Assembly: GCA_963702475.1 (NCBI GenBank)
Contig: CAVPCT010000003.1
Span: forward strand, 1-64,000
Source of the DNA: an uncultured Thermoleophilia bacterium
Lineage (GTDB): Bacteria > Actinomycetota > Thermoleophilia > UBA2241
Direction of reading: 5' to 3'
Length of the DNA stretch: 64,000 nucleotides
This document shows, piece after piece, positions 1-64,000 of this stretch (its first letter is position 1; the number at the start of each line of letters is the position of its first letter). The position numbers and the translations under genes were made by a program. The notes under the pieces are model-generated. The model saw only the letters and a list, made by a program, of their open reading frames with translations. It had not been told where the DNA came from and ran no database searches.

Positions 1-382
1 CTGTACCGCCGACCTCGATCCGCTCAACAAGACCGGTGGACTTGAGAAGCTCTTGAACCTTCCGACGCTTCGCCAACTCCAACTGCAACCGCGAAGTTAC
101 CTTGCGTACGATACTGAAGTCGTCGTCATTGCCGGTCAGCCCCACGGTGACTACGACGAAATCATAGGCATCAAGATGCTCGACAACGTGGCCGGAAGCT
201 GCTGCGGCGGCTGCATCAAGCAGTGATGACTTCCCAATGCCTCGCTCACCATAAGCCACGAAGTGCTGGGAGTTCCATGCTTGGTCTGACTCAGGGACTT
301 GTTGACCGCCTTGAGTTGATCTCACGTCCAGCAAACAGCTCTGGCGTCACCGCCTTGCCGGTATGAACGGGTTGTACTTCAT
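1..382 (-). CDS. P-loop (AAA_16-like) ATPase, N-terminal part; runs off the window edge, frameshifted near the start
   Basis: Manual translation: MKYNPFIP..., PELFAGRE, then Walker A GERGIGKSSLL (nt 224-250) and an open frame to position 1. Not in the ORF track. Confidence 0.7.
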
Positions 383-671
383 GATTACCCTGTAGGAGCG
401 AAGTCGAAGAACTCGGAGTCAGAAGTCGCAGATGCTCGCTCAAGCGCCCCTATCCTACCGGCACGGATTTGGTGGTCTCGAGCCGGCTAGCCTGGCCAAT
501 GCGCGCCTTCCCCTAGGGCCATGACATCCTCGTCGGGAGGGGGGCGGGCTACGCCGGCCATTGCCTTGGTCCGTATCGTCTTTTGCGTCTTCATGCCGGC
601 GCCGCAACCATCCAGCAACCCCGGTCGCAACCCTGACCCCCCCGCGCGCGGTCGCCTTTGGCATCCTGGGC

Positions 672-677
672 TATAAT
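672..677 (+). promoter_or_regulatory. Perfect -10 box TATAAT upstream of the tRNA-Ala fragment
   Basis: TATAAT 12 nt before the tRNA-like 5' end at 690. Confidence 0.5.
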
Positions 678-689
678 TGTCTCCCTCGT

Positions 690-729
690 GGGCCGCTAGC
701 TCAGATGGGAGAGCGCCTCCCCGGCACGC
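690..729 (+). tRNA. 5' half of tRNA-Ala(GGC), truncated after the anticodon loop (non-functional fragment)
   Basis: GGGCCGC-TA-GCTC-AGATGGGA-GAGC-G-CCTCC-CCGGCAC-G: acceptor 5' strand, D-arm and anticodon GGC. No T-arm follows, and the invariant U33 is C. Confidence 0.7.
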
Positions 730-730
730 G
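716..730 (+). repeat. 15-bp direct repeat CCTCCCCGGCACGCG, copy 1 (copy 2 at 7085-7099)
   Basis: Exact match seen in sequence. Confidence 0.8.
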
Positions 731-766
731 GTACCGTCCGCGTGACTGACGCTTCAGGACGCAATG

Positions 767-864
767 GACGAAGCGACGAACGGATCTGCGCTCTGCAACC
801 CGGTCTGCAGCCCACACGATCCCCGTCCACCTTGGTCGCATGGTCGCTTTGGTCGCTGCCCGCA
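767..864 (+). repeat. ~98-bp dispersed repeat, copy 1 (tandem TGCAACCC-like and TGGTCGC motifs)
   Basis: Aligns colinearly with 6423-6520. Confidence 0.85.
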
Positions 865-1201
865 TGCGGGGTCCTGCTCCCGAGATCATGTGAGCATTGC
901 GCCTACAACTAGCCACTTCACCCCGCCCCGGTCTGGCGCTAGCGTGCTCTGGGGTCGCGGGCCAAGTCCACATACGCATCCGCCGGCGTTGTCCACGCGA
1001 CGATAGTCACGGGTACGCTGCAACAGAATGGGCAACGGATACGCGCTCCCCTGCCGCGTCCTATGCAGTCTTCGAACGAACACAGCCAGCCTCGGTGCTT
1101 TGGTACTAGGCAAATGAGGCAGCTGTGTTGGGAGTCTTAGGCAGTCTGCCGAATAGTAGTTAGAGCGCTGTCGGCAAGACCCGATTCCTGGAGGATGCAG
1201 A

Positions 1202-1693
1202 ATGTCATCAGCTATTGGGGATGCAGCGGTGAAGTTCGTCACCAAGATCTTCTGGCCGTGGTTTCTAAAGAACATCTGGCCACTCATCGCTAAAGCTCTG
1301 ATCGGGTTTCTGGCCAAGCGCATCGGGACTTCGCCCAGAGTGCTGAGGCAGCAGTACAGAGCAGCTACGAGGCTAGAACTGCCAAGGCCCAGCAGAGTGC
1401 GAGTGAAGCGGAGCGTCTCGCCGCGGAGGCCGTCACAGGCGCCGAGCGAGAGAACAGGAGGCGATTGCGCAAGTGTGGCGCACAGTTGCAGAGCAGTTCC
1501 GTGCCGACAACGAGCAACTACGACAGCAGCTTTCCGCGCTCGCGACCAGTCAGCAAGACGCCTCGGAGATTGAAGTGCAGTCCATCACACCTCTGCTTGA
1601 CAACGATGGCTCTCAGATTTTCCTTCCATTGGTGACTCCCGCACAGCGCTTCCTGCGTTGCCCAGCAGCACTAGCAGCGGCGCAGCGCTCTAA
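1202..1693 (+). pseudogene. Hypothetical protein (hydrophobic N-terminus plus coiled coil), about three frameshifts
   Basis: Pieces MSSAIGDAAVKF..., DFAQSAEAAVQ..., WRTVAEQFRADNEQLRQQL..., SIGDSRTALPAL...GAAL* join across frames. Confidence 0.55.
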
Positions 1694-2002
1694 CCCTTCA
1701 ATCGAGGGGGCGGGCCCCGCAACCGCCGGATCCGATCAACCGAGGGTTGGACGCCCTCGCCCTAGGACGACTGGGGCAGCGATGCTGAGCTGCGTCCGCA
1801 TCGTCTGCGAGACTTGATGACGTCGGCCTGTGCCCGCGCCGGTTGGGACGGACGCGCTGGAGCCCCACGGTTCATCGTGACTACAACACTCGACTGCTAT
1901 GCCCCCGCGGGTGTCACTCACCACAGGACTCTCGCTGCAGTCCTGCGATCCATCGTGTTCAGAGGCACGCTGCGTCAGTATGGTGGAGTGCATAGGGGTG
2001 GC

Positions 2003-2852
2003 ATGCTGTTGCGGTTCGTTGACGAAGTGAGTCCGGGAATCAGCCGCTACAGGCTGGATTTGGGCGCGCGGTATCCGGATGGTGAAGCTCGAGCGCGGTT
2101 CGAACAGCGCTGGCCGAGGTTTGTCGAGAGCACCTCCGAGCACGACGACCTTTTCACGCGTGAGGCTGACGCAATCGTCTACCGCACGGAGAGCTTCCTG
2201 CCGCGGGAGGAAGACGGACGCACGCCGCTCCTGCTCATTCTTGGTAACCCGGCATCCCACTCTGTCCGCGCGGGCATGTGCTTCGCCTTCGAGAAGGCAA
2301 GCACACCGAACACCGCTTCTGGCGCGCGTTGGCTGCAGCGAAGTGGCTGTCCTTCCACGACGTCAGGGTAGGCCGGAAGAAGACGTGGAGGCCCGAAACG
2401 CGCGACGGCGTGCCGATCTCCTGGCTGGCAGATACGAATCGCCGTTCCTTGTGGGGATCGACGTCTTCTTCATGTTTCCCAGCCCGGCGAGCGCGCCTGC
2501 CTGGTCAGGCGTCAGCGGCCTTGTGAAGTTGTTCGGGCGGCCGGGGCTCCGCACGCTCGCGACCGCCGAGCGCACGCGCCTGACCACGATCCCACGTCAC
2601 GTGACCGGGCAAGGCGCAGTGGTCGCCTTCCAGAAGGATGCCTACGAGCACCTCCGCGACCAGTCTGCTCCGCCCTACATGGCCGCGGATGCTCTCGCCG
2701 GCAGATTGCGATCGGAATCAGCTGCCGGCTGCCCGGTCCGGCTCTTTGGCGCACCGCCCACGCGGTATGCCCATACGGAGATGTTTCCGGGTCCTCGAGA
2801 GTACGCCGAAGCGATCACGGACACCGGACCACCGGCTCGGCTCCTGCGCTGA
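2003..2852 (+). pseudogene. Hypothetical protein with two frameshifts; possible UDG-like fold
   Basis: ORFs 1814-2371, 2278-2526 and 2079-2852 join as MLLRFVDEV...PLLLILGNPASHS...HRFWRAL...SPFLVGIDVFF. Confidence 0.55.
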
Positions 2853-3133
2853 GCCTTGGCGCCAATCATGCAAAGGGCTCAGGCGCACAACGAAGTGCCT
2901 TGGCACCCCCACTGCGTCCTGCACATCCAGCCCGGGGTCCCGGACTGGCTCCGCGCCGAGTGACGGAATCGACAGACCGACGATTCGACCTTGATCTGTC
3001 GGTTCTGGCGATCGTGTCACCCGGCAGCGCCCGTAGGCCACGGCAGATGTTGCTGCGACTCGCCTCGCAGATCAGCCTTCGCGGACGAGCGCCCTACGTT
3101 GATGCCATCAAAGATGCGCTGACGAATCAGTTT

Positions 3134-3637
3134 TCAGAATGACTCCTTGAACCAACGCTCAACGTCTCGGTCGAGGCTGCTGCACGCCAGAGAATCGCCA
3201 ACGAATGCAGCAGCAACTCCGAGTCTCTGCTCGGGCTCCTCCACCTGAAGCCGGAACTTGCCGCCATGGAAGAGGTTGTTTCGCACACAGCGGATCATCA
3301 GGAGGAGCCAGATGAGTCCGGGACCACGGCCTTCGAATGCCTGGGGCTCTGACAGGCGAGCTTGTTCCCTTCAACGACCTGCTTCCGGGGTGGACAGGCG
3401 CGGAAGTAGTCGGCTGCAGCTCTGACGTCATCGGCCGTCACAGCCCAGAACGCTTCGTCATGGTCCGATCCGAACCGGTCCCAGTTGGGCTGCGCCCCTA
3501 AAGCGTCCCGTCGAGGTACCGGCGGTCCGCTTCAGCGCGTACTCGAAGCGGGAGAAGAACACGAAGAACTCCCACGCCAACTGACGGTCCTCGCTATCGG
3601 TGATCTGACGAATCGAGTCAGGAATCGGAATCTTCAT
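3134..3637 (-). pseudogene. HEPN-motif protein, frameshifted
   Basis: Manual translation: MKIPIPDS...AWEFFVFFSRFEYALKR...AQPNWDRF...PPRKQ...VRNNLFHGGKF (Rx4H at ~3263-3286)...WFKESF*. Confidence 0.65.
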
Positions 3638-3674
3638 GCGGGCACTCCTACCGTTTGCGTGTGCGCCGCGCGAC

Positions 3675-4412
3675 CTACCTATTCCTTCGCCGTTTCTGGG
3701 CCGACGCAGACACGCGGAACTTCCACTTCCTGACGGTGCGACCCCGGGACTCCACGACGACGCTGAGGCTCACTCGCCCGCCGCCGCCGCTTTCAATGTC
3801 TCTGGCAACCCGGTCCGCATGCGCTTCGGCTTCGGGACTCGTGCGACTGTCCTCTGTGGAGTGCAGCCCGGAGATCCACTCCCCTCCCCTCTTGACCGCC
3901 GCGGTGCAGACACTGGCGGCGAGACTCGAGGCGAAGCCGAGCCCGAGTGTCCAGAGTACCTGCTTCTGCGTCCATCCAGCTGGAACCAGCGCGATGATTG
4001 CATTGAGCGAGCCAGTCTCCAGCTTGAGTAGCTCGAGCCGCAGGAAGCGTTTTCGGTCAATACCCGCCGGGAGGGGGCATTCGGGTCCGAGACTGGAGCA
4101 GCAATCAAGATACTCATCACGGGCGAGCTGATCCGAGTGCGTCGAAGTCTCCGAGCAGTGACGCCAGGGTTGCTGCATCGAGCAGGCGCCAGGCCATCGT
4201 ACCAGCAAGGCACAGTGGCACTTGCCGTCCGGCATTCCGGCATGAGTGACCTGGTCCTCCGCTTCAAGAAGGGCAATGGCTTCTTCTTCCTGCTCCTCTT
4301 CTTCCTCCTCTTCTTCTTCCGCGAAGACCTCGAAGGGCGGCTCGTCCATAGGCCCGCTATCTTCGCGCCAGGCTGGCTGCGCCGCCATTTCATACCTCCG
4401 TCGTCCAGACAC
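3675..4412 (-). CDS. Hypothetical protein with poly-Glu tract and Cys/His-rich segment
   Basis: 245-aa ORF; GGAGG before the internal ATG at 4393; no recognisable family. Confidence 0.35.
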   Translation of the reverse strand: MSGRRRYEMAAQPAWREDSGPMDEPPFEVFAEEEEEEEEEQEEEAIALLEAEDQVTHAGMPDGKCHCALLVRWPGACSMQQPWRHCSETSTHSDQLARDEYLDCCSSLGPECPLPAGIDRKRFLRLELLKLETGSLNAIIALVPAGWTQKQVLWTLGLGFASSLAASVCTAAVKRGGEWISGLHSTEDSRTSPEAEAHADRVARDIESGGGGRVSLSVVVESRGRTVRKWKFRVSASAQKRRRNR

Positions 4413-4597
4413 GCGTAGTCTGACAGCGGCCAGATGCCGAGATGGCCACCTCTTCGCCCACCCCTTCGTATCAGGCCGTCCAGTGGCTCGCGCGGAGCCC
4501 CCGTCCTAGCTCACTCCGTAGTTCATCATACCTGCCGGCCCGGTCGACTCGACCTCTTTCGAGTCAGACTGTAGAGGACTGACGTCCGCGGCTGCCT

Positions 4598-4883
4598 CTG
4601 CAATCATTCTGCAACCCAAATGCCCGGTCCGCGATTGGCTTCGTTGGGACGCCTTGGGAAACGGGCCCCAGATTTCGCTGCAAATGGCCACAGTTCCTGG
4701 GACTGCCTGTGACTGGCTGGGTCGCCTTGGTCCTAGATGGGCAGGCCAATGAGCCTGCCTGATAAGGAAGAGGTCCGTGGTTCGAATCCACGTGCGCCCA
4801 CCATTGATTTGCAGCGAAATCGCGTTTCCCAAGTCCTCCGTCGGCCGCCGGCTGCAACCATTCTGCAACCCAAATGCCCGGTC
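4598..4883. repeat. Symmetric att-like structure: 32-bp direct repeats and inner inverted repeats around a tRNA fragment
   Basis: CTGCAA(T/C)CATTCTGCAACCCAAATGCCCGGTC at 4598-4629 and 4852-4883; GATTTCGCTGCAAAT 4671-4685 is inverted at 4807-4821; CTTGGGAAACG is inverted as CGTTTCCCAAG. Confidence 0.8.
4758..4803 (+). tRNA. 3' half of tRNA-Ile(GAT) (fragment, att core)
   Basis: CCTGATAAGGAAGAGGTCCGTGGTTCGAATCCACGTGCGCCCACCA: anticodon loop, T-arm and CCA; no D-arm upstream. Confidence 0.85.
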
Positions 4884-5120
4884 GTGGATGGCACGCGAAG
4901 GGACTCCCCAGCCTCCGTTGTGACTCCGCCCCAGATCGCACGGCCACCCCAAACGCTTGAACTCCCCGCCCTCCGGGCGTACCCGACCCCATACGAGACT
5001 CCTGAGTAGTAGTGCAGCGTTGCGCGCGGGAGGCGACGATGCGCCGAAGGCACCTGACGGCCACCTTCATCCTCCGGGGAGCCACTGGTGAGACAACCCG
5101 CGGGTCGAAGGGGGTGCGCG

Positions 5121-5804
5121 ATGTCAGATCCGGGCACTGGACAGCTGACCGAGGGGCGTGTCCGCGAGCTCATGGAGGACTACGGCGTCGTCTACGAGCG
5201 ACGAGACACGGAGGCCTTTCTGGAGTTCTTTGCCGACGACGCCGTCATGGTCTTGGCGCCGGGCACCTTCAGGGGCAGGGAGGGCGTCAGGCAGGTACTG
5301 GGCTGGGATTCGCGGATCACGCCCACCGTGCGCTTGCGACCGCTGGGCGTCGATTTGCTCCTCAAGGGCAATGCCGCCGTGCGCGAAGTGGTGTTCGAGG
5401 CGACCTGCGAAGGCATCGACTACGAGTACCCCAACCCGGCGTTGTTCGAGTTCGACGCCAACGGCAAGATCCGCAGGTACAGGTCCTCAACTCCCTCGTC
5501 TCCCAAGGGGAGAAGGGCTTCGCAGGCCGGGCGGGGCCCGACGCCCAACGCGGGCGAAGTGGAGACACGTCTCCGCCGGGATTGCCGGGGTCGTAGTCGG
5601 CGGGCTGTTCGTTGCTCTTGCCGCACGGGCTGGTCCGAAGATGGCATCACGGATGACCTCGCGTTTGGGGAGGACGGCCCCGGGGCGTCGAGAAGGCCCC
5701 GTGCTCCGGCCGCAGACCGCCGGGGTCCTGACGCGACTGAGGCCCGCTGCCCTCGTGGGTGGCGGGCCTGCGTCGGGCGAGTGGCCCGGTCTCGGCCACC
5801 ATGA
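5121..5804 (+). CDS. SnoaL/NTF2-like family protein; C-terminus uncertain (possible frameshift near 5490)
   Basis: RRDTEAFLEFFADDAV...FRGREGVR...FEFDANGKIRRYR. Confidence 0.7.
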   Translation: MSDPGTGQLTEGRVRELMEDYGVVYERRDTEAFLEFFADDAVMVLAPGTFRGREGVRQVLGWDSRITPTVRLRPLGVDLLLKGNAAVREVVFEATCEGIDYEYPNPALFEFDANGKIRRYRSSTPSSPKGRRASQAGRGPTPNAGEVETRLRRDCRGRSRRAVRCSCRTGWSEDGITDDLAFGEDGPGASRRPRAPAADRRGPDATEARCPRGWRACVGRVARSRPP

Positions 5805-5872
5805 GCCGCACGACTCTGCTGGTCTCGGCGATCACCCTGTCGGCCGGGTGCGCCTCGTAGGGACGGTCGCCG

Positions 5873-6097
5873 TCAGGCGCACTTATACGCAGATCGGCCG
5901 GACATGCGATAGGCCATGACGGTCTCCGTGACCCACGCGATCTCCTGCCGCTCGTCGCTGGTAAGCCCCGAGATGAAGTGCGCATGCACAGCGCGGGCGT
6001 GCGCGAACATGGCGTCCTTCACTTCGCCGGTACTGCTACCGGTAGCGACGAACTTGCAGTGCTTGAATCCCAGGTCCCTGCAGCTCAGCACGAACAT
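5873..6097 (-). CDS. DUF1059 family small metal-binding protein
   Basis: MFVLSCRDLG..CKFVATG...AHARAVH; GGAGG RBS. Confidence 0.8.
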   Translation of the reverse strand: MFVLSCRDLGFKHCKFVATGSSTGEVKDAMFAHARAVHAHFISGLTSDERQEIAWVTETVMAYRMSGRSAYKCA

Positions 6098-6422
6098 GGT
6101 CCCCTCCCGCTTCCTTTCGTCCTGCACTCGCCACTTCATCGTGCAACGGCCGCTCTTCGCCGAGCGCTTTCGACGAGGGTGGCCCCAGTGAGCCACGCGC
6201 CCTGTGAATGTAGTCCGTGAAGGCGTTGAGGCGCATCAAGCGAACGGGTACTTCCCCGTCGCCAAATGGGTACGTTGGGTGGCTCGATGGCGTCGGGTGC
6301 GCTGCTGAACGCAGTCCTGCTTGCGCGGTATACGGAACCCCTCGTGCGCCGCTAGCTCCGTTGGGAGAGCGCCGCCTTTGCACGGCCTACGGAGACGAAA
6401 AGCCTCCCCTCAAGACGCGAGA

Positions 6423-6520
6423 GACGAAGCGACGCAGGACTCGTCAATCTGCAACCCTGTCTGCAACCCACACGATCCCCGTCGACGTCGGTCGCATGGT
6501 CGCTTTGGTCGCCGCCCGCA
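6423..6520 (+). repeat. ~98-bp dispersed repeat, copy 2
   Basis: Aligns with 767-864. Confidence 0.85.
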
Positions 6521-6620
6521 GTCCAACTGCCTCGGAGCCGATGGCTGTCTGCTGCGGCGGGGTACACACGGGACCCGAACTCAGACTCTCCACAGACCGA
6601 TCGCCGTCACGGAGGCATGC

Positions 6621-7010
6621 ATGCAGATCAAGTTCGTCAGCGTCATGGTGGAGGACCAGGAGCGTGCGCTTCGCCTCTACACGGACGTCCTCGGCTTCGT
6701 GAAGGCGGAGGATGTGCCCGTCGGGGAGTATCGATGGCTCACGGTGACCTCGCCCGACGGCGTGGACGGGGTCGAGCTGGTCCTTGAGCCGATGGCGTTC
6801 CCGCCGGCTCGGGCGTACCAGAAGGCGTTGTACGACGCCGGCGTCCCGGCCATGGCCTTCGTCACGAGCGACATCCACGGCGAGTTCAAGCGCCTCACGG
6901 CCGCCCGTGGCGAGTTCAGAGGCGAGCCCGTGAACAAGGGCCCCGTCACGGGCGTCATGTTCGAGGACACCTGCGGCAACCTCATCCACCTGGTCCAGCC
7001 GGCGGTGTGA
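6621..7010 (+). CDS. VOC/glyoxalase family protein
   Basis: MQIKFVSVMVEDQERAL..YTDVLGF...FEDTCGNLIHLVQ; GGAGG RBS. Confidence 0.9.
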   Translation: MQIKFVSVMVEDQERALRLYTDVLGFVKAEDVPVGEYRWLTVTSPDGVDGVELVLEPMAFPPARAYQKALYDAGVPAMAFVTSDIHGEFKRLTAARGEFRGEPVNKGPVTGVMFEDTCGNLIHLVQPAV

Positions 7011-7084
7011 CGGGCGCACGCAACGCTGCCGTAGCGAGACTGGTCGTCGTGAAGGACGCCACCGTACAAGTATGAGTTGACGCA

Positions 7085-7099
7085 CCTCCCCGGCACGCG
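7085..7099 (+). repeat. 15-bp direct repeat, copy 2 (tRNA-Ala anticodon-arm derived)
   Basis: Identical to 716-730. Confidence 0.8.
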
Positions 7100-7133
7100 C
7101 CGAATGAGCTCAGGGGTCTCGACCTTCAGCCAG

Positions 7134-8310
7134 CTAGTGTCCTGAGTCATAAGTTCGATTGATTTATAGCACCGCCTGTGCTCTCATCGTCGAGAAGCTG
7201 CGATGATGGGAGGCGATCATGGCTGGCAAGGGACGACCGATGGCCGAGCTCGCGCTCACTGGCGGGGAGCGCGAGACCCTCGAGCGCTGGGCGCGGCGGC
7301 CCACCAGCGCGCAGGCCCTGGCGCAGCGCTGCCGCATCGTGCTGGCCTGCGCCGAGGGGCTCACCAACCAGGAGGTAGCGGCGGCCGAGGGCGTGCACCA
7401 GGCCACGGTCGGCAAGTGGCGCGCGCGTTTCGTCGAGAGGCGCCTCGACGGCCTGCACGACGAGCCGCGCCCCGGGAAGCCGCGCACGATCACGGACGCC
7501 GACGTGGAGCGCGTGCTCGTGAAGACGCTCGAGGAGGCGCCGCGCGACGCGACCCACTGGTCGACGCGGCGCCTGGCCGCGGCCACCGGCATGAGCCAGA
7601 GCGCGGTGAGCCGCATCTGGCGCGCCTTCGCCCTGAAGCCCCATCAGCTCGAGTCCTTCAAGCTCTCCACCGACCCGCTGTTCATCGAGAAGGTCAGGGA
7701 CATCGTCGGGCTCTACCTCGACCCGCCCGAGGCCGCGGTCGTGCTCTGCGTGGACGAGAAGACGCAGGTCCAGGCGCTCGAGCGCACTGCCCCGATCCTG
7801 CCGCTCCTGCCGACGACGCCGGCCGGGGCCACCCACGACTACCGCCGCCACGGCACGACCAACCTCTACGCCGCCCTCGACGTCGCCTCGGGCTGCGTGA
7901 TCAGCGATCTCACGGAACGTCATAGGGCCGAGGAGTTCCGCCGCTTCCTGAACCTCATCGACAAGAGCGTCCCCGAGGGCCTCGACGTGCACGTCATCGT
8001 CGACAACTCCTCGACCCACAAGACGCCCGCCATCCGGCGCTGGCTCCTCCGTCACCCACGCTTCAGCTTCCACTTCACGCCCACCTACTCGTCCTGGCTC
8101 AACCTCGTCGAGCGCTGGTTCGCCGAACTGACCGAACGCTGGCTGCGGCGCGGCTCGCACCGCTCGACCAAGGAGCTGGTCGCCTCCATCCGCAGCTGGG
8201 TCGAGGACTGGAACGAGAACCCCCGGCCCTTCGTCTGGCACAAGAGCGCGGACGAGATCCTGCAGACGCTCGCTGCTTATTGCGAACGGATCTCTGACTC
8301 AGGACACTAG
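7134..8310 (+). mobile_element. IS630 family element A
   Basis: Terminal IRs TAGTGTCCTGAGTCA / TGACTCAGGACACTA; CTAG at 7134-7137 and 8307-8310. Confidence 0.95.
7219..8310 (+). CDS. IS630 family transposase
   Basis: HTH region plus DDE motifs VDEK, IVDN, WLNLVERWF. Confidence 0.95.
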   Translation: MAGKGRPMAELALTGGERETLERWARRPTSAQALAQRCRIVLACAEGLTNQEVAAAEGVHQATVGKWRARFVERRLDGLHDEPRPGKPRTITDADVERVLVKTLEEAPRDATHWSTRRLAAATGMSQSAVSRIWRAFALKPHQLESFKLSTDPLFIEKVRDIVGLYLDPPEAAVVLCVDEKTQVQALERTAPILPLLPTTPAGATHDYRRHGTTNLYAALDVASGCVISDLTERHRAEEFRRFLNLIDKSVPEGLDVHVIVDNSSTHKTPAIRRWLLRHPRFSFHFTPTYSSWLNLVERWFAELTERWLRRGSHRSTKELVASIRSWVEDWNENPRPFVWHKSADEILQTLAAYCERISDSGH

Positions 8311-9389
8311 TGCACTGTCTCCAAAACAGCTTTGCAGCGCCCGACCTTCTCGAGGATGGCCTCGACCGAGGCCGTCCAGACGAACGGCTTGGGATCTTCG
8401 TTGTGGGCCTCGAGGAAGGCGCCGATGGCGGCGACGAGGTCGGGCACGCTGGGGAAGACGCCACGGCGCAGAGCCTTCTCGGTCAGGTCTCGGAACCAGC
8501 GCTCGACGAGGTTCAGCCAGGAGCTGCTCGTGGGCGTGAAGTGCAGATGGAAGCGCGGATGCTTCTCGAGCCAGGCAGCGGCGTTGGCGTGCTTGTGCGT
8601 CTGGTAGTTGTCGAGGATCAGGTGCAGCTCGAGATCGCGCGGGAACTCGCGGTCCAGGGTGCGCAGGAACCTCAGGAACTCCTGGTGACGGTGGCGCGGC
8701 AGGCACTGGCCGACGACGCTGCCGTCGAGCGTGCTCAGCGCCGCGAACAGGGTCGTCGTGCCGTTGCGCTTGTAGTCGTGGGTCATGGTGCCGGCGCGGC
8801 CGCGCTTCATGGGCAGGCTCGGCTGCGTGCGGTCGCGCGCCTGGATCTGGCTCTTCTCATCGACGCAGAGCACGAGCGCCTTCTCGGGCGGGTTCAGGTA
8901 GAGCCCGACCACGTCGGTGAGCTTCTCCGTGAACAAGGGATCGTTGGAGAGCTTGAACGCCCGCGTGCGGTGCGGCTGCAGGCCGTGAGCGTCCCAGATG
9001 CGCTGCACCGTCGCCGGGCTCACGCCCTGGGCCTTGGCCATGGAGCGGCAGCTCCAGTGCGTCGCCCCCGGCGGGGTCGTCTGGGTCGTGGCCGCGATGA
9101 TCGCCTTGACCTTGGCCGCCGAGATCGTGGGCTTGCGGCCGCGGCCCGGCCGCGTCTCGGTCAGCGCCTGCGGGCCACCCGCTTCGAAACGACTGCGCCA
9201 GAGGATCACCGTCGGCCGACTGACCCCCAGCGCGCGGGCGATGGCGCTGTTCGACTCACCAGCGGCGGCCAGGAGCACGATGCGCGCACGCAGGGCCACG
9301 CTCTGCGGCGTCTTCTGCGCGCCGGCCCAGCGCTCCAGCACAGCTCGCTGCTCGTCCGAGATGCAGCTCTGAAGGGTCGCCCGCGCCAT
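8307..9389 (-). CDS. IS630 family transposase
   Basis: VDEK, ILDNY, WLNLVERWF motifs. Confidence 0.95.
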   Translation of the reverse strand: MARATLQSCISDEQRAVLERWAGAQKTPQSVALRARIVLLAAAGESNSAIARALGVSRPTVILWRSRFEAGGPQALTETRPGRGRKPTISAAKVKAIIAATTQTTPPGATHWSCRSMAKAQGVSPATVQRIWDAHGLQPHRTRAFKLSNDPLFTEKLTDVVGLYLNPPEKALVLCVDEKSQIQARDRTQPSLPMKRGRAGTMTHDYKRNGTTTLFAALSTLDGSVVGQCLPRHRHQEFLRFLRTLDREFPRDLELHLILDNYQTHKHANAAAWLEKHPRFHLHFTPTSSSWLNLVERWFRDLTEKALRRGVFPSVPDLVAAIGAFLEAHNEDPKPFVWTASVEAILEKVGRCKAVLETVH

Positions 9390-9449
9390 GCATCACAGAC
9401 TATCCCGGCGGTCGTGGTCTGTCAATCTATTTACGAGACACTACACTAG
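8307..9449 (-). mobile_element. IS630 family element B
   Basis: Imperfect IRs CTAGTGCACTGTCTCCAAAACAG and (reverse strand) CTAGTGTAGTGTCTCGTAAATAG; CTAG at 9446-9449. Confidence 0.95.
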
Positions 9450-9864
9450 AGGGGCTCGTGGCTGGATGGCGAGCCACAGCCGGAGATGTCGGACGGGGCA
9501 GTTGTCTCCTCCCTGGCCGTCTCAGACGGGGTGGTCAACTCTTGACTACGGGTGGCGCTCTCCACGCGCTGAAGTGGCGTCGGCCGGCGCGGCGCTCGGC
9601 ACAGAGGGGGCCCGCCACCCGTGAGGGCAGCGGGCCTCGACGCGATTCCCTGACCGTTGGTCCCGAGGGTCATGTCCGATCATGCAGAGCACGCGGGCGT
9701 GCTGCCAAGCGTCGTGGCAGACGGAGCGCGTCTCAGGCCTGCCGCCGGGGGTCTCGGACGCGACGGGCGAGTGACGCGACCCCCGCGGCAGCATCGACAG
9801 CCCAAAAGCGTAGCACCAACGGCAGCCGGCTCTCGCACGCTGGCGCCGGACGGTCGTCGGCTTC

Positions 9865-10053
9865 CAACGGCCGCGACGAAGAAACGCCGCCCTCTCTCAG
9901 TCTGTATGGATGGGAAGATGCTTCCAGCCGACGCGGGGAGGGGACATGGCCGCCACGCAGCCTAGACAACGGCGTGCAGCCGCAGCCACCTGGACGGTAG
10001 CGCTCGTCGTCCCGCTGCTGCTGTGCGCCAGCGTGACCTTCACCGCGTGCGGC
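9865..10053 (+). repeat. ~189-bp promoter/RBS/lipoprotein-signal module, copy 1
   Basis: CAACGGCC..GAAGAAACG...GTCTGT.TGGATGG...TCCAGCCGACGCGGG.GAGGGGACATG through the lipobox Cys-Gly codons; also at 11382 and 24218. Confidence 0.9.
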
Positions 10054-11019
10054 GCCTCGGGCACGACGTCGACCTCACCGTCGGCGGTGTCCAGCCCGGC
10101 AGCGGCCTCGCCCTCAGACGCGGCGTCCCCAAGCAGGACGCCCTTGCCCGCGCCCACCGTCGCCGGGACCATCGCCTTCGCCAAGGTCACCCCGACCGGG
10201 CGCGGTTTCGCCACGGGTGACATCTACGTCGTTCGCACCGACGGCACGGGCCTCACAAGGCTCGCCGCCGGTACTGCCGATGAGTGCCAGCCGGCTTGGT
10301 CGCCGGACGGCCGGCGGATCGCCTACGCCGCAGGTCGCCCCGCAGCCGGCCCGCACAGCTACGTCGTGCGCGTCATGAACGCCGATGGCACCGGCAAGGA
10401 GATCCTGCCTGGAGTTGCGATCGCCGGGCAGTTGCCCGCGTGGTCGCCCCGCGGCACGCAGCTCGCCTTCTACCACCCCCCGCGGTCGAAGCCGGTCTTG
10501 GCCTGGAAGACCCAGGGCTGGGACGGCCTGTTCGTCGTGAACGCCTACTGGAACGGTTGGGGAGGGAGCCCGACGCGCCCCGCGACGGGCGACAGGTTCG
10601 CCGCGTATGCGCCGGACGGGCGGCTCTACTTCGTGAGGCGCGGCATCGGTGACATCTTCTGCGTCTATCGCACCATGACGACTCGCGTCACGACCAGCGG
10701 TGGCCTGGGCGCCTTCTCGCTCTCGCCCGACGGCACACGGCTGGTCGTCTACGACAAGGAGCACGACCATCTCGTGCTCCGATCGACGAGCGCTGGAGGG
10801 ACCCCGGTGGTGCTCGTCGACGATGTGTCACGGTACGTCAACGCCTCGATGGTCCGTCCGGCGTGGTCGCCCGACGGCACGGCGATCGCCTTCGCCGCCA
10901 GCAGCGTCGACGGGCATCCCGGCGGGTCCGGGCTCTACGTGATCAACGCCGACGGCACCGGGTTCTCCAGGGTCCCCATGAAGGGCAGGGTGTGCGACCC
11001 CGCCTGGCGGCCGGAGTAA
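9946..11019 (+). CDS. TolB-like (PD40 beta-propeller) lipoprotein
   Basis: Lipobox FTAC; repeated PAWSPDG motifs; ends DPAWRPE. Confidence 0.85.
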   Translation: MAATQPRQRRAAAATWTVALVVPLLLCASVTFTACGASGTTSTSPSAVSSPAAASPSDAASPSRTPLPAPTVAGTIAFAKVTPTGRGFATGDIYVVRTDGTGLTRLAAGTADECQPAWSPDGRRIAYAAGRPAAGPHSYVVRVMNADGTGKEILPGVAIAGQLPAWSPRGTQLAFYHPPRSKPVLAWKTQGWDGLFVVNAYWNGWGGSPTRPATGDRFAAYAPDGRLYFVRRGIGDIFCVYRTMTTRVTTSGGLGAFSLSPDGTRLVVYDKEHDHLVLRSTSAGGTPVVLVDDVSRYVNASMVRPAWSPDGTAIAFAASSVDGHPGGSGLYVINADGTGFSRVPMKGRVCDPAWRPE

Positions 11020-11049
11020 GGCTTACCAGGCTCGAGACCGGAGCGCCGA

Positions 11050-11285
11050 CGCGTCGGCTACGTCACCGTCGCCTCGAGTACCAGCACCCCGAGGGGATGC
11101 GGGTGTTGGGCGAGTGGTGGCTGCAGACTCCCGACCCTGAGGTGATCCTCGTCACGGAGGCAGACAGCGCGGCCCCGATGCTGGCTGCGCGCTCGGCTTG
11201 GGACGATGTCTTCGACATCACGATTGTCCCGGCCGTCACGGCCGAAGAAGGGATGGCGCTCGCGCGTCAGGCCATGGCGAAGTAG
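11050..11285 (+). pseudogene. DUF3303-like protein lacking its N-terminus
   Basis: RRLEYQHPEGMRVLGEWWLQ...FDITIVPAVTAEEG; no proper start or RBS. Confidence 0.55.
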
Positions 11286-11381
11286 CCCACGAGTCTGCCG
11301 CGCGAGACCTGCGATGATGCACTGGGAGCCCCGCCACCCGCGAGAGCGGCGGGGCCCTCCTGCACCGCGAGGCCTGGCGTT

Positions 11382-11570
11382 CAACGGCCACGGCGAAGAA
11401 ACGCCCCCCTCGCTCGGTCTGTATGGATGGCAAGATGCTTCCAGCCGACGCGGGGAGGGGACATGGACGCCACGCAGCCTACACAACGGCGTTCCGCCGC
11501 AGCCACCTGGACGGTAGCGCTCGTCGTCCTGCTGCTGCTGTGCGCGAGCGCGGTCGTGAGCGCCTGCGGC
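11382..11570 (+). repeat. ~189-bp promoter/RBS/signal module, copy 2
   Basis: Colinear with 9865-10053. Confidence 0.9.
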
Positions 11571-12342
11571 GGCTGCCGGCACGACGACGAGCTCGCCGAG
11601 CGCCGCCGCCCCACCCGGCGCCGCTGTGACGCCGAGCGCCACCCACTGGGACTACGTCGTGATCGGGGATTCCGCCTTCTGCGCGCCGGATGACATCACC
11701 ACGGTCGCGGACGCTCAGGCGCGGCTCATCGCGCGGGACCTCGGCACGGAGGTGAGCGTCGACTGGTACTACTACCCGGGTGCGAACAGCCAGTACGAGC
11801 TCTCTCGGCTGCGCCACGACGAGACGCTGCGCAAAGCCATCAGCTCGGCCGAGGTCGTGCTCTTCGACGTCCCTGTCGGTCAGCTGAAGGAAGAGATCCC
11901 CTGGGACGACAGTGCCTACGTGGCGCTTCCCGGCAGTCCGGCACGGTACAGGAAGGGCATGGCGCGGATGCTCCCCGACTACCGCAGGGACGCGGAGGCC
12001 ATTGTTGCCGAGATCACGTCGCTGCGCAGCCCCAGCGAGGCGAGCATCCGGGCCATCGACGGCTGGCAGCTGGGCTTCCGCGGCTTTCGCACGCTGGGTG
12101 TGGGCGACGTCATGCGGCAGGCCTGGCGGCGCATGAACCGCGCCGTCGATGCGGCTTGTGCGGCGCACGGCGTGACCGTGGTCGACGCCTACACGGCCTT
12201 CGGGGGACCCGACGGTACGAGGGACCCGATCACCGCCGGCATCATCCTGCCGGACCAGATGCATCTGACGGACAAGGGCGTCGCCGAGCTTGCGAAGCTG
12301 CTCCACGAGGAGGGCTACGCCGAAGTGGTCCCGGCGCCGTAG
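11463..12342 (+). CDS. SGNH/GDSL hydrolase lipoprotein, frameshifted in the linker (~11570-11625)
   Basis: Lipobox VSAC; VVIGDS block I; PDQMH (DxxH) block V. Confidence 0.75.
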
Positions 12343-12399
12343 GCTGTACAGGGATTACTCCGTCGCCTGACGGGTACCCGCCATCACTACAAGACTCCT

Positions 12400-12893
12400 C
12401 AGAGTGCAGCACGCAGACGGGAGGCGGAGATCCGCCAGGCGTACCACGCGGCCACCCGAGTCCGGCGGGGAGGCACTTGGGAGGCCCGCTCGCCGCGCGC
12501 CCCCGGGGCCGGCGATTCCGGGAGTCGCTCGTCTTGGGGGCAGAGGCGGTGCCTGTCGAAGACGGGACAGGTGGGCGACGATGCGCTCTCTCCGGACGGC
12601 GCGTCGATGGCTGTCTCCGACCAGTCGAGCAACAGCGTCGTGCTTGCCGCGCTGAAGGACGGCGGGACTCCCCTGACTCTCATCGACGGTGGCGACGATC
12701 CAGTCGACCTTGGCTACCTCGTATCCCCGGCGTGGACGCGGGACCGTGACGCCGTCGTGATGTGGCCACCAGCGATTGGGGTGTCGATCCCGCGTCGGGC
12801 TCCGGACTCTACGTGGTCAATGCCGACGGCTGCGGACTGTCCCTGGTTCCCGGCATCGAGGACGCGTTCGACCCTGCCTGGCGGCCGGAGTAG
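12400..12893 (+). pseudogene. Degraded C-terminal part of a TolB-like paralog
   Basis: ALSPDG, SPAW, GLYVVNADG...AFDPAWRPE* across frames. Confidence 0.65.
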
Positions 12894-13007
12894 GAGAGTC
12901 CGCTGTCCATCCACGCCTCGCCGCCTACGTAGGTGACCTGCCCGCACTACAAGGAGTTGCGGCCCAGGGCGGTGTCGCGGGCCTCCTGCCGGCATACGGT
13001 GCGCCTC

Positions 13008-13150
13008 TCAGGCGAGACGCCTCACCATCCGCACGGTCGTCCCCCTTCGTCCCGACCCGGCGCTGACCTCGTCCAGCATGCTCTCGATCAGGAAGACTCC
13101 TCGGCCGTTCGGGCGGCGCCTTCCGGCTCCAAGGGTAGCCGAACTGTCTG
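13008..13150 (-). pseudogene. Remnant of an RsbW-like anti-sigma/HATPase C-terminus
   Basis: PNGRGVFLIESMLDEVS...GTTVRMVRRLA*. Confidence 0.45.
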
Positions 13151-13730
13151 CTGTGGCTGGTGACTCGAGGCGGGCTTGTCGACAGGACGCCGGTATGGCT
13201 GTTGTCACGCAGTCGACCGGTCATCGAGGTTTCGCCTTCTCGTCGGCTTTCGGGCTGGATGGGCTGGGTCAGCCCGCAGGCGCCTAGGCGCACGGTCCGT
13301 TCTGTTCTGCAACCCAACGCTCGCCCGTGCTGATGAACTGATGAACTGGCCTGGTGAACTGTGCGTGTGGAGTGCGTCTGGATGGGACGCGATGGCGCTC
13401 GTCGGGACCAAACGGCACTGGTCTGCCGCTCTGTGGGCATCCTGAGCGAGTACGTGTCTGCTCGCAGCACGGGAGGGTGGTGTGCAGCTTTCGCGGCTCC
13501 TCGAACGGTTCCTGGTCCTCGCCTGCGTCGCCGCGGACGCGTTCTTCGGGTTCGTCTGCGCCGGCCACAAGCCGCGGTGGGGCGCTGAGCAGAGCGAGAG
13601 CGAGCTCCACGACTTGCGAGCCGGCGGCGGCCGCAGGCCATGTGCTCCCAAGCATCGCACCATCGCCCCACGGCGTCTGAGAGCCGTTCGCGACGAATCA
13701 TCTGGGAGCCATGCGGCAGGGGGAGACGAC

Positions 13731-15908
13731 ATGAAGGAGTCAACCGCAACGCCGATCTTGCCGGCAGTGCTTGCGCTGGCGGCGGCCCTGCTGGTGCTCG
13801 CCATCTCGGCGCCGCTGGCGGCCGCCGGTCCAGAACTCCGTGCGGCGCCGCTGAATCCGGCCTTCCTGCGGTCCCTGGTGAGTCCGCCCGTCGGCGTGCC
13901 GTCGAGCGCAGCCGGCGGCCACGGTTTCGGCGGAACGCCCGGCCCGCAGGACATGTCCTACACCCGCGGGATGCAGGTACCCGCCCCGATCGAGCTCGGG
14001 ACGCCACCGGCGGCCTACGACCTGCGCACGCTCGGCAGGGTCACCGCGGTGAAGGACCAGGACCCCCACGGCACCTGCTGGGCGTTCGCTTCATTAGGCT
14101 CTCTTGAGTCCTGCCTGCTGCCCGGCGAGGCCTTTGACTTCTCCGAGGACAACATGGTCCTCACCAGTGGCTTCGACCACGGGGCGGACCCCTACACGGG
14201 CGGGCAGATCTGGATGTCGACCGCCTACCTGGTCCGCTGGGGCGGCCCTGTCTACGAGAGCGAGGACGCCTATGGGGACAGCACGACGCCGACCGGCCTG
14301 AGCCCGCGCACGCACGTGCAGGAGGTCTACTGGATCCCGGTGCGTGGATCGGCTCTCGACAACGACAACATCAAGAACGCGGTCATGCAGTACGGCGGCG
14401 TCGACGTCTCGATGAGCTGGCCCGGCAGCAGCGGGGGCGACTCCTCCTACAACGCTGCGACGGCGAGCTACTACTACAACGGCAGCTCGAGCAACGATCA
14501 CGAAGTACTCGTCGTCGGCTGGGACGACAACTACCCTGCCGCCAACTTCGCCACCACCCCCCCAGGCAACGGTGCCTTCATCGTCAAGAACAGCTGGGGC
14601 TCCACGTGGGGCAGCAACGGGTACTGCTACGTCTCCTACTACGACTCCAAGTTCGGCCGAGGCTCCAATCCCTCCGCTGTGTTCAAGAAGGCGGAGCCCA
14701 CCAGCAACTACACCGGCATCTACCAGTACGACCCCCTGGGTGACTGCAGCGAGATGGGGTATTCGAACTCCACCGGATGGTTCGCCAACGTCTTCAGCGC
14801 CCAGACGACTGCGGCCCTGGGCGCCGTCGGCTTCTACACCCTGTCTCCGGGCACGAGCTACGAGGTCTACACCGGCTCCAGCCTCGCCGCCAAGACGCTG
14901 CGCACGAGCGGCACGCTGCCCTACATGGGCTACCATACCGTGACCCTGCCCTCACCCGTGGGCGTCACGAGCGGCCAGTCCTTCGTCGTGGCCGTCAAGG
15001 TCACGTCGCCCGGAACGACCTATCCGATCGCCGTCGAAGCCCCGATCGCCACCTACCGCTCCAGCAGCGCCACCGCACAGGCCGGGCAGAGCTACACGAG
15101 CTCTACCGGGGTGAACTGGACGGATCTCACGACCACGGCCGCCAACGCCAACGTCTGCCTCAAGGCGTACACGACCGGGTCGGGCCCGGCGCCTACGCCC
15201 ACGCCGACGCCTACGCCCACGCCGACGCCCACGCCGACGCCGGGTAGCGACGACGACATCCCCGGCGTGGCTCTCCCGTCGTCGCCGATCATCACCGGGA
15301 CCGTCTCCCGGGACACTGACCTGGACGACGTCTACCACTTCACGCTCACCAGCGGACGAACGCTGCAGGCGGACCTCCTCAGGGGGCCTGCCGGCAGTGA
15401 TTTTCGCCTCTACCTCTACGGGCCCGGCACGGCGAGCGTCAAAGACCCATCCACGCCCTACCTGGCGGTGGCCCGCGGCACCTACCCCTGCAGTCTCACG
15501 TACACGGCCACCCAGAGCGGCAGCTACTACCTCGACGTCCACGCCTATAAGGGCGTCGGGGCCTATGCGGCGATCTGCTACTTCAGCGCACCGGGGCCCG
15601 ACGACACCGTCGGCCCCGTGTGCGCCGCGAAGGACGTCACCGTCAAGCGCGGCAAGACCTGCAAGATCTACTTCAAGGTGCACGACGTGCTCAGCGCGTA
15701 CGTGACGACCCATCTCGCCATCACGACGAACTCAGGGATCGTCAAGAAGAGCTGGTCGTGGGACTACGAGAAGGACTCCGCCCGCTGGCGGTGGACCAAG
15801 TACACCTGCCGACTCGCCAAGGGCACCTACCGCATCGTCGTCACGGGTGAGGACCTCGCCGGCAACAGGGCCAGCGTGGTCGGACGGGCCACGCTGACGG
15901 TGGAGTAG
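13731..15908 (+). CDS. Secreted C1 (papain-like) cysteine protease with lectin-like domain, PT linker, PPC-like and Ig-like C-terminal domains
   Basis: Signal peptide; DQDPHGTCWAF, DHEV, IVKNSWG catalytic motifs; IYQYDPLG lectin-like start. Confidence 0.9.
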   Translation: MKESTATPILPAVLALAAALLVLAISAPLAAAGPELRAAPLNPAFLRSLVSPPVGVPSSAAGGHGFGGTPGPQDMSYTRGMQVPAPIELGTPPAAYDLRTLGRVTAVKDQDPHGTCWAFASLGSLESCLLPGEAFDFSEDNMVLTSGFDHGADPYTGGQIWMSTAYLVRWGGPVYESEDAYGDSTTPTGLSPRTHVQEVYWIPVRGSALDNDNIKNAVMQYGGVDVSMSWPGSSGGDSSYNAATASYYYNGSSSNDHEVLVVGWDDNYPAANFATTPPGNGAFIVKNSWGSTWGSNGYCYVSYYDSKFGRGSNPSAVFKKAEPTSNYTGIYQYDPLGDCSEMGYSNSTGWFANVFSAQTTAALGAVGFYTLSPGTSYEVYTGSSLAAKTLRTSGTLPYMGYHTVTLPSPVGVTSGQSFVVAVKVTSPGTTYPIAVEAPIATYRSSSATAQAGQSYTSSTGVNWTDLTTTAANANVCLKAYTTGSGPAPTPTPTPTPTPTPTPTPGSDDDIPGVALPSSPIITGTVSRDTDLDDVYHFTLTSGRTLQADLLRGPAGSDFRLYLYGPGTASVKDPSTPYLAVARGTYPCSLTYTATQSGSYYLDVHAYKGVGAYAAICYFSAPGPDDTVGPVCAAKDVTVKRGKTCKIYFKVHDVLSAYVTTHLAITTNSGIVKKSWSWDYEKDSARWRWTKYTCRLAKGTYRIVVTGEDLAGNRASVVGRATLTVE
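15192..15242 (+). repeat. Pro-Thr linker tandem repeat (CCNACG)n
   Basis: Encodes PTPTPTPTPTPTPTPTP. Confidence 0.9.
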
Positions 15909-16001
15909 GGCGCCCGGCGATACGGAAGCGACGGGCCAAGACGGGAGCGAGCCGAAGACCGTCTGACGAAGCCGGGCGCAAGGGTCTGGGGCCGGGCGGC
16001 A

Positions 16002-17774
16002 TCACCGCCCCTCGCCAGACCCCTGCGCCAAGATCGCGATGGCCGCCCGGTCCGTCTCGATGTCCTGCCGCGCCACGGCGTCGGTAGGGTCCTTCGCGGC
16101 GAGGCGTTCGTCGATGTCCAGGGCGGCGCGGAGGTGGCGCAGTGCCGCCCGCGGCTCTCCCTTCTCAGCCAGCGCGCCACCGAGGTTCCTCAAGGTGACG
16201 GCGACCGCGCGCTGCCACTCCGTGTTGGCCGGGTCCCAGGCTGCAAGCCTGCGCTTGATGGCGAGCGCCGCGCGGTAGTGGCCCAGGGCGCCGTCAAGGT
16301 CGTGCTGTTTGGCGAGCACGACGGCGATGTCGTTGTGGTCCCAGGCGACGTTCTGCTGCCAACGCGTGTTGAGCGGATCGGTGGCGGCCAGGCCCTCGTC
16401 GATCCGCAGCGCTGCCCGGTAGTGGCTCAGGGCTCCGTCCAGGTCGTTCTGCGTCTCCAGGACGACCCCGATGTTCGCGTGGTCCACGACGAGGTCGTCC
16501 TGCAGCTGCGTGTCGCCCGGATCGCTGTCGTGTGCCCTCTGGGCGATGTCGAGCGCCGTCTGGTAGTGCTGAAGAGCCTCGTCCAGGCGCATCTGCCACT
16601 TGAGCACGTCGCCCACCTGGGTGTACGCGAGGCTGAGCTCGCGCTGGTAGTCGGTGTCGGTAGGGTCGGTGGCCGCCACGCGTCGCGCGATCGCCAGGGC
16701 GGCCTGGTAATGCCGCAGTGCTTCCGGCAGCTCGCGCTGCTCCTCGAGAGCCCTGCCGATGAGCTCATGACTCACGGCGAGGTTGCGCTGCCAGAGGACG
16801 TTGTCGGGCTGGCTGCTCGTCAATCGGGTGGTGACCTCCATGCCTGCCCGGTACTGCCGAAGGGCGGCCTCGAGGTCGCCTTGGGCCATGAGGCGATCGC
16901 CTTTGCCGTTGAAGGCGGCGGCACGGTTCAGCAGCGTCACCGAGATGCCGGCCTCAGTACCGAGTTGCCGGTAGTAGTCGTCGACCTTCGCCTGCACCTC
17001 TTCAACCACGTCCAGGCGACCCAGGGGTCGCAGCAGGTCGCGCACGTCGTACAGCAGCACCTCGAGGATCTTCTCCGCCTCTTGCCGCGCCCTGACCGCC
17101 TTGTCGCGTTGCTCGCGCGCGGTGTTGCGCTGCATCACCGCGTAGGCGGAGAGCCCCGCGAAACCCACCGCGAGAGCCAACACCGCGGCGATGACCGTCT
17201 GCAGGCGCCGGATCCGCCGATGCGAGTCGCGCTGCTTGAGCGCGTCGAAGCCGACCCCAAGCATCCCCGAGAGGAGCTTGAGGCGGGCGTCACGCCGTCC
17301 GTCGCCCTGGGGTCGCGCGTCCGCCGCCAGCGGCTCGGTCTCTCGCAGCGCTACGGGAAAGCACTCGTCGTCGCCTCCGGTGTTGGGTTCGCCCTCGACG
17401 ATGAGCGTCAGCACGCGGCCAGGCCGGCCCAGCGCCTGGAACGTCTCGACCTCCTTGTTCACCCAGGGTGAGCGCGCCGCGCGCGGCGAGCACACGACGA
17501 TGAGGTAGCGGGAGGCGCGCAGGGCCGCCTCGATCTGCGTGCCGAGGTCCGCGGCCGCAGGTAGCTCGGACCGGTCGCGAAACAGCGGCTTGAGTCGCTT
17601 TGGGGCAGGCTCCCCGGTGGGGGTGAGGTGGTCGACGAGGCGGGCGGGGATGCCGTAGGACTCTATGGCACGCTGCAGCCAACGAGCCCAGGACTTGTCG
17701 GTGCTGCTGTAACTGATGAAGGCCCAGTACGTGTACTCGGCATGCTGTGCCCCCGGTGCCTGATCGTCGTCCAC
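16002..17774 (-). CDS. TIR domain - transmembrane helix - TPR repeat protein
   Basis: YWAFISYSSTD, LFRDRSEL, IVVCSPRAARSPWVNKEV (catalytic-position Glu); TM VIAAVLALAVGFAGLSAYAV; ~49-aa repeats AL.HY..AL.I...LAA.DP....WQ. Confidence 0.9.
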   Translation of the reverse strand: MDDDQAPGAQHAEYTYWAFISYSSTDKSWARWLQRAIESYGIPARLVDHLTPTGEPAPKRLKPLFRDRSELPAAADLGTQIEAALRASRYLIVVCSPRAARSPWVNKEVETFQALGRPGRVLTLIVEGEPNTGGDDECFPVALRETEPLAADARPQGDGRRDARLKLLSGMLGVGFDALKQRDSHRRIRRLQTVIAAVLALAVGFAGLSAYAVMQRNTAREQRDKAVRARQEAEKILEVLLYDVRDLLRPLGRLDVVEEVQAKVDDYYRQLGTEAGISVTLLNRAAAFNGKGDRLMAQGDLEAALRQYRAGMEVTTRLTSSQPDNVLWQRNLAVSHELIGRALEEQRELPEALRHYQAALAIARRVAATDPTDTDYQRELSLAYTQVGDVLKWQMRLDEALQHYQTALDIAQRAHDSDPGDTQLQDDLVVDHANIGVVLETQNDLDGALSHYRAALRIDEGLAATDPLNTRWQQNVAWDHNDIAVVLAKQHDLDGALGHYRAALAIKRRLAAWDPANTEWQRAVAVTLRNLGGALAEKGEPRAALRHLRAALDIDERLAAKDPTDAVARQDIETDRAAIAILAQGSGEGR

Positions 17775-17796
17775 GGCCCCTCCAAGGTCCGACGAG

Positions 17797-18321
17797 TCAG
17801 AGTCGCGACAGCGTCACGGCCCCCTTGTTGACCCTGATCCACATGACGGGCACTCCCGCGCTGCGCGCGTACTCGACGATCTCCGCTGTCCCGCCTCTGC
17901 CGCGGGAGGGTTCGCCGTCCCACACGGCCAGCAGCGCGTCGCTTGCGTCGACGATGCGGCGCCCGGCTCGCTCGTAGCCCTCCTCCCGAGTGGTCGTCGG
18001 ACCCATCGTCTCGACCGCCGCCGCGAGCGCGAGAAGCTCCAGGAAGTCCGCCCGTGACTCCGTGGAGGCGAAGTCGGTCATGTAGTCGGCCGGCGCGAAC
18101 GGCAGGACGGCCGTGAGAGCGGCCCCCGGTCGTTCGAGCACGACGCGGGCGGCCAGTCGGTCCGCTCCCTCGGCGAGGGCCGAGAAGACGGTGAGCCGGC
18201 CGGTCGCGGGCCCGACGTCAGCGTCGGCGATCAGCGTGAGCGCCTCGCGGACTCTGCGTGCCACCACGCACGGGTCGTCGAGGACCCGGTGGCCGGTGAT
18301 GCCGACGCTCGGGCTGCTCAC
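17797..18321 (-). CDS. Stand-alone SLOG superfamily (YpsA-like) nucleotide-binding protein
   Basis: VGITGHR, SALAEGADRL, AVLPF, YERAGRRIVD, LLAVWDG..SRGRGGTAEIV; GTG start overlaps the upstream stop (GTGA). Confidence 0.85.
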   Translation of the reverse strand: MSSPSVGITGHRVLDDPCVVARRVREALTLIADADVGPATGRLTVFSALAEGADRLAARVVLERPGAALTAVLPFAPADYMTDFASTESRADFLELLALAAAVETMGPTTTREEGYERAGRRIVDASDALLAVWDGEPSRGRGGTAEIVEYARSAGVPVMWIRVNKGAVTLSRL

Positions 18322-20084
18322 GACGGCACCGCGGCCTGGGTCTTCTGGGCCTGCAGCCCGACGTCGGCGAGCAGTGCGGGCACGCGGGCGACCGTGGCCC
18401 TGTCGTACTGCTGGACGTCGTGGGGCAGCAGGTCCCACTCCACCAGGTAGGGGCTGGTCTTGCGCGCCATGTCTCGTTCGCCGGCAGCGAACTTCCAGCC
18501 GGCCGCCGCGCGCTCGTCCATCCAGCGCCGGTGCTCCAGCGATGCCATCGTCTCCATCTCCTGTGGCGAGAACCGGTGGAGGTCCGCATCCCAGTCCTGC
18601 AGCGGCGCGACCGCGTACTCTGCTGCGGCCAGAAGCACCGGGATGTGATCGGCGGCGCACCGGTTGGACTCCTTGATGGCCTCGGGAAGCTCCTCCCAGG
18701 GCACGGCCATGGGATTGGTGGGCGCGTCGCGACCGGCCGCCGCCTGCTCCTCCACGTAGAGGTCGTGGGTGGCTCGTGCGAGACGCTCGTGCGTACCGCG
18801 CAGGACAAGGTCGGCCTCGCAGGCCGCATCGAGGAGGCTGAAGGCATGGATGTCGGCGAACTCCGTCTCGGGGACGCTTGGCCCGCCCAGCAACTCGGCC
18901 AGGCCGCGGTCGCCGTCCAGGATCACGACGATGGGCACTCCGCCGCGCAGTCGTGCGTGCATGGTGAGAGCGGCGCTGAAGGCGCGAGTGTCGTCCTGAA
19001 GGCACGCGTAGACGATGGACACAGGCCGGCTGCCGTCCTGAGGCTCGAGGAACGCGCAGCGCTCGAAGGTCGGCGAGCAGACGTCCGCCTGGAGGGGGAC
19101 GAGGTCGCAGGAGTCCGCGAGCTGCGGGCAGCGCTGCAGTAGGGCCGAGCAGCGCTCCTCCGCCACGCGGTCGATCACGCTCATCCTCATCTTCGCCGCA
19201 CCCCTTCGGCGGCGGCGGTGCCACTGCCAGACCACGCGCCGGGCTACCTGCTCGCCGAGGCGCCCGAGCCCGAGGACCAGGACGTGCGGAGGGTCATCGT
19301 CGTCGCCAAAGGCCGGGAACCTGCGCAGCATCGTCCGTGCGCCGCTCTCGAAGATGTTGAAGAACTCCAGGCGAAACCCGCTGCGCGTGTCGGTGTCGAG
19401 CTCGCGCTCTCGCAGCAACCTCCAGAGCTGCCCGTCGACGATGTGGACGAGACAGTGCAGCGGTGGGCCTTTGCGCCTCTCGAGCAGGGCGGCCGTCTGC
19501 GCCGCGATCTCCGCATTGACGGCATCCGGCCCGCAGACCGCGATCACGTGACTCGCGCTGTCCACGCGTGCCAGTCTCAGTGCATGACTCTCCGTGGCGT
19601 CGGCGGTGATCACCGTGATCTCGGCCTCGCGGCAGTTCTCGAGGAGAGGAGCAGTCTGGTCGCGCTCGATCACCAGCACGCGGTGGCCCGCCTTGTGCAG
19701 CTCCAGGGCCAGCCTCAAGCCGCGGCGACCCAGCCCGCACACCACCACGTGACGGCGGGCGAAGCGCTGGCGAAAGCGGAACACCTCCGCGGTCAGAAAC
19801 AGGCCGAGGGTCTTGATGGCGGTGAAGGCCGCCACCACCGGGGCGAGAAAGCGGGCCACCTGCAGCTGCCACACCAAAGGCGACACGTTGCCGCCCGAGC
19901 TGAGTGTGAAGAGCCCCAGGGCGTTGTAGAGGGCGTCCGCAGGGGAGTGCGGCTCGCCCATGGCCGCCCACTGCACCGTCCAGGCCCAGAAGCCGAAGGC
20001 CAGCGTAAGGAGCCAAGCGACCGCCAGCACCTGCCATTGACGGCGTTCGAGCGAGCGAAGAAAGAGTCGAAGTGCACTCGGCAC
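18318..20084 (-). CDS. Channel-like membrane protein with two TrkA-N/RCK Rossmann domains and C-terminal RyR domain(s)
   Basis: TM-pore helix-TM (DALYNALGLFTL); HVVVCGLGRRG and HVLVLGLGRLG; LARATHDLY..PWEELPE..KESNR and LEHRRWMDER...GW...PYLVEWDLLP; AGGAG RBS before GTG. Confidence 0.85.
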   Translation of the reverse strand: MPSALRLFLRSLERRQWQVLAVAWLLTLAFGFWAWTVQWAAMGEPHSPADALYNALGLFTLSSGGNVSPLVWQLQVARFLAPVVAAFTAIKTLGLFLTAEVFRFRQRFARRHVVVCGLGRRGLRLALELHKAGHRVLVIERDQTAPLLENCREAEITVITADATESHALRLARVDSASHVIAVCGPDAVNAEIAAQTAALLERRKGPPLHCLVHIVDGQLWRLLRERELDTDTRSGFRLEFFNIFESGARTMLRRFPAFGDDDDPPHVLVLGLGRLGEQVARRVVWQWHRRRRRGAAKMRMSVIDRVAEERCSALLQRCPQLADSCDLVPLQADVCSPTFERCAFLEPQDGSRPVSIVYACLQDDTRAFSAALTMHARLRGGVPIVVILDGDRGLAELLGGPSVPETEFADIHAFSLLDAACEADLVLRGTHERLARATHDLYVEEQAAAGRDAPTNPMAVPWEELPEAIKESNRCAADHIPVLLAAAEYAVAPLQDWDADLHRFSPQEMETMASLEHRRWMDERAAAGWKFAAGERDMARKTSPYLVEWDLLPHDVQQYDRATVARVPALLADVGLQAQKTQAAVPS

Positions 20085-20530
20085 GATCGCTCCTGCTGGT
20101 CCCCGGTCCCCACGCGTCCGCGTCGTCCGCGCACAGGCCGGACGCTCTGCGGGACCCTCCTCCCGAATACTACCGGTTCGCGCTCCGCCGTGGCGAGCGG
20201 TCAGCGTGGCTTGCCCGGCGCCGCGCGCACGCCTGCCGCTGCGCATCAACAACCCGACGGCACGATGCCGTGAGCGTCCCTTGCCAGAGGGGTCCGGCAA
20301 GAATCGATCGATCGGTTCTCTCGCTCGTCGGCATCCATGTAGTGTCGGCTCCGACGATTGTTGCGCACGGGGAGTCCGACCCAACGTTGCTGATCGAGGA
20401 CCCTGAGGACCATTCGGCCCCACAGCATCCCTGCATCGCACGGGCGAAGAATCACCAGATTCCGGTGAAGACGGCCGGTCGTGTCCCTCCTATCGTGAGG
20501 CCCGAGGGGAAGCGGCGACGGGAGGTCATC

Positions 20531-21535
20531 ATGACGAGGCTGTTGTTCGCACTCGGCTGCGCGCTCGTGCTCCTGGCGCCGGTCACTCTTGCCGCCTGCG
20601 GCGGCTCGGGGAGCTCGGCGTCGAACCCGCCGTCTGCCACTCCGAGCGAGGCGGCCGCAACCGCCGTGCCCTCGCCGAGCTGGAGCCCGACGATGTCGCC
20701 GGCGGCGATCCCGGTGGTGAAGCCGGGGCAGAAGCTGCCGCCGTTCTCCGAGCTCAAGTCGATGTTCGCCTACGACGCGGTCCAGCCGCTGGGCTTCGAG
20801 TCGCAGCCCGGCGAGCCTCAGCCGGGGGCCACCGTGGAGACCATCTATTACGCCTATGGGGACAGCCAGGCCAGCGGGTACCTGGTCATGCCCGAAGGGG
20901 CGGGCCCGTTCCCGGTGGTGGTCTACGCGCCCGGCTGGAGGACGGACGCCTCGATGTTCCTCGACGACGCCGCTGCCATGTCCAGGAAGGGCTACGCTGG
21001 GCTGTTGCTGCAAGAAGCACCCTCGATGGAGTGCTGGACCTTCGATCCGGACACCGACTGTCGAGGCGTCATAGAGAACGTGACCCAGGAGCGTCGAGCT
21101 CTGGACCTGCTCGAGACCCTCCCGCGGATCGACACGAAGCGCATCGGTTTCGTCGGCTGGAGCAACGGCGCGCACCTCTTGGGCGGAGTCCTCGCCGGGA
21201 TCGACGACCGAGTCAAGGCCTACGTGCTGATCGGGATGGCGCGGCCGGCGAGCAACTACCGCGGTCTGATGGAGGACGCCACCCCCACGGGAAGGGCGTG
21301 GGACCGCATCGTCGCGCAGCTTGCCCTCTGGGACCCCGTGACCTACCTGCGCCACAACAGAGGTTCCGCCTTCCTCTTCATGAACGGTGACGGGGACTCG
21401 AACGCGATGCAGGACGCGAAGGCCTTCATCGCCGCTGCGCCGGACCCCAAGACATGGAAGGTCTACGACGGCGGCCATGCCCCGACTGCGGGGGCGGCCA
21501 AGTACATGCAGGAGTGGCTGCTGGAGAACCTCTGA
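20531..21535 (+). CDS. Lipoprotein alpha/beta hydrolase (dienelactone hydrolase/esterase-like)
   Basis: Lipobox LAAC; GPFPVVVY; nucleophile GWSNG; YDGGH. Confidence 0.85.
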   Translation: MTRLLFALGCALVLLAPVTLAACGGSGSSASNPPSATPSEAAATAVPSPSWSPTMSPAAIPVVKPGQKLPPFSELKSMFAYDAVQPLGFESQPGEPQPGATVETIYYAYGDSQASGYLVMPEGAGPFPVVVYAPGWRTDASMFLDDAAAMSRKGYAGLLLQEAPSMECWTFDPDTDCRGVIENVTQERRALDLLETLPRIDTKRIGFVGWSNGAHLLGGVLAGIDDRVKAYVLIGMARPASNYRGLMEDATPTGRAWDRIVAQLALWDPVTYLRHNRGSAFLFMNGDGDSNAMQDAKAFIAAAPDPKTWKVYDGGHAPTAGAAKYMQEWLLENL

Positions 21536-21555
21536 GAGGTCGTGGGCCTGCTTGA

Positions 21556-22215
21556 TCAGACGCCCGAGACCAGCTGCCCGTGACTCCGTTGCTCGTGGCG
21601 CCTGGCCATCACGTCGGCGATGGTCACGACCATCGCCCCCACGACGCCGCAGCCCCCGAGGGACAGGACCGCTCCGATGTAGTCGAACTCGGGATGTCCC
21701 GTCGCCCAGACGATCACGCCTGCGAGGTAGGCGACGCCCGCCACGGTCGCGATCAGACGGGCGACATCGAGCCAGGCATGTTCGCGTCGCCTCGGCGAGA
21801 GGTCACGCAGCGCGCCGACGTCGAGCCATAGGGCCAGGGCGAGGTACGCCACGGTGATGACGACGACCGCGATCAGCCCTGCGACCTTTCCTGGGTCGTC
21901 CCCTGTCTCGGACAGGCCGACGGCGGCGAGCACCAGCATGACGAGTGCCATCAGCCCCAGGAGGCCCAACGCGAGCCCCACGCCGGCGAGGTAACCGAGC
22001 ACTGCCCCGCCCGTGGCCGACCCATCGACGTGGCGCCCGTGCAGCCGCCATGCGAGCAGCGGCGCGAGGAGGCCGACGACCATGAGGGGGATCTCGACGC
22101 CCTCGAAGCGCGAGGCCAGCGGTGCCAGGACCGCACACGCTGCGGCCATCAACAGCGCGCCGTCGCCGGCCAGAACGGCACGCGGACCCAGCTTGTGGGT
22201 CCGAGAGGATGCCAT
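21556..22215 (-). CDS. Multi-pass membrane protein, paralog of 35209-35922
   Basis: Hydrophobic helices; shared RAVLAGDG, AWRLHGRH and LGY.AG motifs. Confidence 0.75.
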   Translation of the reverse strand: MASSRTHKLGPRAVLAGDGALLMAAACAVLAPLASRFEGVEIPLMVVGLLAPLLAWRLHGRHVDGSATGGAVLGYLAGVGLALGLLGLMALVMLVLAAVGLSETGDDPGKVAGLIAVVVITVAYLALALWLDVGALRDLSPRRREHAWLDVARLIATVAGVAYLAGVIVWATGHPEFDYIGAVLSLGGCGVVGAMVVTIADVMARRHEQRSHGQLVSGV

Positions 22216-22394
22216 GACGCCCGCCCCCTTCACCCCCGGCCGGGACGGCGCGGACGCGCCGAGCCACGCACGGGGAGTATCCCCTGTCGGAGCGAGAGCG
22301 CGCCGTTGCGCCGGGGTGGAGGATGCCTCTCCTCGCCCGTAGCCGCGCGTCGATCCTCTCGACCCTCCTCTCCGCACGCGGACGGGAGCTGCTC

Positions 22395-23817
22395 CTAGAG
22401 GCGCACGAAGGGCCTGGGAGCGCTCCTGCCGATGAGCGTCGTGACGGTCACCTTGACGCTGCCTCTCGCCGTACCGCGGGGGACTCGGACCTTGATCCTC
22501 GAGACATCCCAACCGAGGTAGGCGGTGACGGTCTTGCCGCCGAACTGGACGACCCCTCTCTTGCCGAAGTGCCTTCCCGTCAGCGTGACGACGTCGCCGA
22601 CCCGGCCGTGCTCGGGCGACACGCCGGTCAGCACGGGCAGGTGCCCATTCAGTCTCACGCTCAGGCTCCTGGTCTCGAGGTCGGTCGTCGCCAGGTCCGG
22701 TCTACGGTCCCCGTTGAAGTCGGCCACGATCACTTCCCCGGGGAGCCGGCCGGCGAGAAACGACGTCGGCTCCAGGAACACGCCGTCGGAGGCATGGCTG
22801 AGCAGGATGTAGATGCGCGGCGGCCCCGGCGGCACGGTCACCCAGTGCCCGTTGGAGCCGGTCACGTAGCCTGGACTACGGCCGGTCGTGACCACGTCGG
22901 CGCGGCCGTCGCGGTTCAGGTCGCCGGCGGCGAGTCCCGAAGCGTCGAGGTTGCGGCTGAACCGCGTCCTGCAGGCGTTGACGAGGACGCCCAAGCCGTC
23001 GCCGAGGAACGCGCTGACGTCAGCGTCGCCCTCGAGATGGCCGGTGGTGACGAGGTCCGGCCTGCCGTCAGCCGTTCAGGTCGCACAGTGCCAGATCGCC
23101 GGGCTCGAGGGCCGTGCCGTACGCGGCGAGAGGGGAGAAGCCGCCCGCGCCGTCACCAAGCAGCACGCCGAAGCCGGAGTAGTCCCCCCATGAGTTCCTC
23201 GTGAATGCGAGGTCCGGCGTGCCGTCGAGATCGAGATCGCCGGCGACGACGCGCCTGCAACCTTCGCCGACGGAGAGGTGCAGCGGAGACAGGAGACCGC
23301 CCGCGCCGTCGCCTGCGAGGATGCTCAGGCCGTCGCCGTCCGCCGTCGCCGCATCCGGGATGGCGTCGCCGGTGAGGTCTGCGACCACGACGTCGCTCGG
23401 GGACTCTCCCGTCGGGAAGGCGCCCCTCGGAACGAAGGAGCCCGTGCCGTCGCCCAGCGCGACGCTGACCGTGCCGTCGTCGTTCGCCGTGACGATGTCC
23501 TGCTTGCCGTCGCGGTCGACGTCCGCCACGGCGATGGCACCGGGCCGGTGTCCCAGGAGGACACGCTTGGCCGGTGCGAAGCGACCCTGCCCGCTGCCGA
23601 GGAGGACGGCCACCCCGTTGCCTGCGCTGGCTACGATGTCCGGCCACCTGTCCTCGTTCAGGTCGGCGGACGCAAGGTCGGCGGGCCTCCCGCCCAGTCC
23701 GTAGTGCACCGGCGGGGCGAATGACAGCGCGGTGGCGGGTGCGGCCACGAGCGCCGGCAGGGCGGAGCAGAGGCAGACCGCTAGGGCGAGTAGCAGCAGG
23801 GAGCCTCGCTTGCGCAT
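22395..23817 (-). CDS. Secreted FG-GAP/VCBS repeat protein with C-terminal IPT/TIG domain; frameshift near 23070
   Basis: Signal peptide; D(L/V/F)NxDGxxD repeats; GVSPEHGRVGDVVTLTGRHFG. Confidence 0.8.
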
Positions 23818-24217
23818 GACGTGATCCTCCCGCTCGGTGGACAGATGAATGCGCGGCTTCAGGCGAGCTTCCCGCTTGCCGCGTAGTGACAGTGTAGTCC
23901 CTGGCTCCTTCCCGCGGACGTTGTCCACTCCGGTGAGTGGCTGTGAGCGCGCCGCCGCACCGGGCCCCACTGCCGAGTGGCAACGACGCACGTGCGCCCC
24001 TGCAGGGAATCCTCATCTGGTAGCCGCTGGCAACGCGCCGCGAGGCCTGGCGAGTGTCATCGGCCCCGTTCCAGCGCTGGCAGTCCTGTTGACGGCGTCG
24101 GCGGCCTGGCGGAGCCGCCCCCAGCGCCTGTCCGTCCGCTTCGCAGCCTCCCGGGACTCCGCGCTGCAGCGCGGGCAGCCGACACCTGCGTCGTCGCTCC
24201 GGCCGCCGGTCGGCTGC

Positions 24218-24405
24218 CAACGGCCGCGACGAAGAAACGCCTCCCTCGCTCGGTCTGTCTGGATGGCGAGGTACGTCCAGCCGACGCGGGAGGGGACATG
24301 GACGCAAGGCAGCTCACGCAAAGACGCTCCGCCGCAAGCGCGTGGGCGACAGCGCTCGTCTGCCTGCTGCTGCTCTGTGCGAGCGCCGTCTTGACCGCAT
24401 GCGGC
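24218..24405 (+). repeat. Promoter/RBS/signal module, copy 3 (more diverged)
   Basis: Colinear with copies at 9865 and 11382. Confidence 0.85.
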
Positions 24406-25341
24406 GCTGCCGGCACGACGTTGTCGTCACCCTCGCCCGGCGAGGTGGCCGCCTCGGTGGCGGCGTCGCCGAGCACGACCCCTCTGCCGAGGGGCGCCGG
24501 CCGCGGCACCATCGCCTTCACCAAGGTCGCCGAGGACTCGAAGACACCGCCTGACATCTACCTCGTGCGCAGCGACGGCAGCGGGCTCCGGCGAGTGGCC
24601 GTGGGCGCGAGGGGACCGGCCTGGTCGCCGGATGGCGCCCGGATCGCCTACGCCTCAGAGTCCGCTCGCGGCGGCGTGTGGGTCATGAACGCGGACGGCT
24701 CCGGCAAACAGCGCGTGACGCCCGCCCCGGGCGGGGCGGACTGGGTCGCGTGGTCCCCGGACGGCAAGCGGATCCTCTTCAGCAGCACCGCCTTCGGCGG
24801 CCTCGCCGCCTTGGGCGGCGCCGACACCCTGGCCGTGGTGGACAGCGACGGCAGCGGCCTCGAGTCGGTGTTCGCAGACGTATCCCGCGGTTCCGGAGTG
24901 ACGGGTTACCCTCTCGCCTGGGCGCCGGACGGGAGGATCCTCTTCGGCCGGAGGAGCGGGAGCCTCGGCGAGATCTGCTCGCTCGATCCCGGCGGTCGCG
25001 GGCCCACCGTCGTCACGGCCACCCAGGTCCCGCCGAGCTTCTCGCTCTCACGGGACGGCAAGTGGCTCGCGATCTGGGATGGGGACGCAGACCGCCTGCT
25101 GCGCATGGCGGCCAGCGGCCGGGGGCTGGCGGTCGTGCTCGTCGAGGAGGTGTCGCAGTACCAGGGTGGGGGCGCCCTGTCGTCCTGGTCACCGAACGGC
25201 GGCCAGCTCGTGTTCGGCGGGGACTCACGGGGGTGGCTGGGTGCCGGGTCTGTCCTCCACGTCGCCAAGACCGACGGCTCGGAGGTGTGGGAGGTGCCGA
25301 ACACCGAGGATGCCTACGACCCGGCCTGGCGGCCGGAGTAG
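24298..25341 (+). CDS. TolB-like (PD40) lipoprotein, paralog of 9946-11019
   Basis: Lipobox LTAC; GTIAF, PAWSPDG; ends DPAWRPE. Confidence 0.85.
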
Positions 25342-25442
25342 ACACCGCCTGAGGTCTCGGCTCGGCCGTGCCCGTGAGGCCGCCGAGCCCGACGGCCTGC
25401 CTCATCCACGAAGACCTTGGATCAGCGTCACCGCTCGGCGTG

Positions 25443-25451
25443 TGCTACACT
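25443..25451 (+). promoter_or_regulatory. Extended -10 (TGcTACACT) of the cold-shock gene, giving a ~100-nt 5' UTR
   Basis: Motif match and long leader typical of csp genes. Confidence 0.5.
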
Positions 25452-25561
25452 CTCCTGTGACGGGTCGAGTGGGCCCGCAGGATTGCGACGTGACGCACCG
25501 CATTTCTTGGCGGTGGTCACGTCCTTTTTTGGCCCCACGTGGGCGAAGGGATTTGATCAGC

Positions 25562-25768
25562 ATGGCACAAGGCAAAGTGAAGTGGTTCAGCGCCGACAAG
25601 GGTTACGGGTTCATCGAGCAAGAGGGCGGCGAAGATCTTTTCGTGCACTTCTCGGAGATCCAGAGCGAGGGCTTCAAGTCCCTCGACGAGGGTCAGGCCG
25701 TGACGTTCGAGCCGGGCACCGGCAAGAACAACAAGCCGCAGGCGACCAACGTGCGAGTCGTGTCGTAA
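25562..25768 (+). CDS. cspA: Cold-shock protein
   Basis: [18 protein letters not shown]...DLFVHFSEI (RNP1/RNP2). Confidence 0.95.
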
Positions 25769-25797
25769 CAGGCGCGGAAGCGTCGTAGCGTCACTTG

Positions 25798-25833
25798 AGG
25801 ACCGGGCGGCTCCCAGAGCCGCCCGGTCCTTTC
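25798..25833 (+). terminator. Intrinsic terminator after csp
   Basis: AGGACCGGGCGGCTC-cca-GAGCCGCCCGGTCCT followed by TT. Confidence 0.8.
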
Positions 25834-25867
25834 TCGTGCGCCGCGCCGCCGGGTGCCGGCGTGGTGG

Positions 25868-26082
25868 GTGAACCGGCGAAGCATCGTCATGCTCGTAGGA
25901 GCCGGCAAGTCGGGCGGGCCGCTTGGGAGCCCTCAGCTGTACTCCGCCGGGTCGGCCGACTCAGTGCCTTCTCAGTGCGCGCCGCTGTCGGCCCGCCCTC
26001 CGCCGAGCGCCTGCCAGCCAGAGCCCGCCGATGTCGCCGGCGCAGATCCCGGTCGTGAATCCCGGTCAGAAGCTGCCGCCGT
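25868..26082 (+). pseudogene. Degraded N-terminal fragment of a paralog of the 20531 hydrolase
   Basis: MSPAQIPVVNPGQKLPP matches MSPAAIPVVKPGQKLPP. Confidence 0.6.
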
Positions 26083-26200
26083 TAGAGCCTCGGGGACGCG
26101 GAGGCGGCAGAGACGACGGCCTGAGGCCAAACCGGACGTGTGAGCGGACGGGATCTCCCGGTGTCGGCATCAGCCACTTCGCGAGCCCGGCATGTGCCCT

Positions 26201-26779
26201 TCAGGCGCTCGCCTGGAGAGGCCGCAGCTCTCGCCGGTGTGCCCACAGGACGGAGACGCAGACGGCGACCGCCAGCACGCGGTAGGCCTGCGGTACGTCG
26301 AGGAGGAACGACGAGGCGAGAAAGGTCGCCCCGGCCACCAGGGGCGCGAGCTTCGCGACCCGTTTGACACGCAGCGCGATCACCCAGAGCACCATCGTGA
26401 TGACGAAGACGGGCGGCGACACCGCCAGCTCTGCGCCGGCGGCGGTGGCGATGCCCTTCCCGCCGGCGCCGCGCAGGAAGACGGAGTACTGGTGGCCCAG
26501 CGTCGGCATGAGCGCGACGAGGGCCGTGGGCCACGGGGGCAGGAGCAGGACGGCCGCGAGGGCCGGCAGGAAGCCCTTCGCCATGTCGCAGGCCATGACC
26601 ACCGCTCCCGCCTTCCTGCTGACCTGGTAGAACGTGTTGCCGGCGCCCATGTTCCGCGTGCCGACACGCCGGATGTCCACCCCACTCAGGCGCGCCACGA
26701 GGAGTGCGAACGGGATTGCGCCGAGCAGATAGCCCCCGAGGGCGAGGACGATGGTGAGGATGGCTTGCTGGGCAGTCAC
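26201..26779 (-). CDS. plsY: Glycerol-3-phosphate acyltransferase PlsY family
   Basis: GYLLGAIPF, DIRRVGTRNMGAGN, CDMAKG, LGHQYSVF, GGKGIAT. Confidence 0.9.
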   Translation of the reverse strand: MTAQQAILTIVLALGGYLLGAIPFALLVARLSGVDIRRVGTRNMGAGNTFYQVSRKAGAVVMACDMAKGFLPALAAVLLLPPWPTALVALMPTLGHQYSVFLRGAGGKGIATAAGAELAVSPPVFVITMVLWVIALRVKRVAKLAPLVAGATFLASSFLLDVPQAYRVLAVAVCVSVLWAHRRELRPLQASA

Positions 26780-26849
26780 TGCGCGCGACCATACCACGGA
26801 GCTGCACAGGCTCCGCACAGGCAGTGCGGGAGCCACGCGAGGCCATGGG

Positions 26850-27275
26850 AGCTTCTGGCCTGCCAGACGCACGGGCGCGACCGCGTCGACATCGACCTCA
26901 CCGGCGGTCGCACCCAGCGAGGCCGCCGCCACGGCCCCGCCGGCGCCGACCTGCAAGCGCATCGGCTTCGTCGGCTGGAGCGCCGGCACGCTGCCGGGCA
27001 CGGTGCTCGCCGGGCTGTACGACCGCATCAAGGCCTTCGTGTTCTGCAGCACGTCGGGGAGCAACGGGGACCCTGCGACGTGGGCGGCCGCGGGCCGAGC
27101 GGACATCAAGGCGCAGGGCGTGTCGGTCAAGGCCTGCGCGGCCCAGAGCTCGGTCTTCGACCCCGCCGTCTACTTCGGCCGCACCCAGGACGCAGACTTC
27201 CTCTTCATGTGAGGGCCGGACGAGCTGACCCCGGCGCTCAAGGCGCGGTACCTCGCAGGTGCTCCGAAGCCCCTC
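26850..27275 (+). pseudogene. Degraded C-terminal fragment of the same hydrolase paralog
   Basis: KRIGFVGWSAG...VLAGLYDRIKAFV...FDPAVYF...FLFM*; frameshifts and premature TGA. Confidence 0.65.
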
Positions 27276-27519
27276 TCCGCTTCGCCGTCGACCTCGACCA
27301 CGTGGACCTGCGCTGTCGCGACCTCTGACGCGTCTGCGGCGGCGTGATCCCCTGTCGGGAAGGGGTCGGAGCGGGCGGCTCCGGCGCCGAGAGTGACGAA
27401 TCGGGTGGCTCGCATCCCGGCGCCCGGTGCCTCTGTGGCCACGAGGTGCCGAATGCACGCGAGCGCGGAATGGTAGGGACGATCTCAGGCGACTCGGGAC
27501 CACATGAAGGAGACGCATC

Positions 27520-28095
27520 ATGAACGTCGTCGACAAAGCGACGCAGACGCAGCTCAACAACATCCAGACGCGCACAGGCAAGACGCTCGATGAGTTGTAC
27601 GCCCTCATCAGCGGGAGCGGCCTCACCAAGCACGGCGAGATCCGGGAGATGCTCAAGCGCGACCTCGGCATGGGCCACGGCGATGCCAACGCGCTCGCCG
27701 GCGCCTTCCTGAAGTCCGACGGCCAGGTCGCCGCACCCGTCGGAGGCGCGGCGACGGAGGACGTGGTCGGCGCGATCTACGGCGGCCCCAAGGCCGACCT
27801 GCGGCCGCTACACGACAAGCTGATGGCGGCCATCGCCGAGCTCGGGCAGTTCGAGATCGCGCCGAAGAAGACGTACCTCAGCCTGCGCCGCAAGAAGCAG
27901 TTCGCCACGGTCGGTCCGGCGACCAAGACGCGCGTCGACGTCGGGCTGAACATGAAGGGCGTCCCGGCCACCGCGCGCCTGATCGAACTGCCGCCGGGCG
28001 GGATGTGCCAGTACAGGGTCAGCCTCACGGAGGCCGCCGAGGTCGACCAGGAGCTCATCGCCTGGGTGAAGTCGGCCTACGACGGCGCGGGCTGA
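27520..28095 (+). CDS. DUF4287/DUF5655-type protein
   Basis: NIQTRTGKTL..LKRDLGMGHGDANAL; APKKTYLSLRRKKQFA. Confidence 0.85.
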   Translation: MNVVDKATQTQLNNIQTRTGKTLDELYALISGSGLTKHGEIREMLKRDLGMGHGDANALAGAFLKSDGQVAAPVGGAATEDVVGAIYGGPKADLRPLHDKLMAAIAELGQFEIAPKKTYLSLRRKKQFATVGPATKTRVDVGLNMKGVPATARLIELPPGGMCQYRVSLTEAAEVDQELIAWVKSAYDGAG

Positions 28096-28367
28096 GTGGA
28101 GGTATGCGGAACGTGCCAGCGAGGAGTCCTCGACGCTGGGGATCCGGAGCTGCGCAGAAACCCCGAAGGGCTCGCGATCCGATCCGCGAGCCCTTCAGCA
28201 GGCGACGGCGCCGGTAGTCCAGGTCGCGCCCGGTCGCCCTGGCATCCTAAGGCGGGATGCTCACCCGTAGTATTCCCCGCATGCGGCCAGAACCCTCGCT
28301 CCAGCGCGGGCCGGGAGCGCGGCGCGCAGCGGCCGGCGCGGCGCGCGCGGGCGTGTCTCAGCCCGTC

Positions 28368-28505
28368 TCAGCCGCGATCCTTGTCGGCGTCGGTGACGAC
28401 GACGCTGTCGCCGGCGTCGAAGATGTCTCCGCACGGGTGGATCTCGACCGGCATGTCGTCCTCGATCTCGTCGCCGGGCACGCTGTTGTTCGGCTGGTCG
28501 CTCAT
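28368..28505 (-). CDS. Small acidic protein (45 aa)
   Basis: GAGGAG RBS; MSDQPNNSVPGDEIEDDMPVEIHPCGDIFDAGDSVVVTDADKDRG; GC-rich third positions. Confidence 0.6.
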   Translation of the reverse strand: MSDQPNNSVPGDEIEDDMPVEIHPCGDIFDAGDSVVVTDADKDRG

Positions 28506-28668
28506 GGTCGCTCCTCGGAGTGGGATCGGCTCAGGCGCAGTGTACTTCGGCCGGCGGCCGAGCGGGGGCGGTGACACGGTACCTGGTCCTGTCCCGCCCG
28601 GCTGATATGCTCCCTACGGGGCCGCGCACCGGAGGGGGTGCCGCGGCCGATGCCGCGAAAGGAGCACC

Positions 28669-29691
28669 ATGGCCCTGCCCGTCGAGTACCCGGTGGACCT
28701 GCGCGCCGACCGCCCCGAGCGAAGCTCGCGGCTGTGGGCCGTCCTCACCATCCTGCTCATCAAGCTGCTGGCGCTCATCCCGCACTTCTTCCTGCTCATC
28801 TTCCTGGGCATCGCCCAGTGGGTGGTGGCGTTCGTCGCGCAGTTCGTCGTGGCGGCGCGCGGCGAGTACCCGCCGGGGATGTTCCGCTTCGTCGTCGGCG
28901 TGCTGCGCTGGAGCACGCGCGTCTCGGCGTTCGCCCTGTCGCTCAGCGACCGCTACCCGCCGTTCTCCCTTGAGCAGGACGCGAGCTATCCGATCGACGT
29001 CGTGGTGGAGCGGCCGCCGCAGCACAGCCGGCTGTACGCCCTGTTCACGGTGATCGTGCAGCTCCTGTTCGTCGTCGGCATGATCGTGCTGGCCGTGGCC
29101 CTCGCGCGCGAAGTCTCCAGCTCGGACACGTCATGGACGTCGGACTACCAGCAGCAGTGGACCTCGAGCTGGGGCTCGGGCCTGCTCCTGCGCCAGATCG
29201 CCGCCATCCCGCACTACATCATCCTGTTCTTCCTCGGCATCGCCGTGTTCGTCGTCTGGCTCATAGTGCAGTGGGTCATCCTGTTCGTAGGGTCGTACCC
29301 GAAGGGGATGTACGACTTCTCGGCAGGCGTGGTGCGCTGGCAGGTGCGCGTGCAGGCGTACTCGTTCGGCCTCATCGACTGCTACCCGCCGTTCAGCTTC
29401 GACCCGTCGGTGGGTGCGGGGCCGGCGGGCGCGGCGGCGTACGCGGCTCCGCCCGCGCCGCCGCCTCTGCCCGGCACGCCGGTCTACCAGCCGGCGCCGG
29501 CCCCGCAGCCGCCGGCGCCCGCGGCGGACTGGCAGGCGCCCGAACCGGCGGCCCCGCCGGCGCCTGCGGCGGCCCCGCCGCCGGCCTGGTACCCTGACCC
29601 CCAGGGTCGGCACCAGATCAGGTACTGGAACGGCGCGGCGTGGACGTCCGACGTGGCAGACGACGGAGTGCGGTCGACCGATCCGGTGTGA
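28669..29691 (+). CDS. DUF4389 tandem-domain membrane protein with Pro-rich linker and DUF2510 tail
   Basis: Two IPH...YP.GM...RW...YPPFS units; PAWYPDPQGRHQIRYWNGAAWT. Confidence 0.9.
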   Translation: MALPVEYPVDLRADRPERSSRLWAVLTILLIKLLALIPHFFLLIFLGIAQWVVAFVAQFVVAARGEYPPGMFRFVVGVLRWSTRVSAFALSLSDRYPPFSLEQDASYPIDVVVERPPQHSRLYALFTVIVQLLFVVGMIVLAVALAREVSSSDTSWTSDYQQQWTSSWGSGLLLRQIAAIPHYIILFFLGIAVFVVWLIVQWVILFVGSYPKGMYDFSAGVVRWQVRVQAYSFGLIDCYPPFSFDPSVGAGPAGAAAYAAPPAPPPLPGTPVYQPAPAPQPPAPAADWQAPEPAAPPAPAAAPPPAWYPDPQGRHQIRYWNGAAWTSDVADDGVRSTDPV

Positions 29692-29809
29692 AGGCGAGCG
29701 CCGTGCGATCGGGCAGCTTGGCGGCGAAGCGGTTTCGTCCTTGCCGTGGAGTCCGCGGGCCTATGGTGCTACGCTGTATCCCCGTGAGGCAACGACCGGG
29801 CAGCGGCGC

Positions 29810-30742
29810 GTGACACAGCAGGCTGACGGCCGACCCACCCCCTCTCTCAGCCAGGTCATGGCCAGGGCCGGCGCTCGTCCGCTCGGCGTCGCCGGCCTCC
29901 GGCCCTGCTACAGGTACCCCGCGCGCCGCCCCAGCGGTCCGTTCGGGGGTTTGGGGCTGGACGTGTCGTTCAGTGACACGCTGTTCCGCTCGGCCCCGCT
30001 GGCCCGCCAGCAGCTCGCGCTTCCCTACGAGCCTGTCTGCCGCCTCGCCGTCTCACAGGCGGACTGGGTGAGGTTCCCTGACGTCGGAACCACCAGACGC
30101 CGCGCCTGGGCGGCCTTCGGCCAGCCCGGCGGCGGCTTCGAGATGGCCTCGACGTCGGCCTTCCAGGAACTCTCCCTCGGCCGCCTTCCCCGCGGTCCGT
30201 TCCACCAAGCGCACGAGAGCTGGATGCTGGACAGCTCGCTCCCCAGCGGCGGGTCTCTGGACGAGTTCTGCAGCGTCGTGGAGCCGCGTGATCGTCCGGC
30301 GGCGCTCGACCTGGTGCAGGTGCTCGCCGCAACGGCGATGGAGTACGCGGCGGCGCTGGCCGGGCACGAGCAGGTGGCCGACGCCAAGGTGGTGGACGAG
30401 ACCGTCCCGGCGGCCTGCGTCTACTGGCGGCGCGACCCGCTGGACTACAGCCTGTCGGTGACTGCGCGGGTGCGCGGCGATCACCTCAACGGGCTCAAGT
30501 TCTGGGGCGTCTTCTGGAACGACGACGAGGTGCGGGGCGTGCGCTGGGTCTACAAGCCCCTCGAGGTGGCCGCACCCGGCGTGATGGTGGCCAGGCTGGA
30601 CGAGTTCGAGCCCGACTCGGAGCACAGCGGTCGACTCATGACGATCGTGTGGGAGCAGTTCGACGCGCTGAGGGCGCTGCTGCTGCACAAGGCTGCCACC
30701 GACTGCTTCTCCGAGGCCGTGCGCTGCCTCCTCATGGTCTGA
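29810..30742 (+). CDS. Hypothetical protein (start uncertain)
   Basis: Long ORF with coding-like codon bias; no family recognised. Confidence 0.65.
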   Translation: MTQQADGRPTPSLSQVMARAGARPLGVAGLRPCYRYPARRPSGPFGGLGLDVSFSDTLFRSAPLARQQLALPYEPVCRLAVSQADWVRFPDVGTTRRRAWAAFGQPGGGFEMASTSAFQELSLGRLPRGPFHQAHESWMLDSSLPSGGSLDEFCSVVEPRDRPAALDLVQVLAATAMEYAAALAGHEQVADAKVVDETVPAACVYWRRDPLDYSLSVTARVRGDHLNGLKFWGVFWNDDEVRGVRWVYKPLEVAAPGVMVARLDEFEPDSEHSGRLMTIVWEQFDALRALLLHKAATDCFSEAVRCLLMV

Positions 30743-30875
30743 CGCTCTCGGCCGCAGCTGGGCGAGGGCCGGCCGGGCCGGTGCGGCAACGGCGTCCGTC
30801 TGCGACGGCATGGGAATGCTCGAGACATCCGGTCGCCCGACCGGTGACCTGTCACCAGTATCCGAGGAGGGCCCC

Positions 30876-31262
30876 ATGGCGACTCCCGTGCGTGGGCTCA
30901 TGCTCTCGTTCGACGCAACTGAAGAGCACATCAGCAAGGGCGGCGTCGAGATCGACGTCGTACACATCGGCGACATGATCGTGAAGCGCGGCAGCTACCC
31001 GCCGGGCTGGAAGTACTCGACCCGCATGGGCGAGCCGCGCTGCCAGGACACCCACGTGGGGTACGCGGTCTCCGGCCGCATCGTGGTCGAGCTGAGCGAC
31101 GGTACGCAGCTCGAACTCGGCCCGGGTGAGGTGTTCGCCATCCCGGCCGATCACGACGCGTGGGTCGTCGGCGACGAGCCGTGTGTCCTCGTGCAGTTCG
31201 ACGAAGGCGAGTCGGCGGCCCGGCGCTTCGACGTCCGGGCGGCGGCGGCAGAATCAGCCTGA
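30876..31262 (+). CDS. Cupin domain protein
   Basis: PGWKYS...CQDTHVGYAVSG...IPADHDAWVVGDEPCV. Confidence 0.9.
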   Translation: MATPVRGLMLSFDATEEHISKGGVEIDVVHIGDMIVKRGSYPPGWKYSTRMGEPRCQDTHVGYAVSGRIVVELSDGTQLELGPGEVFAIPADHDAWVVGDEPCVLVQFDEGESAARRFDVRAAAAESA

Positions 31263-31288
31263 CGGGCCGAGCTTCCGCGAGGCGTGTG

Positions 31289-31320
31289 GACGGCGGGCCG
31301 CCGCGGGGCGGCCCGCCGTC
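31289..31320. terminator. GC hairpin after the cupin gene
   Basis: GACGGCGGGCCGCC...GGCGGCCCGCCGTC. Confidence 0.55.
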
Positions 31321-31624
31321 ATGCCCGGGTCCGCCACGGGTCGAAGGCTGGGGTCGCGACCCCGCCGCCGGATCGCGTGCAGTCGAGCGTACCCCGGCTC
31401 GGCGGGACCCCGTAAGGCTCGAACACTCGTCATCTTGACGATGCTGCGGTACTATTGAGCACACGAAGGGGCTTAACGGCGGCCGTGGGCCGCCGTTTTG
31501 CGTGAGCATCGGTCAACGACGCCCGACCTCCGCCCCCGCGAGTGACTGTGACCGCAGCGGCTGTGCCCTTTGAGCGGATCGCCCGGGACTGTGCGGGGTC
31601 CTGCGGGCATCCAGGAGAACCGTG

Positions 31625-33079
31625 ATGGCTCGACCGAAGACCTCCAAGTACCTCTACGGCCACCCCATCCCCGAGAACGAATTCGCCGTCCGCGACCTGC
31701 AGGACAAGCTGCCCGGCGTCGGCCTCTTCGACCTGCGTCGCACGCCGGGTGGGGGCCACGCCTGCACCTTCTGCGGCGGCTGCGCGAAGAAGTGCCCGGT
31801 GCAGTGCATCGACGTGCGTCTGGACCGCTCGCGCACGCACGGCAAAGGCAAGGAGCGTCACTTCGCCGGCACCATCACGTTCGACGAGCGCCGCTGCATG
31901 ACGTGCAACCACTGCATGGAGGCCTGCAAGTTCGACGCGCTCGTCCCCACCGATCTCTACTTCGAGCACCGCGAACGCGTGCAGGCGCTGGCGCACGAGC
32001 AGACGGAGCTCTCCGCGGGGCACGGTCTGTGCAGCGGCTGCGGAGCCTCGGTGATCGTCAACCAGGTCCTCTCGCAGGTGGACAGCCACTACGTGGTCTC
32101 CGGGGCCACCGGCTGCCTCGAGGTGTCGACGACCCGCTACCCCTACACGGCCTGGAAGGGCAGCTACATCCACACGAACTTCGAGAACGCGGCCGCCACG
32201 CTCAGCGGCGTGGAGACGGCGTTCCGCGCCCTGCGCCGCCGCGGCAGGCTCGAGGAGCAGGTCAAGTTCATCGCCTTCGGCGGCGACGGCGGCACCTACG
32301 ACATCGGTCTGCAGGCGCTCTCCGGCGCCATGGAGCGCGGCCACCAGATGCTCTACGTCTGCTACGACAACGGCGCCTACATGAACACCGGCTTCCAGCG
32401 CTCGTCCGCGACCCCGCACGGCGCCTGGACCACGACCAGCCCGGTCGGCGAAGAGATCCCGGGCAAGATCGGGCACTCGAAGAACCTCACCGAGATCATG
32501 GTCGGCCACAGGCTCCCGTACGTGGCGCAGTCCTCGCCGCACGACCCCCAGGATCTCATCCACAAGGCCTCCAAAGCGCTGGCCATCGACGGCCCCACCT
32601 TTCTCAACGTGCTCTCGCCGTGCCCGCGCGGCTGGCGCAGCGACAATGACGAAGGCATAGACCTCGCGCGGCTCGCCACCGAGGCCTGCTACTGGCCGCT
32701 CTTCGAGGTCAACGACGGCCAGTACCGGCTCACCTACCGGCCCCGGCACAAGCGCCAGCTCGGCGAGTGGCTTGAGCGCCAGGGGAGGTTCTCCCACCTG
32801 GCGCTGCCCGGCAACGAACACATGCTCGAGGAGCTGCAGGAGTGGGTCGACCGCGAGTGGGACCTGCTGCTGCGCAAGTGCGACGAGATCCCCGAGAGCA
32901 GGTGGGACTCGGCCGCCAGCCGTCACAAGCCCGAGCCGTTCGTGATGCACCCCACGCACCCGCACCTGGAGTCGCTGGGCGAGCCGCTCACGGCGAGCAT
33001 GACGTACACCGCTCTCGACTGGGACGACCTGGACTGGGGCCGCCACTCAGGCATGAGCGACGGCGCGTTCGAGGATTAG
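31625..33079 (+). CDS. porB: 2-oxoacid:ferredoxin oxidoreductase beta subunit fused to an N-terminal 2x[4Fe-4S] ferredoxin
   Basis: CTFCGGCAKKCP and CMTCNHCMEAC; GHGLCSGCG, ATGCLEV, GGDGGTYDIG..YDN..YMNTG (TPP motif), SPCPRGW. Confidence 0.85.
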   Translation: MARPKTSKYLYGHPIPENEFAVRDLQDKLPGVGLFDLRRTPGGGHACTFCGGCAKKCPVQCIDVRLDRSRTHGKGKERHFAGTITFDERRCMTCNHCMEACKFDALVPTDLYFEHRERVQALAHEQTELSAGHGLCSGCGASVIVNQVLSQVDSHYVVSGATGCLEVSTTRYPYTAWKGSYIHTNFENAAATLSGVETAFRALRRRGRLEEQVKFIAFGGDGGTYDIGLQALSGAMERGHQMLYVCYDNGAYMNTGFQRSSATPHGAWTTTSPVGEEIPGKIGHSKNLTEIMVGHRLPYVAQSSPHDPQDLIHKASKALAIDGPTFLNVLSPCPRGWRSDNDEGIDLARLATEACYWPLFEVNDGQYRLTYRPRHKRQLGEWLERQGRFSHLALPGNEHMLEELQEWVDREWDLLLRKCDEIPESRWDSAASRHKPEPFVMHPTHPHLESLGEPLTASMTYTALDWDDLDWGRHSGMSDGAFED

Positions 33080-33218
33080 GCACCGGAGCGGCCGCAGGTA
33101 GCGCAGGCGGCTCAACGTGGCGTGCGCCGTGAGGTCCACCCCACGTCGACCGCTGCGGACCATGGCCGCGCCTGCAACGGCACCCGCTCCAGGCTGAGGG
33201 CCGATACCGAGGTGTGCG

Positions 33219-33512
33219 CCGCTACGGTACATCATCCTGCTCAACCTGACGGCCAAGGGACTCGCCGACCTCAAAGGGTCGCCCACCCGCGTGGATGCGG
33301 GCATCAAGGCTGTCGAGGCCGGTGGCGGCAAGATGCTGAGCTTCAGTGCGACGATGGGTCCCTACGACTACGTCGCGGTGTGCGAGGCCCCCAGTGACGA
33401 GGTGGTGACGGTCCTGTCGATGGCCCTTGGGGCGCAGGGCTACGTGACCAGGCAGACCCTGTGGGCCTTCTCGACGGAGGAGTTCGCCGGCCTCGTCAGC
33501 AAGCTGCCCTGA
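33219..33512 (+). CDS. GYD domain protein (start codon damaged or unclear)
   Basis: RYIILLNLTAKG...TMGPYDYVAVCEAP...QTLWAF. Confidence 0.8.
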   Translation, partial: PLRYIILLNLTAKGLADLKGSPTRVDAGIKAVEAGGGKMLSFSATMGPYDYVAVCEAPSDEVVTVLSMALGAQGYVTRQTLWAFSTEEFAGLVSKLP

Positions 33513-33585
33513 CCCACGCACCTCCGAGCGGATGCCCGGGCGGCCGCCGGCGGGGACCTTCGGCCCCGGCGGCCGCTGCCCGTGG

Positions 33586-35130
33586 TCAGTCGCGTGGAGC
33601 GGAGCTCCAATCGGCGCGGATGACCGTGCCCCCCGTCGGGCCGGCGCCGACATGCAGGTGAATGCCGGCCTCTGCGGCACGCTCGCCCATGGTGCGGAGG
33701 CCGAGGCTGGCGGGTCCGGTCTGGGCGGGGTCGAATCCGCGACCGTCGTCCCCCACCGTGAGGTGGACCTCCGCCGGCTGCAGGTCCAGCTCGACCCAGG
33801 CGGACGACGCGTGCGCGTGCCGCACCACGTTGTTCAGTGCCTCCTGCGCGATGCGGTACATAGCCTCGTGGACCGCTGCCGGTGGCTGCGCATCGCCGTG
33901 CGCGCGCAGTGTCACCTCGACGCTGGCCCTGCTCTCGGCCGCCTCGACAAGCTGGGCGAGCAGCATCTGCAGCGGAGTCTCGCCGACCGGGTCCGAGCGG
34001 AGCTCGAGCAGCATGGTGCGCATCTGGGCCAGAGCCCCGCGAGTGAGCCGCCGCACCTGCTCGATCGTCGTCGCGGTCCGGGGGGGCAACGCATCCTTCT
34101 CCAGGGTCAATGACTCCGCCTTGAGGCTCGCGGCGAAGAGGGCCTGTGTCACTGAGTCGTGCAGGTCGCGCGCCAGGCGGTTGCGCTCGGCCATGGTCGC
34201 TGCCTCGGCTTCCTTCTGCCGCAGAGCGAGCTCCGCCTCCTTGCGCTCGCCGACGTCGCGGATCACCGCGAGCCTCCCGGCCGGGGAACCGTCCTCCTGG
34301 GTCAGCGCCGACACGGCCGCCTCCACAACGAGCCGGCGGCCGTCCCTGGTGATGTGGAGGTTCTCTCCGCGCCAGCGGCCGGTGCGCTGGAGCTCATCGT
34401 GCGTCAGCCGCTCCTGTGTCGGCGTCGTCCACTCACAGCGGTAGACCTCCTGAAGCCCGCGGCCCAGTGCGTCTTCACGCCGCACCCCGTACAGCCTGAC
34501 AGCCTGGTCGTTCATGTAGGTGACGCGCTCCTCGGCGTCGACGGCGATGATCGCGTCGCTGACCTCGGCGAGCATCCGCTCGGCGGACATGCTGGCCCGT
34601 TCGGCGGCGCGGGCTCTGTCCAGCGCCGCCATGAGCTCGTCGGCCTTCTGCTGCAGGGCCTGCTCGGCGTGAACGCGGGCGGTGATGTCGGCGTGCAGGT
34701 TCAGGTTGGCGACGTGTCGTCCCTCGTCGTCGAACAGTGGCGACGAGCTGAAGTGCGACCACACCGCCGCTCCATCTCTGCGCCGTAACTGGATCTCGCC
34801 GCGGAGGACGTGCCCCGCGTGCAGGGCTGCGCGGTTCTCTATCACCGTGGACTGCCAGTCGTCGAAGAGCAGCATCATGCCGTTCATGCCGATCAACTCG
34901 TCGACGGCGTAGCCGAGCATCTCCGCCATCTGCGGGTTCACGTAGGTGATGAAGCCGTCGGGGCGGCCGATGAGCACGCCCTCGGGCGTAGCCTCGATGA
35001 TCGCACGGAACCGGTGCTCGTTCTCGCGCAGGTCGGCCGGCCAGTCACCGGCGACGCCGTTCTCGTGGGTGGTGTCGGACAAGGGCGTTCCCAGTCGCAG
35101 TGCGCTCCGGCCCGATTGTAGAACGGACAC
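33586..35130 (-). CDS. PAS-PAS sensor histidine kinase (HisKA_3, NarX/UhpB type)
   Basis: ERNRLARDLHDSVTQ H-box; RIAQEALNNVVRHA; DDGRGF; two PAS/PAC units. Confidence 0.9.
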   Translation of the reverse strand: MSVLQSGRSALRLGTPLSDTTHENGVAGDWPADLRENEHRFRAIIEATPEGVLIGRPDGFITYVNPQMAEMLGYAVDELIGMNGMMLLFDDWQSTVIENRAALHAGHVLRGEIQLRRRDGAAVWSHFSSSPLFDDEGRHVANLNLHADITARVHAEQALQQKADELMAALDRARAAERASMSAERMLAEVSDAIIAVDAEERVTYMNDQAVRLYGVRREDALGRGLQEVYRCEWTTPTQERLTHDELQRTGRWRGENLHITRDGRRLVVEAAVSALTQEDGSPAGRLAVIRDVGERKEAELALRQKEAEAATMAERNRLARDLHDSVTQALFAASLKAESLTLEKDALPPRTATTIEQVRRLTRGALAQMRTMLLELRSDPVGETPLQMLLAQLVEAAESRASVEVTLRAHGDAQPPAAVHEAMYRIAQEALNNVVRHAHASSAWVELDLQPAEVHLTVGDDGRGFDPAQTGPASLGLRTMGERAAEAGIHLHVGAGPTGGTVIRADWSSAPRD

Positions 35131-35208
35131 GGCCGAGTCCGACCGTTGCCGCCGACGGCACCGCCCGCCCCGAGGCGAGTGACCGACGCGACGACCCCGG
35201 AAGACCCG

Positions 35209-35922
35209 CTACCTTCGGCCGTCCCGGGCCGGAGCCGGGGCCGCAGGGCCGCCCCACTCGCGCTGCGTCTCGTGGCGACGGTCGCGCGGCTCAAACAGGT
35301 GGGCGAGCGAGACGGCGCCCGCGCCCAGGAGCGACGGGCCCGCGAGGAGGAGCGTCGCGTACATGCCGGCGTTCGCCTCGCCTCCGGCGGCTACGCGTGT
35401 CAGGACGACCACGACGTACGCGACAGTCACGGACGCGGCCACCAGTCGGCCGGCGTCGAGCCTCGTGTGCGCGCGGTCGCCGGGCAGGAGGTCGCGCGCA
35501 GCAGCAGCAGCGAGCCAGACGCTGAGGGCGAGCAGCGCCGCGGCGACGACCCCCGCGGCTATCGACCCGACGGTGGCCGTGGCATCATCTGACGTGAGGA
35601 AGAGGCCGGCGGCCCTGCCTGCCTGCATCGCGGCACCGGCGACCAGCAGGAGCATGAAGACGGCGCCGCCTCCCGCCACGTAGCCGAGCAGGGTCGCCGC
35701 CGTGCTGTCGCGGCCGGCGTGACGGCCGTGCAGCCGCCAGGCGAACAGGGGTCCGAGCGCGACGGCCGCCGCCATGCCGATCCCTGCAGCGATGTTGGAG
35801 GCGTGGGAGCCGGTCCCTGCCAGGACCGCCACTGCGAGCGCCGCGGCGAAAGCAGCGGCGGTGAACAGGCCGCCGTCTCCGGCGAGGACCGCCCGCGCCG
35901 TGCGTGTCCCGGACCCTGTCAT
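35209..35922 (-). CDS. Multi-pass membrane protein, paralog of 21556-22215
   Basis: RAVLAGDG, AWRLHGRH, RDL...H..LD..RL.A shared. Confidence 0.75.
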   Translation of the reverse strand: MTGSGTRTARAVLAGDGGLFTAAAFAAALAVAVLAGTGSHASNIAAGIGMAAAVALGPLFAWRLHGRHAGRDSTAATLLGYVAGGGAVFMLLLVAGAAMQAGRAAGLFLTSDDATATVGSIAAGVVAAALLALSVWLAAAAARDLLPGDRAHTRLDAGRLVAASVTVAYVVVVLTRVAAGGEANAGMYATLLLAGPSLLGAGAVSLAHLFEPRDRRHETQREWGGPAAPAPARDGRR

Positions 35923-36146
35923 GGCCATCCCCCTGTGACGGCGCCGCCGGAGCGCTGTGGCTCGTCCCTAGTATGCCCGCTGTCCGCCGCCGAGCCCGTT
36001 GTCCGCGGCGGGAGGGGCCTCGGTGGACCCGGCGAGTCGCCGGGGCGTGTGCACCGGTCCGGTGGTGCTACGCTCCTGCTGTACGGCGGCGGCGGCGCAC
36101 CTGTCACCAGCGGTGGCGCCGGAGCGAGCGCGCTCGAGGAGGGTCG

Positions 36147-37667
36147 ATGAACTGGGTCAGTCGCGTGGGGCGCTACGGCTACCTGCTGGCCGTGTTGGCG
36201 GTGGTCTTGTCCACCCTGATCTTCCTGCCCGGCCGCGACTTGTTCGCGAAGGGTCAGTGGTCGCTGCTGTACCTCCTCGTGATCCTGCTGGTCGCGAGTG
36301 CGGCGGGTGCAGGCCCTGCCGTCGTGGCCGCGCTGCTCTCGTTCCTGGCCTGGAACTTCTTCTTTCTGCCTCCCTACCACACGTTCGCCATCGAGGATGC
36401 CAAAGACTGGCTGTCGCTCGTCGCGTTCCTCGTGGTCGGCGTCATCGTCGGAGTCATGGCCGGCCGGATGCGAGAGCGGGAGGCGAGAGCGGTGGCGCGT
36501 GAGCTCGAGGCCGTGACGATCAACCGGGTGAGCACGGACCTCGTCTCGCAGACCTCCACCCCCGTGATGGCGCAGACCGTCGTCCGCGAGGTGGTCGAGC
36601 AGTTGGGCGCTCCGGCGGCGACCCTGTTCCTGGCCTCGGCCGGGGAGCTCGAGCCCTACTGCTCGTGGCCGCCGCACGTCGTCCCGCCCGCACGGACGGT
36701 CGAGCAGGCGGAGCGCACCTACGCGGCGGCCGCGCGGCGCGGCGCGGGAGGCGACGACCAGGGGGGCGCGGACGGTGCGGTGTGCCAGGACGGCGACGTG
36801 GCCGTTCCCCTGCGCAGCCCGAGTGGTGTGTCCGGCGCGCTCAGCGTGAGCGCGCGTCGTGACGGCAGGCCCTACGGCGCCGCCGAGCTCCGCCTGGCGA
36901 CCTCGCTGGCGAACCTTGTCTCCGCCTTTCTCGAGCGCCAGGACCTGCAGTCCAAAGCGACGCAGGCGGAAGCGGGGAGAGAGGCCGACCGGCTCAAGTC
37001 CAGCCTGCTCTCGTCCGTGTCCCACGAGCTCAAGACGCCGCTCGCCGCGCTGGCGGCCACCGTCAGCAACCTGCTGGAGAGCGACGTGGAGTGGGACGAA
37101 CAGAGCGTGCGCGAGGAGTTGCAGGCGATCGTCGCCGACGTGACCCGGCTGAACCACAGCGTCGGCGCCCTGCTCGACCTGTCTCGCCTCGAGACGCGCT
37201 CGTGGGAGCCGCGCCGCGAGCTCTACGATGTGAGCGACATCATCGCGGCCGGGATCGACACGCTGCCGCTGCACGAACGCGCACGGGTGAGGCTTGACGT
37301 GCCCGACGACGCCGAGCCGGTGCTCGCGGACTTCAGCCAGCTCACCAGGGTCCTGCAGAGCCTGCTGGAGAACGCGGTACTGTACGCGGGACCCGAGAGC
37401 CGCATCACGGTCGGGGCCCGCGCCACGCACCGTGTCCTGCGCCTGTGGGTGGAGGACGAAGGTCCCGGTATCGCGGCCGGCGAACACGAGGCCGTGTTCG
37501 AGAAGTTCTACCGGGGCCGCACTGCCGGTGCCGCGGTCCCCTCCGGCACCGGCCTTGGCCTCGCGATCGCCCGCGAGATCGTGCGTGCCCACGGCGGCAC
37601 GGTGCAGGTGGAGGACGTCACGCCGCACGGGGCGCGGTTCGTTGTCGCACTGCCCGTCGAGGAGTGA
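36147..37667 (+). CDS. kdpD: KdpD-type sensor kinase, C-terminal part (DUF4118 TM, GAF, HisKA, HATPase)
   Basis: WNFFFLPPYHTF; LLSSVSHELKTPL; GTGLGLAI. Confidence 0.85.
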   Translation: MNWVSRVGRYGYLLAVLAVVLSTLIFLPGRDLFAKGQWSLLYLLVILLVASAAGAGPAVVAALLSFLAWNFFFLPPYHTFAIEDAKDWLSLVAFLVVGVIVGVMAGRMREREARAVARELEAVTINRVSTDLVSQTSTPVMAQTVVREVVEQLGAPAATLFLASAGELEPYCSWPPHVVPPARTVEQAERTYAAAARRGAGGDDQGGADGAVCQDGDVAVPLRSPSGVSGALSVSARRDGRPYGAAELRLATSLANLVSAFLERQDLQSKATQAEAGREADRLKSSLLSSVSHELKTPLAALAATVSNLLESDVEWDEQSVREELQAIVADVTRLNHSVGALLDLSRLETRSWEPRRELYDVSDIIAAGIDTLPLHERARVRLDVPDDAEPVLADFSQLTRVLQSLLENAVLYAGPESRITVGARATHRVLRLWVEDEGPGIAAGEHEAVFEKFYRGRTAGAAVPSGTGLGLAIAREIVRAHGGTVQVEDVTPHGARFVVALPVEE

Positions 37668-38383
37668 TGAAGAGGGAAGACGCAGGCATACGGGAGCGAC
37701 CCACCCGCATCCTGGTCGTGGACGACGAGGAGCAGATCCGCCGCGCGCTCACGTCCATTCTGAAGACCCGCGGCTACTCGCTCGACCTGGTCGGCACGGG
37801 GCAGGACGCCCTGCTGCACGCCATCGACACGCCTCCCGACCTCGTGATCCTCGACCTGGGCCTGCCCGACATGAGCGGCATCGAGGTCTGCGGGGAGCTT
37901 CGCACCTGGATGAGCGCTCCCATCCTCATCCTGTCGGTGCACGCGGCGGAGACCGACAAGATCCGGGCGCTCGACGAAGGCGCCGACGACTACCTCACCA
38001 AGCCGTTCTCGGCCGGCGAGCTGCTGGCGCGGATCCGGGCGCTGCTGCGCCGGGCCGCAGACATCGCCTCGCCACCGCCGGTGATCGTCGTCGGCGACCT
38101 CACCGTGGACATCGCCCGCCGCCGCGTGACATCCGGCGGGCGGGAGGTCTCGCTCACCCCCACCGAGTTCGACATCCTCGCGTATCTCGCGCGCAACGCG
38201 GGCCTCGTCGTCACCCAGAAGATGATCCTGGAGCAGGTGTGGGGCCCCGAGTGGGCGGAGGATGCGCAGACGCTGCGCGTGCACGTGAGTCACCTGCGCA
38301 AGAAGCTCGAGACGACGCCGGGGGGACCGCGGTACATCATCACCGAGCCCGGGGTGGGCTTCCGGCTGGCGGAGGCCGGCTGA
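37667..38383 (+). CDS. kdpE: KdpE response regulator (OmpR family)
   Basis: ILVVDDE, LDLGLPD, GADDYLTKPF, YIITEPGVGFR; ATG overlaps the kinase stop. Confidence 0.9.
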   Translation: MKREDAGIRERPTRILVVDDEEQIRRALTSILKTRGYSLDLVGTGQDALLHAIDTPPDLVILDLGLPDMSGIEVCGELRTWMSAPILILSVHAAETDKIRALDEGADDYLTKPFSAGELLARIRALLRRAADIASPPPVIVVGDLTVDIARRRVTSGGREVSLTPTEFDILAYLARNAGLVVTQKMILEQVWGPEWAEDAQTLRVHVSHLRKKLETTPGGPRYIITEPGVGFRLAEAG

Positions 38384-38440
38384 CGGTCGCGAAGTGCGCC
38401 GGGTCGCGCCGGCGGCGGACGCGGCGCTCAGGCCGGCGAC

Positions 38441-38489
38441 CTTCACAGACTCTTTATCCCACGCGACCGGGCGTTCACGGCTCCTTAAG
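38441..38489 (+). promoter_or_regulatory. Putative KdpE-binding direct-repeat array (11/21/11 spacing)
   Basis: CTTCAC 38441, CTTTAT 38452, GTTCAC 38473, CTTAAG 38484. Confidence 0.6.
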
Positions 38490-38556
38490 GCACCTCCGGG
38501 TACGGTCCGCAGTGAAAGGACCGCGCCGCTTCGGCGGCAAGAACGCGGAGGCAGCC

Positions 38557-38751
38557 ATGTTCCTCCTTGAAGAGATCCTCATCGAAGTCGCGATGATCGC
38601 CTCGGTGGTCGCGGGTATCGGATGCCTCGCCTACCTGCTCCAGGAGAGCTTCCGCGAGAGTGTCGGCCGGCGGCGCCGCGAACGCGAGCGGCGCGCCGCC
38701 CTGGCCGCGCTCGCCAGGCAGTCCTGGAAAGACCAGGGCCGGAACGTCTGA
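38557..38751 (+). CDS. Small membrane protein (64 aa) at the head of the kdp operon
   Basis: GGAGG RBS; one TM helix followed by an Arg-rich tail. Confidence 0.6.
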   Translation: MFLLEEILIEVAMIASVVAGIGCLAYLLQESFRESVGRRRRERERRAALAALARQSWKDQGRNV

Positions 38752-38773
38752 CGCGCCGCATCGGGCCGTCACC

Positions 38774-38857
38774 GTGGGCGACTTCGTCTTCATAGCGCTC
38801 GTGCTCGCCTTCTTCCTGCTGGCCGCGCTGTACGCCCGCGCCGCGCCGCGCCTCTGA
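38774..38857 (+). CDS. 27-aa hydrophobic peptide upstream of kdpF
   Basis: GTG start; MGDFVFIALVLAFFLLAALYARAAPRL. Confidence 0.6.
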   Translation: MGDFVFIALVLAFFLLAALYARAAPRL

Positions 38858-38867
38858 GGAGAGCGCC

Positions 38868-38957
38868 GTGAGCATCATCGACGGCGTGCTCCTCGTCATC
38901 GCCGGGTGCCTCGCCGGCTACGTCCTCTACGCCCTCCTGCGGCCGGAGAAGTTCTGA
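38868..38957 (+). CDS. kdpF: K+-transporting ATPase subunit F
   Basis: MSIIDGVLLVIAGCLAGYVLYALLRPEKF; GAGGAG RBS; directly before kdpA. Confidence 0.9.
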   Translation: MSIIDGVLLVIAGCLAGYVLYALLRPEKF

Positions 38958-38963
38958 CCCGTC

Positions 38964-40688
38964 ATGGCGTGGGGGATCCTCCAGATCGTCGTCCTGATCG
39001 TGCTCGTGGTGCTCGTCACCAAGCCGCTGGGCACGTACATGGCACACGTCTATCGCGGGGAGCGGACCTTTCTCGACCCCGTGGCCCGCCCGGTCGAGCG
39101 CTTCATCTATCGTCTTACAGGCGTCGACGAGAAGCGCGAGATGGGCGTGTGGGGCTATGCGAGCGCATTCCTCGTCTTCAACCTCATCGTCCTTCTCTTC
39201 CTCTACGTCCTTCTCCGCACCCAGGCGTATCTGCCGCTGAACCCCGCGCACGTGCCCAACATGGACTCCTGGATGGCATTCAACACGGCCGTCAGCTTCG
39301 CCACGAACACCAACTGGCAGGTCTACGTCCCCGAGACGTCCGTGAGCTATCTGACCCAGATGCTCGGCCTCGCGCGCGAGAACTTCGTCTCAGCTGCGGT
39401 GGGCATGGCGGTGGCCGTCGCCTTCATCCGCGGTCTCACCCGGCACACCACCAAAGAGCTCGGCAACTTCTGGGTCGACCTCACGCGGAGCATCATCTGG
39501 ATCCTGCTGCCGATCTCCATCGTCGGCGGCCTGGTGCTGGTCTCCCAGGGTGTCGTGCAGAACCTCGACGCGCCGACGAAAGCCCTCACCGTCCAGGGCG
39601 TGACGCAGACCATCGCCCAGGGGCCGTTCGCCTCCCAGGAGATCATCAAGGAGCTGGGCACGAACGGAGGCGGATCCTACAACGCCAACTCGGCACACCC
39701 GTACGAGAACCCGACGCCGCTCACGAACCTCCTCGAGATGCTGGCGATCCTCGCCATCCCCGCCTCTTTGACCTACACGTTCGGACGTTTCGCGGGGAAC
39801 CAGCGGCAGGGCTGGGCCCTGTTCGTGGCCGCGGCGGTGATCCTGGTGATGAGCGTGTCGGTCATGTACTGGAGCGAGCAGAAGGGCAACCCGATCCTCG
39901 CCAGGCAGGGGGCCGACCAGGCGCTCACGGCGACACAGAACGGCGGCAACCAGGAGGGCAAGGAGGTCCGCTTCGGCATCGCCAACTCGGCGTTGTGGGC
40001 GTCGCTCACCACCGCCACCTCCACCGGCGCTGTGAACAGTTCCCACGACAGCCTGACCCCGCTCGCCGGTGGGATGGCCATGCTCAACATCGCTCTCGGC
40101 GAGGTGGTGTTCGGAGGGGTGGGCGTGGGCCTCATGGGCCTCCTCGTCATGGCCATCCTCGCGGTCTTCATCGCCGGCCTCATGGTCGGTCGCACGCCCG
40201 AGTACCTCGGCAAGAAGATCGAGGGCCGCGAGATGAAGCTCGCCGTGCTCGCGGTCCTGTACTTCAGCGTCTCGGCACTCGGGTTGTCGGCGCTCGCGGC
40301 CGTCCTCCCGGCCGGGAGTGACCCCATCCTCAATCAAGGACCGCACGGGCTGTCCGAGATGCTGTACGCGGCCTTCTCCCAGACCGGCAACAACGGCAGC
40401 GCCATGGCTGGGATCACGGTGAGCGGCAAGTTCTGGGCCACGCTCGGCGGCATCGCGATGCTGTGGGGGCGCCTGTTCTTCATCATCCCCTGTCTCGCTC
40501 TCGCCGGCTCGCTGGCCGTCAAGAAGAAGGTGCCGGAATCCAGCGGCACCTTCCCCACCACCGGCCCCATTTTCGTGGTGCTGCTCCTGGGTGTGATCCT
40601 CATCGTTGGGGCCCTCACCTACCTGCCGGCGCTGGTGCTTGGGCCGATCCTCGAGCAACTGCTGATGAACGCCGGCAAGGTGTTCTGA
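38964..40688 (+). CDS. kdpA: K+-transporting ATPase subunit A
   Basis: [38 protein letters not shown]. Confidence 0.97.
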
Positions 40689-40698
40689 GTCCACGGAC

Positions 40699-42813
40699 AT
40701 GAGCACTGAGACCGAACCACAGACCGACCGGCAGCAGGTGGCGGGACGCCCGGCACACGACCCGGGCGGGACTCACGCAGGCCTCACCGCGAAGCCGCGG
40801 CGGGCCGGCATGCGCGAGCTCATCTGGCCCGCAGTCGCCCGCTCCTTCGTCAAGCTCGACCCGCGCGACGTCGCCCACAACCCCGTCATGTTCGTGGTCG
40901 AGGTGGGCAGCGTCATCACGACGATCGCCTTCATCAACGACCTGCTCCGCGGGGGGTCCATCTTCTTCGTGGGCTCCGTGTCGGCCTGGCTTTGGTTCAC
41001 CGTTCTGTTCGCCAACTTCGCCACGGCCATGGCGGAGGGGCGCGGCAAGGCGCAGGCGGAGGCGCTTCGCAAGACACGGACCGAGACCTTGGCCAACCTG
41101 CGGGTGGACGGCAGGATCACCCAGGTACCCAGCGCCCGGCTGCGCAAGGGCGACGTTGTGATCGTGAGCGCCGGTGAGGTCATTCCCGGCGACGGCGAGG
41201 TCATCGAGGGCATCGCCTCCGTGGATGAGTCGGCCATCACCGGGGAGTCGGCACCCGTCATCCGCGAGAGCGGGGGCGACCGTAGCGCCGTCACCGGCGG
41301 CACGCGCGTGCTGTCGGACCGTATCGTGGTGGAGATCACCTCGGACCCCGGAGAGACCTTCCTCGACCGCATGATCGCTCTGGTCGAGGGCGCCGAACGC
41401 CAGAAGACGCCCAACGAGATAGCCCTCAACATCCTTCTGGCGGGGCTCACGATCATCTTCATCATCGTGGTGGTCACTCTGCAGCCGTACGCCATCTACA
41501 GCGGCGCCCCCGTGACCGCCACCGTCCTGATCGCCCTGCTCGTGTGCCTCATCCCGACCACCATCGGCGGGCTGCTGTCGGCCATCGGCATCGCCGGCAT
41601 GGACCGTCTGGTGCGCCACAACGTGCTGGCCATGTCGGGGCGTGCCGTGGAGGCCGCCGGCGACGTGGACACACTGCTGCTCGACAAGACTGGCACGATA
41701 ACCCTCGGCAACCGTCAGGCGGTCGCCTTCATCCCCGTGCCGGGCGTGACCGAGCAGGAGCTCGCCGACGCGGCACAGCTGGCGTCGCTGGCCGACGAGA
41801 CGCCGGAGGGCCGCTCCGTCGTGGTGCTGGCCAAGGACTTCGGCATCCGCGCCCGTCACATCGATCCCGAGAGCGCCAGCTTCGTGGAGTTCACGGCGCA
41901 GACCCGCATGAGCGGCATCGACCTCGACGGCCACTCGATCCGCAAGGGAGCCGGCGACGCTGTGGTCTCCTGGGTCCGCAGCCGGGGCGGCGAGGTGCCT
42001 CCGGAGCTCGAGGTCGCGATGCGGGATGTCTCCAACGAGGGGGGCACGCCGCTCGCCGTGGCCCGCGACGACCGGGCCCTCGGGGTCATCCAGCTCAAGG
42101 ACATCGTCAAGGGCGGCATGCGCGAGCGCTTCGACCAGCTGCGCGCCATGGGTATCCGGACCGTGATGATCACCGGGGACAACCCCCTGACGGCCGCGGT
42201 CATCGCCGAGGAGGCCGGCGTGGACGACTTCCTCGCCGAGGCCACACCCGAGGCCAAGATGGAGCTGATCAAGCGCGAGCAGCAGCAGGGCAAGCTGGTG
42301 GCGATGACGGGCGACGGCACCAACGACGCCCCCGCGCTGGCCCAGGCCGATGTGGGCGTCGCCATGAACACCGGCACGGTGGCCGCCAAGGAGGCCGGCA
42401 ACATGGTGGACCTGGACTCCAATCCCACCAAGCTCATCGAGATCGTGGAGATCGGCAAGCAGTTGCTGATCACGCGAGGGGCCCTCACGACGTTCAGCAC
42501 CGCCAACGACGTGGCCAAGTACTTCGCCATCATCCCGGCGATGTTCATGGTCGCCTTTCCCGAGCTGGCGACGCTCAACGTGATGGGACTGCACTCGCCG
42601 AACAGCGCCGTGCTTTCGGCGGTCATCTTCAACGCCGTTATCATCGTCCTGCTGATCCCGCTGGCCCTCCGCGGCGTGAAGTTCCGGCCCGTCGGGGCCG
42701 CCGCCCTGCTGCGCCACAACCTGCTCGTCTACGGGCTCGGCGGCGTCGTCGTCCCGTTCGTCGGCATCAAGCTCATCGACCTCATCCTGGTCGCTCTGGG
42801 ACTCGCGTCGTAG
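40699..42813 (+). CDS. kdpB: K+-transporting ATPase subunit B
   Basis: [35 protein letters not shown]. Confidence 0.97.
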
Positions 42814-42823
42814 GAGAAGTACA

Positions 42824-43420
42824 GTGCGCAGCACACTCGGCATCGCTGTCCGGATGGTCATCGTCACCGCGGTGCTCCTCGGCCTGATCTACCCGCTCGC
42901 CATGACCGGCGCCGCCCAGGTGCTCTTCCCTTCGAAGGCCGACGGGAGCTTGGTGGAGGTCGACGGCAGGGTCGTCGGCTCCTCGCTCATCGCCCAGGCC
43001 TTCAGCTCGCCGGAGTACTTCCAACCCCGTCCGTCCGCCGCGGGCGAAGGCTACGATGGTATGTACTCCTCGTTCTCCAACCTCGGCCCCACGAGTAAGG
43101 TGTTGCGTGACAGGGTACGAGCGGACGTGGCCTCCCAGATCGAGGCCAATCCCGCTCTGGAGTTCGGGGAGGTGCCGATCGATATGGTGACGGCGTCGGC
43201 GAGCGGTCTCGACCCGGACATCAGCGTGGCCAACGCCCGAGCCCAGGCCGCGCGCGTCGCGGAGGCGCGGGGTCTGCCCCTGCCGCGCGTGCTCGCGCTC
43301 GTCGACGAGCAGACCACCGGGCGGCAGCTCGGCTTCCTTGGCGAGCCGCGCGTGAACGTGCTCGAGCTGAACCTGGCGCTCGACCGGCTCGAGGAATCGT
43401 CCACCGCGACCCGCTTATGA
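42824..43420 (+). CDS. kdpC: K+-transporting ATPase subunit C
   Basis: YFQPRPSA, TASASGLDPDIS, GEPRVNVLELNLALD. Confidence 0.97.
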   Translation: MRSTLGIAVRMVIVTAVLLGLIYPLAMTGAAQVLFPSKADGSLVEVDGRVVGSSLIAQAFSSPEYFQPRPSAAGEGYDGMYSSFSNLGPTSKVLRDRVRADVASQIEANPALEFGEVPIDMVTASASGLDPDISVANARAQAARVAEARGLPLPRVLALVDEQTTGRQLGFLGEPRVNVLELNLALDRLEESSTATRL

Positions 43421-44568
43421 GTGGCGGCCTCGAGGCTGCCGCGGAGGCGGCGGAGGTCTTCTCGCTCCGCACGCTGCGCAAGCGCGGCCGTCTGAAGGTC
43501 TTCCTGGGCTACGCCCCCGGCGTCGGCAAGACCTACATGATGCTCAATGAGGCGCACCGCCGTTGTTCGCGCGGCGAAGACGTGGTGATCGGTTTCGTCG
43601 AGACACACGGCCGCAGCGAGACGGCTGAGGCGGCCGAGGGCCTCGAGCAGGTGCCGCTCAAAGAGCTCGGGTATCGCGGCAAGACGTTCCTCGAGCTCGA
43701 CACGGCCGCGGTCATCGCGAGGGCGCCCACCGTGGCGCTCGTCGACGAGCTGGCCCACACCAACACGCCCGGAACCAAGCACCTCAAGCGCTGGCAGAGC
43801 GTCGAGGAGATCCTCGCCGCCGGCATCGACGTGCTGACCACCGTGAACGTGCAGCACGTCGAGAGCCTGAACGACACCGTGCGCCAGATCACGGGTGTGC
43901 ACGTCCAGGAGACCGTGCCCGACTTCGTGCTGGACCGCGCCGACGAGATCGTGCTCGTGGACCTCACGACGAGCGCCCTCCTGAACCGGCTCAAACGTGG
44001 CGCGGTCTACGACCTGAACACGGTCCCTGGTGCGCTCGCCAACTTCTTCAAACAGGAGAACCTGGTGGCGCTCCGCGAACTGGCTCTCCGCAAGGCTGCG
44101 GAAGAGGTCGACGAGAGCCTGGAGCGGTTCATCGCCGGGCGGCGCACCGACGAAGTGTGGGCGACGGAAGAACGCGTGGTCGTCTGCGTGCAGCCGAGTG
44201 AGGTTGCAGCGAAGCTGATCCGCCGCGGGCACCGCCTTGCGCACCGCTTTCGGGGCACGTTCTGGGTGGTGTATGTGCACAGGGGTTCTCAGTCGCCGGC
44301 GACGAAACGGGAGATCAAGCGCCTCTTCGATCTCGCGCACGAGCTCGGCGGCCACACAGAGGAACTGACCGGTGAGTCCGCGGCCGACGAGATCCTGGAG
44401 TTCGTGCGCAACAAGCGTGCCACCTTCCTCGTGCTGGGCCAGTCCAAGCGGAGTCGCACGACCGAGGTGCTGAGAGGCTCCTCGCTCGTCCAGCGCTTGA
44501 TGAGGTGTGATCTCCCTGCCGACATCCTCGTCGTCGCCGATCCCAGCAAGGCGGAGCCGGGGAGTTAA
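43417..44568 (+). CDS. kdpD: KdpD N-terminal domain plus Usp domain (stand-alone)
   Basis: RGRLKVFLGYAPGVGKTY, VDELAHTN, TTVNVQHVESLND; no TM or kinase part. Confidence 0.93.
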   Translation: MSGGLEAAAEAAEVFSLRTLRKRGRLKVFLGYAPGVGKTYMMLNEAHRRCSRGEDVVIGFVETHGRSETAEAAEGLEQVPLKELGYRGKTFLELDTAAVIARAPTVALVDELAHTNTPGTKHLKRWQSVEEILAAGIDVLTTVNVQHVESLNDTVRQITGVHVQETVPDFVLDRADEIVLVDLTTSALLNRLKRGAVYDLNTVPGALANFFKQENLVALRELALRKAAEEVDESLERFIAGRRTDEVWATEERVVVCVQPSEVAAKLIRRGHRLAHRFRGTFWVVYVHRGSQSPATKREIKRLFDLAHELGGHTEELTGESAADEILEFVRNKRATFLVLGQSKRSRTTEVLRGSSLVQRLMRCDLPADILVVADPSKAEPGS

Positions 44569-44612
44569 CGGGTTCTTCACGCCCGCGGTCGCCCGATTAA
44601 CACCCAGCACAC
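44564..44612 (+). promoter_or_regulatory. Second direct-repeat array with the same 11/21/11 spacing
   Basis: GTTAAC 44564, CTTCAC 44575, ATTAAC 44596, GCACAC 44607. Confidence 0.5.
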
Positions 44613-44688
44613 GCGGCGCGGACTACCCTCCTTCGTGTGTGAGCCGTTTCCGCCTGCGCTCTCAGGCGGCGTCAGATGGAGGCGATGC

Positions 44689-47600
44689 GTGGCTCTCCTC
44701 GACCACGGCTCGTCCCGACACGGGACCAGCCGACCCGCAGTCCTTGAGCTCCCGCCCGAGGTGGACGATCCAGTCGCGGTCACGCTCGTCCGCTCCATGG
44801 GCGGCGACGGCAGCGGGCCGGCCGGCGCGGGGCCTGACCGCCCGGCCGGCCCCGCGCCGGCGGTCGAGCTCTGGCAGCTCCCCGACGACGAGGTGTTCGA
44901 GCATCTCGGCTCCTCCCGGGCGGGTCTGACCGAAGACGAGGCCTTCAGACGCCTGCAGCAGAACGGCCGCAACGTGCTGCCGGCCCACGTCAGCCGGCCG
45001 ATCATCTACAAGTTCATCGACCAGTTCACGTCGCTGTTCGCGATCATGCTCGAGGTGGCGGCGGCCCTCGTCTTCGTCGCCGCCCTGCTCTCCACGGGCC
45101 AGAGTCGTCAGGACAACATCAACGTCACCATCGCCATCCTCGGCGTCGTCCTCCTGAACGGCGTCATCGGCTTCTTTCAGGAGTACCGCGCCGAGAAGGC
45201 CACGGAGGCGTTGCAGAAGCTGGTACCGGCCAACGCCAAGGCGGTGCGCGACGGCGAGGTGACTCTGGTCGCCGCGGCCGAGCTGGTCCCCGGCGACGTC
45301 ATCGTCCTCGAAGAGGGCGACAGCATCAGCGCAGACGCGCGCGTGGTGCGCCAGTACGAGCTCGCCACAAACAACATCGCGCTCACGGGCGAGTCGGACC
45401 CGGTGCGCAAGACAGCGGATGCGATCCTCGAGGAGGAGCTCGCCGTCATCAACATGCCGAACCTGGTGTTCATGGGCACCAGTGTCGCTTCCGGCACGGG
45501 CCGTGCCGTGGTGTCCAGCACCGGCCTGGAGACAGAGTTCGGGCGTATTTTCGCGCTCACCGCCGGAGTCGAGGATGAGCGGTCGCCGCTGCTCAGGGAG
45601 ATCGACCGTATGGCGCGGACCGTCTCCTTCATCGCCGTCGGCTGTGGCGTCCTGCTGTTCGTGCTGGCGCTTCTCGTCTTCAGCTTCGGCGTGGTCCCGG
45701 CCCTGCTGTTCGCGCTCGGGGTGATGGTGGCACTCGTGCCGGAGGGCCTGCCGGCGACCATGTCGGTCGCCCTCTCCATCGGCGTGCAGCGCATGGCCAA
45801 GGTGAAAGCGCTCATCAAGAAGCTGGCCAGCGTCGAGACGCTCGGCTGCACGAACGTCATCTGCACCGACAAGACCGGTACCCTCACGAAGGCCGAGATG
45901 ACGGTCAAAGGGCTGTACATCGACGGCCGGGCGGTCGAGGTGACCGGCGCCGGGTACCAACCCGTCGGCGGGTTCGTGCTCGACGGTATGGAGCTTCGCC
46001 GCGAGGATGCGAAGCGGCGGCTCGAGCCCATGATGCGCGCCATGACGTTCTGCAACGACGCCAAGGTGCTGGCGCCGTTGGAGGACCAGGGCTGGCGCGT
46101 GATCGGCGACCCTACGGAGGGCAGCCTCCTGGTCGCGGCGCAGAAGGCCGACTTCGACCTGCAGACCGAGCTCATCGAGCGTCCCAAGGTCTACGAGCTG
46201 CCGTTCGAGTCGCTGCGCAAGCGCATGTCCGTCGTCCACGTGGAGGGCGACGGCCAGAAGGCCTACGTGAAGGGCGCGCCGTCCGAGACCATCTCGCGCT
46301 GCACCCACATGCGCCTCGACGGCGACGTGGTGGCCATGACCCCGGTGCTGCGCGAGCGCATCTTCGCCCAGAACGACGAGATGTCGCGCCAGGCTCTCCG
46401 CGTGCTGGCCGTGTGCGAGCGCGACCTGCCCAGCGAACTGGTCGAGTACACGACGGACACCGTCGAGACCGACCTCACCTTCCTCGGTCTCGTCGGCATG
46501 ATCGACCCGCCGCGGCCGGAGGTGACCGAGGCGGTCGAGCACGCCCTGACGGCCGGCATCCGCATCATCATGGTCACGGGAGACTACGGCCTGACGGCCG
46601 AGGCCATCGCCCGCCGCATCGGCATCGTGCGCGGCGAGCGCCACGTGCGCGTCATCACCGGCGTGGACCTGGAGGGGATGACCTCCGACGACCTCAAGGC
46701 GGAGCTCGAGAAGCCGCAGGATCTGATCTTCGCGAGGGTGGCTCCGGAGCACAAGATGCAGGTGGTCAGTGCGCTGAAGGAGCAGGGTCAGATCGTGGCC
46801 GTCACAGGCGACGGCGTGAACGACGCGCCGGCCCTCAAGAAGGCCGACATCGGCGTGGCCATGGGCCTCACCGGCACCGACGTGGCGCGTGAGGCGGCCA
46901 CGATGATCCTGCTGGACGACAGCTTCGCCAGCATCATCAAGGCCGTGGAGCAAGGCCGCGGCGTGTACGCGAACGTCAAGAAGATGGTGACCTACGTCTT
47001 CTCGCACAACATGGCCGAGCTCTTCCCGTTCGTGTTCGCCGCCCTTGGCGGTGTCGGGCTCGTGCCGCTCGGCGCGCTGCAGGTGCTCGCCATCGACCTG
47101 GGCTCGGACGTGCTGCCGGGGCTCGCGCTCGGCACCGAGCACCCCGAGCCCGGCGTCATGGATCAGCCGCCGCGCTCGCGCGGCGAGCGCCTCATGAGCC
47201 GCTCCACGCTTGGCCGCGTGGTCTTCATCGGCGCCATCCAGTCGGCGTTCGCAGTTGCCGGGTTCCTCTACGTCCTGCTGTCGAACGGCTGGACCTGGGG
47301 CGATGCCAGCTGGATGGACCCGTCCAGCCCCTACTATGCCTTCTACCGCGAGGCCATCACCATGACCCAGGCAGCCATCGTGGCCGGCCAGTTCGCCAAC
47401 GGGTTCGGCTGCCGCACCGAGCGCGAGTCCCTGTTCAAGGTCGGCCTCTTCACCAACAAGTTCCTGCTACTCAGCGAGATCGCCGGCGTCGGCATCATGT
47501 GCGCCATCTCGTACGTGCCGTTCCTGCAGGGTATCTTCAAGACCGGCCCGCTCACCCTGGCGGACTGGGGGTTCCTCGCCGTCGCGGCGGTCGTCTTGTT

Positions 47601-47697
47601 CTTCGCCGAGGAGGCGAGAAAATGGTTCCTGCGGCGCAGAGACTCAAGAAGGGCGCTGCCGGCCGCCAACGTCACCGGGAGGGAGTCAGCGGCATGA
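44689..47697 (+). CDS. Cation-transporting P-type ATPase, type II (Na/K-ATPase-like TM signature)
   Basis: LTGES, VPEGL, ICTDKTGTLT, KGAP, TGDGVNDAPAL; M6 LAIDLGSD. Confidence 0.93.
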   Translation: MALLDHGSSRHGTSRPAVLELPPEVDDPVAVTLVRSMGGDGSGPAGAGPDRPAGPAPAVELWQLPDDEVFEHLGSSRAGLTEDEAFRRLQQNGRNVLPAHVSRPIIYKFIDQFTSLFAIMLEVAAALVFVAALLSTGQSRQDNINVTIAILGVVLLNGVIGFFQEYRAEKATEALQKLVPANAKAVRDGEVTLVAAAELVPGDVIVLEEGDSISADARVVRQYELATNNIALTGESDPVRKTADAILEEELAVINMPNLVFMGTSVASGTGRAVVSSTGLETEFGRIFALTAGVEDERSPLLREIDRMARTVSFIAVGCGVLLFVLALLVFSFGVVPALLFALGVMVALVPEGLPATMSVALSIGVQRMAKVKALIKKLASVETLGCTNVICTDKTGTLTKAEMTVKGLYIDGRAVEVTGAGYQPVGGFVLDGMELRREDAKRRLEPMMRAMTFCNDAKVLAPLEDQGWRVIGDPTEGSLLVAAQKADFDLQTELIERPKVYELPFESLRKRMSVVHVEGDGQKAYVKGAPSETISRCTHMRLDGDVVAMTPVLRERIFAQNDEMSRQALRVLAVCERDLPSELVEYTTDTVETDLTFLGLVGMIDPPRPEVTEAVEHALTAGIRIIMVTGDYGLTAEAIARRIGIVRGERHVRVITGVDLEGMTSDDLKAELEKPQDLIFARVAPEHKMQVVSALKEQGQIVAVTGDGVNDAPALKKADIGVAMGLTGTDVAREAATMILLDDSFASIIKAVEQGRGVYANVKKMVTYVFSHNMAELFPFVFAALGGVGLVPLGALQVLAIDLGSDVLPGLALGTEHPEPGVMDQPPRSRGERLMSRSTLGRVVFIGAIQSAFAVAGFLYVLLSNGWTWGDASWMDPSSPYYAFYREAITMTQAAIVAGQFANGFGCRTERESLFKVGLFTNKFLLLSEIAGVGIMCAISYVPFLQGIFKTGPLTLADWGFLAVAAVVLFFAEEARKWFLRRRDSRRALPAANVTGRESAA

Positions 47698-48347
47698 AGG
47701 TGATCATCGTCGGGTGCGGAAGGGTGGGCGCCCACACCGCCGCCGAGCTCGCCCGGGAAGGGCACGACGTGGTCGTGATCGATAAGGACCCCACGTCCTT
47801 CCGCCTGCTCCCCAACGGCTTCAAAGGACGCACGATCGAGGGGTACGCCTTCGAGCGCTCCGTCCTCGAGGCTGCCGGCATCGCCGAGGCCGACGCCCTG
47901 GTGGCCGCCACGTCCGGCGACAACACCAACGCGGTGACGGCGCGCGTGGCCAAGGAGGTCTACCGCGTGCCGGACGTCATCAGCCGCATCTACGACCCGC
48001 AGCGCGCCGAGATCTACCGCCGCTACGGCGTCCAGACCTTCGCGCCCACGGCCTGGAGCTCGGGCAAGATCATCGAGCTCATCACCAGTGCCGACCTGGA
48101 GCGGGAGCAGTCGTTCGGCAACGGCGAGATCCAGATGCTGGCGGCGTGGGTGCCCGAGCACCTGGTTGGCAAACCGGTCAACGATCTGCGCATTCCCGGG
48201 GAGATCCGCGTGGCCCTCATCGTGCGCATGGGACGCGGCCTCCTCCCGGTCTCCGGCACCACGTTCGAGAAGGACGACCAGGTGCACGTGCTGGTGCACG
48301 CGGCGGCCGTCGACAGGTTCCAGAGGATGATGGGGTGGAAGCGATGA
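47694..48347 (+). CDS. trkA: TrkA family RCK protein
   Basis: MKVIIVGCGRVG; ATSGDNTN; TrkA-C tail; ATGA overlap with the ATPase. Confidence 0.9.
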   Translation: MKVIIVGCGRVGAHTAAELAREGHDVVVIDKDPTSFRLLPNGFKGRTIEGYAFERSVLEAAGIAEADALVAATSGDNTNAVTARVAKEVYRVPDVISRIYDPQRAEIYRRYGVQTFAPTAWSSGKIIELITSADLEREQSFGNGEIQMLAAWVPEHLVGKPVNDLRIPGEIRVALIVRMGRGLLPVSGTTFEKDDQVHVLVHAAAVDRFQRMMGWKR

Positions 48348-49006
48348 AAGTCGTCGTCGCCGGCGCCGGGACGCTCGGCCGGCGCGTCACGCGCTACGTG
48401 AGCAGAGAGCACACCGTGACGCTCATCGAGCAGGACCCGCAGCGTTACCGGGCCATGACCGAGGAGTTCGACGGCTGGGCCGAGGTCACCGTGTTGCAGG
48501 GTGACGCGGACGAGCCCAGTGTGCTGCTGGAGGCAGGCGTCGACCGCGCCGACGTCTTCGTCGCGGCCACCGGCGACGACGAGGACAACCTCGTCGCCTG
48601 CCTGCTGGCCAAGAACGAGTACAGGGTGAAGAAGGTCATCGCCGCCGTGCGCAACCCGCGCAACCGCTGGCTGTACAACCGCAGTTGGGGCGTGGACGTG
48701 GCCCTGGATTCGGCGCAGATCGTGGCCCGGCTCATCGAGGAGGAGGCCACGCTCACCGACCTGGTCACGCTGCTGGACCTGCGGGAGGGCGAGGTCACGA
48801 TCACGTCCATCACGGCGACTCCGGACGGGGTGCTGGTCGGCAAGACGTTCGAGGAGCTCCACGTGCCGCCGAGCTGCCATCCCGTTGCCGTGATCAGGGA
48901 CAACGACATCGTCATGCCGGGACCGGATGTGCGCATCAGGGCCGGCGACATGCTGCTCGTCATCGCCGGTCCCGGCGGGGAGTGCCACATCGCCGAGCTC
49001 AGGTAG
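48344..49006 (+). CDS. trkA: TrkA family RCK protein (second copy)
   Basis: MKVVVAGAGTLG; ATGDDEDNLV; WGVDVA; ATGA overlap. Confidence 0.9.
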   Translation: MKVVVAGAGTLGRRVTRYVSREHTVTLIEQDPQRYRAMTEEFDGWAEVTVLQGDADEPSVLLEAGVDRADVFVAATGDDEDNLVACLLAKNEYRVKKVIAAVRNPRNRWLYNRSWGVDVALDSAQIVARLIEEEATLTDLVTLLDLREGEVTITSITATPDGVLVGKTFEELHVPPSCHPVAVIRDNDIVMPGPDVRIRAGDMLLVIAGPGGECHIAELR

Positions 49007-49065
49007 GCACGCGAGGCCTCGCGGGGAGTGCGGCGCATCCGGTCCTCGCCCGACGTGTGTCCTGC

Positions 49066-49111
49066 GAAGTGAAGGGCGGCGGGTCCCGACGGACCCGCCG
49101 CCCTTCACTTC
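49066..49111. terminator. Bidirectional terminator hairpin
   Basis: GAAGTGAAGGGCGGCGGGTCC-cgac-GGACCCGCCGCCCTTCACTTC between convergent genes. Confidence 0.85.
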
Positions 49112-49128
49112 TCCCGCTGCGGCCGGGC

Positions 49129-49377
49129 TCAGTAGTAGATGACCTCGTAGCTCGCGCCATTCGGGCCGCCCGCGCCGTCACCCGACCCGTGCGGGTCCAT
49201 CCACGGGTGGGCCTGCAGGTACGGACAGGTGGAGCTGGACCCCTGTGAGGGGGCGGGGCTCGACTGGCCGTCCGGCTCGGGCAAGCTGCCGGCTGCGGCG
49301 AGCGCCATCGGCACGAGCCACACAGCGATGATGAGGAGCAGGACGGCGAGGACGCCGAGCAGATACCTGGTGCGCAT
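49129..49377 (-). CDS. Small secreted/membrane-anchored protein (82 aa)
   Basis: AAAGGGG RBS; signal-like N-terminus; CPYLQAHP; ends YEVIYY. Confidence 0.6.
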   Translation of the reverse strand: MRTRYLLGVLAVLLLIIAVWLVPMALAAAGSLPEPDGQSSPAPSQGSSSTCPYLQAHPWMDPHGSGDGAGGPNGASYEVIYY

Positions 49378-49509
49378 GACAGGTCCCCTTTCGTAAAGAG
49401 GAGTGATTCGCCCCGGTTCTACCCACGCATCCAGTGGCTCACGCACGGTTGCGCCGCTGGGCTCACGCGCGTCATCGTGCGCGGGCCTGACCGCGGACCG
49501 CACTTCGGG

Positions 49510-50370
49510 CTACCCGGCCAGCCAGTCCTCGAGCGCCGGCACCCGCGCCATCGTCTCGTCGTAGCCTTGCCGGTAGAGCGCCTCGAGTCGGGTGAGGTCG
49601 CGCTCCATGCGGCCAACGACGAGCGGGCGGACGGGCCGGAGGACGAAGGCCGAACCGGCCCGTTTCAGCGACTCGACGAGGTCGAGCGACGCGTTGTACC
49701 GGATGTGCCGCCGCCGCATGGCGGCATAGATGGCCGGGTAGCGGGCCAACAGGACCCGGCCCACTATCCGGAAGCCCTGCGGCGACTTGCGATACCCCGC
49801 GTTCTGCGTGAGCACGACGACGTTGCGTGAGTTGCCGTCGCGGATCGCCCTCAAGATAGGGATCGAGTCGCTCACACCGCCGTCAAGGCAGGGTCGCCCC
49901 TCCACCTCGACCGGGGGCGACAGCACGGGGAGGCTGCAAGTGGCGCGGAGCACCGTGCGCATGAACCAGCGCGGGTCGCGGCCGTGCTGCTCGTGGTAGC
50001 TTGCCTCCCCCGTCCCGCAGTCGGTCACGCCGGCGACCAACGTCCGTGGCGTCGTGCGGAAGGCCTCGTAGTCGAACGGCGCGAGCTCGTCCGGCAGCGT
50101 CCGGAACAGGAAGCGCATGCCGAACCAGCTGCGCTCGCGCAGCACGTTTCCCCAGCCCGCGTACCGGGGGTCGGCGACCTGGTCGACGAACACACGGTGG
50201 TTGCGCTCACGCTGGCCGGCGACGTAGTTGGACCCGGCGTTCGCCCCGGCCGAGACGCCGATCACGTAGCTGAGGTCGATGCCAGCGTCCATGAAGGCGT
50301 CCAGCACGCCGCCTGTATAGGTGGTGCGCATGCCGCCGCCCTCGAGGACCAGTCCGACGCTCGCCGTCAT
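49510..50370 (-). CDS. Patatin-like phospholipase (YjjU-like)
   Basis: LVLEGGGMR, GVSAG, DGG. Confidence 0.92.
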   Translation of the reverse strand: MTASVGLVLEGGGMRTTYTGGVLDAFMDAGIDLSYVIGVSAGANAGSNYVAGQRERNHRVFVDQVADPRYAGWGNVLRERSWFGMRFLFRTLPDELAPFDYEAFRTTPRTLVAGVTDCGTGEASYHEQHGRDPRWFMRTVLRATCSLPVLSPPVEVEGRPCLDGGVSDSIPILRAIRDGNSRNVVVLTQNAGYRKSPQGFRIVGRVLLARYPAIYAAMRRRHIRYNASLDLVESLKRAGSAFVLRPVRPLVVGRMERDLTRLEALYRQGYDETMARVPALEDWLAG

Positions 50371-50528
50371 GCCTCGACAGTACCAGATGACAGACCGCCG
50401 GCGGGCCCCGGGACCGGCACGCCTACCCACTCTCGCGCCGGCCGAGCAACGGCGCCTCGGCGGCGGGCGCGGACTACCATGACCGTGTCGGCCGGCGCGC
50501 GGCGTCGGGGGCGATGCGAGGAGGGGAC

Positions 50529-50651
50529 ATGGAGGACCTGTGGCTTGCACTCTACTGGACGGGGCCGATCGGCGTCGGCGCGTTCCTCGCCGGGCTCGGC
50601 GTCCTGTTCTGGGGCATCGGTCAGGTGCAGAGCAAGGGCAAGAAGCAGTAG
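50529..50651 (+). CDS. 40-aa single-TM small protein (below the ORF-track cutoff)
   Basis: GAGGAGGGG RBS; MEDLWLALYWTGPIGVGAFLAGLGVLFWGIGQVQSKGKKQ. Confidence 0.7.
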   Translation: MEDLWLALYWTGPIGVGAFLAGLGVLFWGIGQVQSKGKKQ

Positions 50652-50704
50652 CTGCCCCCTGCTGATCCCGGCCGGCGGCCGCAGGCGTGGCCGGCCGGGC
50701 GACC

Positions 50705-51631
50705 TCATCCTGCCGCCAGCTGCCAGACCAGCACGGCGGCGATGACGAGAGGCGTGGAGACTGCGACAAGCAGGCGCGCCAGCTCGCGGTCGAGGTCGAA
50801 GACGGCCGAGACGACGAGCGTGTTGAACGCCACCGGCATGGCCGCGAGCAGCAGGAACACGCCGGGAATGGGCACGCCTGTGATCCAGCCGAGGGCCAGC
50901 AGCACCGCGGGCAGCAGCCCGCAACGCAGGACTATGGTCACCGCGGCTCGCCACAGCTCGCCGCGATCGTGGGCAAGCGGCTCCAGCGAGACGGCGAGGC
51001 CGATCTGCAGGAATCCGACGAGGCCGAACAGCAGTCCGACGAACGGCCCGATGGGCGACACGTACGGGGTCAGGTCCACACCCGCGATGCGCAGCGCCAC
51101 CGCGGCCGCGCCGGCGACCACCGGCGGGTTCAACAGCCAGCTGCGCACCAGCTTGCGCAATCCAGGCGCGCGCATGCCTTTGGAGTTCGGGCCGGCGTAG
51201 TGCCGGCCGAGCCCGAGCATCACGCCGTCCGTCGGGATCAGGTACTGGAACTCCGCGTAGATGACGGCCAGCGCCAGGCCCTGACCGCCGAAGGCGAGCG
51301 TGGTGAGCGGGAACCCGAGCGTGCCGCAGTTGCCCATGGCCGTGGCGAACGCCATGACGCCGGCCTCGCGCGAGCCGCGGCCGAACAGCCGGCCCCACAG
51401 CATGCCGATGCCCAGGCTGATCCACGTGGCGGCGACCAGGCAGCCGAAGGCCGCCACCAGCTCGAGCTCGACCGTGACCGTGGTGTACGCGTAGACGACC
51501 ACCAACGGCGACATCACCCACAGCGCGAGCATGAAGATGACGTGCGACGCGCCGTGCGGGTCCTTCAGCCGGCGTTGCATGGTGACCCCGACCGAGAAGC
51601 TGAGCACCCAGCCGAGGACGGAGATCAGCAC
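50705..51631 (-). CDS. AEC (auxin efflux carrier) family transporter
   Basis: GNCGTLGFPL, LLNPPVVA, LAAMPVAFN; ~10 TM. Confidence 0.88.
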   Translation of the reverse strand: MLISVLGWVLSFSVGVTMQRRLKDPHGASHVIFMLALWVMSPLVVVYAYTTVTVELELVAAFGCLVAATWISLGIGMLWGRLFGRGSREAGVMAFATAMGNCGTLGFPLTTLAFGGQGLALAVIYAEFQYLIPTDGVMLGLGRHYAGPNSKGMRAPGLRKLVRSWLLNPPVVAGAAAVALRIAGVDLTPYVSPIGPFVGLLFGLVGFLQIGLAVSLEPLAHDRGELWRAAVTIVLRCGLLPAVLLALGWITGVPIPGVFLLLAAMPVAFNTLVVSAVFDLDRELARLLVAVSTPLVIAAVLVWQLAAG

Positions 51632-51859
51632 GGGGCGCCTTCGGGACGGGCGCGCGCCGGCGCTGCGAGTGTGTCGTGGTGCCGCATCGGGTCTCTAGTG
51701 TGTCACACGGCCGTCACACGGGGGCCAGCCTACGGAAGGCCCACGGACGCACAGGTGGTTCTCAGGGATACCTCAGGCTCCCCCAAGGCGGGACGAGCAT
51801 GTTGTGCGGTGACACGGCGGTGACGGGCGTCCCGCCGCGACGAGACGAGGTGACCGGAG

Positions 51860-52048
51860 ATGAAGAAGCACGTGTTCGCGCAGGTGAGGCCGCTCGACGT
51901 CGCCGAGGTGTGGTCCGCCGTCCATGCGGACGGGTGGGACGACGGCGAGGAACCGTCCCCGTTCGGCGTGCGCTGGATGTGCAAGCTGGACGACTGGTAC
52001 CTGACCCCGCCGGTGGGCTTCATCCCGCTCACGCGGGTCGTGCACTGA
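51860..52048 (+). CDS. Small hypothetical protein (62 aa, Trp-rich)
   Basis: GAGGTG RBS-like sequence upstream; coding-like codon use; followed by a hairpin. Confidence 0.65.
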   Translation: MKKHVFAQVRPLDVAEVWSAVHADGWDDGEEPSPFGVRWMCKLDDWYLTPPVGFIPLTRVVH

Positions 52049-52055
52049 GAATGCG

Positions 52056-52098
52056 GACGGGCGGGGGCGGCTCGAAAGGCGGGCCGCCCCCGCCCGTC
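52056..52098 (+). terminator. GC hairpin after the small ORF
   Basis: GACGGGCGGGGGCGGC...GCCGCCCCCGCCCGTC. Confidence 0.6.
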
Positions 52099-52128
52099 CT
52101 GCGTACGCCGCCCCGTCCACGGTCCTTC

Positions 52129-52156
52129 GGGAAGACAGGGCGGACCTCCGGCGTCT
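52129..52156 (+). promoter_or_regulatory. Possible ECF-sigma promoter
   Basis: GGGAAG-N17-CGTCT upstream of the cupredoxin gene. Confidence 0.4.
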
Positions 52157-52198
52157 TGCTGGGTGGACGAAATCCACGCAGCGATCGGAGGAGACACC

Positions 52199-52618
52199 AT
52201 GAGACTCCGTGGACATACAGGCAGGGCACCGGCCATCGCGCTCGGGCTGATCGTCGCCATCGCGCTCATCGGCTGTGGAGGCGCCGCCTCCGGCAACGGC
52301 GATGGTGCCGCGAGCACGCCGACCTCGGCGGGCGCTCGGGGAGCCACCGTCACGATCAAGGACTACGCCTTCGATTCCCCGACCCTGACGGTCAAGGCCG
52401 GGACCACGGTGACCTGGACCAACCGCGACGCCGTCATGCACACCGTCACAGCCGCCGACTCGCTGAGCACGGATGCCGCACCGACCGGGCTCTTCGACGC
52501 CCAGCTCGGGCAGGGACAGAGCTTCAGCTTCACCTTCGCCGAGCCGGGCACGTACTACTATCTGTGCACACCTCACAGGTCCATGGCGACCATGCACGCG
52601 ACGATCATCGTGCAGTAA
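52199..52618 (+). CDS. Plastocyanin/amicyanin-like cupredoxin lipoprotein
   Basis: Lipobox LIGC; WTNRD..MHTV; YYLCTPHRSMATM type-1 Cu ligands. Confidence 0.9.
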   Translation: MRLRGHTGRAPAIALGLIVAIALIGCGGAASGNGDGAASTPTSAGARGATVTIKDYAFDSPTLTVKAGTTVTWTNRDAVMHTVTAADSLSTDAAPTGLFDAQLGQGQSFSFTFAEPGTYYYLCTPHRSMATMHATIIVQ

Positions 52619-52636
52619 CGAGGGCGAGACGGAGTC

Positions 52637-53416
52637 ATGGCGAGCATCATCGATACGCTGGACGAGCGGCAGATGACCGACCTCATGGCGTACGCCGAGG
52701 GCACACTGCCGGAGGGAAGGCGCGCCGAGGTGGAGGCCTGGGTCGCAGGCTCCCTCGAGCTCCAGGAGCTGGTGAGGCGGCAGCGGCGGTCGCTGGCCGC
52801 CACGCGGGGGCTCGCGGGCGAGGCCGCGCCGACGTCGCTGTACGCGGCCGTCGAAGGCGGATCTGCCGGCGCGGCGAGGCCGCGCCGGCGGCGGCTGACA
52901 CTCGCGCTCTCCGCCGCCGGCGTGCTTGCCGTCGTCCTCATCGCGGCGGTGCTCCTCACCGTGGGGACCGCGCCGGGCGGGCCGACCGTGGCCGACGCGG
53001 CCCAGCTGGCGACTCAGCCGGCCACGGCGGCCGCGCCGCCGTCGGTGCCGGGCAGCGATCGGCTGAACGTCTCGGTCGGGGGTCTGGCGTTCCCCGACCT
53101 CTCGGAGCGATACGGCTGGCGCGCCGTCGGCACCCGGCGGGACACGATCGCCGGGCGTGAAGCCGCGGTCGTCTACTACGCCGGCGGCGCGGAGCAGGTG
53201 GGGTACGCGATCGTCGACAGCCCCGTCCTTGCGCGCCCCGACGGCGCCGTCGCGACGGTGCGTGACGGAGTGGAGTACCTGTCGCTGGTCGCGGCCGGGT
53301 ATCCGGTGGTCGCCTGGCGGCGCGACGGGCACACGTGCGTGCTGGTCGGCGACGTCGCGCCCGAGCGGCTCCTCATGCTGGCGCGGTGGAGCAACGGCGC
53401 CGGCGCGAGCTACTGA
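52637..53416 (+). CDS. Putative anti-sigma factor
   Basis: LMAYAEGTLP...EVEA N-terminal ASD-like helices, single TM, WRRDGHTCVLVG C-terminus. Confidence 0.7.
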   Translation: MASIIDTLDERQMTDLMAYAEGTLPEGRRAEVEAWVAGSLELQELVRRQRRSLAATRGLAGEAAPTSLYAAVEGGSAGAARPRRRRLTLALSAAGVLAVVLIAAVLLTVGTAPGGPTVADAAQLATQPATAAAPPSVPGSDRLNVSVGGLAFPDLSERYGWRAVGTRRDTIAGREAAVVYYAGGAEQVGYAIVDSPVLARPDGAVATVRDGVEYLSLVAAGYPVVAWRRDGHTCVLVGDVAPERLLMLARWSNGAGASY

Positions 53417-53420
53417 CCGG

Positions 53421-53936
53421 TCAAGCCCGTCTTGCGGTCTCGGGTGCGCTGAGGCGCAGCGCCAGTCTGTCGCGCGCCCGAAAGAGCCTGCTCGTCAGCG
53501 TGCCCTCGGGCACACCGAGCAGGCGGGCGGCCTCCTTGTACGAGAGCCCGGCGACGTCCACGGCGACGACGGCGTCTCGGTAGTCGGCGGGCAGCTCGGC
53601 GATGGCCGTGTGGACCTCCGCGCCGGCGACGATCTCGGCCGGGTCGGCGATCTCCGGCCGGCCGGCGTCGACATCCTCGAGCAGATCCACGGTGGCCGGT
53701 CGCCTCGCCGCGGTCCGCCGCCTGTCGGCAAGGGTGTTGCGCAGCGCCCGCAACAGGTAACCGAGGTCGTCGCGGACCAGACGGGGACGCGCCAGCACGC
53801 GCACCAGGGTGTCCTGGACGAGGTCTTCCGCCTCGTCGCGGGAACCCGTCCACGCGCGCGCCGCGCGGAACAGCGCTGGGAGGTGGTCCTTCACGTGGTC
53901 GCGGTCGAGCCGGTGTGGACTGGTCATCTGCGTCAT
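53421..53936 (-). CDS. ECF RNA polymerase sigma factor
   Basis: DEAEDLVQDT (region 2); LSYKEAARLLGVPEGTLTSRLFRAR (region 4). Confidence 0.92.
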   Translation of the reverse strand: MTQMTSPHRLDRDHVKDHLPALFRAARAWTGSRDEAEDLVQDTLVRVLARPRLVRDDLGYLLRALRNTLADRRRTAARRPATVDLLEDVDAGRPEIADPAEIVAGAEVHTAIAELPADYRDAVVAVDVAGLSYKEAARLLGVPEGTLTSRLFRARDRLALRLSAPETARRA

Positions 53937-54081
53937 CTCTGCCGGTGGTCACAGGCTGGACTTCCACCGGCGACGGGCGCGGAAACGCGCGAGGCTGTGC
54001 GGCGACGTTGGGACCGGCCGCGGCAGCCTGCCGGGCCGCGAGGTCGCAGGAGCCTGCCGGCCGCTGCGGTATGCTGTCGCC

Positions 54082-55084
54082 GTGGTTCGGACTCTCGGAG
54101 AGGTCGCCGCCAGCGGGCGCTTTCAGACGCTCCGCACCGCGGCGTTTGGACTGTTCGCCGCCGGCGACCACGCCGGCGCTCTGCCGTATGCCCTTGCGGC
54201 CGCCGAGCTGTTCCCCGGCAAGGGAGAGGTACCCTTCTGGCTCGCCTGCATCCACAGCAGGCTGGGCGAGCCGGAGGTCGCCGTGGCGGTGCTGCGCGCC
54301 GGTCTCGGCCGCGGCCTGTACTGGCCGCAGGACTGGCTCCTCGACGACGACGACCTCGAGCCGCTTCGCGGCCGCGCCGACTTCGCGGCGGTGGTGCGGG
54401 ATGCGGCGACAGGTCGAGGCGCGGGCGCCGCGAGGCGGACCGCTCGCGCCGGTCGTGCTCCCCGCGTCCTTCGCCGGCGACGAGCGTCGCCCGCCGCGCG
54501 CCGTGGTCCTGGTGCTGCACGGCTGGGGCCAGGACGCGGACGAGTTCGCGCTGCACTGGGCAGCGGCGGCCGCCGCCGGCTTCGCGGTCGTGGCGCTCCG
54601 CTCGAGCCAAGAGCCCTGCCCGGGGTTCTGCGTGTGGGACGACCGCGGGCGGGCGCTGGACGACGTGACGGCTCAGTTGGCCGCCGCCCGCCCGACCTTG
54701 GGCGGCGGGACCGCCGGCGACGGGGCGTCTGCGCCGCCGCTCGTGATGGCCGGCTTCTCGCAGGGTGGCGGGGTCGCCGTCGATCTGGCGATCGACGGCC
54801 TGCCTGCCCCGCCCCAAGGCGTCCTGGCGCTCGCCGCAGGTCTCGACGATCTCGCGGAGCCGCCTGTGGCGGCTCGGCTCAGTGCGGCGGGCGCTCGCGG
54901 TCTCCGGGCCCGCCTGCTCGCGGGCGAGGGCGACGATGCGCTCGACGACGTCCGGCGGCTCGCGCGTGTGCTGGAGCAGGCTGGGACCGGCGGCGTTCTC
55001 ACGGTGCTGCCGGACCTCGGGCACGAGATGCCGGAACCGCCGGGCGGACTGCTGGCTCGGGAGCTCGGCGGATTGCTGGGGTGA
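54082..55084 (+). CDS. TPR-like domain plus alpha/beta hydrolase; frameshift near 54410
   Basis: FWLACIHSRLGE...DDDLEPLRG then VLHGWG, GFSQGG, DLGHEM; TATGCT just upstream suggests a leaderless start. Confidence 0.7.
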
Positions 55085-55146
55085 GGAGTCAGAGGCCGTG
55101 ACCCCGGCCGCGGCGGCCTCCCGCCAGCACGGCGCCGAGCCCGTCG

Positions 55147-55479
55147 TCAGGCGACCGCCCCGCTGGAGCCCACCCGCCGCGATGGACGGCACAGCGGGCA
55201 GGCGCAGTGCTCACTGTGATGCCAACCGTACTCGATCCCGACGCCGCTCTCGAGGATGGAGTGCGGCAGGGCGCGCAGCGACCCCTTGCCCTTCTTCGCG
55301 TCGGACAGGTCGTAGAGCTCGCCGTCCAGGTAGACAAGCTGTTCGCCGTGATCGAAGAAGTACGCGGGGAGGCCCGCCTCGAGGACCTCTTCGAGGAGCA
55401 GCCGCCTGGGGGAGCAATGGGACACGCCGAACCTATCCGGCCGGCACGGCAGTACGTCCCTCAGCTCGGTGATGGTCAT
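55147..55479 (-). CDS. Hypothetical protein with C-terminal HxxxCxCxxC motif
   Basis: GAGGGG RBS; GWHHSEHCACPLC. Confidence 0.65.
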   Translation of the reverse strand: MTITELRDVLPCRPDRFGVSHCSPRRLLLEEVLEAGLPAYFFDHGEQLVYLDGELYDLSDAKKGKGSLRALPHSILESGVGIEYGWHHSEHCACPLCRPSRRVGSSGAVA

Positions 55480-55619
55480 CTCTGTCCCCTCGCCATCTCG
55501 CTGTGATCTCCGCATCTGCCTCTAGTGTCGACGACGCTGCGAGAACCTCACCGGAACATCCGTCTATGCGGGCGGGAGCGGGCGTGCGGGTGCAGTCTGG
55601 CGCGCAGCTGCTATTCTGG

Positions 55620-56228
55620 TTGACCGCACACTTAACGCCGACGGCCCGGAGACCCCCACTGAACGATCCCGTTGCCACGCGTCCCCGGTGGGACAAGCTG
55701 ACGCCGCGCCTCGGCCCGCGCGTGCAGCTGTACGCGGCGGCTGTCGTCTGGCTGGTGGGCACGGGCTTCCTGCTCGTGCGTGGGGTCCTCTTCGTCGAGG
55801 TGCCCGGCCCGGGGGTGCACATCAGTAACTGGATCCTGCCGGTGGCGCTCGTCGCGGTCGTCCTGGGCGTGCTCAAGGCGCGGTTCGTGCTCATCCGCTA
55901 CGCGAACAGGGCCGTCCGCCGTGTCGAGGCCCGAGGGCATGCCTGCTTCTTCGGTTTCTTCTCGGTGAAGTCATGGCTGTTCGTGCTCGTGATGATGGGT
56001 GGAGGCATCCTGCTGCGCCACTCGCCGCTCATCGACTCGTGGTGGGGACGGGTCACGCTGTCCATCATCTACATCGCCGTCGGCACGTCGCTGGCCATCG
56101 CGGACCGCATCTTCTGGCTTGGGGCGATCCGGTACGGCCGCAGGGCCGTCGCGGAGGAGCGCGAGCCCGTCGTCGACGTCTGTGAGGAGGCCGCGCCCGA
56201 GCCGCGTCCCGTCGGCCGGCTCGGCTGA
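55620..56228 (+). CDS. Hypothetical 4-TM membrane protein
   Basis: AAVVWLVG, CFFGFFSVKSW, MMGGGILLRH; start uncertain. Confidence 0.75.
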   Translation: MTAHLTPTARRPPLNDPVATRPRWDKLTPRLGPRVQLYAAAVVWLVGTGFLLVRGVLFVEVPGPGVHISNWILPVALVAVVLGVLKARFVLIRYANRAVRRVEARGHACFFGFFSVKSWLFVLVMMGGGILLRHSPLIDSWWGRVTLSIIYIAVGTSLAIADRIFWLGAIRYGRRAVAEEREPVVDVCEEAAPEPRPVGRLG

Positions 56229-56422
56229 CGCCGGGCTCGGCGCGACCGGCGTTTCAGGGCTGGCGCGGTCCGTGCGTGGGTGCGCAGGGCCACGCTCGCT
56301 GCGGAGCGGCCGGCGGGTGTGCACGCCATCGGCGTCCCGGTGGCTGGTTTGAGGGCAGGGACCGGGAGTCAGAATCAGGCCAAGCCCCCAGGTCGGGGGA
56401 CACGCACCGTGAGGAGGGCGAC

Positions 56423-56803
56423 ATGCCATCCGCACTGAACTGGTTCCAGATCCCCGCCGCCGACGGCACCCGCGCCAGGGCGTTCTACGAGACCGTCTGC
56501 GGCGTCGAGCTGACGGAGTTGCCGGGAGGCCCGGACATGCAGATGTGGGCGTTTCCCACCGACTGGCGGCAAGGCGAGATCGGCGGGGCGATCGTGTGCG
56601 GCGAGGGAGCTGTGCCCAGCGCCACGGGGACGATGGTGTTCCTGAACGGCGACCCGGACCTGCAGGCCGTGCTGGACAGGGTCGAGCCCGCCGGCGGCAG
56701 GATCCTGATGTCCAAGACCCTGATCGACATGGAGGACGCGGGCTACTTCGCGATCATCGCCGACACCGAGGGCAACACGGTAGGGCTGCACTCGCGCGGG
56801 TGA
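56423..56803 (+). CDS. VOC family protein
   Basis: NWFQIPAAD..RARAFYE; DTEGNTVGLHS. Confidence 0.9.
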   Translation: MPSALNWFQIPAADGTRARAFYETVCGVELTELPGGPDMQMWAFPTDWRQGEIGGAIVCGEGAVPSATGTMVFLNGDPDLQAVLDRVEPAGGRILMSKTLIDMEDAGYFAIIADTEGNTVGLHSRG

Positions 56804-56943
56804 CCGACTCGCATGGCGCGGCGGACGGGTGCCGATCGGACCGCCGCGCGGAAGTGCCGGCGCCCGCCGGGCAGGGCACAGCCCGCCGGCGGGCGCGGCG
56901 CGGACGGGGCCGCGCGTTCGGCGCCGGCGCGGTCCCTCGCCGG

Positions 56944-57459
56944 TCAGCCGAGCCAGACCAGCCGCGCCTCGGGCTCGCCGCCGCGGATGTCGACCCAGGC
57001 CATGCTGGGGCGAGGGTCCCACGGCAGCGGCGCGCTCGCCGTGCCCGGGTTCAGCCAGAGCACGGGGAGGCCGCCGGGGCGCGCGTCTCCGCGGTAGCGG
57101 ATCTCCGCGCGGTGGCTGTGTCCGTAGATCAACAGCCTGATCTCTTCACGCGCCGGCGCGGGGTGGGCCTCTCTGAGGTCGCGGCGCTTGTGCGCCACGA
57201 CGAAGCGCACGCCGGCGAGCTCGCCGGCGGCCTCCAAGGGCAGCTCCGCGACCTCGCCGGTACGGTCGCGGTTGCCGCGCACGGCGAGCACCGGCGCCAC
57301 GCCGCCGAGCGCGGCCAGCACCTCCATGGAGCCGACGTCGCCGGCGTGCACGATGAGGTCCGCGCCGGCGCAGGCGTTCAGCACGGCGGCCGGCAGCTTG
57401 CCGTGCGTGTCGGAGACGACGGCGATGCGGGCGTCGGGTGGGCGGGCCGCCGGCGTCAT
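56944..57459 (-). CDS. YfcE-like metallophosphoesterase
   Basis: SDTHG, HAGD, VRGNRD, GHSH, NPG. Confidence 0.92.
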   Translation of the reverse strand: MTPAARPPDARIAVVSDTHGKLPAAVLNACAGADLIVHAGDVGSMEVLAALGGVAPVLAVRGNRDRTGEVAELPLEAAGELAGVRFVVAHKRRDLREAHPAPAREEIRLLIYGHSHRAEIRYRGDARPGGLPVLWLNPGTASAPLPWDPRPSMAWVDIRGGEPEARLVWLG

Positions 57460-58028
57460 TCCCCGGTCCTCGCCGGCACGGCGACAACGCGCGGCGCGTG
57501 GCCGGTGACGGCGAAGAGCCGTTCGAGGCCCTCGCGCCCGATGACCAGGGTGCTCGTGTTGACGAGCGGGTGACACTGCAGGGCGTCCTCTCGCCACAGG
57601 TCCTGGTCCACAACGACCTCCACGGCCCCCTCCGCGTCGTTCACGACTCCCAGCAGGGTGACTGACCCGGCCTCGAGCCCGAGGTACCTCTCGAGACGAG
57701 CGCCGGAGGCGAAGCGCAGGCCGCCGGCGCCGAGCAGCGCGCCCAGCGCCTTGAGGTCCACGCGGGTCTCGGGGCGAACGCTCACGAGGAAGTGCCGGCG
57801 CCCCTTGGCGTCGCGCACGAAGAGGTTCTTGGTCTCGGCGCCGGGCAGGTGGGGCGACTCCCGGCGCGCCTCCTCGCACGTGTAGACGGGCGGGTGGTCG
57901 GCGCGCACGTACCCGATGCCGTGGGCGTCGAGGAGCGCCAGCAGGCGGTCGCGCGCCTGTGCGGGTGATCCTCCAGGCGATCCGTCGGGACCTGGGTCCG
58001 GCGCTCGCTCGTTCGCGTCCGTCTCCAC
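57456..58028 (-). CDS. YbaK/ProX-type aminoacyl-tRNA deacylase
   Basis: HPPVYTCEE, TKNLFVRD, GSVT, HPLVNTST. Confidence 0.9.
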   Translation of the reverse strand: METDANERAPDPGPDGSPGGSPAQARDRLLALLDAHGIGYVRADHPPVYTCEEARRESPHLPGAETKNLFVRDAKGRRHFLVSVRPETRVDLKALGALLGAGGLRFASGARLERYLGLEAGSVTLLGVVNDAEGAVEVVVDQDLWREDALQCHPLVNTSTLVIGREGLERLFAVTGHAPRVVAVPARTGE

Positions 58029-58292
58029 GGCTCCAGATTCTATCCGGCGGTGCCGCGCGAACGCTCGGCCCCACACGGCGGACCGCGGACTTGGTGCCTG
58101 TCCGGGCCCGTGCGGCTTCGCCGGGCAGCGCGGGCATGTCGAGGGCGATCGCCTCGAGGAACCGCGACTCATGTCGGGAGTCGGGCGAGGCGTTGCCGGC
58201 CGGTGCGTGCCGTCGGCTCACTGGTGCCGTCCGGCCGTGCGTGGTAGAAACCGCGCGAAGATCCTGGGGCACGAGCACAGCCGGAGGGAGCC

Positions 58293-58967
58293 ATGCGCAC
58301 GCCCGTTCGTCGTACGTCCGCGCTCGCCGCGGCAGTGGTCGTCGTCGCCCTGGTCGGTCTCGGGGCGGGCGCCTGTGGCGGCTCCGCCGAGGGTGTCAGC
58401 GCCACCTCTGCCGCGACCGCCTCGCCGGGTGGCCCGTCGCCGATACCGTCGGGCCTCACCGAGACGTACGCCAGCGAGACCTACGGCTTCGGCTTTCAGT
58501 ACCCGTCCGGCTTCACGGTGACCGTCCAGCCCGAGTTCGTGCAGAGCGACATCGCCGTGTTCAGCCTCGCGCTGCTGCCCACGAGCGAGACCACGGACGC
58601 GTTCGGCTTCGACGGCGGCAACAGCGTGCGATTGGTCGTGCTCGTGAGCGAGAAGACCCCGAGCTGGCAGGACGTCGACAGCGACCGCGTCGCCCAGGCG
58701 ATGACCGCCGGAATGCAGGACTACCTCGCGTCGCTGGACGGGCTGGACTCCACCGGGGCGGAGCCGACCGACATCGACGGCTTCGCCGGCGCCCAGGCGG
58801 CGTATTCCTACGACACCGAGTCCGGCCGCGAGGACACGTGGACTCTCACACTGGTGGAGCCAGACGGCGACTACCGGCTGGAGGTCCAGGCCACGTCGCC
58901 GGCAGACGTGGCCGATCTGCTCGAGCCGGTCTGGACGGAGGTCATCAACTCGTTCACGACGCTGTGA
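58293..58967 (+). CDS. Lipoprotein (PsbP/DcrB-like fold possible)
   Basis: Signal ending AGAC; YGFGFQYPSGF; VINSFTTL. Confidence 0.75.
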   Translation: MRTPVRRTSALAAAVVVVALVGLGAGACGGSAEGVSATSAATASPGGPSPIPSGLTETYASETYGFGFQYPSGFTVTVQPEFVQSDIAVFSLALLPTSETTDAFGFDGGNSVRLVVLVSEKTPSWQDVDSDRVAQAMTAGMQDYLASLDGLDSTGAEPTDIDGFAGAQAAYSYDTESGREDTWTLTLVEPDGDYRLEVQATSPADVADLLEPVWTEVINSFTTL

Positions 58968-59176
58968 GGCGGGCCGGGCGGGCGATGCGCCCGCCCGGCC
59001 CGCCTCCTTCCCGCAGCGGCGCGGCGAGGCGCCGGGTTGCATCGCCTCCGAAGTCCGTCATCCTGAAAGGGCCTACTGCTCAAGCAGGGCGGCCGGAGAC
59101 ACGAGGTCGCTCGCCGGACCGAGGGAGCGGGCCGCCGCCGTAGAACCAGAAGCGGCAGGTCCCCCACCGGAGTCAC

Positions 59177-61579
59177 ATGACGAGAACCTTCAGCTGTGTC
59201 GTGCTCGCCCTCGCGGCGCTCGCGGCCGCCGTCCTGGCGGCGCCGGCGGCGCGCGCCGGGGACGCGGAGCGCACGCCGCCCGTGGCGATCCACACCGTGT
59301 CACTCGGCGACGGGCTGCGCTTGGGCCCGGCGGCCGGCGGGCGTGCCGCCGCCGCGGCCGAGCCTCTCGCGACCGTCGACACCGGCGCCCGCTTCACGAT
59401 GCTCGGCGTCAGGTGCGCCGTCCCGTCCGCCCCCGGCTCCGTGACCGTGCAGCTGCGCACCAGTCTCGACGGCCGGACCTGGGGCGAGTGGCTGAGCGCC
59501 TCGCTCGAGGTCGTGCAGGAGGGGGGCGAGGCGCCGCGAGCCTTCACGGAGGCCATGTGGACCGGCGCGGCGCGCCACGTGCAGGTGCGCGCGGCGGGGG
59601 CCGCAGGCGCGCCCGCCGCGCTCAAGAACGTCAGGCTCGTCACACTCGATCCGGCGCTCGACGCGTCGGTGCTGCCCACGGTCGGTGCGGCCCTTACAGA
59701 GCGGTCCCTCGCGCCGTCCGCCGGCGTCCGTGCGGCAGCGCGCATCACCGGCTCCCGCCCGGCGATCGTCACGCGCAAGCAGTGGGGCGCCGACGAGTCG
59801 TGGCGGGGCTCCAAGCCGGAGTACGCCAAGGTCAAGATGGTCTTCGTGCACCACACCGACAGCCGCAACGAGTACGCGCAGAACGAGGCTTCGGCCATCA
59901 TGCGCGCCATCTATGCCTACCACACGAAGTCGCTCGGCTGGAGCGACATCGGCTACAACTTCCTCGTCGACCGCTTCGGCACCATCTACGAGGGTCACTA
60001 CGGCGGCATGACGCGCGGCGTCGTGGGCGCCCAGGTGCTGGGCTTCAACACCGGCAGCGTCGGCATCTCGGTCATCGGCGACTTCGCCGGCGACGCGATC
60101 CCCGCGGAGGCGCTCGCCTCCCTCGAGAAGCTCATCGCGTGGAAGCTGAAGCTCCACCACCTCAAGCCTGGCCGCACCGCCCGCATCCGTTGCAGCTACG
60201 GGCAGAAGTTCCGCACCGGGCAGATGGTCACGTTCCCCGTGGTCGCGGGCCACCGCGACGCGAACTTCACGGAGTGCCCGGGCAACGTCTTCTATCCGCT
60301 GCTGCCGACTGTGCGTCTGGAGGCGGCCGGCAGGCCGCAGCCGCCGATCGTGACGCTGGCGAGGGGCGCGCCGTCGCACTTCAGCCCCAACGACGACGGC
60401 GCCCAGGACGCAGCCGGCCTCAGCTTCTGGCTGACCAAGCCCGCGAACTGGAGCATCGAGCTGCGTGATGCCAAGGGCGAGCGCGTCGGCAGCTTCAGCG
60501 GAGAGGGCGCCTCCGGGCAGGTCACCTGGCCGGGCCTGGACGATCAGGGCAGGCCCCGGCCTGACGGCACCTACAGTGCGGTCGTCACGGCGACCAACGA
60601 TCTCGGGAACGCCGCGGCGACGACCGTCAAGCTCGTGCTCGACACCGTGGCGCCGCAGCTGGAGTCCGCCGGCGCGGAGTACGACTGGTTCAGCCCGAAC
60701 GGCGACGGCTGGGCCGAGACTGCCAAGGTCACGTACAGGGCCGCCGAGCGGGCCGCGACGCGCGTGTCCATCGTGGACGGCGCCGGCAAGGTGGAGCGCC
60801 GGCTCACCGAATGGCGCGACGCCAGCGCCGCTGAACAGTCGGCCACCTGGAATGGCCAGGTCACGGCCGGCGACGCGCAGACGCCGGCGCCGGACGGCGA
60901 GTACGCCTTCCTGGTCGAGTGCCGCGACGCCGCCGGCAACGTCTCGAGGAAGAAGGCGCCTGTCTTGGTGGACCGCACCGTGGGCCATCTGACGGCCGCG
61001 CCCGACACCGTCTCCCCCAACGGGGACGGCGTGAACGACTCCGCGACGCTCGCCTTCACGCTGACCCGCCCGGCGACCGTCAAGGTCACCGTCAAGGTGG
61101 CCGGCAAGGGCGTGCGTAGCTACGTGCTCGGGCAGCTTCCCGCCGCCGCCGGCTCCGTCGTCTGGGACGGTCTCACCGCGGACGGCGCTCCCGTGGCGAG
61201 CGGGCGCCTGACCTTCACCGTCTCGGCTACGTCGGCACTGGGCGGGAGCTCGGCGTCGGGCAAGCTCGCAGCCGACCTCGAGCGGCCGGTCCTCACGCCG
61301 GGCGCGGCCGCCCAGACCGTCAAGCTCGGCAAGAGCGCCAAGCTCACATGCACGGCGCAGGACGCCTTCAGCGAGGAGGTCCAGCTCGGGTACGTGGTCA
61401 CCGACGCGGCCGGCCTGGTGGTCGCCTCCGGCACGAAGGGCTGGGTCGCGGTGGGGACGGCGGCCACGGTGACGTGGAAGCCGCCGCTCGCCGGCCTCTA
61501 CAGCGTCACGTGGACAGGCGCCGATCGCGGCGGGAACCGGGAGCTGGCGCCCGCCGCCACGCTGCTCACGGTGCAGTAG
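59177..61579 (+). CDS. N-acetylmuramoyl-L-alanine amidase (PGRP/Amidase_2) with FlgD-type Ig repeats
   Basis: VHHT, GWSDIGYNFLVD, GHRD..TECPG; repeated SPN(G/D)DG...W.G modules. Confidence 0.92.
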   Translation: MTRTFSCVVLALAALAAAVLAAPAARAGDAERTPPVAIHTVSLGDGLRLGPAAGGRAAAAAEPLATVDTGARFTMLGVRCAVPSAPGSVTVQLRTSLDGRTWGEWLSASLEVVQEGGEAPRAFTEAMWTGAARHVQVRAAGAAGAPAALKNVRLVTLDPALDASVLPTVGAALTERSLAPSAGVRAAARITGSRPAIVTRKQWGADESWRGSKPEYAKVKMVFVHHTDSRNEYAQNEASAIMRAIYAYHTKSLGWSDIGYNFLVDRFGTIYEGHYGGMTRGVVGAQVLGFNTGSVGISVIGDFAGDAIPAEALASLEKLIAWKLKLHHLKPGRTARIRCSYGQKFRTGQMVTFPVVAGHRDANFTECPGNVFYPLLPTVRLEAAGRPQPPIVTLARGAPSHFSPNDDGAQDAAGLSFWLTKPANWSIELRDAKGERVGSFSGEGASGQVTWPGLDDQGRPRPDGTYSAVVTATNDLGNAAATTVKLVLDTVAPQLESAGAEYDWFSPNGDGWAETAKVTYRAAERAATRVSIVDGAGKVERRLTEWRDASAAEQSATWNGQVTAGDAQTPAPDGEYAFLVECRDAAGNVSRKKAPVLVDRTVGHLTAAPDTVSPNGDGVNDSATLAFTLTRPATVKVTVKVAGKGVRSYVLGQLPAAAGSVVWDGLTADGAPVASGRLTFTVSATSALGGSSASGKLAADLERPVLTPGAAAQTVKLGKSAKLTCTAQDAFSEEVQLGYVVTDAAGLVVASGTKGWVAVGTAATVTWKPPLAGLYSVTWTGADRGGNRELAPAATLLTVQ

Positions 61580-63107
61580 GCGGTACTGCTTCGTCGCCGC
61601 CGCGAGGCGTGCTGGCGGCAGCGGCTTCGACGGACGCGACGTCGTCGGGCGCGGGCTCCTTTGTCGTCGCGATCTCCAGCACGACCTGGGTGTGCCCCGG
61701 TCGCGTGGCGAGCAGCACGCGTTCGGACAGCTGGAGCATGATGGTGAAGCCCATGCCCAGGCTCGCGGCGGTCGAGAACCCGCGGACCAGGGTGGCCCGG
61801 GGGAGGGTGTGGAAGTCGATGCCCGGCCCGTCGTCGCCGATCGCCACCTGCAGCAGGCCGTCCTTGGCAAACACCTGGTAGGTGCCCGCGCCGGCGTGCT
61901 TGAGGGCGTTGTCGAGCGCCTCGCTCACCGGCGTGATGAGGCTGCTGCGGTCCACGCGCCCGGGGTAGCGCGCCTCGGCAGCTTCGAGCACCTTCTGCCG
62001 GGCCTGCGCCGTCTGCGAGGCGGAGGTGAGAGCGGCGCGCTGAGTGAGCGGCTCGCCCAGCTCGGCCGGCAGCAGCTCGTCGGTGAGCAGGATGAGCTTG
62101 CCGCCGGTGACCGCGTCGAGCACGTCGACGTAGGCCCGGCGGATCTCCTCCTCCTGGTGGCGCAGGGCCTGCTCGGCGCGGCGCACCTCGGTCGTGTCCA
62201 CCGCGGAGAGCGCCCACATGTCGTGCCCAGTCCGATAAGCCGTCAGGAACTCGTAGGCGTCTTCGGCCTCAACGTGCAGCTCGCGGCGCGTCACCGTCCC
62301 GGTGGCCACCGCGCCGACGACCAGAGAGAAGTAGGCGTCCAGGCGCTCGTCGTCCCCGAAGCCCTGGCTCATGCGGCGGCCCACGAGCGCGTCCCGTCCG
62401 CCGTCCCAGCGGGTCGCCAGCGTGGGGTTCACGTCGACGATCTCCAGATCCGGGCCGTAGTCGTCGCCCTGCAGGACGCGGAAGACGGCGAGGTCCTCGG
62501 TGGCGTTGTCGAACAGCCGGCGGTAGCGGCGCTCGCTCTCGCGGAGTTCCTCCTGCTCGCGCTGTCGCAGCAGGGCCGTCATGCCCATCTCGCCGAGCAG
62601 GCCGACGAAGTCGGCGAGGAAGGCGATGGACTTCCTGAGGCGCGCGTGCGAGAGCACGGGCACGCGCGCGAACGCCTCCATGTACGCAGCCTCGTCGAAG
62701 CCCAGGCGGCGGGCACGCCCGGCGAACACCGTTGGGTCCACCTCGTCGTCGTCGAAGAAGAACTGGCCGGTGAAGATGTTGGCCACGTGGTTCCCCCCAA
62801 TCACCAGGGGGAACGCCACGTCCCAGAGCCCGTTGGCGCACCGGTAGGCGAAGTGGTCCGTACCCTCGAGTCCCTCTACAAGGCGCTGGTTGATGCGCAG
62901 GTCGCTCTCCAGACAGCCCGCGAGGGTGACGTGGTGGAGCCTGTGGAACTTCGTGCAGATGTCCTGCCAGCCGGAGGCGATGAGGACGTTGCCCTGCGTG
63001 TCGAGGACGGCGAGCGAGATGTCGAACGCCGCCGAGAGACTCTCGCAGATGCGCTGCACGCGCTCCAGATCGATGAGACTGGCAAGTGTCTGCGGCTCCA
63101 CAGTCAC
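61566..63107 (-). CDS. PocR sensor - PAS - RsbW/RsbT-like HATPase
   Basis: WQDICTKFHR, CLESD, YRCANGLWDVAFP, FTGQFF; SEALDNALKHAG, DDGPGI, GMGF; no H-box seen. Confidence 0.85.
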   Translation of the reverse strand: MTVEPQTLASLIDLERVQRICESLSAAFDISLAVLDTQGNVLIASGWQDICTKFHRLHHVTLAGCLESDLRINQRLVEGLEGTDHFAYRCANGLWDVAFPLVIGGNHVANIFTGQFFFDDDEVDPTVFAGRARRLGFDEAAYMEAFARVPVLSHARLRKSIAFLADFVGLLGEMGMTALLRQREQEELRESERRYRRLFDNATEDLAVFRVLQGDDYGPDLEIVDVNPTLATRWDGGRDALVGRRMSQGFGDDERLDAYFSLVVGAVATGTVTRRELHVEAEDAYEFLTAYRTGHDMWALSAVDTTEVRRAEQALRHQEEEIRRAYVDVLDAVTGGKLILLTDELLPAELGEPLTQRAALTSASQTAQARQKVLEAAEARYPGRVDRSSLITPVSEALDNALKHAGAGTYQVFAKDGLLQVAIGDDGPGIDFHTLPRATLVRGFSTAASLGMGFTIMLQLSERVLLATRPGHTQVVLEIATTKEPAPDDVASVEAAAASTPRGGDEAVPPTAP

Positions 63108-63250
63108 ACTCCGCCCCTTCCGCTCGGGCGCCGCCGGCGTGCGGCCGCGGCGCTGCCCCCATGCTCCCTTCGATACCCCCGGTCCGGCGCTCCGGAACAC
63201 CCGTTCCCGACGATCTCCGGACGGAAACGCTTGACCGCCACCCGCCCGAG

Positions 63251-64000
63251 TCACTCCGCTGCCGGCGACCGCGGGGCGGCGAAGGCGCGCGAAAGCTGAC
63301 GGAAGCGGTCGGCGGTCTCGGTGTCCACGGGGTGCGGTGAGTAGCGGGCAAGCTCGTACAGGCCGGCAAGTTCGACAACCGGCGATCCTGAGGCTCCGAG
63401 GCCGGCCGAAGGCGCGCCGCCGCCGGACCCGGCGGGCTCGTCCACTCGGCGCGGGGGCCCGTGCTGCAGGTCTGCGACCTGCAGCAGATACGAGCGCACC
63501 GTGGTCCCCACGGGCCGCGGGTGGCCGACGCGGGAGAGGCGGCGTTCCAGTCCCTCGTACTCGCGCCGCACCAGCTGGGCCGGAGTCGCCGGCGGGTTCC
63601 GGCGCGGCACAAGGCGGGCCAGCCGCCGCCGCACCCCGGCGACTGCGCCGGCGCTCACGTCACGCAGTGTCAGCACGGCCTCGCGCTCCTCCTCCACCTC
63701 GACGGGGGTCGAACCCCTGACGCGTCTGAGGGCGAAAGCCACGATGAGCAACGGTGCCGCCGCGGCGACCACCGCCACGGCGATGGTGAGTGCCGCGCGG
63801 GTCCAGGCGTACGCGCCGCCGCGCGGCGCTTTGGGCAGCGCCTGCAGGTGAGGGTCGTCACCTTGCGGTGGGTCCACCCTGGGCAGGTCGTGCAGGTGGA
63901 GCGACCCGAGCACCCACGAGAGCGCGCGCACGAGGCCGGCGCCGGCCCAACCGAGGACGAAGCCCAGCAACCCCAGAAGGTACTGAAGGACCTCGCCGGC
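63251..64000 (-). CDS. DUF4129-like membrane protein, 5' end outside the window
   Basis: VRREY..LERRL...GHPRP.GTT...LAGLYELARYS. Confidence 0.8.
   Translation of the reverse strand, partial: AGEVLQYLLGLLGFVLGWAGAGLVRALSWVLGSLHLHDLPRVDPPQGDDPHLQALPKAPRGGAYAWTRAALTIAVAVVAAAAPLLIVAFALRRVRGSTPVEVEEEREAVLTLRDVSAGAVAGVRRRLARLVPRRNPPATPAQLVRREYEGLERRLSRVGHPRPVGTTVRSYLLQVADLQHGPPRRVDEPAGSGGGAPSAGLGASGSPVVELAGLYELARYSPHPVDTETADRFRQLSRAFAAPRSPAAE

What the first reader, a model, noticed from the sequence alone, without database searches (positions are those of the whole stretch)
16002..20084. Candidate new nucleotide-signalling system: RCK/RyR channel + stand-alone SLOG + membrane TIR-TPR operon
Seen: three co-oriented genes, the first two coupled by a GTGA overlap and the third 22 bp downstream with its own RBS. 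They encode (i) a 2-TM pore-like protein with two Rossmann TrkA-N domains and RyR repeats, (ii) a lone SLOG domain, and (iii) a TIR with the catalytic-position Glu (WVNKE), a TM helix and TPRs. Established: in Thoeris, TIR enzymes convert NAD+ to cyclic ADPR isomers that bind the SLOG domain of ThsA; TRPM channels carry a SLOG domain; RCK domains gate K+ channels through nucleotides; SLOG/TIR associations have been noted in comparative genomics. Inference: the TPR senses a trigger, the TIR makes an ADPR-type messenger, and SLOG/RCK-RyR opens a channel, causing depolarisation or abortive infection. No SIR2 or Macro effector is present, so this is not canonical Thoeris.
Basis: partly seen in the sequence, partly recalled or inferred. 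Interest (0 to 1): 0.88.

Follow-up and report, generated by a model that had tools for sequence, protein, structure and literature searches.

The report
TIR, SLOG and RyR-tailed channel operon
Three tightly packed bacterial genes encode a membrane-anchored TIR signalling enzyme, a small SLOG nucleotide-binding protein and a potassium-channel-like protein ending in a ryanodine-receptor-type domain, which together look like an untested immune-type circuit in which an NAD-derived signal opens a membrane channel.

Summary
Three co-oriented minus-strand genes lie at 16002-20084, with a GTGA overlap, a 22-nt gap and Shine-Dalgarno sites. Gene 1 is a GsuK-like 2TM pore with two RCK lobes and a C-terminal RyR (Repeat12) domain. 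Gene 2 is a stand-alone YpsA-like SLOG fold. Gene 3 is a TIR, one TM helix and TPRs, with the catalytic Glu (E108).

I surveyed 161 loci holding this SLOG family:
- 99 are SLOG-SLATT fusions, and 70 of these have a TIR gene within 6 kb.
- 62 are stand-alone, and 31 of these have a RyR-domain neighbour (19 of 23 with long flanks).
- 22 loci carry the same channel, and 8 of them also carry a TIR. One has the window's exact gene order.

Two 2026 preprints show that phage RyR domains bind or cleave TIR-made 2'/3'cADPR. Four of the six ligand residues of phage RyR Tad are kept in this channel.

Best reading (about 0.55): a Thoeris-type circuit in which the TIR makes an ADPR-derived signal that the RyR tail, with or without SLOG, senses to open a cation channel. 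It is a new variant of a known kind and is untested. The TIR is a facultative partner, and the region is not a recognisable defence island. This scan has noted similar TIR/SLOG/RyR-channel loci on other DNA (19 notes, at least 18 genomes).

The parts
18318..20084 (-). Channel-like gene (588 aa): 2TM pore, two RCK lobes and a RyR Repeat12 tail
   Evidence: Translation. Pfam TrkA_N and RyR. AF2 pLDDT 85.8. Foldseek GsuK 4gx1 E 1e-11, TrkA and RyR3 R12. At least 281 database clusters share TrkA_N+RyR.
20090..20094 (-). AGGAG ribosome-binding site, 5 nt before the GTG start of the channel gene
   Evidence: Read directly from the sequence.
19959..20039 (-). TM1 of the pore module (residues 16-42)
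   Evidence: AF2 helix 16-42. Hydropathy segment 19-37.
19872..19943 (-). Pore helix and filter-like loop (residues 48-71). The loop reads TLSSGGNV, not TVGYG.
   Evidence: AF2 helix 48-60, then a low-confidence loop 62-67. D50 nearly invariant and Y53 invariant in family alignment A5. Motif read.
19764..19871 (-). TM2 / inner helix (residues 72-107)
   Evidence: AF2 helix 72-107. Hydropathy segment 79-97.
19320..19757 (-). RCK1 (Rossmann, GLGRRG) lobe, residues about 110-255
   Evidence: Pfam TrkA_N 113-200, E 1.2e-18. Fold match to GsuK and TrkA.
18795..19292 (-). RCK2-like second Rossmann lobe, residues about 265-430
   Evidence: No Pfam hit. AF2 shows a beta-alpha pattern. Foldseek aligns 400-450 columns to two-lobe TrkA, GsuK and CASTOR gating rings.
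18336..18794 (-). RyR Repeat12-type domain with two half-repeats (residues about 431-583). Pocket residues are H518, W521, R537 and D561.
   Evidence: Pfam RyR. PDB sequence hits to RyR1/3 Repeat12 and the B. thetaiotaomicron RyR protein. Mapping onto phage RyR Tad gp68 residues.
17797..18321 (-). Stand-alone SLOG gene (174 aa). Its GTG start overlaps the channel stop codon (GTGA).
   Evidence: AF2 pLDDT 93.9. Foldseek YpsA, ShosA, DprA, ThsA-SLOG and LOG. At least 752 database clusters.
16002..17774 (-). TIR-TM-TPR gene (590 aa)
   Evidence: Translation. Pfam TIR_2, ThsB_TIR and TPR families.
17779..17783 (-). GGAGG ribosome-binding site in the 22-nt spacer before the TIR gene
   Evidence: Read directly from the sequence.
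17325..17732 (-). TIR domain (residues about 15-150) with catalytic-position Glu E108 in WVNKE
   Evidence: Pfam. Alignment to 3jrn, Cat1 and AbTIR. The Glu is kept in 88 of 90 aligned TIRs, namely 89 SLOG-locus TIR proteins plus the window's.
17133..17201 (-). Single TM helix (residues about 192-214) between the TIR and the TPRs
   Evidence: Hydropathy segment 194-212, score 2.16. The same TIR-then-TM layout occurs in 68 of 89 TIR proteins at SLOG loci.
16020..16922 (-). TPR array (residues about 285-585), predicted to lie on the side of the membrane opposite the TIR
   Evidence: Pfam TPR_1/2/10/12. The topology is inferred from the single TM helix and the more basic N-side flank, read.

Best explanation
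This is a three-gene, Thoeris-type nucleotide-signalling module whose output is a membrane channel.

Proposed steps:
1. The TIR-TM-TPR protein is a membrane-anchored sensor-enzyme. A cue perceived by its TPR array switches on the cytoplasmic TIR. With a single TM helix, that array is probably outside the cytoplasm.
2. The TIR converts NAD+ into an ADP-ribose-derived messenger, of which a cADPR isomer is the simplest guess.
3. The messenger is bound by the RyR (Repeat12) domain at the C-terminus of a GsuK-like 2TM / two-RCK channel.
4. The translationally coupled SLOG protein acts as a second receptor, adaptor or signal processor.
5. The channel opens, the membrane potential collapses or cations leak, and growth stops (abortive infection or another conflict response).

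Shown here: the gene structure, the domain and fold identities, the conserved catalytic and pocket residues, and the recurrent linkage of these gene families.

Inferred: the signal's identity, which protein binds it, channel gating, ion selectivity, the trigger and the biological role.
For: Operon coupling:
- A GTGA overlap, a 22-nt spacer and ribosome-binding sites.

TIR competence:
- TIR_2 E 8e-16.
- E108 aligns with the W-x-x-x-E Glu of solved TIR NADases.
- That Glu is kept in 88 of 90 aligned TIRs from SLOG loci.

SLOG:
- Fold shown by AF2 and Foldseek: YpsA E 1.7e-8, and the ThsA SLOG with 3'cADPR also listed.
- The same SLOG family is fused to SLATT pore effectors in 99 of 161 loci. 70 of those 99 have a TIR within 6 kb (Pfam tallies). 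The family therefore sits in TIR circuits as the effector-side domain.

Channel:
- GsuK-like fold with two RCK lobes and a RyR3-Repeat12-like tail.

RyR as a receptor of TIR signals:
- Phage RyDEP cleaves 2'/3'cADPR and phage homologues bind them at nM affinity (PMC13232231: abstract and sections 4-5 read).
- RyR Tad gp68 binds 3'cADPR, 2'cADPR and cADPR through H129/W132, K147/H154 and K170/D171 (10.64898/2026.06.04.730250: passages read).
- I fetched gp68 and aligned it. The window's repeat 2 has H518, W521, R537, S544, Y560 and D561, which keeps 4 of the 6 positions.
- In the 17-member channel alignment, H is kept in 17 of 17, W/F in 17 of 17 and K/R in 17 of 17.

Linkage:
- Stand-alone SLOG has a RyR-domain neighbour in 31 of 62 loci, and in 19 of 23 with at least 3 kb on both sides.
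- The channel is present in 22 loci, and 8 of them have a TIR. L016 repeats the order channel-SLOG-TIR.
- Another SLOG family (LSDAT_prok) is fused to RyR in one protein right after a channel homologue in L171.
- The genome has only one RyR gene and two TIR_2 genes.

Accessory distribution:
- SLOG was found in 2 of 36 other genomes of the genus.
- The channel was found in 4 of 400 other genomes of the phylum.
- Two DDE_3 transposase genes lie 7-9 kb away.
Against: - Nothing was tested at the bench.
- 14 of 22 channel loci have no TIR within 6 kb. None of the 4 channel homologues found in phylum genomes has a SLOG of this family next to it under my HMM. The trio is therefore one arrangement among several.
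- The window's neighbours are secreted hydrolases, PD40 and FG-GAP proteins and PlsY, not defence genes.
- PADLOC gives no system-level hit. The best result is a TIR-only match to candidate PDC-S66, E 9e-6.
- Two of the six gp68 ligand positions differ (H154 to S544, K170 to Y560), and D171 is D in only 7 of 17 family members.
- The filter loop is not K+-type and is modelled with low confidence, so conduction itself is unproven.
- The census rests on my own iteratively built HMMs and a home-made gene caller, and kin among the loci are not independent.
- An extracytoplasmic TPR array is unusual.
Confidence: 0.55

Rival explanations
1. SLOG and the RyR channel form the real two-part module, and SLOG is an enzyme rather than a receptor. 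SLOG would make or convert a nucleotide-derived ligand that the RyR tail reads. The TIR protein would be an exchangeable upstream input, or an independent NAD-depleting effector that merely shares the locus.
For: - Stand-alone SLOG is far more tightly tied to RyR (19 of 23 long-flank loci) than to TIR (8 of 23).
- SLOG-channel pairs occur without a TIR in L024, L035, L042, L051, L055, L060 and L076.
- In the gene calls, the SLOG and channel genes overlap or lie less than 25 nt apart in 5 of the 8 SLOG-then-channel loci listed: L042, L051, L060 and L076 overlap, and L013 has a 17-nt gap. The gaps are 42 nt in L024 and 15 nt in L085 and L086.
- The SLOG family keeps many invariant polar residues (H11, R12, D54, R55, D83, R112, Y116, T145; E51 and D135 are nearly invariant), as an active site would.
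- LOG-type SLOGs are N-glycosidases, and some SLOGs are predicted signal generators (PMC9503650, passages read).
Against: - In 99 of 161 loci the same SLOG family is fused to a SLATT pore domain. 70 of those 99 have a TIR nearby. This is the layout expected of a receptor domain on an effector, as in ThsA.
- No catalytic test is possible with these tools.
Confidence: 0.2
2. This is a non-immune transmembrane signalling pathway. An envelope or extracellular cue is sensed by the outward-facing TPR array, relayed by the TIR as a second messenger, and read by a channel that adjusts ion balance or membrane potential. The purpose would be stress, development or kin interactions, not phage defence.
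For: - TIR followed by one TM helix and then TPR or WD40 repeats is the rule for TIR proteins at these loci (68 of 89). This places the repeats outside the cytoplasm.
- The window's neighbours are secreted or envelope proteins, not defence genes.
- There are no PADLOC system hits.
- The TIR-TM module is unusually conserved, at 60-77% identity over 280 residues among the best of the listed rows, out of at least 569 clusters in all. That is more like a signalling part than a fast-evolving immune sensor.
Against: - Patchy, accessory distribution.
- The partners are typical of conflict systems: SLATT, STAND NTPases and WD40/TPR swaps.
- Phages carry RyR-domain proteins that neutralise TIR signals (PMC13232231; 10.64898/2026.06.04.730250).
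Confidence: 0.15
3. This is an ordinary GsuK/Kch-like cation channel gated by cellular NAD(H), ADP or ATP for ion homeostasis. Its SLOG and TIR neighbours would have no shared function.
For: - The best fold matches are GsuK with bound ADP or NAD, and TrkA.
- Databases name relatives 'NAD-binding protein' or 'voltage-gated potassium channel Kch'.
- RyR Repeat12 of animal channels binds ATP and ADP (PDB titles).
Against: - Translational coupling to SLOG.
- Recurrent SLOG, RyR and TIR linkage across phyla.
- Rarity: 4 of 400 other genomes in the phylum.
- No K+ signature in the filter.
- One of only two TIR genes in 4.3 Mb lies 22 nt downstream of SLOG.
Confidence: 0.07

Closest known systems
Type I Thoeris (ThsB TIR + ThsA SIR2-SLOG)
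   Same: A TIR enzyme with the catalytic Glu sits next to a protein with a SLOG fold. In ThsA the SLOG binds 3'cADPR (7uxs is among the fold hits). The logic of TIR-made signal to effector is the same.
   Different: There is no SIR2 or any other NADase effector. SLOG is a separate 174-aa protein that matches no Pfam SLOG family. The predicted output is a channel. The TIR is membrane-anchored with TPRs.
Type X Thoeris (TIR + ion-channel effector ThsK, Bacillus sp. BH32) and type VII (TIR + SLATT), from preprint 10.64898/2025.12.03.692087
   Same: A TIR is paired with a membrane-permeabilising or ion-channel effector. The type X signal is unknown and is none of the known TIR products (passages and section 5 read).
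   Different: The main text held for that preprint has 0 occurrences of 'RyR' and 'TrkA', and mentions SLOG only for types I and III. Its figures and Table S1 were not visible to me, so I cannot tell whether ThsK or any of its 29 putative types has an RCK/RyR architecture. Here there is a third gene (SLOG) and a RyR tail.
TIR + SLOG-SLATT neighbourhoods (Aravind-group predictions; SLATT = SMODS and SLOG-associating 2TM effector)
   Same: The SLOG family is the same. 99 of 161 loci are SLOG-SLATT fusions and 70 of those have a TIR nearby (Pfam SLATT_1, SLATT_3 and DUF4231). The TIR-TM-repeat partner family is also the same.
   Different: In the window, SLOG is split off and the membrane effector is a P-loop channel with RCK and RyR domains instead of SLATT. 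The 2015 source paper was not held in the library. What it shows is recalled, not checked.
Phage RyR-domain anti-Thoeris proteins (RyDEP; RyR Tad gp68)
   Same: Pfam PF02026 fold. The H-x-x-W pair, the basic residue and the Asp of the cADPR pocket are present (H518, W521, R537, D561).
   Different: Those are small soluble phage dimers that destroy or sequester the host signal. Here a tandem two-repeat domain is fused to a host channel, so binding would transduce the signal rather than quench it. The positions of H154 and K170 differ.
GsuK / MthK-type RCK-gated K+ channels
   Same: 2TM pore-helix topology followed by two RCK lobes. The top Foldseek hits are GsuK structures with ADP or NAD bound.
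   Different: The filter reads TLSSGGNV (family consensus S-G-x-V-x-G-P), not TVGYG. There is an extra C-terminal RyR domain and operon partners.
Animal ryanodine receptors and TRPM2
   Same: A cation channel carries a Repeat12 (RyR) or SLOG (TRPM) module, and these channels are linked to cADPR/ADPR signalling.
   Different: The pore families are unrelated (a 2TM RCK channel here) and the sizes are very different. Any evolutionary link concerns the sensor domains only and is inference.

Membership tests
Thoeris-type TIR signalling systems (broad sense) | TIR-domain protein with the catalytic glutamate | tested here: met
   TIR_2 E 8e-16. E108 aligns with the W-x-x-x-E Glu of 3jrn, Cat1 and AbTIR. 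The Glu is kept in 88 of 90 related TIRs.
Thoeris-type TIR signalling systems (broad sense) | Adjacent effector gene carrying a domain able to bind the TIR product | tested here: met
   Met by homology only. SLOG fold. RyR domain with 4 of 6 gp68 ligand residues. No binding was measured.
Thoeris-type TIR signalling systems (broad sense) | Protects against phage; TIR makes a signal on infection | not testable with these tools
   Needs phage challenge and LC-MS.
Thoeris-type TIR signalling systems (broad sense) | Enrichment next to known defence genes | tested here: not met
   The ten window neighbours scanned are transposases, secreted hydrolases, PD40 and FG-GAP proteins and PlsY, and one has no family. 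PADLOC gives no system-level hit for the three proteins. Only this locus was tested, not the family.
Type I Thoeris | SIR2-SLOG effector (ThsA) | tested here: not met
   No SIR2 in any of the three proteins. SLOG is a stand-alone 174-aa protein.
Type X Thoeris (TIR + ion channel ThsK) | Effector homologous to ThsK | not testable with these tools
   No ThsK sequence or architecture is visible. Figures and supplements are not held.
SLOG superfamily | Rossmannoid SLOG fold with Gly-rich nucleotide loop (GGT-x-E type) | tested here: met
   Foldseek hits YpsA, ShosA, DprA, ThsA-SLOG, LOG and MCP. GRGGTAE is conserved (G141, G143 and T145 invariant; G144 nearly invariant). No Pfam SLOG model reaches its cut-off.
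RyR / Repeat12 family (Pfam PF02026) | Match to the family model above the curated cut-off | tested here: met
   45.2 bits against a cut-off of 27.4. 34.9 bits on the genome scan. PDB sequence hits to RyR1/3 Repeat12 and the B. thetaiotaomicron protein.
RyR / Repeat12 family (Pfam PF02026) | cADPR-pocket residues of phage RyR Tad (H129, W132, K147, H154, K170, D171) | tested here: inconclusive
   The window's repeat 2 has H518, W521, R537, S544, Y560 and D561, so 4 of 6 are kept. Repeat 1 has H440, Y443, a gap, N, S and N.
RCK-gated K+ channels (GsuK/MthK type) | 2TM pore helix topology followed by RCK domains | tested here: met
   AF2 secondary structure. Foldseek GsuK E 1e-11. TrkA_N E 1e-18.
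RCK-gated K+ channels (GsuK/MthK type) | K+ selectivity filter T-V-G-Y-G | tested here: not met
   The loop reads TLSSGGNV. The family consensus is S-G-x-V-x-G-P. The Pfam Ion_trans_2 model did not hit. The TVGYG signature itself is recalled.

The most novel reading that the evidence does not exclude
This is the host-side counterpart of the phage RyR-domain sponges: a bacterial 'ryanodine-receptor-like' circuit. A TLR-like transmembrane receptor (outside repeats, one TM helix, inside TIR) would make a cADPR-type messenger. That messenger would directly gate a cation channel through a Repeat12 domain, with SLOG as co-receptor. If so, the disputed cADPR-RyR (and ADPR-TRPM2) links of animal cells would descend from a prokaryotic TIR, SLOG and RyR sensor toolkit. 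Bacterial RyR domains would define a new family of receptors for TIR-made signals, used on channels, STAND NTPases and RelA/SpoT enzymes alike.
Probability: 0.3. Interest if true: 0.9.

Novelty: new variant of a known kind. Interest (0 to 1): 0.78.

Why it matters
TIR enzymes that make ADP-ribose-derived messengers are a shared immune principle of bacteria, plants and animals. What reads those messengers is known for only a few effector types.

Two 2026 preprints showed that phage RyR-domain proteins bind or destroy these messengers, but gave no host protein that uses the same domain. This operon and its relatives supply one: a channel whose cytoplasmic tail is a RyR Repeat12 domain, coupled to a SLOG protein and often to a membrane-anchored TIR.

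If the circuit works as proposed, it would:
- add a new receptor domain and a new effector class to bacterial TIR signalling;
- explain why phages carry RyR domains;
- make the long-argued question of whether cADPR-type ligands act directly on RyR Repeat12 domains testable in a small bacterial protein.

The TIR-TM-repeat layout also raises the possibility of bacterial receptors that sense cues outside the cytoplasm and signal through a TIR.

Tried and rejected
- **Complex prediction.** I submitted SLOG (alignment A1) against the cytoplasmic part of the channel (A5 residues 100-588). The result was no verdict (score 0.00, controls not run). It counts neither for nor against binding.
- **DUF4062 as a TIR relative.** I recalled DUF4062 as TIR-like. 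It heads the STAND-TPR giants next to the TIR-less channel loci L042, L051 and L060. The hhalign comparison of four DUF4062 N-termini with ten TIRs was not significant (probability 0.4%), so I do not count those loci as TIR-bearing.
- **Metagenome scan.** The scan with the SLOG protein did not recover the closest relatives (best 53% identity). I could therefore test the trio among relatives with 60-90% identity only through matching contig lengths in the protein tables. The SLOG and channel tables share five contig lengths (10466, 7094, 3940, 12159, 4727). The SLOG and TIR tables share three (5443, 3638, 10227). This is suggestive only. No TIR relative is listed for the contig that carries the channel and SLOG at about 90% identity.
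- **Phage hits.** A tblastn of the RyR tail against phage records gave one hit, Sinorhizobium phage Phosso. It was of no use for residue mapping, so I fetched gp68 by accession instead.
- **Promoter and terminator scan of 15700-20700.** It found nothing. The consensus used may not suit a 70% GC organism.
- **Papers.** The 2015 SLOG/SLATT paper could not be opened by DOI or by the PMC id I recalled. Searches combining 'RyR domain' with SLOG, TIR, TrkA, prokaryot* or Thoeris found no paper describing a bacterial RyR-tailed channel or a SLOG-RyR link. Supplements and figures were not visible.
- **Gene caller.** My first gene caller missed the channel in L016 and L055. I replaced those counts with a six-frame HMM census.

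Full report
**1. Observation**

The window has about 70% GC. Three minus-strand ORFs fill 16002-20084:
- Gene 1, 18318-20084, 588 aa.
- Gene 2, 17797-18321, 174 aa.
- Gene 3, 16002-17774, 590 aa.

The stop codon of gene 1 and the GTG start of gene 2 form GTGA at 18321-18318. Gene 3 starts 22 nt after the stop of gene 2, behind GGAGG. The longer open frame runs up to 20441.

**2. The three proteins**

*Gene 1.* Pfam finds TrkA_N (residues 113-200, E 1.2e-18) and RyR (two stretches, E 1.1e-11). I built an AF2 model from a 17-sequence family alignment; its mean pLDDT is 85.8. It shows a helix at 16-42, a short helix at 48-60, a poorly modelled loop at 62-67 and a long helix at 72-107. Two Rossmann-type lobes and a helical C-terminal domain follow.

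Foldseek ranks the multi-ligand-gated channel GsuK first (4gx1, E 1e-11; entries with ADP or NAD bound). TrkA, CASTOR and Slo gating rings follow. For the tail, it lists human RyR3 Repeat12 and the Bacteroides/human RyR chimera. The loop after the pore helix reads TLSSGGNV, and the family consensus is S-G-x-V-x-G-P. It is therefore not a canonical K+ filter.

*Gene 2.* No Pfam, NCBIfam or PADLOC family matches. Its model (pLDDT 93.9) is a SLOG fold: YpsA 2nx2 at E 1.7e-8, then ShosA, DprA, the ThsA SLOG bound to 3'cADPR, LOG and Moco carrier proteins. The family is large, with at least 752 clusters. Conserved motifs are G-[VI]-T-G-H-R, L-A-E-G-A-D-R, W-D-G and G-R-G-G-T.

*Gene 3.* It has TIR_2 (E 8e-16), one hydrophobic segment at 194-212 and TPRs. 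E108 in WVNKE aligns with the Glu of the W-x-x-x-E motif of the plant TIR 3jrn, Cat1 and AbTIR. Those E-values are weak.

**3. Related loci**

A pattern scan of one genome per species found 543 relatives of the SLOG protein, and 80 loci were kept. A metagenome scan added 80 more, and one locus came from the genus.

Pfam scans of the called genes gave these tallies:

| Set scanned | n | Families found |
|---|---|---|
| SLOG-bearing ORFs | 81 | SLATT_1 26, DUF4231 18, SLATT_3 13 |
| Upstream neighbours | 71 | TIR_2 14, RyR 13, WD40 10 |
| Downstream neighbours | 74 | RyR 15, TrkA_N 15, TIR_2 8 |

My gene caller missed some genes. I therefore repeated the count with HMMs I built iteratively from the window's domains, run on six-frame ORFs of all 161 loci within 6 kb of SLOG:

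| SLOG form | n | TIR | RyR | Channel |
|---|---|---|---|---|
| SLOG-SLATT fusion, all | 99 | 70 | 11 | 2 |
| SLOG-SLATT fusion, at least 3 kb on both sides | 53 | 40 | 8 | 2 |
| Stand-alone SLOG, all | 62 | 13 | 31 | 20 |
| Stand-alone SLOG, at least 3 kb on both sides | 23 | 8 | 19 | 12 |

Of the 22 channel loci, 8 also have a TIR: L013, L016, L021, L044, L075, L078, L085 and L086. Among the 14 channel loci with long flanks, 5 have a TIR. L016, an Acidimicrobiales MAG, has the window's order channel, SLOG, TIR-TM-WD40.

These counts rest on uncurated HMMs and include related genomes. They show a pattern and are not a statistical test.

**4. The TIR partner family**

Of 89 TIR proteins at these loci, 68 have a hydrophobic segment shortly after the TIR. 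Several of the other 21 are cut by contig ends. The C-terminal parts are WD40 or TPR.

The Glu at the E108 position is kept in 88 of 90 aligned sequences, and the other two are gaps. The first 280 residues of gene 3 have at least 569 database relatives. The best listed are 60-77% identical and carry TPR or WD40 tails.

With one TM helix and a more basic N-side flank (read), the TIR should be cytoplasmic and the repeats outside. This topology is inferred.

**5. Other partners**

TIR-less channel loci carry other large proteins:
- nSTAND5/AAA NTPases of 700-900 aa immediately upstream of SLOG, with RyR repeats (L035, L014) or without (L024, L055).
- Convergent DUF4062-STAND-TPR proteins of about 1250-1380 aa (L042, L051, L060).

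Four channel homologues were found in 400 other genomes of the phylum. None has this SLOG family next to it under my HMM. In one of them (L171) the next gene encodes RelA/SpoT, TPR, LSDAT_prok SLOG and RyR in a single protein, and DUF4062-STAND and WD40 genes lie upstream. SLOG and RyR are thus linked both by neighbourhood and by fusion, using two different SLOG families.

**6. What the RyR domain is likely to do**

Two preprints bear on this.
- PMC13232231 (abstract and sections 4-5 read). [quoted passage not shown] Six of eight phage homologues tested bind these signals, and the two characterised in detail do so at nM affinity. The pocket residues are H75, W78, H100 and D117.
- 10.64898/2026.06.04.730250 (passages read). 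Pectobacterium phage CB1 gp68 ('RyR Tad') binds 3'cADPR (KD 43 nM), 2'cADPR and cADPR. Binding depends on H129/W132, K147/H154 and K170/D171.

I fetched gp68 (L177:12143-12694) and confirmed that those residues sit at those numbers. I then aligned it with both half-repeats of the 17 channel proteins.

| gp68 residue | Window repeat 2 | Channel family (17 sequences) |
|---|---|---|
| H129 | H518 | H 17 |
| W132 | W521 | W 14, F 3 |
| K147 | R537 | K or R 17 |
| H154 | S544 | S 6, N 7, H 4 |
| K170 | Y560 | variable (K in 8) |
| D171 | D561 | D 7, N 8, T 2 |

The variable Asp argues for a binder rather than a RyDEP-type glycosidase in most family members. Neither preprint's text mentions host channels or SLOG.

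**7. Genomic setting**

The assembly has one RyR gene, one SLOG of this family and two TIR_2 genes. The second TIR_2 gene is at contig position about 93.9 kb, outside the window. SLOG was found in 2 of 36 other genomes of the genus, one of them weakly and with stop codons.

The window's neighbours are:
- two DDE_3 transposase genes (7219-9389);
- PD40, GDSL-lipase, papain-like, esterase-like and FG-GAP proteins;
- PlsY.

I see no recognisable defence island. GC content does not differ from the surroundings.

**8. Mechanism and rivals**

The best-supported reading is a Thoeris-type circuit. TIR activation is followed by an NAD-derived messenger. The RyR tail binds it, with SLOG as co-receptor, adaptor or processor, and a cation channel opens.

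- Shown: gene structure, folds, conserved catalytic and pocket residues, recurrent linkage.
- Inferred: everything biochemical.

The main rival makes SLOG an enzyme and the SLOG-RyR pair the core module, because that pair is more constant than the TIR. A second rival keeps the circuit but gives it a non-immune role, as envelope or extracellular sensing. A third treats the gene as a housekeeping RCK channel, which fits the linkage and rarity data poorly.

**9. Comparison and novelty**

The logic is that of Thoeris. Type I membership fails because there is no SIR2.

Preprint 10.64898/2025.12.03.692087 (passages and section 5 read) validates a type X Thoeris with an ion-channel effector and an unknown signal, validates a type VII with SLATT, and lists 29 putative types. 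Its text never mentions RyR or TrkA, but its figures and tables were not visible to me. TIR-SLOG and SLATT predictions by the Aravind group are cited in PMC9503650 and PMC7159879 (passages read). Neither mentions RyR.

My searches found no paper on a bacterial RyR-tailed channel or a SLOG-RyR link. I therefore class this as a new variant of a known kind.

Earlier notes of this scan describe similar TIR/SLOG/RyR-channel loci in at least 18 other genomes. I read them after reaching this interpretation, and they agree with it.

Noticed in passing
window 7219-8310 (+) and 8307-9389 (-): Two convergent, slightly overlapping genes for DDE_3 transposases with HTH domains. They lie 7-9 kb from the operon.
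   Followed up: partly
window 9910-11019 (+), 11427-11693 (+), 23977-25341 (+): Three ORFs share a near-identical lipoprotein-like N-terminus (…CFQPTRGGDM.ATQP.QRR.AAATWTVALVV.LLLCAS…). Of the two full-length ORFs, the first is a PD40 beta-propeller protein; the third was not scanned. The middle one looks like a truncated copy (read).
   Followed up: no
window 13482-15908 (+): An 808-aa secreted papain-family cysteine protease with a lectin-like domain, a PT-rich linker and a pre-peptidase C-terminal domain. It is convergent with the TIR gene.
   Followed up: no
L171:10248-12740 (+), genome handle G074: An 830-aa protein joins RelA/SpoT, TPR/TPR-S, LSDAT_prok SLOG and RyR. It overlaps the end of a channel homologue, and DUF4062-STAND (901 aa) and WD40 (692 aa) genes lie upstream.
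   Followed up: partly
L035:4415-7039, L014:5233-7980, L024:5827-7980, L055:5836-7944: A family of 700-915-aa proteins sits immediately upstream of stand-alone SLOG genes. Each has an unassigned N-terminal 430 residues and an nSTAND5/AAA NTPase. L035 and L014 also end in RyR repeats; L024 and L055 gave no RyR hit.
   Followed up: partly
L042:10631-14344 (-), L051:10224-13979 (-), L060:9013-13146 (-): DUF4062-NACHT/STAND-TPR proteins of 1237-1377 aa lie convergent with the SLOG-channel pair in three Actinomycetota loci that lack a TIR_2 gene. Their DUF4062 N-termini carry an R-V-F-[IV]-S-S-T-F-x-D motif reminiscent of TIR, but hhalign against TIRs was not significant.
   Followed up: partly
G000 contig C3, 93899-94258 (+), outside the window: The genome's only other TIR_2 gene lies in an open frame of 819 aa. 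Its context was not examined.
   Followed up: no
L086:388-3378 (-) and 3456-6449 (-): Two tandem TIR-TM-WD40 genes of about 997 aa lie divergent from a SLOG-channel pair on a metagenome contig. Several TIRs serving one effector side is the layout described for type III Thoeris.
   Followed up: no
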